The notes beneath the pieces are model-generated. The model did no database searches and had not been told where the DNA came from. It was given only the letters and a program-made list of their open reading frames with translations. Shown one piece after another: positions 1 to 64,000 of a DNA stretch of 64,000 nt (position 1 is its first letter; each line of letters opens with the position of its first letter). Origin of the DNA: Candidatus Krumholzibacteriia bacterium (GTDB taxonomy: Bacteria > Krumholzibacteriota > Krumholzibacteriia > Krumholzibacteriales > Krumholzibacteriaceae); contig CAWIIQ010000003.1 in assembly GCA_963836185.1 (NCBI GenBank), positions 288,001 through 352,000 of the forward strand, read 5' to 3'. A program made the position numbers and the translations under genes.

Positions 1-572
1 TCTCATCGGCAGGGTATAAATGCTACCCGGCGATGGCTGATATGAAGAGACAGAATATTCACTGCGCGCTCATCGTCCGGGTCAGCAGGAAGAAGTATCT
101 CGTCGATCCCGGGTACCTTCTCGGCGATCCGGTCGAGCTGACCGGCGAGCCCGTGATCATCCCGACCTCGTTCGGGAAGGTCGAACTGCGCCCGAGGGGG
201 GCGGCGAGCTACGACCTCTTCACGATAGCGGGCGGCGAGAAGAACTGGAGGTACAGGCTCAGGACGACACCTGTCTCGAAGGCGACCTTCTTCAGGCACT
301 GGCAGGCATCGTTCGCGCTGCCGATGATGAACTCGCTGCAGCTTACGAAGCTGACAGATGGCGGGCACCTCTATATACGCGATCACCATCTCCGGCTTCG
401 CCGCGAGGACATGAAGTTCAACGAGAATATCCGGGCGGACCTCGAGCTGCGTATCGAGGCCGAGTTCGGCATACCGGGGGATATCACAGCCGAGGCACGC
501 GGATTTATTGAAAGGATGAAGGACGGATGGCGCATCCAAAAGCAGGCAGACCGGGCGAGGGCGCGCCGGTAA
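1..572 (+). CDS. Arylamine N-acetyltransferase-like protein (5' partial)
   Basis: The frame is open from the window edge (SSAGYKCYPAMADM...). HCALIV...YLVDPGY resembles the His/Asp triad region of the NAT/transglutaminase fold; the catalytic Cys would lie upstream of the window. Confidence 0.6.
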   Translation, partial: SSAGYKCYPAMADMKRQNIHCALIVRVSRKKYLVDPGYLLGDPVELTGEPVIIPTSFGKVELRPRGAASYDLFTIAGGEKNWRYRLRTTPVSKATFFRHWQASFALPMMNSLQLTKLTDGGHLYIRDHHLRLRREDMKFNENIRADLELRIEAEFGIPGDITAEARGFIERMKDGWRIQKQADRARARR

Positions 573-1072
573 AATATTTCGCCGCGCTCCTTCTCTCCAG
601 CGGCGCCGAACCGCAGGGCGTGATCGACGGTGGATTGAGCGACATCCTCGGGGAGGCCGACTTCATCGGGCCCCCGCATCCCTTCGATATGACCGACTAT
701 TACGAGGACGAGATGGGGCCCGGCCTGAGAAGGGTGATCGTTTCGTTCAAGGATCTGGGAGAAGCGCCCGACCTTGTAACAGTAAAACTCGATGTCGACC
801 GGCTGGAGAAGAAGCTTTCGGGCGAGGCCGGCCGTACGGTCAACATAGATCCCGGATATATCGACTATTTCAAGGCGGTCCTCGCGTCGTTCAAGGAGGG
901 ACCGCAGAAGATATATCTCGGCCGCGGGGTCTACGCCGATCCGGTGCTCATGTTCGAGGACCACGAGTGGCGGACGCTCCCATGGTCGTTCCCCGACTTC
1001 AAGGAGGGGCTGTACATGGAGGAGTTCGGTTCGATACGGCGTATTTACAGGGAGCGGCGCCGCGAGGTATAA
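527..1072 (+). CDS. DUF4416 family protein
   Basis: Motifs FDMTDYYEDEMG, RTVNIDPGYI, KIYLGRGVYAD and LPWSFPDF are typical of DUF4416. Confidence 0.8.
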   Translation: MAHPKAGRPGEGAPVKYFAALLLSSGAEPQGVIDGGLSDILGEADFIGPPHPFDMTDYYEDEMGPGLRRVIVSFKDLGEAPDLVTVKLDVDRLEKKLSGEAGRTVNIDPGYIDYFKAVLASFKEGPQKIYLGRGVYADPVLMFEDHEWRTLPWSFPDFKEGLYMEEFGSIRRIYRERRREV

Positions 1073-1100
1073 TCGCTGAAACCCACACGGGAGAGCTCTT

Positions 1101-2402
1101 TTGACACGGATCACCCTGACCGGCGACCAGTACATACTCTTTCTCCTCTTTTTGAGGCTGGGCATCATGGCGAGCATCGCCGGGGTGCTCGTGACATCGA
1201 ACTACTTCAAGAGGCTGATCTTCATACAGACGAGGACGCGCAGGGAGGACTGGTGGTTCGCCCTGATATTCGGAGCGCTGATCACGGCCGGCACCGCCGT
1301 ACGACTGATGGTAGGTTACGAGGGTGTCGACATATCGATGCCGGGGGTCTTTCTCATCGGCCTCCTCTGCGGGACGGGGCCGGGAGCGATGGCGGCCCTG
1401 CTTGTGTCCGTTCCGGCCGTCCTGGCCGGGGAGTGGCTCACGCCCGTCTATCTCCTCGCATGCTCAGGCCTGGGCGGGGCGATAGGGATGATACCGGAGA
1501 GGCGCGAGGAGATATGGGGCTTCACCCCCTTCTTCTACAGGGGGCTCTCCAGGTCGTGGAAGATATTCAAGGAAGAGAAGAGGTTCGACGCGATCGCGAT
1601 GGTCTTCTTCGCCGTGCTGGCCCTCGATGTATCGAGGACCGTCGTTGCAGGTTACGTGGGCAAGAGGATCCTCTTCGCCTTCACTCCCGATCATTACTGG
1701 ATGAACCTGCTTGTATGGTTCTCCACGCTGGCGTGTGTCGGTATCCCGCTGAAGATATGGAACAACACGCGTGTCGAGATGCTCCTCGAGGAGCAGCGGG
1801 CCGCGGCGGTCCAGGCGAAGTTCGACGCCCTGAGGCGCCAGATCAATCCCCATTTTTTCTTCAATACTCTCAACGCCGCGACATCGTGCATCTGGTCCGA
1901 GCCCGACAAGACGAGATGGATCCTCGTCAAGCTTGCCGGCATCCTGCGAAAGCTTCTCCACGGAACGGAGGATTTCGTGCCGCTGAGCAGCGAGCTCGAT
2001 TTCATCGATGACTACCTCAGTCTCGAGCAGGCGAGATTCGGCGCCGAGAGGATAAGAGTCGAGAAGGAGATCGATGCGAGAGCGCTCGATGTCCCCGTTC
2101 CTTCGATGCTTCTGCAGCCGCTCGTCGAGAACGCCGTAAGGCACGGGATATCGGGGCGTGTCGAGGGAGGCACGATCCACGTCGAGGCGGAAAGCGACGG
2201 GGAGAGGATCTTGATAGTGGTCAGGGACGACGGCGAAGGATTCGCCGGTGAAGCGGGTGACGGGATAGGCCTGAAGAATGTTCGCGAGAGGCTGTCCGTG
2301 GCCTACGGGACGCAGCAGTCGATGACGATAGAATCGGTCCCCGGCGAGGGGACGGAGATAAGGATAGAGCTTCCCGTCGAAAGGGGGAGCCATGTCGAGT
2401 GA
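1101..2402 (+). CDS. LytS/YpdA-type membrane sensor histidine kinase
   Basis: Multi-TM N-terminus; H-box ALRRQINPHFFFNTLN; LLQPLVENAVRHG, DDGEG and GIGLKNVRERL. Confidence 0.93.
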   Translation: MTRITLTGDQYILFLLFLRLGIMASIAGVLVTSNYFKRLIFIQTRTRREDWWFALIFGALITAGTAVRLMVGYEGVDISMPGVFLIGLLCGTGPGAMAALLVSVPAVLAGEWLTPVYLLACSGLGGAIGMIPERREEIWGFTPFFYRGLSRSWKIFKEEKRFDAIAMVFFAVLALDVSRTVVAGYVGKRILFAFTPDHYWMNLLVWFSTLACVGIPLKIWNNTRVEMLLEEQRAAAVQAKFDALRRQINPHFFFNTLNAATSCIWSEPDKTRWILVKLAGILRKLLHGTEDFVPLSSELDFIDDYLSLEQARFGAERIRVEKEIDARALDVPVPSMLLQPLVENAVRHGISGRVEGGTIHVEAESDGERILIVVRDDGEGFAGEAGDGIGLKNVRERLSVAYGTQQSMTIESVPGEGTEIRIELPVERGSHVE

Positions 2403-3156
2403 GGCACTGAAGGTATTGATAGTCGATGACGAGAAGCCGGCGAGAAAGGATCTGGCGAGAATACTCGGCAAGATCGAGGGGTTCGAGAAGTCCGGTGAGG
2501 CGGCAGACGGCATCAAGGCGGTCGAGATGATACGTGACGGCAAGCCGGATATCGTACTGCTCGATATCCAGATGCCCGGTCTCGACGGTTTCCAGGTCCT
2601 CGGCAGGCTCGGCGAGACCGGAGACATTCCGCCTGTGATATTCGTTACGGCTTACGACCAGTACGCGATCCGGGCATTCAACGTCCACGCGGCGGACTAT
2701 ATCCTCAAGCCCGTAGACGAGGAGAGGCTGCGCGAGGCTCTCGGCAGGGCGGCGGCGCGGGTCCGCGGGGCGGAGCCGCGGCAGGATATGGACGAGCTGC
2801 TTCGATCAGTCGGCGCGCTCTCTCAGAGGGTGCCGGTAAGGAGGGGGGCCGGCGTGGTGATGGTAGATGTGCAGGAGATACTCTATGCCAGCGTCGCCGA
2901 TGGAGAGGTCTCGATCGTTACCGGCGATATCGATGGAAGTTCCGCGCGCCGCTCGCTCGATGAGCTGCAGGCAGAGCTTCCGGCCGGGATGTTCATGAGG
3001 ATCCACAGGGCATACCTCGCCAATGTATACAGGATCCGCGAGATAATCCCCTGGGAGAATAATTCGTTCAGGATAAGGATGGGAAGCGATGACGGGCCGG
3101 TCATACCTGTCAGCCGCGCTAACGCCCGTGAGCTTAAACGGCGGCTCCACCTCTGA
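2392..3156 (+). CDS. LytTR family response regulator
   Basis: Receiver motifs LIVDDE, LLDIQMP, FVTAYD and KP; LytTR motif FMRIHRAYLAN...IPVSR. Overlaps the kinase stop. Confidence 0.95.
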   Translation: MSSEALKVLIVDDEKPARKDLARILGKIEGFEKSGEAADGIKAVEMIRDGKPDIVLLDIQMPGLDGFQVLGRLGETGDIPPVIFVTAYDQYAIRAFNVHAADYILKPVDEERLREALGRAAARVRGAEPRQDMDELLRSVGALSQRVPVRRGAGVVMVDVQEILYASVADGEVSIVTGDIDGSSARRSLDELQAELPAGMFMRIHRAYLANVYRIREIIPWENNSFRIRMGSDDGPVIPVSRANARELKRRLHL

Positions 3157-3194
3157 GGTGTCCGCGGGGCCAGCAACTTAGAAAGGGGTCGGTG

Positions 3195-3632
3195 ATGAAG
3201 AAGGTCGGGATCATCATCTGCGATCGTTACCACACATGCGCCGGAGGAAAATGCTTTCGGTCACTTCGCGAGCGTGAGGGCGGATTCGCCCGGTACGCCG
3301 ATGAAGAGGTCGAGCTTGTCGGGTTTACCACTTGCGGCGGGTGCCCCGGCGGCAACGTCGAGTACGCCCCGGAGGAGATGAAGAAGAACGGCGCCGATGT
3401 GGTGCATCTGGCCACCGGCCTGGTCGTGGGATATCCGCCCTGTCCCCGCCTCGATTATTTCAGGGAGTTCATTCCGCGCAAGTTCGGGATGGAAGTGGTG
3501 GTCGGCACACATCCGATCCCCGAGAAATACAATCTAATCCACGAGGACTTCGGGACCTGGCCGATGATGGCCGCGAAGAAGGATCTAGAGGATCTTCTAG
3601 CCGACAGGGAGACGCGCCTGGCATACGACTGA
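3195..3632 (+). CDS. CGGC domain protein (putative metal/Fe-S binding)
   Basis: CDRYHTCAGGKC, TCGGCPG, PPCP and VVVGTH motifs. Confidence 0.88.
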   Translation: MKKVGIIICDRYHTCAGGKCFRSLREREGGFARYADEEVELVGFTTCGGCPGGNVEYAPEEMKKNGADVVHLATGLVVGYPPCPRLDYFREFIPRKFGMEVVVGTHPIPEKYNLIHEDFGTWPMMAAKKDLEDLLADRETRLAYD

Positions 3633-3644
3633 GGATGGTGCCGG

Positions 3645-4409
3645 TCAGAAACGATACACTCCTGAAACTACCGCGTAGTGCAGCCAGGCGAAGTTGTAGA
3701 CCGACTCGACATCCGCACCGCCCTCAACCATCCGGTAGCCTCCGGTGATTCCCCAGTGATCGTTGAAGTTGTAACCCAGTTTCAGTGCTATGTCGAATGC
3801 TCTGCCGGGCCCGCCTGCAAGTCCGTCGAAGTCGAACAGCAGGTGCCACCGTTCGACAAAGTTCCAGTCGGCGGCAAGATAAAGCAGGGGCACAAAGCCG
3901 ACATCGGTTTCCTTGCTCGTTGTGTCGCCCTGGCTGAGTTCTATCTTCGCGTCGCGGATCTTTGCCGTGAACCCGACCCAGAGGCTCAGCTTCTCGCGGT
4001 CCAGGAACCTGTAATGGTATGTGAGCCGCCATGAATTGAACTGGTAGGTCGCTTCTACCGGTTCCCCAGGCTGATACGTCTCGCCGGCGAAGTTTACCGG
4101 TTCAGATATATTCCCCGTCTCCGTGATAGAGAGAGGAGCGAGCAGCGCCCGGAGGCCGTGTCTGTCGTTGATGTTCCATGTCAGGTAGAGGCGGCCAGCA
4201 GGCCACGGTCCCTTACCGGTAACGTCGATGATGGAAAATCTCGTCCCAGTCTCGTCGTTCGGGATCTGGACATCGTTGCGGCTCTGCCATACGGCACCGC
4301 CCTCGAGTTCTATTACAAATCGGGCAGTATCATTAGCAAAAGCTTCGGATGTGACATTGAAAAGAAACAGGGCAGGAAGGACAGCGAGAAGCATATGTAT
4401 CGTTTTCAT
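3645..4409 (-). CDS. Outer-membrane beta-barrel protein
   Basis: Signal peptide, alternating aromatic strands and a C-terminal ...GVYRF beta-signal. Confidence 0.7.
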   Translation of the reverse strand: MKTIHMLLAVLPALFLFNVTSEAFANDTARFVIELEGGAVWQSRNDVQIPNDETGTRFSIIDVTGKGPWPAGRLYLTWNINDRHGLRALLAPLSITETGNISEPVNFAGETYQPGEPVEATYQFNSWRLTYHYRFLDREKLSLWVGFTAKIRDAKIELSQGDTTSKETDVGFVPLLYLAADWNFVERWHLLFDFDGLAGGPGRAFDIALKLGYNFNDHWGITGGYRMVEGGADVESVYNFAWLHYAVVSGVYRF

Positions 4410-4447
4410 TCTGATCGACTCCAGGTAAGAGCAACGGACGTGTATTC

Positions 4448-4464
4448 ATGCATTTCAAATGCAT
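4448..4464. promoter_or_regulatory. Perfect palindrome ATGCATTT-C-AAATGCAT, candidate operator
   Basis: 8-1-8 inverted repeat about 40 bp upstream of the minus-strand OMP start. Confidence 0.45.
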
Positions 4465-4522
4465 TATTGCACAGCGGGCAGGCAGGGACAATGGCTATGG
4501 GTGAAATGGGCGTGATAAAAAA

Positions 4523-4559
4523 TGAAGCGGGGGCGGGATCTCTCCCGTCCCCCGCTTTC
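4523..4559 (-). terminator. Intrinsic terminator hairpin
   Basis: GC-rich stem (aagcgggggcggga/tcccgtcccccgctt) followed by a T-rich tract on the minus strand, downstream of 4589..5065. Confidence 0.65.
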
Positions 4560-4588
4560 GTCGCAGGCTGGTCGGCCTTCCGGGTACA

Positions 4589-5065
4589 TTATCGTCTTCT
4601 GTATTCTCTTCCATCGTAATACGTGACATGCTGCTTTTGCTTTCCGCGGCGCTTCGCGTGCCTGCGCTCCTGGTGCAGGAACCTGTTCCAGCTCTTCTGG
4701 TTGAACGCGGCGCGGACTACCGTACGCGGTACATGGATCATGCGTCCGATCTCGAACCACTGGAAGCCGCGGCGCCTGAGCCTTACGAGCTCACGGGCCG
4801 GCACGCCGCTGAAGTACGCGAGGCGCCGGGCGATCCTCTTGTCACGATTGTTTATCTCATAGCGCATCTGCCTTCGGGCAGGCACGCGCCTGTCATAATA
4901 GGTCCCGTAATAACAGGAGGGGACATTGCACGCGTGGACGCTGACGCCGGGGGTATTGACGCTCGCTACTATGCGGACCTCGGCACTGGCCTGCATCGCG
5001 ATAACGGCAACTGCGGCGAACGTGACTGCGGCGATAGTCATCTGTCTCATTCGTTCCTTCTTCAT
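4589..5065 (-). CDS. Secreted Arg-rich hypothetical protein
   Basis: RBS AGGAGG, signal peptide ending ASA, and a G(F)xWxxI helical motif. Confidence 0.65.
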   Translation of the reverse strand: MKKERMRQMTIAAVTFAAVAVIAMQASAEVRIVASVNTPGVSVHACNVPSCYYGTYYDRRVPARRQMRYEINNRDKRIARRLAYFSGVPARELVRLRRRGFQWFEIGRMIHVPRTVVRAAFNQKSWNRFLHQERRHAKRRGKQKQHVTYYDGREYRRR

Positions 5066-5115
5066 GAGACACCTCCTGTTCCGGCCGCCCCTATTGGCGA
5101 CTCACTGATACGTTA

Positions 5116-5132
5116 TTGCATACGCCGTACCG
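5116..5132 (-). promoter_or_regulatory. Putative sigma-54 (-24/-12) promoter
   Basis: The minus strand reads CGGTACGGCGTATGCAA, i.e. GG-N10-GC, about 50 bp upstream of the 5065 start. Confidence 0.5.
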
Positions 5133-5340
5133 GGAACGGGAAAGTCCTGTATCTGGTTATATCAAATCAGGTTACGCAACATGCCCTGTCTTCATAAGTG
5201 GACAGGAAATGGAGCCTGAGGGGTAATCCTCGTCCATTTAAGAGGACATTCCGGGTCATTTATGTGAAACCTTTCAGCGGGTTTTCCTGTCATAATAAAT
5301 GATGTGCAGGGAATAGCCGTTCAACGACTGGAGAACATCA

Positions 5341-7211
5341 ATGAGAGCCATGCTGACCAGCCTGATCCTTCTTGTCCTTGCATTTTCCGCCGCCCGGGGT
5401 TCCGAAGAGATGGACGCCCGTCGCCGGGACGCCGGAACCTACCTGATCGAGAACTATGACAGGACCGAGCATATGATCCCGATGCGCGACGGGATCAGTC
5501 TTTACACCGAGGTCTATACCCCGAAGGATCGTTCGGCCGCCTGGCCGATCCTTCTTAACAGGACCCCATACTCCGCATTCTTCGCCGGCGAGCGGGTCGA
5601 CGGCTTCTTCTGCTGGCCGGGGCCCGGACCGGCGTTCCCCGCTGAAGGGTATATTTTCGTCATCCAGGATGTCCGTGGACGCTTTCTCAGCGAGGGTGAT
5701 TTTGTGGTGATGCGTCCCAACACGGCCGGCGAAGGGGAGACGGATGAAAGCACCGACGCCTTCGATACGATCGACTGGCTCGTGCGGAATCTCGACAACA
5801 ACAACGGGCGGGTCGGAGTATGGGGGATCTCATACGGCGGATATTACTCGGCACTCTCGCTCGTGAACGCTCACCCTGCGATAGCCGCAGTTGTGATAGA
5901 GGCGCCTGTCGCAGAGGGATTTCTCGGGGACGATTACCATCACAACGGCGCCATGCAGCTTCTCTACCCCTTCCGGTGGATCAACAACGTCGGTCTGACC
6001 GAACGTGAGGGACCGTCCGCCGACCCGGTACCGCCCGTATTCCGGGGCAGGGAGGATGAGTTCTTCACCTTCTTCCTCGAGACAGGATCGGCCGCCGATA
6101 TCGACGCGAGATGCTTTCAGGGGAAGATAGATTTCTGGAACGGGATCGTAGAGCACGGTACGTACGACGATTTCTGGAAGGCCCGCAACCTCGGACAGTA
6201 TATGAGAGATATCGACGGCCCCGCGGTCCTCGTCTCCGGGTCCTGGTTCGATGACCAGGACCTTTTCGGGACCCTCCATACATACCGCGCGATCGAGGAT
6301 CAGAACCCCGGGATAACGAATACCCTCGTGATGGGAGTATGGAACCACTCCTCATGGTGGGATCAGAAGACGAAGCCATGGGGAGGCACCGGACTTCCGG
6401 CGAAGGAGACGGGGGAGCACTATCGCGGCGAGGTGCTGGCCCCTTTCCTGAAAGCGCACCTGAAAGGGGAGGGTGAATTTCAACTGCCCGAGGCTCTCGT
6501 CATCGAGAGCGGCACGAATCGTTGGTGCGAGTACGACAGCTGGCCGCCCGCGAAAACGGAACAGGTGAGTTTCTATATAAAGGGAGACGGCACGGTTTCG
6601 ACGGAGCCTCCCGGAAAGGGCGCTGTTGGATTCTCCGAATTCGTCAGTGATCCGGCCGATCCCGTCCCGCACCTTCCGACGCCGATCCACGGCTGGACGG
6701 CGGAGGTGATGCACTTCGACCAGCGGTTCGCCACGGAGAGGGAAGACGTACTGGCATATAGCTACGCGATCCTCGATGAGGACCTGACGCTCACCGGACC
6801 GGTCGAGGTCGATCTCTACGTTTCGACGACGGGGACAGACGCCGACTGGGTGGTTAAAGTGATCGATGTCTATCCCGACGATGCGGACGATCTCGCCGGG
6901 TACCAGATGCTCGTGCGGGGCGACATCATGCGGGGCAAGTTCCGCGGCAGCTTCGAGGACCCGGAGCCTTTCGTGCCCGGAGAGGTGACCCGTGTGCAGG
7001 TTCACCCTGCCCGACGTCAATCACACATTCCGCCGGGGGCACAGGCTCATGATCCAGGTGCAGAGCAGCTGGTTCCCGATGTTCGACCGCAATCCGCAGA
7101 CATTCGTCGATATATACCGCGCGAAGGAATCGGATTATGTGAAGGCGACGCACCGGGTCTACCATTCTCCCGGCTATCCGTCACTATATAATGGCAAGGG
7201 TGCTTCCCTGA
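5341..7211 (+). CDS. CocE/NonD family (S15) hydrolase, alpha-amino acid ester hydrolase-like; frameshifts near 7000 and 7185
   Basis: Signal peptide, RTPY, QDVRGRF, nucleophile GISYGG and STTGTDADWVVKVIDV. The C-terminus FTLPDVNHTF...QSSWFP continues in a shifted frame. Confidence 0.88.
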
Positions 7212-7306
7212 TCCTCTTTGAATGTTGCGGCTCGGCGCGGCAGCAAATATACTGGCCATGACAGGCTGCTGTATATTGTCCGGCCCTTAAACAGGAATAC
7301 TGACTT

Positions 7307-10300
7307 ATGACAGCTTCTAATAATTCCGGCCCTGCCGGCGGATTTATGACGATCGAAGGCGAAAGATTTTACCGAATCGGGAATTACGACCGGATGCCCC
7401 CATTCTTCATGAGCATCGCGAGCGATACCGATCTATGGATGTTCATCTCCTCCTCGGGCGGTCTGACGGCCGGAAGGGTCGATGCCGACGGGGCCCTGTT
7501 TCCCGTACGAGACCGTTGACAAGCTGCACGTGAGCAACCACCACACGGGGCCGGTCACTCTCATCAGGAAAAAGGGGGAGTGGAGACACTGGGTGCCTTT
7601 CACCGTAAGCTCGATCGAGGATTTTGATGTAGAACGGAATCTCTACAAGAACGTGATCGGCAACAAGGTGATCTTCGAGGAGATCAATCATGTCCTGGGG
7701 CTTTCCTTCAGATACCGCTGGGCCGCCAGTGATACTTTCGGGCACGTCCGGACCTCCTGGCTCGAAAACATCGGCGATTCGATGGCCGAGCTCACCGTTC
7801 TCGACGGCCTCAGGAATGTCATTCCCTGCGGCGCGCCGCTGCTGCTGCACCAGCAGCTCAGCTCTCTCGTCGATGCCTACAAGCGGACCGACGTGGATGA
7901 GGCGTCTAAAATGGGCATCTTCTCGCTTACCTCGAAAATCATAGACAGGGCCGAGGCCGCCGAGTCGCTGAGGGCGAATGTCGTGTGGTGCGACTCTCTC
8001 GTCCCTTTCGATGTATCTCTGGCGACGGATACCGTCAAGACATTCCGGCTCGGACAGGATCCCGAGAGCGAGACACTTCTGACCGGTCAGAAGGGCAACT
8101 ATTTCGTGAAGATGCAGTTCGATCTTGATTCGGAAGCCGAGACCAAATGGCACATAGTCGCAGATTCGGGGAAGGACCATACTGACATTTCCGCTCTGAG
8201 AGACACGATCACAGGCAGCGGGAGCCTCGACGCGGATATCGAGAAGAGCATCACGGAGGCCGGAGTCGCACTCGAACGCAATGTAGGGAGCGCGGACGGG
8301 ATCCAGCTCACCGGATACGAAGAGGCCTCGGTGCACCATTTCGCCAACGTACTCTTCAATAATATGCGCGGAGGCGTATTCACGGATAACTACACAATCG
8401 AATCTTCCGACCTGGCGGACTTCATCCGCCTCCGCAACAGTGAGGTCGCTGAACGGGAGAAGGGCTTCATCTCGGATCTTCCCGAACGCCTGAACGTGAA
8501 AGAACTTCTCGAGAAGTCCGCCGGGACGGGCGATCCCGATCTCGAGCGGCTGTGCCACGAGTACCTGCCGATATTCTTCGGGCGGCGCCACGGCGATCCG
8601 AGCAGGCCGTGGAACCGTTTCTCGATACACCTGAAGGACAGTGAAGGCGGCCGCCTGCTGAGGTACGAGGGGAACTGGCGCGACATATTCCAGAACTGGG
8701 AGGCGCTCTGCATGAGCTTCCCCGGTTTTCTGCCATCGGTGACGGCCAAATTCGTCAACGCCTCTACCGTCGACGGATTTAATCCCTATCGCATCACGCG
8801 CGAGGGCATCGACTGGGAGACAGTCGATCCTGACGATCCCTGGAGCTATATAGGGTACTGGGGGGACCACCAGATCATATATCTCCTCAAGTTCCTCGAG
8901 TCCCTGACGAAGTTCTATCCCGGGGCCCTGGAGGGGATGCTCTCCAGGGAGATCTTTTCTTATGCCGATGTTCCATACAGGATAAAGCCGTACGAGGATA
9001 TCCTCGATGATCCCGACTCGACGATCGAATATGATCACCAGCGCGCCAGGCTCGTCGATGAACGTGTCGAGGCGATCGGTTCGGACGGACGCCTGCTTCA
9101 TGAACCCGGCGGATCGGTCTATCACGTAAACCTGCTCGAGAAACTTCTCGTCCCCGTCCTTTCGAAGGTTTCCAATCTCGTTCCCGACGGCGGCATCTGG
9201 ATGAACACGCAGAGACCGGAATGGAACGACGCGAATAACGCGCTCGTCGGAAACGGCATCTCGATGGTGACTCTCTCGTACCTCAGGCGGCACGTGAGCT
9301 TCCTTGCCGGCCTTCTCGACCGGGGGGGAGACACAGGGATGCCGGTCTCGGACGAAGTCGCGGACTGGCTCTCCGTCGTGGATTCGGTCCTCGGATCGGC
9401 GCGCGGGCTTCTCGGCGACAGCGCCATTGACGATTCCGACAGAAAGAGAGTGCTCGATATGCTCGGGCGGTCTTTCTCCGAGTACCGCTCGAAGGTTTAT
9501 GCGAAGGGGTTCTCCGGGAAAAGGACGGTCAGGACGGCAAAGGTCGCTGGATTTTTCCGGACCGTCCTCGTCTGGCTCGACAACTCGATGGAGATGAACA
9601 GGCGCGAAGATGGCCTTTACCACGCCTATAACCTCCTCGAGATATCGAGAGACGGTGAAAGCGCGGCCGTGAAGCACCTCTACGAGATGCTCGAGGGCCA
9701 GGTAGCGGCTTTGAGTTCGGGTGAGGTGGCGCCGCAGGAAGCGATCGGCCTGCTCGATGCTCTCTTCAAGAGCGATATGTACAGGGAGGACCAGCACAGT
9801 TTCATGCTCTACCCGAAGAGGGAACTGCCGGCCTTCATGGACAAGAATGTCGTTCCCGAAAAGAGTGTTCTCGCGATTCCTCTTCTGGGCAGGCTCATCG
9901 ATTCGGGGGACCGTTCCGTGATAACCCGCGACGCTGGCGGCACATACCGGTTCAACGGTGATTTCGCGAATGCTATCGACCTTGCTTCCGCCCTCTACCG
10001 CCTTGCCGAGGACGAGAGCTGGGCTTCCGAGGTGTCAGCTGATAGGCAGGCAGTCTTCGATCTCTTCGAGGAAGTCTTTGACCACAGGTCGTTTACCGGC
10101 CGCTCAGGGACGATGTACGGGTACGAAGGGCTCGGCTGTATCTACTGGCACATGGTATCGAAGCTTCTTCTCGCGCTGCAGGAAGTCACGCTCAATGCCA
10201 CCGACGAGAAGGATCTTCAGGTCCTGGCAGATTATTACTACCGTGTCAGGGCAGGGCTCAGCTTCGAAAAGACCGCCGAAGAGTACGGGGCCTTCCCGGC

Positions 10301-10736
10301 TGATCCCTACTCGCACACTCCGCCTCACGCAGGCGCTCAGCAGCCTGGTATGACCGGACAGGTAAAAGAGGAGATCATCGCGAGATTCGGCGAGCTCGGA
10401 GTCATCGTGAAGGATGGTGTCCTGAGTTTCCGGCCCGTTCTTCTGAAGAGAGATGAGTTCCTCGAGGAAGCGGGCAAGTTCCTTTATTACAGTCTCGACG
10501 GGGAGAGAAATTCGATCGATCTTCCCGCCGGCTATCTCGCGTTTACATTCTGCCAGGTCCCGATCGTCTACGAGGTGACATCGGACAAGCCATGGATCCG
10601 GATCACCTCTTTCGACGGAACCACATCATCCATCGAGGGTGACAGCCTCGACGTGGACCGGAGCAGGTCGATATTCAACAGGCTCGGGACGATAACCCGG
10701 ATCGATGCCGGAATCCCCGCAGATACCCTCAGATAA
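7307..10736 (+). CDS. GH149 beta-1,3-glucan phosphorylase (frameshift near 7495)
   Basis: PPFFMSIASDTDLWMFISSSGGLTAGR, GRRHGDPSRPWN, YEGNWRDIFQNWEAL, GYWGDHQIIYL, YEGLGCIYWHMVSK and DPYSHTP...QQPGMTGQVKE; about 1140 aa; no signal peptide. Confidence 0.85.
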
Positions 10737-10741
10737 AGCGA

Positions 10742-10773
10742 GGGCCGGACTCGGTGTTACCCGGCCCCGGCCC
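10742..10773. terminator. Hairpin between convergent genes
   Basis: gggccgg...ccggccc inverted repeat directly after the GH149 stop. Confidence 0.4.
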
Positions 10774-10799
10774 TGTCTGCAGAGAACTGCTGACGTTCG

Positions 10800-12227
10800 C
10801 TATCTCAGAAGCACCATCCTCTTTGAAGCCATTCCAGTCTCCGTCTTTAGGACGTAGAGGTAGACCCCGGTGGCGGCCGTGGTGCCGTTATTCGTCTTTC
10901 CGTTCCACGTGACCTCGTGGGCCCCTTCACCGAGATGTCCACTGAAGAGGTCCGCTACGAGCCTTCCGGAAACATCGTAGACGCGCAGGTCCACCGTTCC
11001 GGCCTTATCGAGCTCGAAGTCGATACGTGTCGTCGGGTTGAACGGGTTCGGAACGTTCTGGTGAAGGGTAAAGCCCTGCGTTCCCGGCATCGGATCTGCG
11101 TCGGTTGCGGTATCGACCTTATAGAGCGAAACATCGTCCACGAATGCCGCTCCATCTGCCTAGTGTGGGCTGCATGAACAGGATGTAGGATCTTACGTAA
11201 GCCGTGTTCGTCGGCGCGACGCCGGTCAGATCGTAGTGCGCCCAGGTCCCCATCGGAGAAGAGGCGTCAAGGACCGTTGAGGCGACTTCGTCGATCACGA
11301 GAGTGTCGCTGTCGTAGAATATGAGCTTCGCCTGGATGTAGTTGTCGTTCGCTCCCTCGATCGGATTCTCCCGGCAGGTAGTCAGGGTGTTGATCCCGAA
11401 GATCCAGATATCGCTTTCGCTTGCAGGAAACATCTGGTACATCCCCGAAGCCGAGCCTTCCACGTAGGTCCCGAAGAGTTTGGCGCATCCGGTCGGCGTG
11501 CGGATCGCCCAGGAACGGGTTTCGTAATATGCGTTGCCGAAATACTCCCAGCCGAGAAGATCGGTGTCGAAGCTGGGATTAGCAAGAACGTTGGTTGCAA
11601 CTTCCGGCGTCTGCTCGAACAGGTAGAGGTCATCGATGTAGACAGATCCCGTATCGCAGGCCGGCTGCAGGAAGAGGATCAGCGCCTCTCCACGTAGCGC
11701 CCCGGGCGGCGCGATGGCCGACACGGAGAATCCGTTCCACTCATCAAGAGGTGTAGTGGAGTAGTCGCCGATCACTATTTCGTTCCCCGAGATCTCGGAT
11801 CCCCCGACTGCGGCGTTGAAGAATACTACCTTCATAACGCAGCGGTTGAAGTCGCAGTTGTTCGTTCCGGGGATCGCGTCCTCGCTCGATACGAACGAGT
11901 ATCCGCCGAACTCGTAGATCTGCCCTGCGACAGGTGCGTGAATGTCTGCCCGTATCCGCCGACGTCGAATGCCGAACCGCCTATATCGCACAGCGAGAAT
12001 TCGCCGTAGATCTTCGAAGCGGCGTCGCCCGTCCGCATGATGTTGTCGTCCGCGGCCGTGGAGATGTTCGGACCGCTTCCGAACGTGAACCAGCCGTCGT
12101 ACGACCCGCTGAGATCCTCGAAGCCCGGGTTGGCCAGCATGTTCTGGGCGAGAGACTGCGAGCCGATGGCCGAAATGGCCAGAAGTCCCGCGACCAGAAG
12201 TACCGTGATCATTGTTCGCCTCATCAT
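10800..12227 (-). CDS. Secreted protein with tandem CBM-like (galactose-binding fold) modules and a FlgD/T9SS-like C-terminal domain; frameshifts near 11940 and 11160
   Basis: Signal peptide; repeated NxLxNPxF module starts, each ending in xDD; tail QNVPNPFNPTT...KRMVLLR. Confidence 0.7.
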
Positions 12228-12290
12228 CTGCCTCCTCTTGTGATGAGATTGTTGTTTCGAACGATTTGCGGAATGTCCGCCATTTTCATC

Positions 12291-13886
12291 CTATCTGAGA
12301 AGAACCATCTTCCTTGTTTCTGCGAAATCTCCTGAACGGAGACGATAGAAGTATACGCCGGAAGAGACCGGCCTGCTGCTGTCGTCGAGACCGTTCCATG
12401 CGATCTCATGTGCACCGGTCGGGACGAAACCACTGGCAAGCACACGGACCCTTCTCCCCGCTACATCAAAAACAGTCAGTTCTGTATGGCCCCCCTTCTC
12501 AAGCGAGTATCTTATCGTCGTATTTGGATTAAACGGATTCGGGAAGGCTGACGACAGGCTGTAGGCCGGGGTCGCAGGCGGCTGCGTGTCTGTCGTGACG
12601 CCCTCGGGATAAAAGGCGAACCTGTCGATCACCACTTCCTGGTCGGAAGAAACCGGATCGGCCAGTTTCCAGAGGTTGATATGGACCCTTGGCTGCTCGG
12701 GCCTCGGGATATGCGGCCCGTAATATGTCCATTCGTGTATCATGTTCTGAGGCGATTCGTCGTGCGGCCCTCCGCGCCAGGCCCTGAACTCGACCCGGTC
12801 GCTGAGCCACCTGAACGCGTGGCTCACAAGCTCGCCCTCGGAAAATGTGTAGTCGAACCTGTCGATGTTCCCCTCATAGTCCCAGGGCTGCGCGACGAAC
12901 TGTCCGACACTGTTGCCGGGATCGCCCCACTTGCTGTACTCGATGTCGATCTCGTTGTAGGCGCCCCACCACCAGTATTCTTCGCTCCAGCACGATCCGT
13001 ATTCCCAGAGAAACATGCCGAGCACGATGTTGTGGTGGAGCTCGTCGAGCCTGCCGACTGTGGTGAAGATGTAGTCCCCGTATCCGAGCGCCTCCTCCGG
13101 GACGACCTCGGAACAGTACCAGGTGCCGCCGACGTCTCTTGCCGTGACATGGAGCCGCTCCTCGGCGTCGATCCAGACGGATGAGGGAGAGTCACTGAAA
13201 TAGTTATAGCCCGGGCCGTACCATCCCGGCCCCTTGACCCGCCAGGTCCTGCCGCTGAACTCGATCGTCCTTCCGCCGGGGAAGTCGTTCCACTGCTTGT
13301 CGTACTGCGAAGGAGGGCCGACGTTATAGAAGGTCGCCTGGTCGTAGTATACATCGGGGGGAGGATCGGTCGGGCTCTGCAGCACGCCCAGCATGAAATG
13401 CGTCCCGGCCGTTCCCGACGGGGCCGGCCCGCTCGTCACCGAGATCTTCTGAACCTCGCCGCGCACAGTGGAGGGAAGAATGATCTCGTGGGATTCGTAG
13501 CTTATGAGGTTATGCCACTCGTCGCGCCACTCGATGTTGAGGATCCCCCTGCTGCCGCCGGTGACCGGGTTCGTCGATGTGTGCCACGCGTCTACCGTTG
13601 CCGTCCACTGCTCGCCGGGAGCCGTATCGAACCTCTGCCAGTATGCCGATACGTCCCAGCCGCCGATGTCTGCCCCGCTGACCACCGCCGAATAGTATCC
13701 GTGGGTGGCGCTGGAGGATATCCCTGTCGAGCCGAACTGGAACCAGCCGGCAAAGTTATATGCTCCGGAGTCCTCGAACTCGAAACTGGGATTGGTCAGG
13801 ATGCACTGGGCCGATGAGTCCCGCGGTACGGAGGCTCCGAACAGAACAATACATAGAAGCAGGCAGATTCCCCGTTGATGCGACAA
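12291..13886 (-). CDS. Secreted GH16-like glycoside hydrolase with N-terminal CBM-like module and FlgD-like tail
   Basis: TTG start after AGGAG; ILTNPSF module; catalytic-like NEIDIEYSKWG (ExDxE); VHINLW; PNPFNP...RKMVLLR. Confidence 0.72.
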   Translation of the reverse strand: MSHQRGICLLLCIVLFGASVPRDSSAQCILTNPSFEFEDSGAYNFAGWFQFGSTGISSSATHGYYSAVVSGADIGGWDVSAYWQRFDTAPGEQWTATVDAWHTSTNPVTGGSRGILNIEWRDEWHNLISYESHEIILPSTVRGEVQKISVTSGPAPSGTAGTHFMLGVLQSPTDPPPDVYYDQATFYNVGPPSQYDKQWNDFPGGRTIEFSGRTWRVKGPGWYGPGYNYFSDSPSSVWIDAEERLHVTARDVGGTWYCSEVVPEEALGYGDYIFTTVGRLDELHHNIVLGMFLWEYGSCWSEEYWWWGAYNEIDIEYSKWGDPGNSVGQFVAQPWDYEGNIDRFDYTFSEGELVSHAFRWLSDRVEFRAWRGGPHDESPQNMIHEWTYYGPHIPRPEQPRVHINLWKLADPVSSDQEVVIDRFAFYPEGVTTDTQPPATPAYSLSSAFPNPFNPNTTIRYSLEKGGHTELTVFDVAGRRVRVLASGFVPTGAHEIAWNGLDDSSRPVSSGVYFYRLRSGDFAETRKMVLLR

Positions 13887-14015
13887 TTTCGCTCCTGTCA
13901 CTTCTGAACGGCTTGATGGTGCTTGCGCCGGCTCGGGCAGGCGGGCGCAAGCCCGAAGTGCCGGACTGACTGATAGCATAATACCATAAATCCGGGTGCA
14001 AGACAATGGACTTGA

Positions 14016-14027
14016 TTGTAATCATTA
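14016..14027. promoter_or_regulatory. Candidate operator TTGTAATCATTA (copy 1)
   Basis: An identical 12-mer occurs at 21349-21360; both copies lie in divergent intergenic regions of the glucan locus. Confidence 0.45.
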
Positions 14028-14234
14028 TCAGTTAATCACGCTTGACAGGTACAGGAGCTTCTGTCATTTTTCTTCCAGTAGCATATTGTCCGCTCGTACT
14101 TTCCGTGCCGCATTGCGGCCTGCATGTATAATGATGGCGCGATAAATCAGCGACTGATTATTTTCAAATGGATTATTAACTATACTCTGCAGTGGTCGAA
14201 GACACCGGTAGACATCCTTGAAAAGGAGAATTCC

Positions 14235-17200
14235 TTGAACGCACTGGTCAGAAGCAAAACGATAGTCAATCCTGGTACTGTCGGCGGCGGTCATCATCGC
14301 CGCCAATACTCCCGCATCCGCCCAGGTCGAACCTGAAGTGGTAGCCGTCAACAGCCCGGACGGCTCGAGACTCCTGGTCGACGGCCGGGACTTCATGATC
14401 TTCGGGATGAACTGGGGGTATATCCCGATCGGGGAGAACTATCTCTACAGCCTCTGGGCCCAGCCCGAGGACTTTATCCGGGAGGTCCTCGACCGGGACA
14501 TGCCGATGCTGAGGGACATGGGCGTAAACGTCATCCGCCAGTATGTGGGGATCCCGCCGAAGTGGGTAGAGTACATCTACAAAAACTACGGCATCTACAC
14601 AGTCGTGAACCACGCTATGGGCCGATACGGATTCACGATAGACGGCGTCTGGCACCCTTCGGTCGACTATTCCGACCCGAAGATGCGCAAGGCTATCACC
14701 GACGAGATCGTCGCGATGGTGGAGGGCTTCAAGGATACGCCGGGGATGCTCTTCTGGCTCCTCGGAAACGAGAACAACTACGGCCTTCACTGGTCCTCGT
14801 CCGAAGTCGAGGCACTTCCCGAGGGTCAGCGCGACGAGGCGAGGGCCCGCTACCTGTACACCCTGTACAGTGATGTCACCGACGCCGTAAAGGCGGCCGA
14901 TCCGCACCACCTCGTGGCTATCGCCAACGGCGACCTTCAGTACATCGACATAATCGCCGAGGAGTGCAGGAACCTCGACATCTTCGGCACGAACGTCTAC
15001 AGGGGGATCTCGGCACGCGATCTCTACAGCGAGGTAAAGAAGAAGCTCGGGATCCCGGTGATGTTCACAGAGTTCGGCGCCGACGCGTGGGATGCGAAGA
15101 ACCAGCGCGAGGACCAGCTTACGCAGGCGAAGTTCCTTATCGGACAGTGGGAGGAGATATACGAGCAGTCGTACGGCAAGGGCCGTGAGGGCAACGCTAC
15201 CGGAGGTATGATTTTCCAGTGGACCGACGGCTGGTGGAAGTTCGGGCAGGAAAGCCGCCTCGACTTCCACGACACGAACGCATCCTGGCCGAACGCCGGC
15301 TACCCCGATTTCGTCGAGGGACAGAACAACATGAACGAGGAGTGGTGGGGCATCGCCGCCAAGGGCTACCCCGACCAGAGGGGCCTTTTCGAGACGTATC
15401 CGAGGGCAGCGTACTACGCCCTGATGAAGGCCTTCACACTCGACCCGTTCGCGCCTGACACAGACCTGAAGGCTATCCGGGAGCATTTCGGAGCGATATC
15501 GCCGATCACCTTCATGATCGAGGCGAGGGCCGACCATAACGCGATGGTCGTCGAGAAGGTCGAGAAGATCAGGGTCTCGAACATGAGGATGGAGTTCGAG
15601 ACGTACAGCACCGGCGGAACGAACATAAGCACTCCCAAAGTCGGAGGAGCCTCAGCCCACGCTTCCCTCCTACCTGGGATTCGATCATCAGCAGTCTTTC
15701 TACACCGATTTCGAGGTGAAGCCGGCGCAGAACTTCACCGGCACACTCTCGCTCAACATCCTCGGCAACGTCGCGGGTCAACCCGGTAGACGAGATCTTC
15801 TACGAGAACCGCGGCAGGCGTCAGACAATCACTGATATCCGAGGGACGATACCGATCCGCCTCGACGGCATCGAGCGCGTCAAGGTCTACGGGGCCTCGG
15901 TGACCTGGGACGAGCCCTGGTTCCGCCTCGACGGGTACTACCGCGTCGGTCATACCCACTGGGGATACGAGGGAGATCTCTTCGGGATATACAGGGACGC
16001 CTTCTACGGCGAGAACCTGAACATCTACAACGCGCGACGCTCCGATCGGCGTCGAGATGACGCTGAAAAAGCAGCTCGATGGGCTCAAGATCGCCTTCGG
16101 CCCGCAGATGTGGTGGGGAGCAAACCCCGGCGATCATCTTCAAGTACTCGAGAAATGTCGGCAGAACGACCATCACGGGCCTGTTCCAGGAGGAATTCGC
16201 GAGGCAGGCTGATATAACGACCTCTTTCGTGGTCCCGCTGGCGCCAACACGCAGGGCCACTCTCGGCGTCAAGTCCAGCTGGCGAGGGCTCGGTTTCGAG
16301 GTCGGCGGTATCTGGTCAGGCTCGACCAAAGAAGACGAGTGGTTCCAGGTCGTACGTGAAGAAGGAGGCGCCGTCCAGATCTACGACGACCAGGTCAAGG
16401 CGAGCGATGCCCTTGGCGCAAAAGCAAGACTCACCTTCCAGCGCGGGAGGTGGAACTGGTACGCCGAGGGTGCCGTCCAGGGCCTCGTGGCGGATGGAGG
16501 GCCGGTCGCGATCCAGAACTTCACAGGCTGGAAGCTGAAGAACACAGGCTGGTACAACAACCAGGTCGTCGTATCGGGCCTGGCAGTGAACTTCGGCAAT
16601 TTCCAGCTCGGCCCGAACTTTCTCTGGCAGAAGCCGATAGAGGGACCGATACCGGGAGACGTGCCGCCCCCCGGGCGCCCGAGAAACGTCGTAGACGATC
16701 CCTTCGCTGTCCGCTACCAGAGGGAGATGACGGCAGGCGAGATCATTCTGACACACGATCCGACGCCGGCGACATGGATGTGGGCGTGGGACAATGACAT
16801 CCGTGAGGACGCCAGGCTGGCGTGGGCCCTCGGTTACGTCTACAGGCACATGCCGACGACGATGGATGCCTCGATAGGCGTCCTGGAGGATGGATACACA
16901 TTCTTCGCCTTCCCCGGCGCGACTCCTGCCCGAAACCTGTGGGAGGTATGGGGACGCACCGCGTCGAGGCTGTCTGCGAAGACCCGCCTCGATCACCCAC
17001 GTTCTTGTCGGAACTGCCGAGCCGCGCGGCGACGACCCGAGGCTCGTCGAGCGGTTCAGCGTCGATGCCAGGCTCACATCGGGCCCGTGGGCATTCGGGA
17101 CATTCGTGAAGGTCAACGACTTCGGCCCTTATGACTATCACCACGACTTCAACCAGACCTATCCGCTGCACCTGATGGGAGACCTCTCGTTCGCGCTCGG

Positions 17201-17384
17201 TGCGCCGAGATGGTTCGGATTCCCGCAGACGCGCATCGGGGTCAGGGGGCTGTGGAGGTCGCTCGACGAGTACTCGAACAGGTACTGTCCGGGGTATGAC
17301 GGATTCGGGGCGTGTGATCCCACGCTGCCGGGTGACGACGGAACGGAGTGGGAGATCCGGACCTACATGCACATCTCTCTGTAG
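14235..17384 (+). CDS. Clan GH-A (GH2/GH157/GH158-like) TIM-barrel glycosidase fused to a C-terminal beta-rich, probably outer-membrane barrel domain; several frameshifts
   Basis: RBS AAGGAG plus TTG and a signal peptide; GVNVIRQY, acid/base WLLGNENNY, nucleophile FTEFGAD and NEEWWG. About 600 aa of aromatic alternating strands end in EWEIRTYMHISL. Confidence 0.72.
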
Positions 17385-17413
17385 GGCGATGGAGCCGCGG
17401 ATCCTGAGAGCCG

Positions 17414-19212
17414 TTACCTGACCAGTACCATCGTCCTGGTCGCCGAACCTGCGCCGGATCTCGAGCCGGTAGTAGTAGACCCCGGAGCCGACACCGGTCC
17501 CGTGGTCGTTGCGGCCGTTCCAGTGCAGCGTGTTTATCCCTGCCGCCCCGATCCCGCTGAACCCGGTGACCCGGCGTCCGGCTACATCGTAGATCGTGAG
17601 GGTATAGGTCCCCGCCGCGGGCAGATCGAAACGGATCTCGGTCATCGCATTGAAGGGATTCGGGACGTTGGACAGGAGCTGGAGTCTCCGTCCGTCGGCG
17701 AGCCCGCCCTCTTCGACTCCGGTAGTGATACCGTCATCCCAGTAGATATCGTCCAGTGCGAATTCACAGGCCGCTCCGTGCTCTTCCAGAATGACGAAGG
17801 CATAGCTCAGCATCCGCAGATCGATGGCGAGCCCCCGTATGTCGATGACGGGGATCGAGGCCTGGCCCCATTCGCCGTCGCGAACCAGTCCGTAAGTCGT
17901 CGTATAGGCCGGAAACTCGACGTACTGCTGATTGCCCCATGCATCGATGATCCCGATCTTGAACGTGACGTATCGCGGGTATCTTGATCCGGAACTTCAG
18001 ATGCCCCTCGCCGAAGTCGAACAGGTTAAGCGGCTGCATCGACATGATGCCGGCGCCGAACCAGCCCAGGCCGGCCGTCTGCCACGACAGCACATTGTCG
18101 CCCTCGTACGGGGGGATGGATCCGTCGATGAGGGTCCCTTCCCACACGTAGATCTCCGATGAGACCTCGGCCTCAAGCTCGCCGTTGACAGGCGTCTCAT
18201 CAGTGTAGATACCGAACTTGCCGCTCTCGAATTCCGGCGGCCCGAGGTGGACCTCGCCCTGGCCGTTCCACTCGTAGACCCTGATGTAGTCGATGTACAT
18301 CTCCGCGGGAAAGGGCATCGAAACTGCGGCGCCGCTTCCGGGATCACCGAGATTGTAAGCATCGGTGAAGACCCCGCCGATGGCGAGGTTCGCGATGAGA
18401 TAGAAGGGTTTCGTGAATTCGTCCGAGACCTCGGTGATCTCCAGCGGGTATGCGTAAAGGTCGTATTCTACGCCGTCGTCGATGACGGTAAATCTCAGGC
18501 TGTCTTCGTCCCAGTATGTACGGTAGATCAGGAAGCGTTCGGTAAGGCCGGGGGAATAGTTGTAGTAAGGGCGGCAGTAGTCGTCATCCGGATCCCACGA
18601 GATGCTTGCCGCGCCGGTAGGATTCTCCGGTGAGACCGCGTCGTCGGAATAGAAGATCGCGTTGGCGCCCACAGCCTCATTTACAGTCGAGTTGTCCAGC
18701 CCGTTGCCGCCATTGTGCCCGTCGTGCAGGTTCCTGAATGACTGCGTTGCCCCCATCTCCATCAGGTCCATCTCACCGCAACGGGGCCACGCGTAATTGG
18801 CGTTGCCGAGGAGCCAGACCGCGGGCCAGCCGCCCAGGTCGATGTCGGGGATCCTCACCCTGGTCTCGATCATGCCGTACCTGATCGTGACAAACGACTT
18901 GGACATCACCCTGCCTGATGTGTAGTTCAGCGGATTTCCCCACTGGTCGACGATGCCAGGGCCGCTCTCCTGCCGGGCGGTGATGCGCAGGGCCATGTTT
19001 CCGGTCTCGCCGGGGATCTCGGCGATATCGACGTTGTTCTCTGCGTAGAACTCCAGCTCGCCGTTTCCCCAGCCCCAGCCCCCGTTACCGGTGAGCTTGA
19101 TCCAGTTGTCCAGGTTGTTGAAATCATCTTCCCAGACCAGGGTGCCGATCTGTGCGTGCGCCACATTCCCGGCCAGCAGTATTGCCACGATCAATACGAT
19201 GATCATTCTCAC
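17414..19212 (-). CDS. Secreted GH16 laminarinase (GH16_3-like) with CBM-like domain and FlgD-like tail; frameshifts near 17975 and 17450
   Basis: WGWGNGELEFY, YTSGR, WPAVWLLG, WPRCGEMDLME (ExDxxE), NLAIGG and PNPFN tail. Confidence 0.88.
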
Positions 19213-19227
19213 GTGTTGTTCTCCTCT

Positions 19228-21131
19228 TTACCTGGCCAGAATCATCTTTTTAGTCTCTGAGTATCCGTCTGCGTCGAGCCTGTAAAAATAGACGCCGGCC
19301 GCGACGACCAGTCCCGCCTGATCGCGCCCTTTCCAGGCGATCTCGTGATGACCGGCGGGAGTCGATTCCGCGGAAACCAGCTTCTGCACAAGTTTGCCGG
19401 CCACATCATAGATGGCCAGGTTGACGGTCGCCGGAACCTGCAGGTCATAACTTATCGTCGTCACCGGATTGAAGGGGTTGGGATAACAGGGATGCAGTAT
19501 TACCCCGGGTGTCCGGGCGCCGGGCGTGGCGCCGGTCGACACCCACAGGACTTCAAAGTAATTGACGTTGAATCCCTCCGCGGTCGGCACAAATCTCATC
19601 GTCTGTGTGCCGGCGGTGAGTGTCGATGTCACCGAGACGGTCGTCCATGTCTGCCATCCGGTCGTGACAGGCACGATGACCTCGCCGGTCTCATCTATGC
19701 CGTTGAACTCCACATGGAATGTGCCTCCGGAGGAAAGTGAGGCTACGCGCTTGCTTCTATCACGTAATCTCCGTCTGGCGGGAACAGTCACGGTGTATTC
19801 GAGCCATTCGCTCTGGTTCAGCCACCCGACGTTGTATCCGCCGCCGGTGTCGGTACATTCCTCGATGTCGACATCATCGGAGCGGTACTGTGAGCCATTG
19901 TTGCCCGCGTCCGTATCGTGGTATGCGACGTTTTCTCCTCCGGCATCGTAATCTTCCGCTTCTATCCTTGCCGGAAAGACAAACGCGCTTCCGAGGAAGG
20001 GCGCCTGCCCGCAACCTGTCCCGACGGTGATATCGACAGAGGCCGTTTCGACTGCCGCCGAGGTCATCGATCGCTCTGGCGACTATCTCGTAACATCCGT
20101 CAGGGACGGAGGCCCAGGTGAAGGAGTACGGCGCCGTCGTGTCTTCTCCCAGATAGGCATAGCCATTATAAAACTCGACGGTCGCGATAGAGCCGTCCGT
20201 ATCGGAAGCGGTCGCGTCGATCGTGATGTCTCCCGCGGGAAGGGTGCTGCCTGAGACGGGCGATGTTATGGAAACAGTGGGTGCGGCGTTCGGTATATCT
20301 TCGTATACCCGTGACGTAGTCGACCAGGAACTGCTGTGGAAGCGTCGCAGTAATGCAGCCCGGGTTCGTGCAGCCGGTGTAGTTGCCGCCTATAGCGGCG
20401 TTTAATATGATGTAGAAATCCTGGTCGAAGGGGGCCTGCGGGTTGCCGGGCGCCGCGTCGGTATACCACTGCGCGCTGGTCCTTGTATAAAAGAGGACGC
20501 CATCGACATACCAGCGCATCTCGTCGGGCTCCCATTCGATGGCATAGATGTGGAAGTCATCGGCGAAACTCGCTCCGCCGAGAGAATATGATCCGCCCGA
20601 ATAAGTATTGCTCGGGATAAGCGCCGCCGTAATGGATCGTTCCGCCGACAGACGTCATCTCGTTCGCCGATTCCATGATATCGATCTCACCGCTCGCGGC
20701 CCATCCTCCATAGACGTCATCCTGGGGCATCATCCAGAACGCGGGCCACATTCCGCCTCCGACCGGCAATCTGGCCCTCATCTCGATCTTTCCGTAGAGG
20801 AAGGTGTGCTTGTTTCTCGTGGTGACCTTGCCCGATGTATAGCTGCGGCCTCCGTATGATTCCGCGAGGGTCGTGATGACGAGGTTCCCGCCTGAAACGG
20901 ACAGGTTCTCGGCCCGGTAATACTGGAGCTCGTTATTGCCCCACCCGCACAGGCTCGGGCACCCGTCGCCGATATCGGGGGTCCACCTGGTGAGGTCGAG
21001 GCTGGATCCGTTGAACTCGTCCGACCAGACGAGTGAAAAGGTGGCGCTGGCGGGAGTGATCAGACCCGGTGGTTATAATGATTCCAAATACCAGAAGGCC
21101 TGATTGATGCGGCAGTTGATGTCTTCGTCAT
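19228..21131 (-). CDS. Secreted GH16 laminarinase with Ig-like domain, CBM6 and FlgD-like tail; several frameshifts
   Basis: GWGNNELQYY, WPAFWMMP, WAASGEIDIME and NAAIGG; CBM6 motifs IEAEDYD...GYNVGW...TGWQTW...NVNYF; PNPFNP...KKMILAR. Confidence 0.85.
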
Positions 21132-21348
21132 TCAATGTCCTCCTGGACCTGCTGTACGATTGAGGATAGGGGGCGGCAGAACACAGCTTCGTTCTGCCAG
21201 GGCAGAAAAGCGCGTCGCTATTATTCTGTCTAACCTTATGTGGTATTTATAATAACATACCGGGCGGGAATCCGCAACGCCGGGAAGCGCTGCACCGGCA
21301 CGAAATCCGGGATCGCAGTCCGGCAGGAAAGCATTCATTTTTTTAAAC

Positions 21349-21378
21349 TTGTAATCATTACTAAAATCGTGTTATAAT
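21349..21378 (+). promoter_or_regulatory. Sigma-70 promoter with overlapping operator (copy 2 of TTGTAATCATTA)
   Basis: TTGTAA, an 18 bp spacer, then extended -10 TGtTATAAT. The near-palindrome GTAAT-C-ATTAC overlaps the -35. Confidence 0.55.
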
Positions 21379-21485
21379 ACGTCCGGATGTGCACTTAATC
21401 AGTACTCTTAAACATCGGAAAGAGCATAGGACAGCCCTGAGGATCCACGAGCTTCCGATGATGCCCTCAAGCAAGGAGAATGGAT

Positions 21486-22185
21486 ATGAGGAAACTTGCT
21501 ATCGCTGCATTTCTCCCATTACTGCTCGTAGTCATGGGGATGGGGACTGCCCAGGCCCAGACCCACGTTACGGTCGATCCCGCCGAAATGATATTCGGGT
21601 ACATGAACGTGTATAATCTTCCTGCCCCCGATGGGGACGGATCATTCCAGTTCGACAGCGGATGGGGACTTGCCCGACCTGACAGCCGTTTTTGCAGGTG
21701 GCGAGGTTACCCTCGGCCCGAACTCGATCGGCGATATCAACGAGTACTGGTATCAGTGCGTCGGCGATTCAGTTCCGCCCAACTGCGGCGGCCCCGGGGC
21801 GCCCGGCAACAAGATCATGGAAGCCAACTGTTATGCGCAGGTGGATGGGGGTCTGGCGGGCCAGACAGTGGTCTTCAGCGGGATCGTACAGTCCACCGAC
21901 CTGACCGATGCGCACGTTGTCATCGCGTTCATCAAGGACTTTGCCCCTGACTTCTCATCGTTCGTTCAGGAATATGTAGTCCTTGATGCGGTCGGACCGT
22001 TCAGCATCAGCCTCGATACTGTCAACGATGGTGCGCGCCACGTGCAGTACGGATTCCAGATGACCGGCGTAAACGTATGGGTCACCGATGTCGAGCCGTT
22101 CGGATCGATCACGATCGGACCGTTCAACCCTGTCGGAACTGAAAACTCGACCTGGGGTGGCATAAAGTCGCTTCTGAGCGAGTAG
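21486..22185 (+). CDS. Secreted hypothetical protein with C-terminal TWGxxKxL motif (frameshift near 21670)
   Basis: Signal peptide MRKLAIAAFLPLLL...AQA; ends VGTENSTWGGIKSLLSE. Confidence 0.7.
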
Positions 22186-22233
22186 GAACTTACATACCAC
22201 TGGATTTCCAGTGGGTAATATCGCACATCCAGA

Positions 22234-22265
22234 AATCGGCCCTCTCGCTTCGAGGGGGCCGATTC
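22234..22265. terminator. Intrinsic terminator, probably bidirectional
   Basis: aatcggccctctcg-ctt-cgagggggccgatt hairpin between convergent genes. Confidence 0.75.
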
Positions 22266-22296
22266 TTCATTGAATGACTGTTGAACTGGTCCCGGG

Positions 22297-23313
22297 CTAA
22301 CTGCCGGCCTCGCCCGACATGGCCTCTTTCGCGCTCCGGTCAGCGCGAAACAGCCCCCAGTGCTTCTCGACTTCCGCAGGATTTGTCCCGCCTTTCCAGT
22401 TCTCGTCAAAGGCTTCGAAGAAGAAGACTGTCTGCCGCTCCTCCACCGCCCAGGCGCGGATCGGCCTCGTAGAATAGCCGCTGTTCTGCTTCCCCGGGCT
22501 TCCCCTTGATCAGCTTGCCCTGATCGCCCTCGTCGATAACGGAAGTGGCCCATCCCGTTTCTCCGATCACGACGAGCCGGTCCGGATGCATCTCCTGTAC
22601 GATCTTCAGCTGATCGCGCTGCCAGTCCAGCGCCTCTTCGAGCTGGAGGCCGTTCCACATCGGATGACCGTGCAGCAGTATAAAGTCGATCTCTGAAGAG
22701 AGCTCCCGGCTTTCCGGCTTGTTCCAGTAAGTTGAAATCATCGGCCACCGTCACGGGAACTTCGACACCGTCGCGTACCCGCCTTACATGCCCTTTCACG
22801 ATATCCACGTAATTGACATGTGCCGACCAGTATATCATCGTCTCGTTACCTACGCTCACAGCGGCGACTATCGCGGGGTATTCATTTGCGAGGCGTATTC
22901 CCGCGTCGACTTCCTTCCGGTTCTTCGCCGCTGCTTCATCGAATCGCTCCAGGACCTCGCCCGCTTCATCGCGCTTCTCCTCCGGATCGATCCATACGCC
23001 GAGGATCACCTTTACATCGATGTCATTCTCACGGATCACCTTCAGGAAGGTCTCGGCAAACCCGGAGGCTCCGTAGATACGGATCAGTTTCCAGTGCGGC
23101 AGCATCAGGCGCAGGTCCTCGAGGAGCTCTTCCGCCGACGGCTGAACTGCATAGGGGCGCTGGCCGTCCCGATGAGGCCCGTAACATACCGCGTTGTATA
23201 TCCGTTTCCCGTCCACGACCGGATCGAAGGGCCGGACCTTGAAAGATCTCCGCATGACATGACGGAAACGAGCACTATCAGGGCCAGGATCATCATACTG
23301 GTAAAAGGCGCAT
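22297..23313 (-). CDS. GH17 beta-1,3-glucanase/glucosidase, probable lipoprotein; frameshifted
   Basis: AVCYGP, IRIYG, LGVW, acid/base VSVGNE, PVTVADD, nucleophile IGETGW and FEAFDExWK...EKHWG across frames; lipobox-like VMSC. Confidence 0.85.
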
Positions 23314-23511
23314 GAAAAACCACTCCTTCTCGATTACTGAATGTGACAGCTTGAGCTGGAGACGATCGTTACCGGATAATATTGTCCTGTCTGCGAAAAG
23401 ACTTCAAGACATCAAATTCCCGGACCGGTTTCCCATGGTGGACGGCTCTGGAACAAACCACTATAATTGCCGGGAATCTGTATTTTTAAACGGGATCAGG
23501 GAGCAAACCGC

Positions 23512-25011
23512 ATGTACAGGATCATTTTATCATTGTTGATTGCAGGCCTGTCTGTCGGCGTGTGCGGGGCAAAAGCCGGTGGAGGAAGAGATGCGGGCCA
23601 GGATAATCCAGACCTCGCGGGCCGGTGACAGGTTAAAACAACTGGAACCCCGTACATTTTCGAAAATAGAATCCGGCAACAAAACAGGGATAGAACTCGA
23701 TCCCGGTGTCACATACCAGGAGATCGTCGGTTTTGGAGGATCCTTTACGGAGGCCTCCGCCCATGTGCTCAGCCTGTTGAGTGCGGAGAAACGCCAGGCT
23801 GTGATCGACGCCTATTTCAGCTCTCCGGCTCTGCCTACTCCCTGACAAGGACCCATATCAACAGCTGTGACTTCTCCCTGGATCACTATGCCTATGTCGA
23901 ACGAGGGGACCTCGAGCTGGAGACTTTCTCCGTCGAACACTGACATGAAGGTTCTGATACCCCTGATCAAGGGACGCGATGGCCGCGGACGGCGCCGACT
24001 TCAGGATCATCGCGTCACCATGGACCGCGCCGGACTGGATGAAGGACAATGACAGCTGGTACGGGGGGTCGCTCAGGCCCGGCCTGGAACCGGTATGGGC
24101 CCGGTATTTCAGCATGTACCTCCAGGCTTACAGGGAGCAGGGGATCGAGATATGGGGCATTACTCCTGAGAACGAGCCTCTCGGCAACGATGGCAACTGG
24201 GACAGCATGCACTTCACTCCCGAAAGCATGCGCGACTTTATCCGTGATCACCTCGGGCCCCGGCTCAGGCAGGACGGCTGGGATACAAGGATCCTGATCT
24301 TCGACCAGAACCGTGACCATGTCGAGGAATGGGCAGAGGTGATCCTCGGTGATCCGGAAGCTGCGAAATACGTATGGGGCACCGCGGTCCACTGGTACAG
24401 CAGCACGGTGGACTGGTATCCCGACGCACTGGGCAGGGTACACGAACGTTACCCGGACAAGCATATTCTGCACTCGGAAGGGTGCATCGATACCCAGGTC
24501 CCGGTCTGGCAGGATGATGACTGGTACTGGCGCAGGGAAGCAAAGGACTGGGGTTTCACATGGGCCCCTGAAGACAAGAAGGCCGATCACCCCATATACG
24601 TCCCGGTCTATCGTTATGCCCGCGACATCATCGGCGGCCTGAACAGCTGGATGACCGGCTGGATAGACTGGAATATCGTGCTGGATACGCAGGGCGGGCC
24701 GAACCTCGCTCAAAACTGGTGTGTAGCGCCGGTCATCGCCGATCCCGAAACGGACGAGGTCTACTTTACGCCCCTCTATTACACGCTTGCCCATTTCAGC
24801 AGGTACATACGGCCCGGAGCCAGGCGGATCGAGGTCAGAGTCTCACCTGCCGGCGCTCATGGCGACAGCCTGCGTCAATCCTGACGGCCAGATCGTACTG
24901 GTCCTGCTGAACCAGCAGGAGGAGGAGCTGGAATTTCCGCTCCGGCTCGGAGAGCTGGAAACGGTGATCTCCATCCCGGGGGAATCGATCCAGACGATAC
25001 TGATCGACTGA
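23512..25011 (+). CDS. GH30 glycoside hydrolase (GH30_1-like, candidate beta-1,6 debranching), lipoprotein; frameshifted
   Basis: YQEIVGFGGSFTE, RTHINSCDFS, ASPWTAPDWMK, ITPENEP, HWY, HSEGC, WIDWNIVLDTQGGPN and HFSRYIRPGA. Confidence 0.88.
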
Positions 25012-25035
25012 CCACACTGATAAAAGGAGAACAGG

Positions 25036-27234
25036 ATGAATATCGAAGACAGGCTCTCTGTCAAAGAAAAGATCGGTTACGGGTTCGGGGATACCGCCTC
25101 CAATCTTTACTTCCAGATGTTCATCAATTTTCTCCTCTTCTTCTATACTGACGTCTTCGGGATCCCGGCCGCCGTGGCGGGAACCCTCTTCATGGTCTCG
25201 CGATTCTGGGACGCGGTAAACGATCCGCTTGATGGGGATAATCGCCGACAGGACAAATACGAAGTGGGGGAAATTCCGGCCTTACCTCTTGTGGATGATG
25301 CTCCCGATGGCCGTCACCGGTGTTCTGGCATTTACGACACCCGACCTCGGCCTGCAGGGCAAGATCATCTATGCCTTTATCACCTATATCCTCGTGATGA
25401 TGGCATATACTGCGATCAATATTCCTTACTCCGCGCTGCTGGGGGTCCTTTCGCCCCATTCAAGGGAGAGGACGAGCGCCTCGACCTATCGATTCGTGCT
25501 GGCATTCGCCGGAGCTTTCATAATACAGGGCGCTACTTTGCCGCTCGTGAATTCCCTCGGGCACCAGGACCAGGGGGTCTCGTTGTCGGGCGGTATCGTC
25601 ACAATAGAAGAAGTCGACACGCGGACATCCAAGATCATAGTCGAAGCTGGCGATGGCCAGAACAAGACATCCCGGGAATTCCTGGTCAAGATCAACAGGG
25701 AGGGTGAGGGCCCCCCGGTTGTTCATAATCCTGCCGGAGAGATCGTCCTGGAGCAGGGATTCGCAGCGAGGCGGATCGCCCTGGGCGACATATTCAGCAG
25801 CCCTTTCGGGGACAGGCTGCTCTATGAAGCATCAAGCAGCGAGACCGGTGTCGTCGAGATGGCCGTAGAATCGGAATCGGTCCTGATCCTCAGGGAGACA
25901 GGGCCGGGGATCTCCAGGATCACCCTGACGGCATCCGACGAACACCATGGAAGCAGGGACCACTCGTTCACCGTCAGGATCAATGAGGCGGGGAACGGTC
26001 CGCCGGTCCTGGCAGAAGAGATTCCCGACGTGACGCACGATCCGGAATCCGGAACGGCATACAGTAGACCTCTCGGAATACTTTACCGACCCGGACGGGG
26101 ACCAGCTCAGCTTCAGCGCGTCATCCGGGGACAACGCGGTGGTTTCGGCCGATATCGAGCGGCAACGGGGCGGTCCTTGATATCAGAAAGGCCGGCATCT
26201 CGGAAATCACCGTAACGGCGACCGACGGCAGGGGAGGCTCGGCGACAGGTTCCTTCCTCGTCAAGGTCGAGTCGGGGGAGAACGATCCTCCGGCAATCGA
26301 TCAGCTCCTTCGACAATGTTGAGCTGAACGAGGGATTCGGCGAGTACGTGATGGATCTCTCTGGAGCGTTCATCGATCCGGAGGGAGAGGATCTGACATT
26401 CTCCGTCAGGAAAGTAGATGTCGCGAAAGGGTTCCAGTATACGCTCGTCATATACGGGGTGCTCGCATGTATCCTTTTCTACCTGACATTCGCTCTTACG
26501 AAAGAACGTGTTCAGCCATCGAAGGACCAGCAGACATCGCTCAAGAAGGATCTGGGAAACCTCGTGCGGAACAGGCCCTGGATGATCCTTCTCGTGATGA
26601 GCATGTTCACTCTCGGGTACATAATAGTCCGTATGGGCACGATCCTTTATTACTTCAAGTATTACATCGAAAACGAACTGCTCGCTTCCCTCTTCATGGT
26701 AACGGGGACCGTCGCCGTCATCGCCGGCGTGGCCTGCACCGCTTTTCTTTCCAGGAAGCTGGGCAAGAAGAGGCTCTACCTGATCGTCATGGGCCTGGCG
26801 AGCCTCTTTACGCATGGTCTTCTACCATATACCGAAGGACCAGATAGCCCTCGTCTTCGCGGTGCAATATAATCATCTCGTTCGTGATGGCCCCGCAGGC
26901 GCCTCTCCTCTGGGCGATGTACGCCGACACCGTCGATTATTCGGAATGGAAGTTCGGGCGAAGGGCCACGGGCCTGATCTTTTCCGCGGCGACATTCTCG
27001 CAGAAGTTCGGGATGGCGCTTGGCGGCGGACTGGCAGGCTGGCTGCTGGCCAGGTTCAATTTCCAGCCGAACGTGACCCAGAGTGCCGAGACGCTGACGG
27101 GAATAAAGCTGATGATGAGCTACATCCCCGTGGCGGGAACGGTAATAGCGATCATTGCCGCTCTCTTCTACGAGCTGGACGACAAGACGATGGAAAAGAT
27201 CGAGAAGGAGCTCGCCGAGAGGAAGGCGAACTGA
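25036..27234 (+). CDS. GPH family (MelB/XynT-like) MFS sugar symporter with a ~285 aa Ig/cadherin-like insertion; frameshifted
   Basis: KEKIGYGFGD, WDAVNDP, DRTNTKWGKFRPY, NIPYSAL, TKERV and MYADTVDYSEWKFGRRATG. The insertion spans about 25560-26420. Confidence 0.9.
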
Positions 27235-27239
27235 GCCTC

Positions 27240-28085
27240 TTATCTGTCGGGCCTGTACACCCGGACCCAGTCGATAAGCATCGTCTGCGGGAAGACGGTG
27301 GTCTCGTCAGGCGGCCCGACGTAGTTGCCGCCGACGGCGACGTTGAGGATGATGAAGAACTTGTGGTCGAAGACCCAGCTGCCCCTGGCTGTGACGCTTG
27401 TCTTCGTGAGGTTGAAATATTCCTTGTCGTCGACGTACCAGACTATCCGGTCCTCTGTCCACTCGATGCCGAAGACATGAAAATCGTCGTTGAAGCTGCC
27501 GCCGAGCAGGTACTGGCGGTAGAGGGCGTCGCCGCCCGAATAGCCGGGACCGTGAACCGCCCCTGATACTATGCTCGGAGACTGTCCCCGGTATTCCATG
27601 ATGTCGATCTCGCCGCAATCGGGCCAGCCCACCGTGCCGATGTCCGCGCCGAGAAGCCAGAAGGCCGGCCAGATCCCCTGGCCTATCGGAAGCTTGATGC
27701 TCGCTTCGAACCTGCCTCCCCCCTGCTCGAAGAGACCCTGCGTCTTGATCCGCCCCGAGGTGTAGTCGCGGGTCTCATACCTTTCCTCAATGGCGATTAT
27801 CCTGAGGTTGCCGTTCCCGTCGAGGGAGACGTTCTCCGGCCTGTCGGTGTCGTACTCGAGCTGATCGTTTCCCCACCCGTTTGTTCCGGTTCCGATGTCG
27901 TATGTCCAGTTCGCCGGATCGGGAAGCTGACCTTCCGGTCCCTCGAATTCGTCTTCCCAGGCGAGCACGTACGTCCAGTCGTCCTCAGTGTCGTCGCTGC
28001 ATCCGGGCAGTACCGTCAGCAATACGATGACGACGGTCAGGAGGGTGAAAATCCTGCCAGAGTATTTATTCCACGTGCGCTTCAT
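27240..28085 (-). CDS. GH16 laminarinase lipoprotein
   Basis: Lipobox LPGC; GWGNDQLEY, YTSGRI, WPAFWLLG, WPDCGEIDIME, NVAVGG and IDWVRVY. Confidence 0.92.
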   Translation of the reverse strand: MKRTWNKYSGRIFTLLTVVIVLLTVLPGCSDDTEDDWTYVLAWEDEFEGPEGQLPDPANWTYDIGTGTNGWGNDQLEYDTDRPENVSLDGNGNLRIIAIEERYETRDYTSGRIKTQGLFEQGGGRFEASIKLPIGQGIWPAFWLLGADIGTVGWPDCGEIDIMEYRGQSPSIVSGAVHGPGYSGGDALYRQYLLGGSFNDDFHVFGIEWTEDRIVWYVDDKEYFNLTKTSVTARGSWVFDHKFFIILNVAVGGNYVGPPDETTVFPQTMLIDWVRVYRPDR

Positions 28086-28114
28086 GTTTCTCTCTGCCTG
28101 TGCTGCCCGCCGGT

Positions 28115-29523
28115 CTACTCTTCAGGTGGTACCTTGTAGAAATAGATATTGTCGGCAAATATCGTGATATCCGATCCCGTGAGGTACATCTGAGCCAGCG
28201 CCGATCTCCCGGTCAGGCCTCCGGGGACCATGTAATCCTCGAGGGGGATGTCGAGGCTTGACCAGCTGCCCGGTGTCAGGGGCGGGGTCGAGCCGAGCGA
28301 GATGTAGATCTCCTTTTCGGAGTCGTCGCCGCCGAGGTACTCTTTGTCCGGCCCGTAATCGATCAGCTTGATCCCGACCACGGACACGCCCGTGGGTATC
28401 CAGAGGTCGAGATGCAGGTAGTCCATCTCCGTCGCGTCGATGACGTATGTCTCGGTGATGATCCCCGCGTAAGTCACATTCGTGTAGAGCAGGACGTTGT
28501 CGCCGTCGATCTGGAAGTCCGTGAGATCCGCGCCGTCCCATTCGGGCGAGTACGAGTCCACGGGCCAGTCGGAATAGACGTCGCTGAACACCGATATCAC
28601 GTCACCGGAGGGCTCTGTCGGCTCATCCGCCGGCACCACCGGGGCGGCGAGGGCCGTGAAATCTATATCGCCGTCGGCGGGGACCGTTCCGAGCGCCGCC
28701 GTGAGTATGGCGGTTCCGGTGCTGAGGGGCTGGGCCATGCCGTCGACCACCTCCACCACGTCGTCGTCCGAGGAGAAGAAGGTGAAGTAGGCGGGCATCG
28801 AGCTGACCAGCATATCGGTCCCGACGACATCGAATGTCACTGTCGTGCCGGGTATCGGGACAGATGCCCCGAGGTAGGCGCTTAACTCGGGATATCTGAA
28901 GCACGGGCCTCGGATTCTCGATAAGATCCGTTTTCTCGAACATGATGTCGTCGAACCAGATCGTATATCCCGCGTTGTCCTCGTGCCCTTCCGAGAAGAA
29001 GAACAGGCCGCCCTCGAGGGCCAGCTTGGAAGGCTCAGGAATGGGAATGATATACTTGTCCCAGGAGTTGGATATTCCCAGGTTGTACACTGTCGCCGTG
29101 TATATCGAGTTCCCCGAGTTGTCGTTTGCTATACCTATCTCGTTTATCGTCGCCGAAGCCTTGCTGCAGCGCGCCCAGAACGTCAGGGCGTCGTAACCCG
29201 TCAGGTCGCGCCCGTAACCGTCGACGCAGGTGCCGCCGGCGTACCAGTTCGCGTCCGGCGTGGCATCTTCCGGGCCGGGGATGGTGACTTTCAGAGACGC
29301 CGTCCCGTTATACTTGACCTGAAGGATCGACCTCCGTGGCGTCGTACTTGCTGTTCAGGAACGCCTGGTAGTCGACTCCGGGTGCGAAATTGTCCGTGAA
29401 CACCAGCGGGTCCGTGTTGGCGGATGCCGGTACGAAGCCGCTTTCGTCACGGCTGCAGGCTGAGACCATCAGCGTTGCTGTGACAGCCACGGCTGTGAAA
29501 AGGATCCTCTTCGTAATCATCAT
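28115..29523 (-). CDS. Lipoprotein with CBM-like and Ig-like domains (putative surface glucan-binding protein); frameshifted
   Basis: Lipobox VSAC; RDLTGYDALTFW, IWFDDI, VISVFSDVY, IDATEMDYLHLDLW and IFADNIYFYK; no catalytic motif seen. Confidence 0.65.
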
Positions 29524-29681
29524 GCGCCTCCATTGATATCAGGAGCTTATATCCCTCTACGGGACAGGTGATGTATTCGGTATTCCATAACAACTATCAA
29601 TTAACCAGTGATTCCCTTGTAATATATGACTATTCATAAGTTCCGGTCAATGCGGGTTTATACCTAAGTACCCTTTCATAC

Positions 29682-30628
29682 TTACCAGCACAGGAGGTCC
29701 CGGCCGCCGGCGGTGAATTCTTCCCAGAACTCCTCCAGCCTCCGGCGGTCCTCAGGTTCGAGTGAGCAGCCTGAAGCTTCAATATTGCTCCTGAGATGCT
29801 CCATTGCGCGTATGCCGGGTATTACGGTGCCTATCTCCTCATATGATAGCAGATATGCTATCGCCTTGTGCGACAATTCCGAGCCGTCGGCGGTCAGCCA
29901 GCCCAGCTGTGAGACGAGCTCCGCCCGCCTGGCGATATCCTCTTCGCTCCAGCGCCCTCTGACACCCTCGAACCTGCTGTCTTTATTATACTTGCCGGTC
30001 AGCCAGCCGCTGTCGAAAGGGATCTTGGCTATGGTCCCGGCACCCTTTTCCCGTACTGTCGGAAAGGCTCTCCTGACATCCTGGTGGAGTATGTTGAAGA
30101 ATATCTCGAGTACTTCGGAGCCGGTATTTCTCAGGCAGGCCTCGGCTTCGGAGGCGAAATCGAGGCTCGCGCCGTAGTGACGGATCCTTCCATCCTTCCG
30201 GGCCCCTTCAAGGGCGTCCCATATCGGGTCTGTACCCTCATACATCTCCGCGGGCGGGTTATGGAGGAGCAGGACGTCGAGATAATCCGTCCTGAGCCTT
30301 TCGAGGCTCGCGTCGAGGCCCTCGTTGAACCTCCCGGCCGAGAAATCCTTCGGCCCGTCGGGCCGGTGGCCGAACTTGCTGACCAGCACGACATCGCCGC
30401 GCCTGCCATGAAGGGCCTCCCCGAGTATCCTCTCGCTTTCGCCCCCTCCATAGTTGGGGGCCGTATCGAAGAGGTTGATCCCGGCCTCGAGGGCCGCGTG
30501 GACCAGCCTGAATCGCTGTCTTCTTCGTCCATCCCCTCCCAGGAGTCATCGTTTCCGATCTGCCATCCCCCGAACGAGATCTCTGATACCGACAGTCCCG
30601 TATTTCCCAGTTTTCTCTTATTCATCAT
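29682..30628 (-). CDS. Aldo/keto reductase; frameshifted
   Basis: RKLGNTGLSVSEISFG, FDTAPNYG, SLERLRTDYLDVLLLH and VIPG. Confidence 0.9.
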
Positions 30629-30631
30629 GAT

Positions 30632-31619
30632 CTACTCCATCGGGTATCTCAGTCCCCAGTGCTTCCGTATCCTGTCCATTATACGCATCACGGCAAGGCT
30701 GTCATCGAGGGGCATGAGCTTCGATTCCGTCTTTCCCGCCCGGATAAGATCCATGATCTCCTCCGCCTGGTAGATGAAGCCGTTCTCGAGGCGCGGGAGG
30801 TCGATCGTCCTTTCGCCGGCCCTTTGTGACGTACGACGATCCTCTCCGATTTCCACCACCCCCGGGGTATCCATATCGAACCTTCGGTGCCGAGGATAAA
30901 GGCCTCCTGCGGAGATTCCAGCCGCAGGGCCATCGTCAGGAGGGCCTGCGCCCCGGATTCGTATCCGAGAAGAGCGGTCGATTCCTCATCCACCCCTGTC
31001 TCGCCGAAGTGGGCCATGCCGGACACGGTCGCCGGCTCTCCGAGGAGATAGTACGCGAGAGATACAGGATATACACCGACATCGAGAAGGGCTCCGCCGC
31101 CGAGAGCGGGATCGAAGAGACGGCTCTTCGGATCGAACTCGGCCCTGAACCCGAAGTCGGCCGTGATCTTCCTTATCTCACCGATCTCGCCCCCTTCGAT
31201 CAGGTCGCGCACCTTCAGCATGGAGGGCATGAAGCGCATCCACATCGCCTCCATCAGGGCGAGGCCTTTCTCGGGTGCGCGCGGCGGCGATCATCTCCTC
31301 AGCCTCTGCCGCGTTGATCGCGAACGGTTTCTCGCAGAGCACATGCCTGCCTGCCTCGAGGCAGAGTATCGTGTCGTCCCTGTGGCGGGAGTGGGGTGTT
31401 CCTATATATACGGCGTCTACTTCGTCGTCGCCGGCCAGTTCCTCATAGCTGCCGTGCGCCCGGGCGAACCCGAACTCGGAGGCGAACCGTTCTGCCCTCT
31501 CGAGGCTTCGCGAGCCGACAGCCGAGAGTTCCGCGCCCTCGGACTCCTGCAGGGCCGCGGCGAATTTTCCCGCGATCCGCCCGGGCCCGAGGATCCCCCA
31601 TCTGATCTTTCTCTTTCAT
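30632..31619 (-). CDS. Gfo/Idh/MocA family oxidoreductase; frameshifted
   Basis: WGILGPGRIA, VYIGTPHS, HVLCEKP, MEAMWMRF and GGGALLDVGVY. Confidence 0.88.
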
Positions 31620-31631
31620 CTATATCCTTTA

Positions 31632-32545
31632 TCAGGGTACGTCGGTCCCCTTCGAGGCGCGGAGGATACTGAACCAGTCCTCGCGGGGGAGTTCGATACT
31701 CTGTCGCCTCAACGGCGCGCTTCATCCTCTCCGGGCAGTGGGTCCCGATGACCGGGACGATTCCGGCGGGATGCCTGAGGAGCCAGGCCAGGGCGAGGAT
31801 GTCGATCGATCCGATCCCGAGCCGGCCGCAGATCAGATTCGAGTTCCAGCGCGGACCCTTGTGACCTGTTCCGAGACTTCGGTGAAAAGCTCTCCGCCCC
31901 CGAGCGGGCTCCATGCCATCGGGGATATCCCGCGAACTGCGCAGCTATCGAGGGTGCCGTCGTCGAACGGCTCGGTGTGAAGGACCGAGATCTCGACCTG
32001 GTTCGTGACCAGTGGAAAGGAGAGTTTCGACTGAAGCATCTCGAACTGGGAGGCGTTGAAATTCGATACGCCGAAGAAAAGCACCTTCCCCGATTCCCGC
32101 AGCTCCGTGAATGCTTCGGCGACCTCGCCCGGGTCCATCAGGGGGTCGGGGCGGTGAATCAGGAGAAGGTCGATGTAATCGGTCCTCAGCCTCTCGAGAG
32201 AGTTCTCGACAGACTTCAGGATGTGCTCGCGGGAAGTGTCGTAATGTTTGACCGTGACATCCCGGGTTGTTCTCCGAGACGAGCTGGATCCCGCATTTCG
32301 TTACGAGCTGGATCTTCGGCCTGATGGAAGGATCCGCGGCAAGCGCTTCTCCGAATATCTTCTCGCAGGTGTAATCGCCGTAGATGTCCGCGTGATCGAA
32401 GGTGGTGACGCCCAAGTTCGATCAGCACCCTCGATCCATTCGCAGCAGATCGGATGTCGAAAGGTCCCCAGCCGCTGAGCCTCCAGAGGCCGGCCGCGAT
32501 GCGGGAGACCTCGGGCCCGTTTTCATGAAGTCTGACTCTGTTCAT
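31632..32545 (-). CDS. Aldo/keto reductase (YdhF-like); frameshifted
   Basis: GVTTFDHADIYGDY, TKCGI, DLLLIHRPDP, GVSNF, NQVEIS, WSPLGGG and WLLRHPA. Confidence 0.88.
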
Positions 32546-32869
32546 CGTTCGGCTCCCGGGGACAGGGTATAGATAGTATCAGAATCTTATTGTGCCCGAT
32601 TCGGGCCGTGTGAATCAAGGGGCATGTATTCTTTGATTCCTGCCGGTAATCGGATAGAATCCAGTGACCGTCAACCACTTGTAAAAAGGAAATGATAATT
32701 AAGATAAACAGAACAGCCGGACCGTACATGCTGCTTCCAGAAGGTCGAGCTCAACGGCGATACTGCTAGATCGCAGCTACCTGCTCCACAGCGAGCTGGC
32801 CGCCGGCGGAGAGCTCCATTTCCACCTCGGGGACCGGCTCCCCTGATATCCCCTGCCTTCGGCCTCCTT

Positions 32870-32997
32870 TCCGGAGGGAGGAACTTGAGCGCGACGGTTC
32901 GGTTGAGTTTTATGTCCGCCGCCAGGTAGACGACGCCCATCCCGCCCCTGCCGATCTTCTCGACGATCCTGTAGTGTGATATTGTTTTTCCGATCAT
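32870..32997 (-). pseudogene. N-terminal remnant of a Hanks-type Ser/Thr kinase
   Basis: [42 protein letters not shown] (subdomains I-II); similarity then stops, and no HRD/DFG motif was seen before the next gene. Confidence 0.75.
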
Positions 32998-33095
32998 GGT
33001 AGTCCCCGTGCCGCATTGAGAGACCTGTATTCATTATACACGGTGAAAATTCCATATGAATATTATTAAATCGCCATAGACTGGTGACAGCCCCG

Positions 33096-33183
33096 CCGTT
33101 CGGCCCCCGTATAGTGCCTTTCACCCATGAAATTCGACCGTCCGCTGTTTTGAGGTTGTGGCAACCCCCTAGCACAGTACAAT
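33096..33183 (+). promoter_or_regulatory. Three LytTR-like direct repeats plus promoter
   Basis: CCGTTCGG (33096), CCTTTCAC (33117) and CCGTCCGC (33138) at an exact 21 bp period, followed by TTGTGG-16-TACAAT. Confidence 0.55.
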
Positions 33184-33289
33184 TTACCCTGTCTGATAAC
33201 GGGGCTGATAAACGAATAAGACATCTTTGCATTTTCAAATATGGCGCGGCCCGTCGGAGGGCCGCTGAAGTGTACGGAAGGAATATCGA

Positions 33290-36200
33290 ATGGGAATCAC
33301 GATCGGAATAGACGTCGGAACGGTCAGCACGAAGTGCGCCCTCTTCGGAGCGGCCGAGCGGCTGAAACAGATCGCCGCCTCGGGCGACGCTCTCTGCAGC
33401 GTCTTCGACTATGCGCCCGAGCCTGATAAGGCCGTGGCCGTTTCCGGTTACCGCCGCATACAGGGCAAGCCGCTCGACGCGGTAGTCGAGCAGCTGCGTG
33501 AGTTGACCGGGCTGCTCGAGCCGGGCGAGCTGCAGGAGCGTCGTCATAACCGGATCATCCGGCAAGCTCGTAGGCGAGAGTCTCGGCATTCCCGTCGAGA
33601 ACGAGTTCAAGGCCGCCGCGACCGGGATCGGGCGGATATACCCCGATGTAAAGAACATATTCGAGATGGGCGGCGAGAACTCGAAGTTCATCCGCGTCGC
33701 CTGCGAGGAAGATGTCACCGGGATCATCGACTACGAGACGAACGGCGACTGCGCCGCCGGCACCGGATCGTTCATGGACCAGCAGTCGACCAGGCTGCAG
33801 TTCGGAATAGAAGAGGTCGGCGGACCTCGTCCTCGGCACCGACCGCTCGCCGAAGATCGCGGGCCGCTGCAGCGTCTTCGCCAAGTCGGACATGATCCAC
33901 GCCCAGCAGAAGGGGTACAAGCCCGAAGAGGTTCTCAAGGGGCTCTGCGAGGCGGTGGCGAGGAACTTCAAGAGCAATATCGTAAAGGGCAAGGACGTGC
34001 ACGGCAGGACCGCCTTTATAGGCGGAGTCGCGCTGAACACCGGCGTCGCGAACGCGGTGCGGGATGTCTTCGAGCTCAGCGAGGACGATTTCTTCGTTCC
34101 CGAGGAGGGCGTCTTCGCCGGCGCGATCGGCGCGTCTATCATAGCGGCCGGCAATGGTAACGGCTTCGATGAGGGTGAGTTCCTCCGCGTGCTCGAGAGC
34201 GGCGGCGGATCGTACGGCAAGTCGTTCCCGTCGTGGAAGGTGCTGACCCGCGACAAGGTCAGCTTCCTGCGCGACCGCGTGAAGGAATACTCGTTCGAGG
34301 GCAGGACACTCCCGGTCAATGCCTACCTCGGAGTCGATGTCGGCTCGGTGAGCACCAACCTCGTCCTCGTCGACGACAACGGCGACATGATCAAGGAGAT
34401 CTACCTGCGCACACAGGCCCGTCCTATAGAGGTCGTCAGCAACGGGCTCCACGCGCTTCGCGACGAGCTCGCCGACAAGGTCACTATCAGGGGCGTCGGC
34501 ACGACCGGTTCGGGCAGGGAGCTCGTCGGCGAGCTGATCGGCGCCGACACGATCAATGACGAGATCACCGCGCACAAGACGGGCGCGACATTCATAAGCG
34601 ACACGCTCCTCCACAAGAAGGTCGATACGATATTCGAGATCGGCGGGCAGGATTCAAAATACATCAGGATAGACGACGGTATCGTCACCGACTTCACGAT
34701 GAACGAGGCCTGCGCCGCCGGCACCGGCTCGTTCCTCGAGGAGCAGGCGGAGAAGCTCGACATAAATATCATCGACGAGTTCGCCGAGAAGGCGTTCGCC
34801 TCGAAGAAGCCGCTGCGTCTCGGCGAGCGGTGCACGGTATACATGGAGCAGGACGTCTCGGCCTACATGAAGCGCGGGGCGGAGAAGGACGACATCATCG
34901 CCGGGCTGGCCTACTCGGTCGTCCAGAACTACCTCAACAGGGTCGTGCGAGGCCGGCGCATCGGCAACGTGATCTTCTTCCAGGGCGGAACGGCATACAA
35001 TGACGCCGTCGCCGCGGCCTTCAGCGAGGTAGTCGGGCGCGAGATCATCGTCCCGCCGCACAACGGCGTCATCGGCGCAGTCGGCGCGGCGCTGCTCGCG
35101 AAAGACAAGGTCATTTCTCTCGAGCTGCAGACGACTTTCCGGGGCTACGAGATAGAGAACATCGATTACAGCATCCGCGAGTTCACCTGCAAGGGGTGCA
35201 CGAACTTCTGCGACATCCAGGAATTCACCGTCGAAGGAGAACGCACCTACTGGGGAGACAAGTGCAGCGACAAGTACCGCAAACGGGCCAAGGTGCCGAA
35301 GAAGCCGGTCATCGCCGACCTCATGGCGGTATACGACGAGCTTCTCGAGCGGGACTACCTTCCCGAGGCGGCTGCCGCCGCGGGGCTGGAGATACCCGGC
35401 CCACCGGCGAAGTTCCGGATCGGGATACCCAGGGCGATGTACTTCTTCGACCGCCATCCCTTCTGGAGCACCTATCTGCGCGCTATGGGTATGGAAGTGG
35501 TGATCTCGAAGGCGACGAACAAAAGAATCGTCCACCAGGGCGTCGAAGCGGTCGTCTCCGAGCCGTGCTTCCCGATCCAGGTGGCGCACGGCCACGTCGA
35601 GGCTCTTCTCGAGGAGGAAGGGCTCGACAGCATCCTCGTGCCGAACGTCATCGACGCTGAGACCGATATCCCCGAGATCAACTCGTACGTCTGCCCGTGG
35701 GGGCAGACCCTGCCGTTCGTCATCAGGAGCATGCCCTCGCTGCGCGGCCGAGAGGATTTCATCTCGGCGCCGCTCGTTCACTTCAGAGAGGGCGAGAAGT
35801 ATGTCGAGAAGGAGCTGCGCTCTTTCGCCGCGAAGTTCGGCATCGGCAAGAAGCTCCACAGGAAGGCTGTGAAGGCAGCGTACATAGCCCAGGAGACATT
35901 CCGCGGGGCGGTTCGTGCGGAGGGCGCGAAGGCGCTCAGGACCCTCGACGAGACGGGCGAGCAGGGGATCATCCTGGTCGGGCGCCCTTACAATATCGTT
36001 GACCGCGAGGTTAACCTCAACGTTCCCGGCAAGCTCCGTGATTACTACGGCGCCAACGTGATTCCTATCTTCTTCCTCGATCTCGAGGGGATCGGTATCC
36101 GCGACCTCGGCCCGAACATGTTCTGGAACTACGGCAGGAAGATCCTCCAGGCGGCCCGCTACGCCGCGCAGAGGGAGAACCTGCACCTGATATATGTCAC

Positions 36201-36462
36201 GAATTTCAAGTGCGGCCCCGACTCGTACGTGAAGCATTTCACGGGCAAGGCGGCGGTACGCCCCTATCTTACCCTGCAATTCGACGCGCACGGCAATGAC
36301 GCCGGCATCATGACACGCTGCGAGGCCTATCTCGACAGCAAAGGAGTCCTCAGATGGTGGAAAACAAGGGAAACCCCCTCGAAGGAAGAACCCTCTACGT
36401 ACCAAGAATGTCTTCCGGAGGATCAGAAGCATTCGCTGCGGCCTTCAGGTACCTCGGGATAG
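33290..36462 (+). CDS. Acyl-CoA dehydratase activase-like protein (two BadF/BadG ATPase domains plus DUF2229); frameshifts near 33540 and 33825
   Basis: IGIDVGTVSTK, EMGGE, CAAGTGSF twice, LGVDVGSVSTN, TTGSGR, EIGGQDSK, CKGCTNFC, EPCFP, GRPYN and NFKCGPD. Confidence 0.9.
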
Positions 36463-37632
36463 ACGCGAAGCCGACGCCGGAGGGTGACGAGAGGACATAC
36501 GAGCTGGCCGGAAAGTGCACCTCGGGCGACGAGTGCCTTCCCGCGCGCGTTACGATCGGGAACCTTCTGCGGATCATCGAGCAGCCGGGATTCGATCCGG
36601 CGAAGGTCGCCTTCTTTATGCCGACCGCCGGCGGACCCTGCCGTTTCGGGCAGTACTCGCCCTTCACGCAGACAGTGATGGAAGAGATGGGCCACGGAGA
36701 GGTCATGATCGTCTCGCCGACGAGCGCGGACGGTTACGCGAGCCTCGGCGAGAACGCCCAGGCCGCGCTCAAGCTCGGCTGGTGGGGACTTGTCGCGAGC
36801 GACGCCTTCCGCAAGATGCTCCACATCTACAGGCCGTACGAGACGGTTCCGGGAGCCGCCGATGAGGCGCACGCGAAATCGCTCAAGCATTTCTGCGACA
36901 ACCTCTCCGACAGTTCCGAGCCTTTGAACAGAAAACTCGACTCCCTTACAGGATCGATGGAGGCTGCCCGCGATTTCTTCCGTGCGGTGCCGGCCGACTG
37001 GAGCCGCGACGTGATGCTCGTCGGAGTCGTCGGCGAGATCTTCTGCCGCCTCAGCACCTTCAGCAACGAGGACCTGATCAGGCGCCTCGAGCCGTTCGGC
37101 GCCCAGGCGTGGCTCTCCGATATCACCGAGTGGGTCCACTACACGGACAGCGACAATGTCAGGAACCTCAAGAGGCTCGGCAAGACCTTCTCGATGAGCA
37201 TGCTCGGCGCGATCATGAAGAACCGCGTGCAGCACGGGTACGAGAGAAAGCTGCTCGCCCCGCTGCAGAGCGAGTTTGTCGGCGTCGAGGAGCCGCACGA
37301 CGTGCAGGAGGTCCTCGACATGGCGGCGCCGTACCTGCCCGTGGAGGGCTCGCACGGCGAGATGGTACTGAGCGTCGGAAAGTCGATCTACATGTACGAG
37401 AAGGGCGCCGACGGCATCATCGATATCAGTCCCGTTCACCTGCATGAACGGTATCGTCTCCGAGGCGGTCTACCCGAGGGTCAGCACCGACCACGAGAAC
37501 ATACCGATCAGGAACTTCTACTTCGACGGTACCCAGACAGATCTCGAGAACGATCTCGGGATTTTCATGGAACTCGTCCGCAATTATAATCGTAAGAAAA
37601 CAAGGAAGCGGATCAGGCGAAACGTAGCCTGA
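36354..37632 (+). CDS. CoA-activase partner subunit (DUF2229/2-hydroxyacyl-CoA dehydratase-related); frameshift near 37430
   Basis: TSGDECLP, GPCRFGQY, GVVGEIFCR, GEMVLSVG and PFTCMNG. Confidence 0.8.
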
Positions 37633-37740
37633 CGGAAGGCTAAATGTAGCCTGACGAGCCTTTTTACGTTATCTTTCACATTCCCGGCGGCCGCACCGGC
37701 CTGCCGGGATGTGTGTGCTTATTTTCACATTGGAGGAGAG

Positions 37741-39079
37741 ATGAAGAAAAGGATGCCGGCGGTCGCTTCTGATCGTCCTGTTGTCCGTTCTTTCCGCCGC
37801 GGTCCCGGCGACCGCAGGCGAAAAGATCGATGTTTCTATCAACGCCACAGTCGAGACTCTCGACAACGGCCTCAAGGTGATCCTCGTCGAGGACCACTCG
37901 GTGCCGGTCATAAGCTACCAGACATTCTTCCGCGTCGGCGCCCGCAACGAGCGCGCCGGCATCACGGGCATCTCGCATTTCATGGAACACATGATGTTCA
38001 ACGGCGCCGACAAGTACGGCCCGAAGGAATTCGACGCCGTCCTCGAGGCGAACGGAGGGTATTCTAACGCCTTCACCTCGGATGACATGACCGCGTACTA
38101 CGAGGACATATCGAGCGACGGATTCGAGCTCTGCGTAGATCTCGACTCCGACAGGATCAAGTCGCTGACCCTCGACCCGAAGTTCATCGTCAGCGAGATG
38201 GGTGTCGTCATGGAGGAGCGCATGCTGCGTATCGACAACTCGGTGCGCGGCCAGATGTGGGAGGACCTCGACGCTCTCGCCTTCAAGGCCCATCCATACA
38301 AGTGGCCCGTCATCGGCTGGATGTCAGATCTCGAGGCGATCGACCGCGACGACTGCGTCGAGTACTTCAAGACGTATTATGCGCCGAACAACGCCATTCT
38401 CATCGTCGCGGGCGACTTCGATACGAAGCAGGCGATGAAGCTGATACATCAGTACTACGATGATATACCGGCACAGGACCCGCCCGCTGCGGTGCGCACC
38501 GTGGAACCGGAGCAGCTCGGCGAGCGCCGCGGAGTGGTCAACAAGAAGGCCGAGCTTCCTGCCGTCTTTATCGCCTATCACACTCCCGATATCAAGAGCG
38601 ACGATATCTATACCCTCGATGTTCTCCAGCAGATACTCACCGGGGGGGAGAGCTCGAGGCTCCACCGCAGGCTCGTCCGCGAATTGCAGGCGGCGATGTC
38701 GGTGACAGCATCCTTCCCCTGGAGGATCGATCCCTACCTCTTCGAGTTCAATGTCAAGATGAAGCCGGGGCACGAGACCCTCGAGGCCGAGGAGGCCATT
38801 TACGCCGAGCTGGCCGACATCATCGAGAACGGTGTCCTCGATGAGGAACTCGCCCGCGCGAAGAACGTCCTCGAGGCCGACTTCGTCAGGTCGATGCAGA
38901 CCGTTAACGGCAGGGCGAGCAAGATCGGCCGGTACGAGATACTCTTCGGCGACTACACCGAGATCATGAATGTACCGGGCCGCTACAGGGCAGTGACCGA
39001 TGAGCAGGTCCGAGCGGTCGCGGAGAAATATTTCGCGCAGAGGAACAGGACAGTCATAACACTGGTGCCTGAGGCATAG
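37741..39079 (+). CDS. M16 zinc peptidase, catalytic subunit (frameshift in the signal peptide)
   Basis: Inverted zinc motif HFMEH, NAFTS, EER, HPY and YYAPNNA. Confidence 0.92.
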
Positions 39080-39091
39080 GAGGGACTTGAG

Positions 39092-40483
39092 ATGAGAAGG
39101 ATAATATATGTACTGATCGCGGCGGCCATGATCGCCGCGGCCGTCCCCGCCTCAGCGGGCACGAAGGACGTCGAGCTCCCCGGTTACGAGGAGCATGTCA
39201 TGAAAAATGGCCTGAAGGTCTTCATAGTCCCGACACTCGAGGTCCCGCTTGTGACGATGCGTCTCCTCATTCCGGCGGGTTCGTGCACGGACGCAGCCGG
39301 AAGCGAGGGGCTGGCAGGGCTGACCGCGAGACTCCTGCTCAAGGGCGCCGATGGAATGGGAGCCGAGGAGATATCGGCGGCGATCGAAGGGGTCGGCGGA
39401 AGGCTCGACGCCTGGGCCGGCCGGGACTACGCGATAGTAACGGGCGATTTCCTCTCCCGTGATTTCGAGCTCGGGCTCGATTATATGGCCCGCGCCCTGA
39501 CTAATCCCGATTTTCCCGAAGCGGAATTCGACCGGGAAAAGTCGACCGTTCTCGCCGAGGCGATGAGCGTGAAGGAGAACCCCTCATCCCTGGCGAACAG
39601 GGAATTCCTCAGGCTTCTTCTTGCCCCTCATCCGTACGGCAATCCGGTCGACGGCTATCCCGCGAGTGTCGGCACGATAACGCGAGACGATGTCGCGGCC
39701 TTCCACAAGAGGTACTACGTGCCTGATGGCGCCGTTCTGGCCATCGTCGGTGACATCGATGCGGGAAAGGCGAAGAAACTCATCGACAAGAAGCTCGGCG
39801 GCTGGAAAGGCAATGCTCCAGCGGGCAGCGTCGCCGCACTCGAGAGGGGGCCGGCGCAGAACCGCAAGGTCATCGTCATCGACAAGCCCGACCTCACGCA
39901 GAGCCAGATCAGGATAGGGAACGTCGCAGTCGGCAGGGACACGCCCGATTTCTTCGAGCTGACCGTGGCTAACAGCATCCTTGGAGGCGGCTTTACCTCG
40001 AGGCTGATGGATGAGATCCGCGTCAATCGCGGGCTCTCGTACGGCGCGAGGAGCATGCTCGGCCAGTACAGGTACGGCGGTTTCTTCGGCGTTATGACCT
40101 ACACGAAGAACGCGACACTGCGCGAGACGATCGACGTCGCACTCGATCAGGTCAGGCTGATGCGTGACGTGAAGGTCGACGAAGAGGAACTCGAAGGTAG
40201 CAGGCGTTACATCTCTGGCCTCTTCCCCTTTGACATCGAGACGAACGCCGATATCGCGCAGTGGATGACGGACCTCGAATTCTATCAGCTGGGCGGGGAT
40301 TTCGTGGAGAAGTACCGCAGCAGGATAGGCGCGGTATCATCCGATGACGTCATGCGTGTAGCGAAGGAGCAATTCGGCTACGACGCGAACCTGATCGTCG
40401 TGATGACAAACTACGACGAGACAAAGGAGCAGCTCGAGGGCCTCGGCGATATCGAAGTCATCTCGATATCGGAGATAGAGTAG
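39092..40483 (+). CDS. M16 peptidase, non-catalytic subunit
   Basis: Lacks HxxEH; contains ILGGGFTSRL...RVNRGLSYG; signal peptide. Confidence 0.9.
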   Translation: MRRIIYVLIAAAMIAAAVPASAGTKDVELPGYEEHVMKNGLKVFIVPTLEVPLVTMRLLIPAGSCTDAAGSEGLAGLTARLLLKGADGMGAEEISAAIEGVGGRLDAWAGRDYAIVTGDFLSRDFELGLDYMARALTNPDFPEAEFDREKSTVLAEAMSVKENPSSLANREFLRLLLAPHPYGNPVDGYPASVGTITRDDVAAFHKRYYVPDGAVLAIVGDIDAGKAKKLIDKKLGGWKGNAPAGSVAALERGPAQNRKVIVIDKPDLTQSQIRIGNVAVGRDTPDFFELTVANSILGGGFTSRLMDEIRVNRGLSYGARSMLGQYRYGGFFGVMTYTKNATLRETIDVALDQVRLMRDVKVDEEELEGSRRYISGLFPFDIETNADIAQWMTDLEFYQLGGDFVEKYRSRIGAVSSDDVMRVAKEQFGYDANLIVVMTNYDETKEQLEGLGDIEVISISEIE

Positions 40484-40498
40484 CAGGCTCGGGGTAGT

Positions 40499-40894
40499 CT
40501 AGCCGATTACCGTCGTCAGCTCGAACTCGGGCGGATCGAGCATCGTCTTCTTGACGGCGCAGAGATCGACCGTGTGCAGGAGCGCCTTCTTGTACTTCTC
40601 GGGGAAGTCCTCCGGAAGGACGATCTCAAGTGTGATCTTCGTGATCCTGTGCGTCTCCGGATCGCGCTCATCGCGTTGGATCACCTTGACGTCATCGAGA
40701 GAGATCCCTCTCTTCTCGCAGAAGAAGACGACGTAGATCCCCGCGCATGAGACGAGGGATGTGAGAAAGAGGGCGAAAGGCGAGGGAGCCTCCCCGTCGC
40801 CGCCGGCCATGACCGGCTGGTCGGTTATTACGTCATACTGGCCCACACGGGCGCTCGTCTTCTTATTGCCTGGAAAGGTTACTGTGATTTCCAC
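40499..40894 (-). CDS. OsmC family protein
   Basis: GTG start; TDQP..GG...APSPFALFL..L.SC and a second Cys in DLCAVKK. Confidence 0.85.
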   Translation of the reverse strand: MEITVTFPGNKKTSARVGQYDVITDQPVMAGGDGEAPSPFALFLTSLVSCAGIYVVFFCEKRGISLDDVKVIQRDERDPETHRITKITLEIVLPEDFPEKYKKALLHTVDLCAVKKTMLDPPEFELTTVIG

Positions 40895-40936
40895 TGTATT
40901 CCCCCTGTCGTGATGTATCCCTTGAGAAAAGAAAAA

Positions 40937-41020
40937 TGCCTGAGGGGGGAGTCGAACCCCCACAAGGTTGCCCTCACTGCGCCCTGAACGCAGCGCGTCT
41001 ACCAGTTCCGCCACTCAGGC
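40937..41020 (-). tRNA. tRNA-Leu (anticodon CAG), CCA not encoded
   Basis: Reverse complement GCCTGAGTGGCGGAACTGGTAGACGCG-CTGCGTTCAGGGCGCAG, long variable arm, GGGGGTTCGACTCCCCC-CTCAGGCA. Confidence 0.95.
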
Positions 41021-41161
41021 ATTCTCTTTGCAGGTAAGTACAATAATTAACGCCGGATAGTTTGTCAAGAACGCCGTATTGGCGGAGATTCTTGCACTAT
41101 CCGGGGTATAGGCGTACTATATCGTCAGTTTTACTGTCAGCGGTCCTTATAAGAGGAGGAA

Positions 41162-41764
41162 ATGATGTTCAGACTCTTCGCGGCTCTCCTGTGCATGTTG
41201 CTTGTGGCCGGATGCGCGCCGGAGCAGACGACCGAGATCGACCTCGATACAGACACGGCCGAGGATGCCGACTATTCGAGTGCCGACCTGCTTATCATCT
41301 CGGACGAGATGATCGCCTCGATTCAGGCGAACGGGTTTCATAACCAGTACGCCGCCGCTCACAACGGCCAGAAACCGGTCATGATCCTCGCGCGGGCGAT
41401 GGAAAACAATACGGACGAGCACATCGACACCCGGATGATCCTCGACAAGGTCCGCACTGGCCTGATCAAGACAGGCGTGGCGCAGTTCGTCGACGACCAG
41501 GCCTTCGACCAGGCCCTCGACCAGCTCAACATGCAGGCGACCGATCTCTACGACGACTCGAAGGCCGCGCAGCTCGGCCGGTTCGTCGGGGCGCATTACA
41601 TCATGCGTGGATCGATCGGCAACATCCGCAAGGTGGACGGCGGAGAGACGAGGAACTACTTCCTCATCACGATGACGATCGTTGATATCGAGACCCTGCT
41701 TATCACGTGGATCGACGAGATCGAGTACAAGCGCAAGAGCACGAAGGGTACGACGCGCTGGTAG
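41162..41764 (+). CDS. LpoB/CsgG-like lipoprotein (penicillin-binding protein activator family)
   Basis: Lipobox VAGC; NNTDEHIDT, GAHYIMRGSI and IVDIET..ITW. Confidence 0.75.
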   Translation: MMFRLFAALLCMLLVAGCAPEQTTEIDLDTDTAEDADYSSADLLIISDEMIASIQANGFHNQYAAAHNGQKPVMILARAMENNTDEHIDTRMILDKVRTGLIKTGVAQFVDDQAFDQALDQLNMQATDLYDDSKAAQLGRFVGAHYIMRGSIGNIRKVDGGETRNYFLITMTIVDIETLLITWIDEIEYKRKSTKGTTRW

Positions 41765-41782
41765 GCCGCGAGATCTGAAACG

Positions 41783-43070
41783 ATGAACAGATGGGTCCCA
41801 TAACGGTCCTTGCTGTCCTCGTGGCCCTCGTGGTCACGTCGGGCTGCACTACCTATACTGCCCGTATGAACGATACGGGCGCCTTCTACTATGATGGGGA
41901 GTACGACCTCGCGAGGGAAGAACTCGATGAGCTGGTCACCTCATCTTCCAACGAGGATATCTTTCTTTTCCTGCTCGAGAGGGGCAAGGTCCGTCTCGCC
42001 TCGGGGATGTATGACTCGGCTATCGTCGACTTGCAGGCCGCCGAGCACCGGTTCGATGAGATCGAGGGGACAATTTCGATCGGGGAGATGCTTTCGGCAC
42101 CGCTCTCGTCAGCGACGCGAGCCGGGAATACCAGCCGACAGCCCACGAGAAGATCCTGGTGAACACCTACCTTCTGCTTTCATATCTTGGCGCCGGCGAC
42201 CTTGAGGGTGCCTATGTCGAGAGAAATCGCGTGATAAGGCGTCTTTCGGAGTATGTCGGCCATGTCGAGCCCGGAGATGATCCGCCGCTCGATGTGCCGT
42301 TCGCGCGATACGTCACTGCCGTCATGTATGAGAACGAGGGGAAGCTCGACGATGCGAGGATAGAGTACGACCGCGTCGAGGACCTCTATCCGGAGGCTGT
42401 ACCCTGGTCGCCTAACGCGCACATGACCGAGATCGTCGTCCTCACCGAGATGGGAAGGGCGCCGGTGAAGATCTCTCGCGAGATCAGGGGGTATTTCGAG
42501 AAGGTGAACGGGCAGACATTCGGATATTTTACACTGCCGGGAAATGCAGGCCAGCAGGCCTACCCTGTGTCATCGGCTTTCGATAGGCGACGATAGCGGA
42601 TTCGGGACGGTTTTTACATTCGCGTTCCCGGAGTACGTCCGGATACCGCGGGGCGCTGTTTTCGCGTATCCGGTATCGACGGAATGGAAGCGGGGATGGC
42701 TGTTACCCTCGACGATCTGGAGGAGACGGCGATGGAGACATTCAAGAGGAACCTCATGACGATCCTTATCAGGTCCGCCGTGCGGACCTACCTGCAGCTC
42801 CTTCTTCAGAACGAGCTTGATGGCGACATCGGCAGGATAGCTGGCGCTGTGGCGAAGCTTCTTCTCCGTGGTCGAGACGGCCGACACCAGGTCGTGGCAG
42901 ACGCTTCCCTCCGAGATCGCCGTATTCAGGATGGAGGTCGAGCCGGGAAGCCACGAGGTCTCGATGAGATACTACGATGCCGGAGGCATGCGTATCGGTG
43001 AATCCGAGGCGCGCGAAGTATGGGTGCGGAGGGAAAGAAGGAGATCGCCTGGATGCCCGGCCCCCCGTAG
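41783..43070 (+). CDS. COG3014 family lipoprotein; several frameshifts
   Basis: Lipobox TSGC; LFLLERG, EY....HEKILVNTY, DDARIEY and ETADTRSWQTLP. Confidence 0.75.
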
Positions 43071-43074
43071 GCCG

Positions 43075-43634
43075 TCAGATCTCCTCCAGGGTCATTCTGG
43101 CCGATTCGGCGTAGAGGCCCCCCAGCGCGGCCGTCCTCTCGAGATACTTTTTCGCCTCTTCTTTATTTCCCTCAGAGAGATGCATCATGCCGAGGTACCA
43201 GGCGTACGTCTCGTTCAGCATGTCAGTCTCGGCGGCGGCTGTGACAAAGAGGATCCCCTTGAGTGGATATCCCGCGGTAGAACTCGGAAAGGCCGAGTAT
43301 CAGCTCGAGGTTCCGGGGCACGCTGTCGAAGCTGCCCTCGCTGATCCCGGAGTGTATGAAGAAACCGCGCCCTGGATAGCAGGCGCGCCGTTTCATCGTA
43401 GTCCTTCTTTTCGAACGCCTCGGTCGCGCCGGATATGAGCGTATCGATCTCCGCGAAGCCGATATAAGGGATCCCTGCCGCAGGGGGCGGGATTATCTCG
43501 ATGCTGCTGCCCCTGTCATCTCCGCCTCCCGAGATCAGGAGGAACGCGATGAATGCCAGGGCCGCCAGGGGGACGGCCCACGAAAGCGCCCGGAATGCCG
43601 GATGGTACTGCCTCTTCCCGTTGTCGTCCGTCAT
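43075..43634 (-). CDS. Membrane-anchored TPR-like helical protein; frameshift near 43365
   Basis: Single TM segment; C-terminus AWYLGMMHLSEGNKEEAKKYLE. Confidence 0.6.
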
Positions 43635-43786
43635 CTTATACCTTGCCAGCGGTTAACCTCTCTGGTACTTTTTCCCTGACCAAGTCTGGCCGAAAAAAGG
43701 CGGTCAGTCAACGCCGTTGTGCGCCGTTTCCGTTTTTTTTCGCCCGAATGAGCGAACGGCGGACCCGGCTGCGGTGTATCAGCGAT

Positions 43787-44242
43787 ATGAAGATAGTGTG
43801 CACAAACAGGAAGGCAAGGCGGGATTACGAGATCCTCGAGACGATGGAGGCCGGAATGGTCCTCACCGGAACCGAGGTGAAGAGCCTGCGCAAGGGCGGG
43901 GCCCATCTGAAGGACTCTTACGCCGCCGTAGAGCGGGAGGAGCTTTTCCTGCACAATGCGCATATCGCTCCGTACGAGATGGGGAACAGGTTCAACCATG
44001 AGCCGCTCAGGACGAGGAAACTCCTGATGCATGCGAGGGAGATCAGGCGGCTCCTCGGGAAGATCCAGGAGAAAGGGCTGACCCTTGTCCCCCTGAAGAT
44101 GTATTTCAACGACGCCGGCAAGGTCAAGATAGAGCTGGGGCTGGCGAAAGGACGCCGCGCGTATGACAAGAGGCGCGATATCGCCGACCGCGACGCGAAG
44201 AGGGATATGCAGAGGGCGCTTAAGGACGAGGAGCGCAAGTAA
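43787..44242 (+). CDS. smpB: SsrA-binding protein
   Basis: NRKARRDY, EAGMVLTGTEVKSLR, RKLLMH, TLVPLKMYF and YDKR. Confidence 0.97.
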   Translation: MKIVCTNRKARRDYEILETMEAGMVLTGTEVKSLRKGGAHLKDSYAAVEREELFLHNAHIAPYEMGNRFNHEPLRTRKLLMHAREIRRLLGKIQEKGLTLVPLKMYFNDAGKVKIELGLAKGRRAYDKRRDIADRDAKRDMQRALKDEERK

Positions 44243-44246
44243 GGAT

Positions 44247-45822
44247 ATGAAGCGACATACAGCAGCAGTAACGGCATTGATGATGATCGCGGTGCTCCTG
44301 TCGGCAGCCGCGAGCGCGAATGATCCGGAGAAAGTCGATCCGGAACGTACACTCGGCGTAGTCTACGGCGACGATCGCGCCACCGAAGACGTTCCCCTCT
44401 ACCGTCTAGCGAAGCCGAGCGAGGAGCTGTTTATCTCGGCGTACGATCTCGCGAGGATATTCAGGGCGACCCGCTACTGGAACGCCGGCGCGAGAAAGCT
44501 CGTCCTGCGCATCGAGAGCCATTCGTTCATGCTGACGATCGATACCCGGGTCGTAGTCGTCGATGACGAGCCTGTCCTGATGAGGATACCCGTCTCGTAC
44601 GCGAACGGCTCGGTGATGATACCGCTCGAGTTCGTCTCGAGCATCCTTGCCCCGATGACGCTCGAGGAGATCGAGCTCGACGAGGAGAGGCATCGTGATG
44701 ACTATCGGCTCGCCTCGCTACAATATCACTTCAGTCGATTTCGAGGAGGGCGATGAGGGCACCAGGGCCGTTCTCGCCCTGACCGAGGAGCTTCTCTACC
44801 ATGTCGACAGCGAGACTCCGGGCCTGCTGAGGCTGAAGGTCTACGGAGGCAGGCTCAATACGCTGAAGATCAACGCGACCGGGGGACGCGGGCTCTTCAA
44901 CCGCGTCAGGGCGGAGCAGACCGAGCACGACTCGTATCTCTTCTTCGATGTCGAGAAGACGGCTGAATCTTTCCGCGTCGAGTTCACAGGCCCGGCGGAT
45001 GGGGACACGAGGAAGCTCGTGATCCACCTCGAGAAGGGCGAGCTGCCCGAGATCCCCGACGTAGATTTCGCCGGCCGGAGGATGACGGAGATACTCGATG
45101 ACTCCCGCAAGACAGGGAGGCGCGAGGTTGTAAAGGTCGCGATAGACGCGGGTCACGGCGGAATAGACAAGGGCAAGGTCGGCCCTACCGGGCTGATGGA
45201 AAAAGAAGTGAATCTCGATATAGCGATGAGGCTGCGCGACCTTCTCGTCAGCGATTACAACATGGAAGTAGTCATGACGAGGACCGATGATGTCCTCGTG
45301 CCCCTGATGAGAAGGGCCGAGATAGCCAACTCGGAAGGGGCCGATATATTCGTCAGCCTCCACTGCAACGGCTGGTTCCATCCCGACGCCGGCGGATACG
45401 AGACCTTCTTCCTCTCACAGGCGAAGACCGAGGAAGCGACGAGGCTCGCGATGGAAGAGAACGCCTCGATGCAGTTCGAGGGATCGGGCGTGAGCGCCGA
45501 GGAGCTCGACGACCTCGGGTTCATGCTGTGGGACATGGTCCAGAACGAATTCGTGACAGAGAGCAGCGAACTTGCCGAGCTGATCCAGAGAGAGCTCGGC
45601 GACGTCGTCGATATACGTAACAGGGGCGTCAAGCAGGCCGGCCTGATCGTCCTCAAGGGATGCAGGATGCCGGCCGTGCTCGTCGAGTCGGCCTTTCTCT
45701 CCAATCCCCAGGAGGAGAGGCTGCTGGCCGACAGGCGGTTCCGCGAGGAAGTAGCCCGCGGGATAGCCGAGGCGATACAGAGATACCGCGCCAGGTACAC
45801 CGGGCCGGGCGCTGAGGAGTGA
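44247..45822 (+). CDS. N-acetylmuramoyl-L-alanine amidase (Amidase_3) with N-terminal stalk/AMIN-like domains; frameshift near 44690
   Basis: IDAGHGG, EKEVNL, FVSLHCN and MPAVLVESAFLSN. Confidence 0.92.
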
Positions 45823-46373
45823 GGGAAACGGACCTCGGCAGAAAGATACTGGTCGTCATCATCCTGCTCGCCGTAGTGATCGTCGCGGTCTACGCGGTGA
45901 GGCACTGGACGGCTGGCGAGAAAGAGGAGCTCCCAGGGATCCAGGAGGTCGCCGAGGAGACCAGAAGCGTGACCCTCTATTTCGCGGGGCGTGACGCCGA
46001 CGGGCTCGTCTCGGAGACGCGGGAGATCCCGGTCAGGGAAGGGATCGAGAACGAGGCTAAGGCCGTCATGGCCGCCCTTCTCGCCGGGCCCGAAGACGGC
46101 GATGCCGTCTCCGCGATACCTGCCGGAACGAGGATACTCCAGGTCTTCTGGGTCGAGGATACTGAGACACTATACCTCGACTTCAACAGGGGGATCACTA
46201 CAGGTGAAGGCAGCACCGGCGAATACTACACTATCAGCACGATCATCAGGACGATAGGCGCGAACTTCCCGCAGGCGGGCAGGCTGCAGCTGCTCGTCGA
46301 GGGATACCCTGTCGAGACACTCGCGGGGCACTACGGCGTCAGCAAGCCGCTCGACATCAGGAAATGGAGGTAG
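45819..46373 (+). CDS. GerMN domain protein
   Basis: N-terminal TM segment, VTLYF, LLAGP...IPAGT, YLDF and LLVEG...TLAGH. Confidence 0.85.
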   Translation: MRETDLGRKILVVIILLAVVIVAVYAVRHWTAGEKEELPGIQEVAEETRSVTLYFAGRDADGLVSETREIPVREGIENEAKAVMAALLAGPEDGDAVSAIPAGTRILQVFWVEDTETLYLDFNRGITTGEGSTGEYYTISTIIRTIGANFPQAGRLQLLVEGYPVETLAGHYGVSKPLDIRKWR

Positions 46374-46383
46374 TCCTCGACAT

Positions 46384-47259
46384 ATGGACGGCAGCAGCGA
46401 CAGACCGATAGGTGTATTCGACTCGGGAGTCGGCGGCCTGACCGTCGTCAGGGAACTGATCAACCTTCTTCCCGGCGAGGATATCATCTATTTCGGCGAT
46501 ACGGCGAGAGTGCCCTACGGCACGAAGAGCGCCGAGACTGTGGTCAGGTTCGCCCGCGAGGATCTCAGCTTCCTCAGGAGCAGGGATGTCAAGCTCATCG
46601 TAGTGGCGTGCAACACCGCTTCATCCATCGCACTTCCGCAACTGGCCGACGAGTCTGAGATACCGGTGATCGGCGTCCTCCTTCCCGGCGCGAGGGGAGC
46701 CGCCGCGGCTACGCGCAATAACCGCATCGCGGTCATCGGCACGACAGCCACTATAAACTCGGGGGCATACGAAAAAGCCCTTCGCGATATATTCGATGGA
46801 CTCGAGATCATGTCGCACTCCTGCCCCCTTTTCGTCTCGCTCGCCGAGGAAGGCTGGGTCGACGATGATGTGGCATTCATGATCGCGAAGCGATATCTCG
46901 AGCCTCTCACGGGATTCGGCGCGGATACGCTGGTCCTGGGATGCACGCATTACCCGCTGCTCAAGGGCGTCATATCGAGAGTGATGGGCGACGGCGTCGT
47001 CCTTGTCGATTCGGCGACGGAGACGGCGGCCGAGGTCAGGGAGAAGCTCGCGTCATCGGGCCTCCTTTCAGGGAACGACTCGGGGGGGCACATCTACGTC
47101 TACCTGAGCGACATACCGTACAGGTTCAGGGAAGTCGGCGAGAGGTTCCTCGGCCGGCCGATCAGGAGCGTCGAACAGGTGAAAGGGCCCGGGGGCCAGG
47201 AAAGAGAGGGCGGATGCCGAGACACGACGGCAGGAAAAGCGGCGAGCTCAGACAGATAA
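46384..47259 (+). CDS. murI: Glutamate racemase
   Basis: IGVFDSGVGGLTV, PYGTKS, ACNTAS and LGCTHYP. Confidence 0.97.
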   Translation: MDGSSDRPIGVFDSGVGGLTVVRELINLLPGEDIIYFGDTARVPYGTKSAETVVRFAREDLSFLRSRDVKLIVVACNTASSIALPQLADESEIPVIGVLLPGARGAAAATRNNRIAVIGTTATINSGAYEKALRDIFDGLEIMSHSCPLFVSLAEEGWVDDDVAFMIAKRYLEPLTGFGADTLVLGCTHYPLLKGVISRVMGDGVVLVDSATETAAEVREKLASSGLLSGNDSGGHIYVYLSDIPYRFREVGERFLGRPIRSVEQVKGPGGQEREGGCRDTTAGKAASSDR

Positions 47260-47924
47260 AACTGAAGAGGAAGTTCATCAGCAGTGCGGAAGACTCGGTC
47301 CTCTTCGAGATGGGCCGAACGAGAGTGCTCTGCACCGCCACTGTCGAGGATAGCGTGCCTACTTTCCTCAGGGGCGCCGGGAAAGGCTGGATCACGGCCG
47401 AGTACAGCATGCTCCCTCGCTCGAGTCCGCACCGGATACAGCGCGAGTCGATGAAGGGAAAGGTGAAGGGGAGGACCCAGGAGATACAGAGGCTGATCGG
47501 ACGCTCGATACGCGCCGGGGTCGACCTGGAGAAGATCGGCGAGAGGACGATAATCGTCGACTGTGATGTCATCGAGGCAGATGGCGGCACGCGCACCGCC
47601 TCTGTCAACGGCGGGTTTCTGGCGGTCGCCTCCGCCCTGCGCCGCCTCGGTATCGCGGCCGGCTCTATAGACAGTTTCGTCGCCGCGGTGAGCGTCGGAA
47701 TCGTCGGCGGAAAGGTCGCCCTCGATCTTGACTACGTAGAGGATTCGTCGGCCGAGGTCGACATGAACATAGTGATGAACGAGCGCGGAGAGCTGATCGA
47801 GATCCAGGGCACGGCCGAGGACGGCACCTTCACCGAGGAGGATCTCGGCAGGATGCTCAAGGCTGCCCGCAAGGGGATCGGCGCGATAGTGAAAGAACAG
47901 AAGAAGGGACTCCGCTGGAAGTGA
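47214..47924 (+). CDS. rph: Ribonuclease PH
   Basis: GWITAEYSMLP, RTQEIQRLIGR, DCDVIEADGGTRTAS and DLDYVEDSSAEVDMN. Confidence 0.97.
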   Translation: MPRHDGRKSGELRQIKLKRKFISSAEDSVLFEMGRTRVLCTATVEDSVPTFLRGAGKGWITAEYSMLPRSSPHRIQRESMKGKVKGRTQEIQRLIGRSIRAGVDLEKIGERTIIVDCDVIEADGGTRTASVNGGFLAVASALRRLGIAAGSIDSFVAAVSVGIVGGKVALDLDYVEDSSAEVDMNIVMNERGELIEIQGTAEDGTFTEEDLGRMLKAARKGIGAIVKEQKKGLRWK

Positions 47925-48532
47925 AGATAGTCGTCGCCTCGCATAACGCCGGAAAGATCGCCGAGATCTCCGGAATACTGTCCGGCTCTGGTATCGAGCT
48001 CGCGGGACTGGACGATTATCCCTCTTATCCCGAACCGGAGGAGACAGGCTCGACCTTCCTCGAGAACGCGATGATAAAGGCCCGTGCGGCCCATGAAGCG
48101 ACCGGCCTTCCTGCCCTGGCGGACGATTCTGGGATCGAGGTCGATGCCCTCGGTGGCGCGCCCGGGATCCGTTCGGCGAGGTATGGCGGCGAGGGGCTCG
48201 ACGACCGCGGGAGATACACAAAGCTTCTTTCGGAACTTGCGGGAAAACCCGACGAAGAGAGGACAGCAAGGTTCAGGTGCGTCATGGTCCTCTATCCCGC
48301 CCCCGAAACAGAGGGCGAGGCGCTCGTCACCGAAGGCATCCTCGAGGGCCACATAGCATTCGAGCCGGCCGGTGAAAACGGTTTCGGCTACGACCCGGTA
48401 TTCTTCGTCCCCGGGGCGGGAAAGACCGCCGCCGAGATGGACAGGGAAGAGAAGAACTCGATCAGTCACAGGTACCGGGCGCTCGTCGAGATGAAGGCGA
48501 TACTCGAGCGGGGCGGGGAGACCCTCGAGTAA
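47921..48532 (+). CDS. rdgB: RdgB/HAM1 non-canonical purine NTP pyrophosphatase
   Basis: ASHNAGK, ENAMIKA, ADDSG, GFGYDP and KNSISHR. Confidence 0.95.
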   Translation: MKIVVASHNAGKIAEISGILSGSGIELAGLDDYPSYPEPEETGSTFLENAMIKARAAHEATGLPALADDSGIEVDALGGAPGIRSARYGGEGLDDRGRYTKLLSELAGKPDEERTARFRCVMVLYPAPETEGEALVTEGILEGHIAFEPAGENGFGYDPVFFVPGAGKTAAEMDREEKNSISHRYRALVEMKAILERGGETLE

Positions 48533-48625
48533 ACGGCGCCGCTGAATATCGATCGCCCCCGCCGTGTATAACAAACGACTGTACGCAGCAGCGGCCACGT
48601 ATACATATTTCAAGGAGGAAGCGTT

Positions 48626-49560
48626 TTGCTTTCGATCGAGAATGTCACGAAGAGGTATGAGGGCCATACCGCCGTCGACGATCTCTCCCTCATAATCGAG
48701 CCGGGTGTCATCTACGGCCTGCTCGGGCCGAACGGCGCGGGCAAGACGACGACGATCACGGATGACGATGGGCATCATCCAGCCCGATGAGGGAAAGATA
48801 GAGATCCTCGGTGAGCCTTTCAGCGAGTCTCTCAAGGAAAAGATCGGATACCTGCCGGAGGAGAGGGGCCTCTATCGCAAGATGAAGGTCCTCGAGCATC
48901 TCGTCTTCCTCGCCGAGATCAAGGGACTGCCGGCAAAGACTGCGGCTGAACGTGCGAGGAGCTGGCTTGAACGGGTAGACCTGGGCGGCTGGGAGGACAA
49001 GCCGGTCGAGGCCCTCTCGAAGGGGATGCAGCAGAAGATACAGTTCATCTCCACGATCATCCATGAACCGCAGATCGTCATCCTCGACGAGCCGTTCACG
49101 GGGCTCGACCCGATCAACACGCAGATGCTCAAGGACGTCATCGTAGAGATGAAAAACGAGGGGCGCACCGTGATCCTCTCGACCCACCTGATGGAACAGG
49201 TCGAGAAGCTCTGCGAGAAGATATGCCTTATCAACAAGGGCAGGAAGGTCCTCGAGGGCGGCATACAGGAGATCAAGATGAGGTTCAGCAAGAACGTCGT
49301 CGCGATGAGATTCACCGGCGACGTCTCGCGAGCTGGAAGCGCACCCCGACGTCGAGAGAATAACGGAGTTCGGGCAGGGGCTGTCCGTGACCCTCTCCGA
49401 GGGCGCCGATCCGGCCGTCATGCTCCGGCATGCTCTCGATCGCGGCAGGGTCGACAGGTTCGAGGTCGGGGAGATGTCGCTTCACGATATTTTCATTGCC
49501 CAGGTCAGGGCGAAAGGGGGTGACCTCGATGAAGAAGATGCTGCTGGTAGTCAGGCGTGA
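48626..49560 (+). CDS. ABC-2 type transporter ATP-binding protein (NatA/YhaQ-like); frameshifts near 48758 and 49335
   Basis: Walker A GPNGAGKTT, GYLPEERGLY, LSKGMQQK, ILDEP and STH. Confidence 0.9.
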
Positions 49561-50798
49561 GTATCTCGATCGCGTTAAAAAGAAATCCTTCCTCATCGGG
49601 ACGATCCTCGGCCCGGTCCTGATGGGCCTGCTGATATTCGCGCCGGCCCTGATCTTCAAGCTGTCGCCCGATACCCAGACGACTGTCACTGTCGATCGAC
49701 CTGACAGGAGAGGTCTACGAGCAGATGGAGTCCTCGCTGGTCGACACCCTCGACAACGGGACCCTGAAGTTCAGCATCAGGGAATATCCGGCTGATGAGA
49801 TCGGTCTCGACGAGGCCAAAAGGATCCTGAACCTCGAGATCGAAGAAGACGCTATCGACGGATACCTCGTCATCCCCCCCGATATCATCGATTCGGGGAA
49901 GGCGACCTTCTACGGCAAGCGCGTAGGGGACATCAAGAGCCTCGAGAGCCTCGAGAGCGCGCTGAGCAATGTCATCATCGGGATGAGGCTGTCCTCGAGG
50001 GGGCTCGATTACACCGAGGTCAAGGGGCTCGTCAAGCGTATCGACCTCGAGACGATGCAGGTCACCGACAAGGGAGCCGAGAAGCGCGGTGGATTCGACT
50101 TCGTGTTCATGTCGAGCTTTCTCTTCATAATGATGCTCTACATGACGATCCTCATGTGGGGCGTCGCGGTACAGCGCTCGATCATCGAGGAGAAGAACAA
50201 CCGTGTCATAGAGGTACTTCTGTCCTCGCTCAGGCCCGAGGACCTGCTGTTCGGGAAGATATTCGGAGTAGGCGCCGTCGGGTTGACCCAGTACGCCATA
50301 TGGGGCATTTTCGGCACAATCATGACTGCCTACGGCCTGACGATGGGCGGTCCCGTCGCCGAGCTCGCCGGGAACCTCTCCTTCGCGACCCTCGGCTTCT
50401 TCATACTCTACTATGTGCTCGGATTCCTCTTCTACGCGACGATGTTCGCCGGGATAGGCTCGGTATGCAACACCGACCAGGAGGCGCAGCAGATGCAGAC
50501 GCCTGTCGTGCTCTGTCTCGTCTTCACGATCCTGCTTCCGATGATGGTCATCCAGAGGCCGGACAGTCCCTTCGCGACGGTGATCAGCCTGATCCCCCTC
50601 TTTACCCCGATAGTCATGTTCATGAGGATCAATGTGCTGATGCCGCCGGTCTGGCAGATAGCCCTGAGCCTGGTCCTGATGGTTCTCGCGATAAGGTTCT
50701 CAGGGATGCTGGCGGCGAGGATATTCCGCACCGGCATCCTGATGTACGGCAAGAAGCCGGACGCGCGCGAGATCCTCAAGTGGCTGAAGAGAGCGTAA
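49529..50798 (+). CDS. ABC-2 type permease (NatB/YhaP-like); frameshift near 49700
   Basis: REYLDRVKKKSF, EEKNNRVIEVLLSS, GKIFG and GILMYGKK. Confidence 0.9.
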
Positions 50799-50819
50799 GC
50801 AGACATCCGCATATAAAAA

Positions 50820-50844
50820 GATCCCCGCCGGAAGGCGGGGATCT
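50820..50844. terminator. Intrinsic terminator
   Basis: gatccccgcc-ggaa-ggcggggatc hairpin preceded by an A-tract, between convergent genes. Confidence 0.75.
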
Positions 50845-50871
50845 CATATCACGTCATTATCTGAATGATCT

Positions 50872-51480
50872 TTAGAACTTGATGATGCTGTAATCTACCC
50901 GCAGCTGAACATAGTCGAAGATGCCGGCGTCGCCTTCTGTCGTGAAAGCGTGGTACTCGAGCTCGAAGGTCACTCCCGTTGTGAGGAGGAACCAGTAATC
51001 GAACCCGATGCCAATCGAGCCTCCGGGACGAGTGCCGTTGCCGCAGACCCCGCCGACACAGCCGCCGCCGAGACGGGCGATCGTGTTGTAGACTCCGACG
51101 CCCACCTGGGCATGGACCTGGAACATCGTGCTGAACGAATGGTAGTATCTCGCCTTTAATGTGATCGGGATCACGCTCAGTCTCTCGGTGTAGTCTCCGC
51201 CGCCTTCGTCAGCAGATGATGAGACCGTGTACTTGTAGTAGTGAACGATGTCCATCCCGAAATAGGCTCCGAGACAGAGATTGTTCGTGAGCATCTTGCC
51301 GGCGTAGAAGTCGAGCCCGAAAAAGCCGTTCTCGGCACCATCGGGCAGCGCCTTGCTGTAAGAACCGCCGATGTATATGACGGCCTTGCCGCTGTTCGCC
51401 TGACCGAAGACCGGCACGGCGAAGAGCAATACGGCCAGAGACAGTAACAGCGCGCGAGAGCCCAATTTTCTCGATTTCAA
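50872..51480 (-). CDS. Small outer-membrane beta-barrel protein (OmpA/OmpW-like)
   Basis: Signal peptide, 8-strand-like pattern (IPITLKARYY, QVGVGVY) and C-terminal F. Confidence 0.7.
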   Translation of the reverse strand: MKSRKLGSRALLLSLAVLLFAVPVFGQANSGKAVIYIGGSYSKALPDGAENGFFGLDFYAGKMLTNNLCLGAYFGMDIVHYYKYTVSSSADEGGGDYTERLSVIPITLKARYYHSFSTMFQVHAQVGVGVYNTIARLGGGCVGGVCGNGTRPGGSIGIGFDYWFLLTTGVTFELEYHAFTTEGDAGIFDYVQLRVDYSIIKF

Positions 51481-51676
51481 CGCAATCCTCCGATTTGAGC
51501 AGTAAATACTTACAGTATAAGATTTTTATAATAAAACAACGCCTTACAGTCAAGGGGTTTTACCTTGCCGGCCGGTGGCCGGGCGGGGCGCATTTCCTTT
51601 GATATCAAGGTTCTTTTGGGGTACAGTCGGAGACCGGCAGCCCCGACGGTACGGCAGGGGCAGAGGAGGAACTCGC

Positions 51677-52916
51677 TTGAAGGTCCTGATGGTCCAGACA
51701 TTCCATTTCCGCCGCGGCGGGGATTCGACCTGCATGCTCAATCTCAGCACGCTTCTCGAGGAAAAAGGCCACGAGGTGGTCCATTTCGCGATGGAGCATC
51801 CCCGGAACCTTCCCTCCGCCCATGCGGAGTACTTTTCGAGCGAGATCGACTTTCCCGGCCTTCTCGAGGACGGCTCGCCGTCATCGGCATGGAAGGTCCT
51901 CTCGAAATCGATATATAACGGCGAGGCGAGAGAGAAGATAGCCAGGCTCGCCGACGACACGAAACCTGATATAGCCCATTTCCACAACATACACGGCCAC
52001 CTGACGACCTCGATCATCGAGCCGCTGCGCAGGCGCGGGATCCCGATCGTCTGGACATGCCACGACTACCGGCTCGTCTGCCCCAACACCTCGTTTCTCA
52101 GCCACGGCGAGATCTGCGAGAGGTGCCTGCCGGCTAGGTACTGGAACGCTCCCCTGCAGAGATGCAAGAAGGGGAGCGGCCCGGCGAGCCTCGTCGCGAT
52201 GCTCTCATCGTGCTGGGACCGGATGACCGGCGTGCCGCGCAGGATAGACAGGTTCATAACGCCGAGCAATTTCCTCAGGGGAAAACTGATAGAAGGACGG
52301 ATAAGCCGCGGCAGGATCACGGTGATCCCCAACTTCACCAGCCTCGATGTCCGGGCCGACGCTCCCGAGGGTGATTACTTCATATACACCGGCCGCCTGC
52401 TTGCGGAGAAGGGGATCGACCTGCTCATCAGGGCCGCCGGAGCCGTCGAGGGGGCGAGGCTCCTTATAGTCGGCGAGGGGCCGATGGAGGCGGAGCTGAA
52501 AAGCGAGGCGGAGAAGTTCGGGAGCGGCCGGGTCGAGTTCACCGGTTATCTCTCAGGCGAGGATTTCGAGAGGACCGTCGCCGGGGCCCGCTTCGTCGTA
52601 CTGCCGTCACGCTGGTACGAGAACCTTCCGTTTTCGATCATGGAGGCGATGGCGGCCGGCAAGCCCGTTGTGGCCACAGATATCGGCGGCATCCCCGAGA
52701 TGGTCGACGACGGCGAGACCGGCCTGCTCTTCCCCATCGGGGACGAGGAGGCTCTGCGCTCATGCCTCGAGCGGATGAACTCCGACGCGGGGCTGAGGCG
52801 GGAGATGGGGCGCAAGGGAAGAGCGAAGGCCGAACGAGCTCTACGGCAGAGAGAAACATTATTCGGATATTATGGAGGTATATGATGCCGTCCAGGCGGC
52901 CCGGAGCGGAAAATAG
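51677..52916 (+). CDS. Glycosyltransferase family 4 (GT-B); frameshift near the 3' end
   Basis: TCHDYRLVC, GRLLAEKG and PSRWYENLPFSIMEAMAAGKPVVATDIGGIPE. Confidence 0.92.
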
Positions 52917-52962
52917 CTGTCGGGGATTACCCGCAGGTATTATATAGATATCCTACCAGGGT

Positions 52963-53040
52963 CGGGGTGTAGCGCAGCCCGGTTAGCGCGCCTGCTTTGG
53001 GAGCAGGAAGTCGCTGGTTCGAATCCAGTCACCCCGACCA
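52963..53040 (+). tRNA. tRNA-Pro (anticodon TGG)
   Basis: CGGGGTG...CCTGC-TTTGGGA-GCAGG...GGTTCGAATCC...CACCCCG-ACCA forms a complete cloverleaf. Confidence 0.96.
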
Positions 53041-53118
53041 TGTATATTTCGCAGCCGTCTCCGGAATAACGATAATTATAAGCCATGGCGCTACCGCCGC
53101 GCATATATCGGAATTGGC

Positions 53119-53147
53119 TTGACATGTTCCGCGGGCGCGGGTAAACT
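53119..53147 (+). promoter_or_regulatory. Sigma-70 promoter
   Basis: TTGACA-17-TAAACT upstream of 53273. Confidence 0.6.
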
Positions 53148-53272
53148 TCCTCTAATCACCTAAGAGGCATACTAATTAAATCACGGGGCGAATCCGGCAA
53201 GCCCCCGGTATCTGCATATCGGGTGGATTTCGCTCGTTCGGAGCGGTCGTTCTCACTGAAAGGAGTAGCAGG

Positions 53273-54208
53273 ATGCGTATATCGTCGAATGGACCTTTCC
53301 TTCTGGTCATGCTTGCTGTTCTGGCGGCTGTGGCCCTGTCTTCATGCAGCGATGAAGACTCGCCTGTCGAGCCGAAAGCGACTTACAGCTGGAAACAGGA
53401 AGTCACGGGTGTGTCTGAGGTTCTGTACGGTATCGGAGGGACAGCTGAAGACAACGTCTACGTTGGAGGGACCGCCGGGCGCCTCCTTCACTGGAACGGA
53501 TCTTCCTTCAGCAGGCTGCAGAGAATGTGCACTTCACGCATCAACGCAATTAAAGCCATGTCTGAGACCAGCATCTGGATGTGCGGGGCAAACGATTCAA
53601 TCTTCCATTACGATGGGAGCTCATGGACCGGATATAAGGGCAATACCGGCGTGAACCTCTACTGTCTCTTTGTCGCGGCGGAGAATGACATCTGGGTCGC
53701 CGGAGACGGGGGGTGGACATCACACTTCGACGGCTCAACATGGAGTGCGGAGCAGATCGGCACCTATATCTGGCGGGGGCTCTGGGGCACTGGCGCTTCA
53801 AGTATCTACATCGCCGGCTTTGAGGAGGTCGTCTTCTGGTATGACGGGAATGACTGGTCCCAGATCACATCATCGGGATACAACAATAACTGCCAGGCTG
53901 CCTGGGGAACGGCTGACGACAATGTCTACTTTGCAGCATGGTCCAAGATCTTTCATTACGACGGTGGCCTCCAGATGACTCTCGCGGTAGATCTTTCCCC
54001 TACTCGTTATTTCGGAATATGGGGAAGCTCCAAAGATGATATATTCGCGGTCGGTAATGACGGTGAGATCGTGCATTGGAACGGTACCGCATGGAGCTAT
54101 ATGACCAGCGGCACGACCACTGATTTCAGGAACGTATGGGGGACCGGACCCAGGGATGTCTTTGCGATCGGCGGCAGCGGGCTGATCCTGCATTACTGCG
54201 AGGACTGA
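53273..54208 (+). CDS. Beta-propeller lipoprotein
   Basis: Lipobox LSSC; about 7 repeats of ~40 aa matching WGxxxxDVxAxG...IxHxDGxxW. Confidence 0.8.
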   Translation: MRISSNGPFLLVMLAVLAAVALSSCSDEDSPVEPKATYSWKQEVTGVSEVLYGIGGTAEDNVYVGGTAGRLLHWNGSSFSRLQRMCTSRINAIKAMSETSIWMCGANDSIFHYDGSSWTGYKGNTGVNLYCLFVAAENDIWVAGDGGWTSHFDGSTWSAEQIGTYIWRGLWGTGASSIYIAGFEEVVFWYDGNDWSQITSSGYNNNCQAAWGTADDNVYFAAWSKIFHYDGGLQMTLAVDLSPTRYFGIWGSSKDDIFAVGNDGEIVHWNGTAWSYMTSGTTTDFRNVWGTGPRDVFAIGGSGLILHYCED

Positions 54209-54235
54209 TCTCCTGTCCGTCGACTTGACGCGGAA

Positions 54236-54269
54236 ACGCCGGGCACGGCCATCGGCTGTACCCGGCGTC
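54236..54269. terminator. Hairpin between convergent genes
   Basis: acgccggg...cccggcgt extended stem. Confidence 0.55.
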
Positions 54270-54280
54270 TCTGCAGGATC

Positions 54281-57120
54281 CTATCTTATCAGGACCATCT
54301 TTCTCGTGATGTTCTGCTTTCCCGCCCTGAGCCTACAGAAATAGATGCCGGACGCTGTGGCACGTCCGCCGTTGCCGGTTCCGTCCCATGAAGCTTCTGT
54401 ATATCCCCTTTCCCTGTCCCCGTCGATCAGTGTCCTGACGAGCCGGCCCGCGGCGTCGAAGATCTCAAGCCTGACGGCACTGCGTTCAGGAAGGTAAAAA
54501 CGTATCGATGTCGAAGGATTGAACGGGTTGGGCGTGTTCTGAAAGAGCGTTACAGGCAGGTCGGGAACCTTCAGCAGAACAGTCTCGAACAGTGTCCGGC
54601 TGGCCGAACCGTCGGTGTATTCCACGCGGTAGCGGCATTCAGTGCCGGGAGCTGCCTTGTCATCAGTAAAACGGAAGGTCAGGTCGTCACGAAGGATCCC
54701 GGAAGAATCGAGAAACAGCGGGGTGTCGTTGTCCGCATCGATTCGTGAGACTGTAAACTCGATCCCCTCATCGAGATGCGACAGACGCCATTCTATTTCG
54801 ACGCTTTCCCCGATGACTTTCGCCGAATAATCCTGAAGCAAGGTTGCGACTTCGCTGCTGTAGTCGATCCGCAGATAATCCAGAGTCGGATTGATGCCGT
54901 TATGCTGGTAATTAAGCACAGCGCGCCATATCAGGTCCTGGCCCGGATTGGTGAGGAAGTGCCACGCCGCCGGCATCTTGTCAATAGATCTCGAGGCGGA
55001 ATAGTATTCCATCGGGACACTTTCCCAGCTGGCTCCTCCATCCGCGCTCAGTTCGAAGGATACGCTTCCGGTCCTTTCCACCTGGACGCAGACGAGGCGT
55101 ATGGTCTCATCGGTGGTATCGAGGATGATGGAACGGGCGGTATCATTGCATTCATCGAATGCGCCGATGAATGATCTGAATACGGACATTCCGCCGATCT
55201 GGTCGGCAAGAAACAGATAGTCTCCGTGTCTTGTGACATGCATCGCGGAACCCGGCGTGTCGTAGTGGTCTGCCAGGACAGGGTTCGCCGGATTGCTGAT
55301 GTCCAGCACGTACAATCCCGACAGCTGGTTGGCTACGTAGGCATAGTCACCGTCTACCTCAACATGAAAAGCCCGTTCCGTCGTATTGTAAAAGCCCAAT
55401 GGAGTCGGATTTGAAGCGTCGGAGATGTCGGCGATACGAAGTCCGCCGGTATCTCCCGCAAGAAACGCGAGATCACCCTTTACTGTGATACTGCGCACGA
55501 ACATCCCCCATTCGTAGGAGCCCTTTAAGCTGGGGGCTGAAGGATTGCTGATATCCACGATTGTCAGGTCGTCGCCGTAAGGGTCGGCGACGTAAGCGTA
55601 ATTGCCCGCGACACATACATCGTACGGACCGGTCAATCCGCCGAAAAAGCCCGTGACAGAAGGTGAGGCAGGATTGCTTACGTCGATTATGCTCAGTCCA
55701 CTGCCGTTTCCCCCGACCGTGAATAGCAGGTCTCCGGCAAGGTACATACCACTTGTTACCGGAAGGCCGGTACCCGAATGAATCTGCGACCATGCAGTCG
55801 GATCGCTGATATCCCACGTAGTTGGCGCCGTTCCGCCGTGGGCGACGAACGCGAAATCGCCCTGTACGACTGATATTGGAGGCATCAGCGGCAGCGACAG
55901 TAGACGAGACGGAGGGCTGGCGTGGATCACTTATGTCAACTACGTTTATGCCGCCCGAGTAACTTGGCACGAACGCGTAATCTCCTGCAATCGCTATCCG
56001 GTTGGGTTCACCGCCCATCGGCAGGGTCGCCACATTAAGCAGGTCGGTGCATTCCGAGACCTGTATCACGTACAGGCCGTCAGATGTTCCTACATATGCG
56101 TATGACCCTTCGATGATCACCTGGTGTGCTGAACCGCAGTCTAGACTTCCAATCCTGGCTGGCGATGTGGGATTTGATATGTCGTAGAGGATAAGGCCAT
56201 CCACCAGGCCTGCCAGGTATGCGAAGTCCCCGCTTACCGTGACGTACCGCGCGTCGATCACAGTAGGCGTGCTGGTTACTAAAGAGACATTCTCCGGGTC
56301 GCTGACATCGGCCACGACGAGTCCACCGGGATCATACGGCATGAAGGCGTAATTGCCTTCGATATCGGCCATATAGCCGGTACATGTCGAGCAGGTGTCG
56401 ACTAAAGCCATAGCTGATGGGTCGCTGATGTCGAGCGTCAACGTGCCGCGATATCCCCTGGGGACAAGTAGATAGTCGCCTGTAACAGCCGCTCCCCTGG
56501 AGTTGCCGGTATTAATGTAGTGCAATTGAGATGGATTCGCCGGATCGCTGATATCGACAGAGACCAGGATGTTAGCAAATGCGACGAAAGCATAATCGCC
56601 ATGGATCACTATCATTTGCGGATAGGCGCCGAAGATATCTGTGCTGCCGATTATCGTAGGATCTGTCGGATCGCTGATATCGATGGTGTAGAAGCAGCCG
56701 TTATTTCCCGTGACATAGGCAAGGTCGCCGTCGACAGTTGCAACAGGGTACCAGCAGGGGATCGTCACTTTTCCCAGGTAGGAAGGAGATTCCGGATCGG
56801 ATATATCGATCACTATCAGCTCATCGGAGATGCCAGATGAGATTATGACTGCGAAATCTCCGCTCACTGCAAGGGTTTTCACCGAACCTGAAGTCGCGTA
56901 GAATCCCGCAACGGAAAACTCGAACTGCCTGAGACCGAGTGTTCCGCTGACCGTATCCCACATCGCGGTGCTGTTGAGCGTGTCGCAATACACCATACTT
57001 GTGAAATCTTCCCTGTACAGGAAGTTGGTCGCCATCGCGTTCGTGTTCGAACCAGGCAAAGGAATGATCCCGAACACCAGGATTGCAGATGATACCGGCG
57101 ATTACAGTACATGCTTTCAT
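54281..57120 (-). CDS. Secreted LVIVD-repeat beta-propeller protein with FlgD-like tail; frameshifts near 57080 and 55875
   Basis: Many GxYAYVA...GLxIxDISDPxxP repeats; tail QNTPNPFNPST...RKMVLIR. Confidence 0.85.
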
Positions 57121-57351
57121 GACAACTCCTTTCTTGAAAGGCATGCGGTTGTAACGAGGTGAATCACCCATTATTAAAGTAGTGTCTGATATATGTGGTG
57201 GTTTTCCCTCTGAGTAAAAAGCCTACTCCTGAGATTTACCTTTGTCAACCGCATATAGAAGGATAGTTGTGGTGTTGTCTGGAAGGGGTTTATAGACGGC
57301 GTGCCTTGCGGGCGATCTGGGCAGATTCCTTGCCGTCGGTGAGATATCAAA

Positions 57352-57427
57352 GGGGCAGTGCAACCCGGGTAGCGCGCCTGCTTTGGGCGGCGGAAGTCGC
57401 TGGTTCGAATCCAGTCACCCCCGAACA
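57352..57427 (+). pseudogene. Degenerate copy of tRNA-Pro(TGG); candidate att-like direct repeat
   Basis: Shares TAGCGCGCCTGCTTTGGG and GGAAGTCGCTGGTTCGAATCCAGTCACCCC with 52963-53040; the anticodon stem is broken and CCA is lost. Confidence 0.8.
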
Positions 57428-57736
57428 CTTCCGCGATGTAAATTAATTATGACATTATGTGTAAAATAGATTGTCAGTGTAAAATTATAACTACAATAGT
57501 AGCAATATGTAATATAGTCATAAATCGTAAATAAATATATATATCTATACATATAATATTGACAATAGTCTGAATTGTGCGAGATGGTGGGATTCAGTGC
57601 CGTCTCTACCCCCCTGATTAAATTGAGGCCGTGTAGTTGTCTGTAGCCTGATCAGAAAGAAGGGAGAATGTGTATGGAAAAATAAGTGAAGTTCGCTTAA
57701 GGCAGGGATGTGTCTAAAACAAGGAGGGATGAACTA

Positions 57737-60490
57737 ATGATCGATAAAAAGCATGTTCTGGGCTGTGGAATTCTCATTTGTCTAATGCTACTTATATCAT
57801 TTCAGGAGGTGAGTGCACAATGCTCGTCGCCTCCAGTTGTTAATGCTGCTTATAGAACCTTTGTTCATAATTCTGGCTATTTTAACAACTGCGTGCAGGA
57901 TTATGATTTGGATATACCTGAAAGTTCGGCCTTTAAGACTTCTTTCGCCGGCTATTTTGCGAGTGCGCAACGACCTGTAATAGGAGATTGGTTTGATTAT
58001 GATAATTCAATATGTATTCCTTTAGGTAAAGATCCGCACGGTGTTGTTGTTGAGAGATATGTGAACTGCATGTCAAGTCTTTCTGCCGATATAGTAGATA
58101 ACTCCTATTACACACTCCCCTGGGATTCATTGGTTATCTATATCACTGAACAGTATTCAAATTCGGGGCGTGTCGTGAATCTCAGTACTGGTATGAGTTA
58201 TAACCCCGGCTGGGATATGGGAGAGATAGAAGCTATTTGCGCTGCCTATGATTCCGGGCTCGTGCTGTCTGGTCCGCATCCAGTGTGGATTGATGATCCA
58301 AATTATGGAGGATTGGAAGAATATGGGGATAAAGTGCTTTTATCCATGCCCATGAATTCTATGGGAGAACTGCTTCGCTATCATCCAGATCCGGATTGGG
58401 TGAACGCATGCTACATAGGCGTGCCCACTAATTGGCAAAGTGACACTAAGGCCAATCTTGCATTGCAAGGCACCTCTGTATTATCGGGCTTGACTATGGG
58501 CTATGTGGACGAAGGAATATCAGGGTCATATACTTCTGGTCTGTTATCAGGCTCGATGCAGTATATAGCTGATGTTGTTTATGAACGCGGATACCGGAAT
58601 GGCGAATTTACACAGAAGGTGTTGGACTACGTACTTTCCTCCTGCGATCGTATTGACGATCCGGAGAGTTACGCGTTTCATGAGCACGAGATCGGAGTCT
58701 TTCTTCATTCATATGCTCCCTGGTCACCGACATGGGGATATGGAGTGTACAGCGCCTGGAAAGCCTTGGTTTATGCGTACGGTTTCGGGATACTGGAGGC
58801 GAAAGATAGTGAGCTGGATCCAGGCAATTTAAATCCCCCTACTGTATTTTCCGATCATTTCCTGCTTCGGGGAGATCTGCTTGTCCCTGCAGATCAGGCA
58901 TTTCGTGTGAGTGAACTGGCCAGTATCAACATCGATCCCGACGCTTCAACTCCTGAAGGGCCGACTGATCTGGGATTATATCCAACACTTCACGAAATCC
59001 GGGTTGCTGGGGGCATGGAGATTGTAACGAGTATCGAGAACGGTGTGAACGCCACGGTCGTAATCGATCCTAGCGGATCGTGTACTGTTGAGGATGGGGG
59101 ATTGATAACGATCGGCTCAGGACAGATTCTGCATGTGATGACTGGCGGAGAGCTGAACCTGGAACAGGGCGGTCAAATAATCGTTATGGACGGCGGCAAA
59201 GTGGTGATGAAGGGTGATTTCAACATTGCCGGTCAGTTGACTATGCTACCGGGAAGTACTCTCGAGTTGTGGGATGAAGCACAGCTCTATCTTGAGGCCG
59301 ATTTAATGATCCCAGAAAATGTTGTCTTCTCTGCAAACACATACCCGCCATACAGCTTGAGTGCTGCCGAGATCATTGTCGCTGCTGAAGATGTTTCCTC
59401 ATCAGGCGCTGATCCGGACAGGGTCGAAATCGTCTGTGAGGGCAGGATGGTATTCTGTACTAGTAATCCGCAATTCCCGATTGTCATTAAGGGGGAAGAG
59501 GCGGGATCGGATACCTGGGCCGGTATTGTTCTGGACTCGGATAACACCACTGCCAGCCTGTTTTCAGCTGTTGAGATTTCCGATGCTGTCATCGGTCTGG
59601 ATATCAGCGGCAGTAACTTTACTGTCCTGATGAATATGGACTATTCAGAATGCGGAACCGGCTTGAGATTGTTCGGCAAACTGGGATATCAGGTCCTTAT
59701 TACAGGCGGTAAAGCGACTGCTTGTACCACTGGAATCAAACTCTGGCATTCAGATGTCAATCTCACTGGAATGTGGATCAACGGCAACGAAAAGGGTGTC
59801 ATATGCAATGGCAGCAGCCCTAAAGTGCGTGACTGCCACATCTATGATAACGACATCGGTATTCATATCCTTGACGGGCTTTCTATCCCGGATCTCGGCA
59901 CGATATCTGATTCGGGCGAGAACGATTTCCATGGAACTGATCCCGCGTATCCCGGCCTTGCAAATGATATCCATATCTATGCAACGAATCCGATCAGTGA
60001 TATCTATGCACAGAACAACTGGTGGGGCACAACGGTATCGTCGTTGATAGAGGCCAGAATCACTGTTGAATATCTCCCGCCGGTTGGTACAGGAGTAGTG
60101 GTTTATGTGCCTGTTCTGACTGCACTCCAGGGAATCTTGCCGGATCCGGATGCAGGCGCGATAAAGGATGACCCGAAGCGCCCGATGCATAGTGAGGGCG
60201 ATGAGATTCCTAAAGCGAACTATCTCAGTCAGAACTACCCCAATCCGTTCAATCCGGTGACGACCATCGTATTTGGTCTGGAAAAAGCCGGGCAGGTCGA
60301 TTTGCAGATCTATGACGCCTCGGGACGGCTTGTCAAGACACTGCTCGGGGAGATGAAGTCGGCCGGACGACATGAGGAAGTCTGGAACGGAACGGACAAC
60401 CTTGGGAACCAGGTCGCGAACGGTGTCTATTTTTATCGTCTGAAGGCAGCTGATTTTATGCAGACCAGAAAGATGATTCTGCTCAGATAG
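57737..60490 (+). CDS. Large secreted protein: divergent subtilase (S8)-like domain, beta-helix and FlgD-like tail
   Basis: RBS AGGAGG; signal peptide; degenerate S8 landmarks in order (DPHG, VVNLSTG, EGISGS, WGYG.YSAWKAL); beta-helix ending AQNNWWG; PNPFNP...RKMILLR. Confidence 0.65.
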   Translation: MIDKKHVLGCGILICLMLLISFQEVSAQCSSPPVVNAAYRTFVHNSGYFNNCVQDYDLDIPESSAFKTSFAGYFASAQRPVIGDWFDYDNSICIPLGKDPHGVVVERYVNCMSSLSADIVDNSYYTLPWDSLVIYITEQYSNSGRVVNLSTGMSYNPGWDMGEIEAICAAYDSGLVLSGPHPVWIDDPNYGGLEEYGDKVLLSMPMNSMGELLRYHPDPDWVNACYIGVPTNWQSDTKANLALQGTSVLSGLTMGYVDEGISGSYTSGLLSGSMQYIADVVYERGYRNGEFTQKVLDYVLSSCDRIDDPESYAFHEHEIGVFLHSYAPWSPTWGYGVYSAWKALVYAYGFGILEAKDSELDPGNLNPPTVFSDHFLLRGDLLVPADQAFRVSELASINIDPDASTPEGPTDLGLYPTLHEIRVAGGMEIVTSIENGVNATVVIDPSGSCTVEDGGLITIGSGQILHVMTGGELNLEQGGQIIVMDGGKVVMKGDFNIAGQLTMLPGSTLELWDEAQLYLEADLMIPENVVFSANTYPPYSLSAAEIIVAAEDVSSSGADPDRVEIVCEGRMVFCTSNPQFPIVIKGEEAGSDTWAGIVLDSDNTTASLFSAVEISDAVIGLDISGSNFTVLMNMDYSECGTGLRLFGKLGYQVLITGGKATACTTGIKLWHSDVNLTGMWINGNEKGVICNGSSPKVRDCHIYDNDIGIHILDGLSIPDLGTISDSGENDFHGTDPAYPGLANDIHIYATNPISDIYAQNNWWGTTVSSLIEARITVEYLPPVGTGVVVYVPVLTALQGILPDPDAGAIKDDPKRPMHSEGDEIPKANYLSQNYPNPFNPVTTIVFGLEKAGQVDLQIYDASGRLVKTLLGEMKSAGRHEEVWNGTDNLGNQVANGVYFYRLKAADFMQTRKMILLR

Positions 60491-60518
60491 CTGCTTGAAT
60501 TAAAGGAGATTAAGACTG

Positions 60519-60552
60519 AAACGAGGCAGTTCCGGATGAGCTGCCTCGTTTT
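60519..60552. terminator. Bidirectional intrinsic terminator
   Basis: aaacgaggcagttc...gagctgcctcgtttt. Confidence 0.75.
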
Positions 60553-60584
60553 GTGAGTGCCCTGATGTGTTGTGCGCAGTTTTC

Positions 60585-62867
60585 TTATCTCAGCAATACC
60601 ATCTTTCTTGATAAAGTTTCCTTGCCCATGGTCAGCCTGTAGAAGTATGTGCCTGAGCTCATGGCTTTGCCGCGTCCGTCGAGGCCGTCCCATCCGATTG
60701 AATGGTGTCCCTGGTCCTGGGCCTCATCTGCCAGGCGGGCGACAAGTCTCCCCGAAACATCAAAGATATTCAGAGTGACCCTGCCATCGGCAGGCAGGAA
60801 GTAAGTGATGCTGGTCGATGGGTTGAACGGGTTGGGATAGTTCTGGTTCAACGTGAGGGGGAGTCTCGGTACATTGATTGGATCTGTCTCGAAGAGTATC
60901 TGTTCGCCGGTCTCGTCGAGGACGGACACGCGATACCTGTACGATTCCCCGGGAACAATCCGATTGTCTACAAACGAAAAAGAACTCCCATCTCCCGCAA
61001 TCGGCGGATCGGGGATGTCGGCGTACTGCCAGGCAGGGCCCTTTGCTCTTTGCAGAGTGAAAGCGTTCGATTCCCTGTAGCCTGAGACCGACCAGGTGAC
61101 GGTTGCCGCAGACCGCCCGATTGATACCGAATGGTCCAGGAGAAGAGTCGCTACATAGTCGCAGCCGACTCCAAGAGCCCCGATCAGGCCGCAGCTGTTG
61201 TCGTACGGATGATTCCCCGCGCTGCAGGGCGACAGTACATGAAGGTAATACTCATCCTCTGACGGGCAGAAGAGGGGATTGGCCGAGAAATTTCCATTGA
61301 TGCCGGTCTGGTCGGGGATGCCGACGTACTCAATGTCTCCGTTGTTGAACAGGTCGCAGCAGGAAACGGTGATGTCTGGAGATTCTGTGTAGATTCCGCC
61401 GCCGCCTAGTTCAGGAGCTCCTTGTGTGTTGTTTGCGATTATGCAGTTCTTAATGGAAGCGTTCGATCCGGATGGGCACCTTATTGCTGCGAATCCGATG
61501 TTGTTAACAATAGTATTCTGCTCTATGACTGGGGCTTCTCGAGTGCAATATATTCCCCCTGTGTAGTACCCGAAGCCATTGTTTTCCTCAATAACGTTAT
61601 TAATAATCCTGGGTGATCCTGATCTACAACTGATACCAGCTGCATCGGCCCCTACTCCTGCGAAATTCTGTTTAATATGGTTGCCGGATATCAGAATTGA
61701 TGAGTAGCATACAATGCCGCCGCTCCAATTCCCTATAATCAGGTTGTCAGTGATAGCTGAAGTCGAAACGCCATTGTAATAGATCCCGCCCGTATAATCG
61801 TCTGAATTGTTGTTGCTTATAACATTGTTGCTTATTGAAGAGTGCAGCGAACTGTTCAACGCGATGCCGCCTGGCAATTGGGATGAGCCATCATTGTGAT
61901 GGATGTTGTTGCCATCGATGTCTGTTTCACAGTCCCAGCAGTAAATTCCGCAAGAGGAGTTGTTCCCGATTTCATTGTTATGAATCTCAAGATTGCTGTA
62001 GTCGGCAGTAATCCCTCCGCCGTTATTGGTGATTATATTGTCTTCGATCAATACTGATGATTCCACGACCCAGAGGCCGCCTCCCAGTGTTGCGCCGGGG
62101 GCAGAAATGGTGGAGGGGGATGCTGTCGGGAGGGCGGAATCGCTCCTGTTTTGCTTATAATCAGAAGCCGAATAGTTATATCTAATATCGTTTCCCGATA
62201 TGTAAGCATCGCTGCATGTCCAGAGCAGGATCCCACCGCCACCGCCCATGTGACAATCGTTGGAGTACAATGTGTTGTTCTCTATCCTCGGGGATCCATC
62301 GCGGCAGTATATGCCTCCTCCATCACTTACAACGTAACATTGGGAGATCTGGTTATTATTGATAACGGGGGAACATGAGAAACTCGCGATTCCGCCTCCC
62401 TTTATTGCGGCACAACGCGAAATGACATTGAACTGGATCGTCGGGGATGAAGATTCACACAGGATCGCGCCTCCGTCATCCCAACCTACACTTGCTGCCC
62501 CGCCGTTGATTATCTCGAAGCCCTCGAGTATGGAGGATTCCGTCTCTCCTGAATGGAAATGAAAGCCTCGGTGCGTAGAAATATCCTCGCAGTCAATGAT
62601 GGTGGCATCTGTGACAAGCGCGTCGAACCTGCTCATAGACATCACGACGATCGGCTTACCTTTGAAGTCGAGATCCCAGTTCCCGTCGCCCCTGTAGGTG
62701 CCGGGCGCGGCGAGCACCGTGTCCCCGGCGGCGCAGGAATCTATCCCCGCCTGAATATTGATGACCGAGCCGGTACTGTCGGGCATGACCTGCCAGATCC
62801 TGGCAGCAGGATCGCCCGAAAATATCACCAGGAAGGTGGTGACTGATAACAAGAAGATGCCCCTCAT
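60585..62867 (-). CDS. Secreted right-handed beta-helix repeat protein with FlgD-like tail
   Basis: IQAGID...GDTVLAAPGTY, repeated GGGIxC..SPxIxNN, GNFSANPLF and PNPFNP...RKMVLLR. Confidence 0.85.
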   Translation of the reverse strand: MRGIFLLSVTTFLVIFSGDPAARIWQVMPDSTGSVINIQAGIDSCAAGDTVLAAPGTYRGDGNWDLDFKGKPIVVMSMSRFDALVTDATIIDCEDISTHRGFHFHSGETESSILEGFEIINGGAASVGWDDGGAILCESSSPTIQFNVISRCAAIKGGGIASFSCSPVINNNQISQCYVVSDGGGIYCRDGSPRIENNTLYSNDCHMGGGGGILLWTCSDAYISGNDIRYNYSASDYKQNRSDSALPTASPSTISAPGATLGGGLWVVESSVLIEDNIITNNGGGITADYSNLEIHNNEIGNNSSCGIYCWDCETDIDGNNIHHNDGSSQLPGGIALNSSLHSSISNNVISNNNSDDYTGGIYYNGVSTSAITDNLIIGNWSGGIVCYSSILISGNHIKQNFAGVGADAAGISCRSGSPRIINNVIEENNGFGYYTGGIYCTREAPVIEQNTIVNNIGFAAIRCPSGSNASIKNCIIANNTQGAPELGGGGIYTESPDITVSCCDLFNNGDIEYVGIPDQTGINGNFSANPLFCPSEDEYYLHVLSPCSAGNHPYDNSCGLIGALGVGCDYVATLLLDHSVSIGRSAATVTWSVSGYRESNAFTLQRAKGPAWQYADIPDPPIAGDGSSFSFVDNRIVPGESYRYRVSVLDETGEQILFETDPINVPRLPLTLNQNYPNPFNPSTSITYFLPADGRVTLNIFDVSGRLVARLADEAQDQGHHSIGWDGLDGRGKAMSSGTYFYRLTMGKETLSRKMVLLR

Positions 62868-63146
62868 CGATTTGCCCTCCGGCCGGACTGTGTTTTAGTT
62901 TTTTAGTACGGATGTACTGCCCCTCTACTCTATAAGAACGTTTCGTGCCATCGTTCCTGAGCTTTGAGTGTGGAATTGTAACGCAATTCAAGGTATCGGG
63001 TTATGCGGTTCGTTCTCTCAGGGCTCCCCGCCATTTGTGTCGATTCCTGCGGGCTATTACCCAGCATGAAGAGAGGCAGTGGGAAGTATCGCTCATCGTT
63101 TGCTGCAGGGGTGGTGCCTGATTCGGCTGTTTCCGTCTCCGGCCGC

Positions 63147-63200
63147 TTGACACGGGAGGCTCCCTGATATATATTATGGAATAACAGTACTATTATTCCA
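63147..63200 (+). promoter_or_regulatory. Sigma-70 promoter and probable Rrf2 auto-operator
   Basis: TTGACA-17-TATATT immediately followed by the palindrome TGGAATAA-N8-TTATTCCA (63177-63200). Confidence 0.7.
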
Positions 63201-63223
63201 ATTATGTTTACAGGGAGGCTCGG

Positions 63224-63655
63224 ATGAAAGGCATTCTCAAGTTATCAGAGGCGGCTTCGATGGGGTATCACGCCCTCGCCGTCCTTGCGGGCAATCCGGA
63301 CAAGTACCTTACTGCCGGGGAGATATCAAGGATGATCTCCGGCTCGGAGGCGCATCTCGCAAAGGTGATGCGAAGGCTCGTCCGCGCGAGGCTTGTCTCT
63401 TCGACCAGGGGGCCCGGCGGAGGATTCAAGATCGCGAAACCTGCAGCCGAGATATCTCTGCTCGATATCTACGAAGCTATCGAGGGCAAGTTCGAGACGG
63501 CCGACTGCATGATGGACTCACCGTGCTGCGTCGAGAACGAGTGCATCATGGGCTCAATGATCAGGTCGGTCAACCTCGAGGTCTTCGAGTACTTCAGGTC
63601 GAGAAAGCTCTCCGACTTCGCCGAATCGTGCCAGCTGGGCAAGGAAGCCTGCTGA
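63224..63655 (+). CDS. Rrf2 family transcriptional regulator
   Basis: HLAKVMRRL..ARLVSSTRGPGGGF, ISLLDIYEAIEG and a C-terminal Cys cluster. Confidence 0.93.
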   Translation: MKGILKLSEAASMGYHALAVLAGNPDKYLTAGEISRMISGSEAHLAKVMRRLVRARLVSSTRGPGGGFKIAKPAAEISLLDIYEAIEGKFETADCMMDSPCCVENECIMGSMIRSVNLEVFEYFRSRKLSDFAESCQLGKEAC

Positions 63656-63656
63656 G

Positions 63657-64000
63657 GTGACCCGTTACACCTCAATAACCTCGTGGGCCCTGGTGTCCAT
63701 AGCGGTCCTCGTGATCTCATCGGCGGCATTTGCCGCCGCCGGGACCGATGAGCAGAAGAAGCTCGCCGAGGATGCCGGTGGTGAGTTCGCCGGAGAGGCG
63801 GTCCTCGCGGGCGATCCGTCACTTGAGGATTACCTTGCCTATGCCGCCCAGAAGAATCCCGGCCTCAGGGCCGCTTACTACGGATGGACGAGCAGGCTAG
63901 AGCGTGTCCCGTCAGTATCGAGCCTTCCCGAACCTGTTTTCTCCTACATGTATTACGTCGAGAGTGTCGAGACGAGGGTAGGCCCGCAGAGGCAGAAGTT
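63657..64000 (+). CDS. TolC family outer-membrane efflux protein (3' partial)
   Basis: Open frame MTRYTS...SLEDYLAYAAQKNPGLRAA...SLPEP...VETRVGPQRQK, typical of CusC/CzcC-type TolC N-termini. Confidence 0.75.
   Translation, partial: MTRYTSITSWALVSIAVLVISSAAFAAAGTDEQKKLAEDAGGEFAGEAVLAGDPSLEDYLAYAAQKNPGLRAAYYGWTSRLERVPSVSSLPEPVFSYMYYVESVETRVGPQRQK

Follow-up and report, generated by a model that had tools for sequence, protein, structure and literature searches.

The locus analysed here raises the question of how a bacterial transporter came to hold an array of immunoglobulin (Ig)-like repeats in a loop between two of its membrane helices, and what such an array might do there. The gene lies in a stretch of DNA of 64,000 nucleotides (the window) from a Candidatus Krumholzibacteriia bacterium, on contig C3 of a genome of 3.5 Mb in 6 contigs. 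Its features and those of its neighbours are collected in the table below.

Features of the symporter gene and of neighbouring genes (positions are those of the window)
Feature	Coordinates	Strand	Remarks
GH149 beta-1,3-glucan phosphorylase	7208..10733	+	NF058639, 1235 bits vs cut-off 1150 for 8100-10712
GH17, frameshifted	22290..23315	-	N-terminus of its L099 relative looks lipoprotein-like by eye
GH30 glycosidase, frameshifted	23512..25011	+	directly upstream of symporter; also upstream in L002, L097, L098 and L099
GPH:cation symporter gene with Ig insert	25036..27234	+	~730 aa once six +1 frameshifts are read through
MFS N-terminal part, TM1-TM5, MelB-type cation site residues	25036..25561	+	frameshift near 25227
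C-terminal half of split basal Ig-like domain (repeat positions 46-94)	25562..25696	+	beta strands in AF2
Complete repeat D1 (Ig-like), DxDGD largely lost	25705..25984	+	PPV at 25711
Complete Ig-like repeat D2, Big_9-like, DxDGD kept	25991..26268	+	GNGPPV at 25991; frameshifts near 26053 and 26159
N-terminal half of split basal domain (repeat positions 1-45)	26281..26413	+	NDPP at 26281; frameshift near 26298
MFS TM6-TM12 with K655 (MelB K377)	26423..27234	+	frameshifts near 26813 and 26864
GH16, convergent with symporter	27240..28235	-	Pfam scan

The reading frame is interrupted six times, and a preliminary description of this DNA had placed the frameshifts at about 25230, 26060, 26170, 26300, 26815 and 26870. 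Alignment of related organisms' contigs to the gene agreed with these places, a single base of the window being absent from those contigs at 25227, 26053, 26159, 26298, 26813 and 26864. The 2199 nt less these 6 give 730 codons and a stop, the same length as in the intact relative P0001, which is the closest among the matches listed and 88% identical over the query. Intact frames of 757-780 codons were present in two same-genus genomes and one other genome of the family, and one related contig of 1145 nt covered positions 25708-26856. A misassembly or two separate genes was rejected on these grounds, and the single gene assumed at the outset was upheld. The neighbouring genes, unrelated oxidoreductases included, are mostly frameshifted likewise, from which we infer that the window's own copy is intact; its six single-base insertions are probably errors of assembly or consensus, and a pseudogene is unlikely.

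By its sequence, the product is a member of the GPH:cation symporter family (TC 2.A.2) of the MelB type, the family to which the preliminary description had assigned it. P0001 scored 415.5 bits against TIGR00792 (cut-off 231.35), and each of four pieces of the window exceeded the MFS_2 cut-off in the Pfam scan. The AF2 model of P0001 displayed the 12-TM MFS fold and matched MelB (7L16) with a Foldseek E of 7e-15 and a TMt of 0.81, the matches of this model being to MelB and MFSD2A at a TMt of about 0.8. Residues D55, N58, D59, T121 and K377 of MelB align to D59, N62, D63, T125 and K655 (P0001 numbering), which are 93-100% conserved; the available part of PMC8329300 names these cation-site residues, N58 excepted. 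The position of MelB Gly117 is Met in the alignment, so that coupling to Na+ is likely but Na+ over H+ is not certain. The galactoside pocket is not conserved, MelB K18, D19, D124, W128 and W342 aligning to S, N, N, S and A, and the MelB equivalog NF007749 gave 249 bits, below its cut-off of 456, four of these residues (D19, D124, W128 and W342) being changed. The protein thus shares with the MelB/GPH family (TIGR00792, MFS_2; PDB 7L16, 4M64) the 12-TM fold, the cation site and glycosidase and phosphorylase neighbours, but differs in lacking the galactoside pocket and in bearing an Ig insert in the TM5-TM6 loop.

In the translation, TM5 (QGATLPLVNSLG) ends at 25561 and TM6 (GFQYTLV) starts at 26429, and the loop between them has 287 aa, compared with 5 aa in most insert-free relatives. 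An insertion of about 285 aa at this place, composed of a lone C-half, two full repeats and a lone N-half, had been described before, and both its size and its order were confirmed. The two halves tile repeat positions 1-45 and 46-94 with almost no overlap or gap. The order is reversed relative to ordinary arrays in all 131 insert-bearing rows (116 CNCNCN, 14 CN and 1 CNNCN), a set in which P and L rows are partly duplicates, from which incomplete rows had been dropped beforehand and for which the first search was seeded with the C-half. In ordinary arrays, a run started with the N-half in 148 of 178 cases and ended with the C-half in 151 of 188, by which measure the reversed order of the insert is no accident. 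We regard the fusion architecture, with C-half, D1, D2 and N-half following one another inside a symporter loop, as almost certain.

The repeat profile matched 23,212 representative proteins, many of them as one continuous stretch of about 280 positions; none of the best 150 of these matches had MFS parts, and long arrays were found instead. Among 24 array proteins taken from these 150 and scanned, all contained Big_9 and 7 had a type IX secretion tail. The insert of the same-genus relative L096 scored 28 bits against Pfam Big_9 (cut-off 23.6), with D2 covering positions 1-88 of 89, while the Pfam scan of halves-only inserts gave no match. Judged by these repeats, the insert is an out-of-register slice of a very common Big_9-like Ig array. 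It has the repeat unit of the Big_9, Cadherin_4 and He_PIG tandem arrays of large secreted proteins; those arrays, however, run mostly from N-half to C-half, whereas here the slice is out of register and both of its ends are anchored in the membrane. The DxDGD motif, which we take to be a cadherin-type Ca2+ motif, is kept at 0.79 in D2 and 0.64 in the split domain and at 0.14 in D1. Conservation in the insert is mostly at fold-type positions; the positions conserved above ordinary arrays were a GF motif and one Glu, which may be inherited features of the donor subfamily instead of marking a binding patch. An intein-like element, thought of on account of the scattered distribution, was discarded, the Pfam scans of the insert containing no such family. 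A target-site-like duplication at the insert ends was also dropped, both motifs being present in only 18 of 111 rows.

The loop is predicted to face the periplasm, as had been supposed, both by homology and by charge. Loop EL3 of MFSD2A, the equivalent of the loop that holds the insert, is extracellular according to the available part of PMC12754898. The even-numbered loops flanking the insert are rich in Lys and Arg, in keeping with a positive-inside pattern, and the insert itself is acidic (23 K+R vs 47 D+E). A cytoplasmic loop was rejected on this homology and charge pattern. The AF2 model of P0001 had a mean pLDDT of 84 and a pTM of 0.81, and its 10-residue blocks covering the two halves lay at 81-93; its insert was all-beta and gave Foldseek matches to MfFcnA4, SraP and cadherins with E values of 1e-9 to 1e-5. 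A ring of three domains is inferred from the chain connectivity together with this pTM.

Inserts that consist of the two halves only occur naturally, and in the AF2 model of one of them the halves folded into one beta-sandwich (blocks at pLDDT 68-89, linker at 42-49). This model aligned over 63-88 residues, across both halves, to single Ig/FN3-type sandwiches; its best structural alignment had a Z of 5.2, which is below the distinctive Z of 8, with an rmsd of 4.2 over 73 aligned residues, and Foldseek found nothing for the same model at E 0.001 or better. Such a pattern, a low-Z alignment without a Foldseek match, is what a changed strand order would produce. In the two-chain co-fold, the halves scored 0.42 against 0.00 for the best control, the runs agreeing in at least 96% of contacts at a partner pLDDT of at least 73. 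Of the solved pairs, 116 of 157 reached the co-fold mark, as did 2 of the 215 mismatched ones, and among those reaching it, scores of 0.60 or less belonged to 18 solved pairs and both mismatches; the result is a weak pass, and the score may reflect likeness to solved Ig folds. Taken together, the order, the exact tiling, the natural halves-only variants, AF2, the structural alignment and the weak co-fold make it very likely that the two halves fold together as one permuted basal domain, and the earlier claim that they complement each other into one split domain is supported at the level of prediction. The halves might instead pair between two chains and give a domain-swapped transporter dimer, cis and trans pairing being indistinguishable from sequence and the two-chain test passing weakly; we consider this highly improbable, as the two halves are attached to neighbouring helices within one chain and single-chain models give them a confident fold.

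The termini of an ordinary Ig domain sit at opposite poles, and such a domain therefore cannot replace a loop of 5 residues. Only a slice cut inside a domain sets both ends beside TM5 and TM6, so the permuted domain would be the adaptor on these helices, with D1 and D2 as optional extensions.

In a search that covered longer proteins and yielded 1194 matches, the insert was intact in the best 120 of the matches listed, with three domains in 111, two in 1 and a single one in 8. Named carriers belong to Krumholzibacteria, Fidelibacterota, KSB1, Bacteroidales, Sedimentisphaerales, Calditrichaceae and Balneolaceae. The insert of L100, from a genome of the window's family, is identical to that of P0060, a protein under the NCBI name Candidatus Krumholzibacteria. 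Of 208 genomes of the host phylum 7 had the insert, as did 5 of the 251 sampled from a Bacteroidota order, many genomes being incomplete. Single-domain forms appear at several places of the core tree and each keeps exactly the two halves, D1 being deleted in both the one- and the two-domain forms. Since close insert-free sister proteins exist (79-82% core identity) and three-, two-, one- and zero-domain forms occur among relatives, the insert was counted as optional. Its presence label required 14 changes on a 58-row tree, at least 6 of the changes being forced by starred branches; the rows were hand-picked, and such counts cannot tell gain from loss. Mean pairwise identity was 36% for the insert vs 59% for the core. 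The insert tree has broadly the shape of the core tree (Spearman 0.73 for the 5671 pairs among 107 rows, the pairs not being independent), which implies long retention and favours one old gain with many losses. Hopping of a cassette between paralogues was not favoured, the core clades mostly recurring in the insert tree, where deep branches are weak. An insert-free symporter in L040 (9980-11425) has a 12-aa loop that ends like the insert-bearing forms and is possibly a remnant of imprecise insert loss.

A second Big_9 insert, of 116-125 aa, occupies the same TM5-TM6 loop in 27 of the 120 relatives listed (P0124-P0150; also L037:9959-11701, L058, L067 and L079), whose carriers include the cultured Marinilabiliaceae Labilibacter sediminis, Saccharicrinis carchari and Carboxylicivirga species. 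The Marinilabiliaceae cores group in a single starred clade that lies within a set of insert-free proteins, and their insert could not be aligned to the window's type; it is therefore a separate gain. The insert opens with a C-part (Big_9 33-88 of 89). Its trailing 27 aa gave no Big_9 match alone and a 16% hhalign match to N-parts, which were 19 Big_9 units all from one protein; the stretch is apparently the missing N-part, which would make this insert permuted at another cut, and this identity depends mainly on a visible P-x-A..D...V-x-A-N-D motif. The permutation is less well supported in Marinilabiliaceae than in the window. Unrelated inserts were seen in the same loop in L012:4858-6462 (Ancylomarina, beside GH94 and GH9; 87 aa, beta-rich-looking, no Pfam match) and in P0177 (175 aa, helical-looking). 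Other MFS families seem to carry outward domains as well. ESM Atlas clusters contained PTR2+Big_9 (19% of 62 members) and TLC+He_PIG, and eight long Bacteroidota POT frames (L180, L187, L189-L194) contain insertions that reach about 200 aa and lie between the last two helices; read by eye, the loop inserts of these eight frames, from 201 Bacteroidia-level genomes searched, contained no repeat motifs of the window type.

The insert could be a tolerated structural passenger or a mild stabiliser, folded since misfolding would harm the transporter and having no partner of its own. Its repeated loss and shrinkage, its conservation mainly at fold-type positions, its patchy presence in the host phylum and the Bacteroidota order, and the unrelated inserts of L012 and P0177 would suit this explanation. 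However, the three-domain length is held at 283-314 aa over cores down to about 40% identity, the insert tree follows the core tree, with the dependence among pairs noted above, and DxDGD is kept domain by domain. The constant length and the domain-specific retention argue against pure decay, and we consider a passenger unlikely.

The neighbouring genes bear on the cargo and on possible partners. GH30 is probably co-transcribed with the symporter. Phosphorylases of GH94, GH130 and GH149 are normally cytoplasmic, and GH149 is a likely cytoplasmic user of the imported sugar. As GH149, GH16s, GH17 and GH30 all occur in the window, the cargo probably consists of short beta-1,3-gluco-oligosaccharides. 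Other genes of the window were noticed as well. The window at 14266-17384 (+), intact in L097:12551-15769, encodes a protein of about 1050 aa whose N-terminus is signal-like and which has a TIM barrel resembling GH2/GH72 and, in its C-terminal part, an outer-membrane-like end; it is also present in L017 and L031 and had no NCBIfam match. At 28115-29540 (-), upstream of GH16, there is a conserved lipoprotein-like gene of about 470 aa (also L096:6928-8343 and L097:6466-7881) without a confident Pfam family, possibly a surface glycan-binding protein. Several proteins encoded at 10800-13990 (-) and 17460-21050 (-) are secreted and end in C-terminal tails of the FlgD-Ig/type IX-like kind; they include a GH16, a CBM6 and two that lack a catalytic annotation.

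Across the 12 insert loci tabulated, no neighbour family was shared across lineages: GH94 was found in 4, GH30 in 3, GH16 in 2 and GH130 in 1, and 3 had no tested family. GH9 lies beside the insert-bearing L005. The closest insert-free relative, L007, is in a GH149/GH17/GH30 locus, and the Marinilabiliaceae loci L037, L058, L067 and L079 all contain GH149, GH16 and GH3. These loci bear on whether the insert is a module for glycan capture, binding oligosaccharides, perhaps at low specificity and in a Ca2+-dependent manner, and passing them on to the pore. Every host locus with recognisable neighbours is a glycan-utilisation locus, about 70% of weighted rows have Trp or Tyr at one hairpin position of D1, and the available part of PMC7326809 (citing Fraiberg 2011) counts cadherin-like domains from Saccharophagus degradans among carbohydrate-binding modules. 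Yet Trp makes up 0.2% of insert residues and none is conserved above 46%, D1 with its aromatic position is deleted in the one- and two-domain forms, the same insert accompanies beta-1,3-glucan, GH94 and GH130 loci, and L007 lacks it in a locus of the same kind. We judge glycan capture, the first idea of the preliminary description, quite unlikely, and the specific capture of laminari-oligosaccharides is weakened by the lack of a strongly conserved Trp, the varied glycan loci and the fact that near relatives in loci of this type have no insert. The other proposal of that description, docking of GH17/GH30 lipoproteins or of an outer-membrane barrel, loses its specificity, the insert standing beside GH94, GH130 and GH9 elsewhere and being absent from similar loci of close relatives.

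A low-specificity docking or clustering role of the insert is the function that we tentatively prefer, by analogy with the Ig domains of PepT1/2 and with MalF's P2 loop. Mammalian PepT1 and PepT2 also have Ig-like domains in an outward MFS loop; the accessible part of PMC4597091 reports that these bind trypsin, can be removed without loss of transport and were proposed to recruit an upstream hydrolase. They differ in being eukaryotic peptide transporters with two tandem Ig lobes on the C-terminal bundle and, in that part of the paper, no mention of a split domain, whereas the present protein has three Big_9-like domains on the N-terminal bundle and a permuted base. MalF P2 likewise is an Ig-like domain in a periplasmic loop of a sugar importer from bacteria and docks a partner by binding MalE (PMC6906923, available part), but MalF belongs to an ABC transporter with that defined partner, and no partner was recognised among the scanned neighbours here. 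MFSD2A (PDB 7MJS, 7OIX), of the same family clan, also has an enlarged TM5-TM6 loop that forms an extracellular domain; that loop, however, is short, disulfide-linked and without Ig repeats, and the protein transports lysolipids.

In the docking reading, the out-of-register Big_9-like slice in the TM5-TM6 loop would form the predicted periplasmic ring, seated on its permuted adaptor. DxDGD in D2 and the split domain, and its loss from D1, would give two joints stiffened by Ca2+ and a single hinge, if cadherin-type motifs are a guide. The ring surface would hold periplasmic hydrolases or other copies of the transporter near the pore, and this docking would raise uptake while not being required for it. 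Against docking, no single conserved partner fits the varied neighbours, to judge by the loci compared, and the phosphorylases among them are normally cytoplasmic; the insert evolves fast, and a nearly neutral domain would equally be expected to be lost time and again. The passenger and the glycan-capture module are close rivals. The ring might alternatively act mechanically, as a lid tuning the outer gate via TM5 or as a spacer to peptidoglycan or the outer membrane. The pTM of the 730-aa model exceeds the approximately 0.6 possible from the core of about 445 aa alone, which suggests that in the model the insert sits firmly on the transporter, and the equivalent loop of MFSD2A is a functional extracellular domain (PMC12754898, available part); variants of one to three domains and another Ig subfamily at the site nevertheless suit a precise gate or ruler poorly, and we regard such a role as very unlikely. 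As a whole, the protein is read as a likely Na+-coupled GPH importer of beta-1,3-gluco-oligosaccharides with a predicted three-domain periplasmic ring as a non-essential docking arm, a reading to which we give a probability of about 0.42.

A wider reading would join the two insert types: bacterial MFS proteins would have repeatedly captured out-of-register Ig slices from the repeat arrays of secreted proteins, with at least two gains in the GPH TM5-TM6 loop and cuts after strand C here and apparently after strand B in Marinilabiliaceae, permutation would be what geometry demands of a domain fitted into a short loop, and the module would be a Ca2+-stiffened receptor recruiting periplasmic glycosidases or oligosaccharides. 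We hold this joint reading to be rather doubtful; if true, it would provide an ABC-like capture stage for single-chain symporters.

The architecture had been presented as undescribed. No description of a GPH symporter with an Ig insert was found in the literature searches, which covered open-access text (including the available parts of PMC13543919 and PMC8154325), and in this sense the architecture is new for GPH symporters within the literature searched; it is not unique, being patchily widespread, and Ig domains in an outward MFS loop are already known from eukaryotes. In their available parts, a 2026 review puts the length of glycoside MFS proteins at 400-550 aa and names only LacS as exceeding this (PMC13543919), MFS fusions are described as usually C-terminal (PMC10710835), and these two reviews portray the MFS importers of glycosides in bacteria as bare carriers of 12 helices. 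With a folded Ig module in the periplasm, bacteria would have a counterpart to the extracellular domain of mammalian PepT1/2. The insert is a case of circular permutation that was likely favoured by loop geometry, and it marks the TM5-TM6 loop as a site of an MFS transporter that tolerates grafted domains. The natural series of three, two, one and zero domains, together with the form that cultured Carboxylicivirga, Saccharicrinis and Labilibacter gained separately, makes the system testable, and the insert could show how selfish glycan foragers link periplasmic hydrolysis to uptake.
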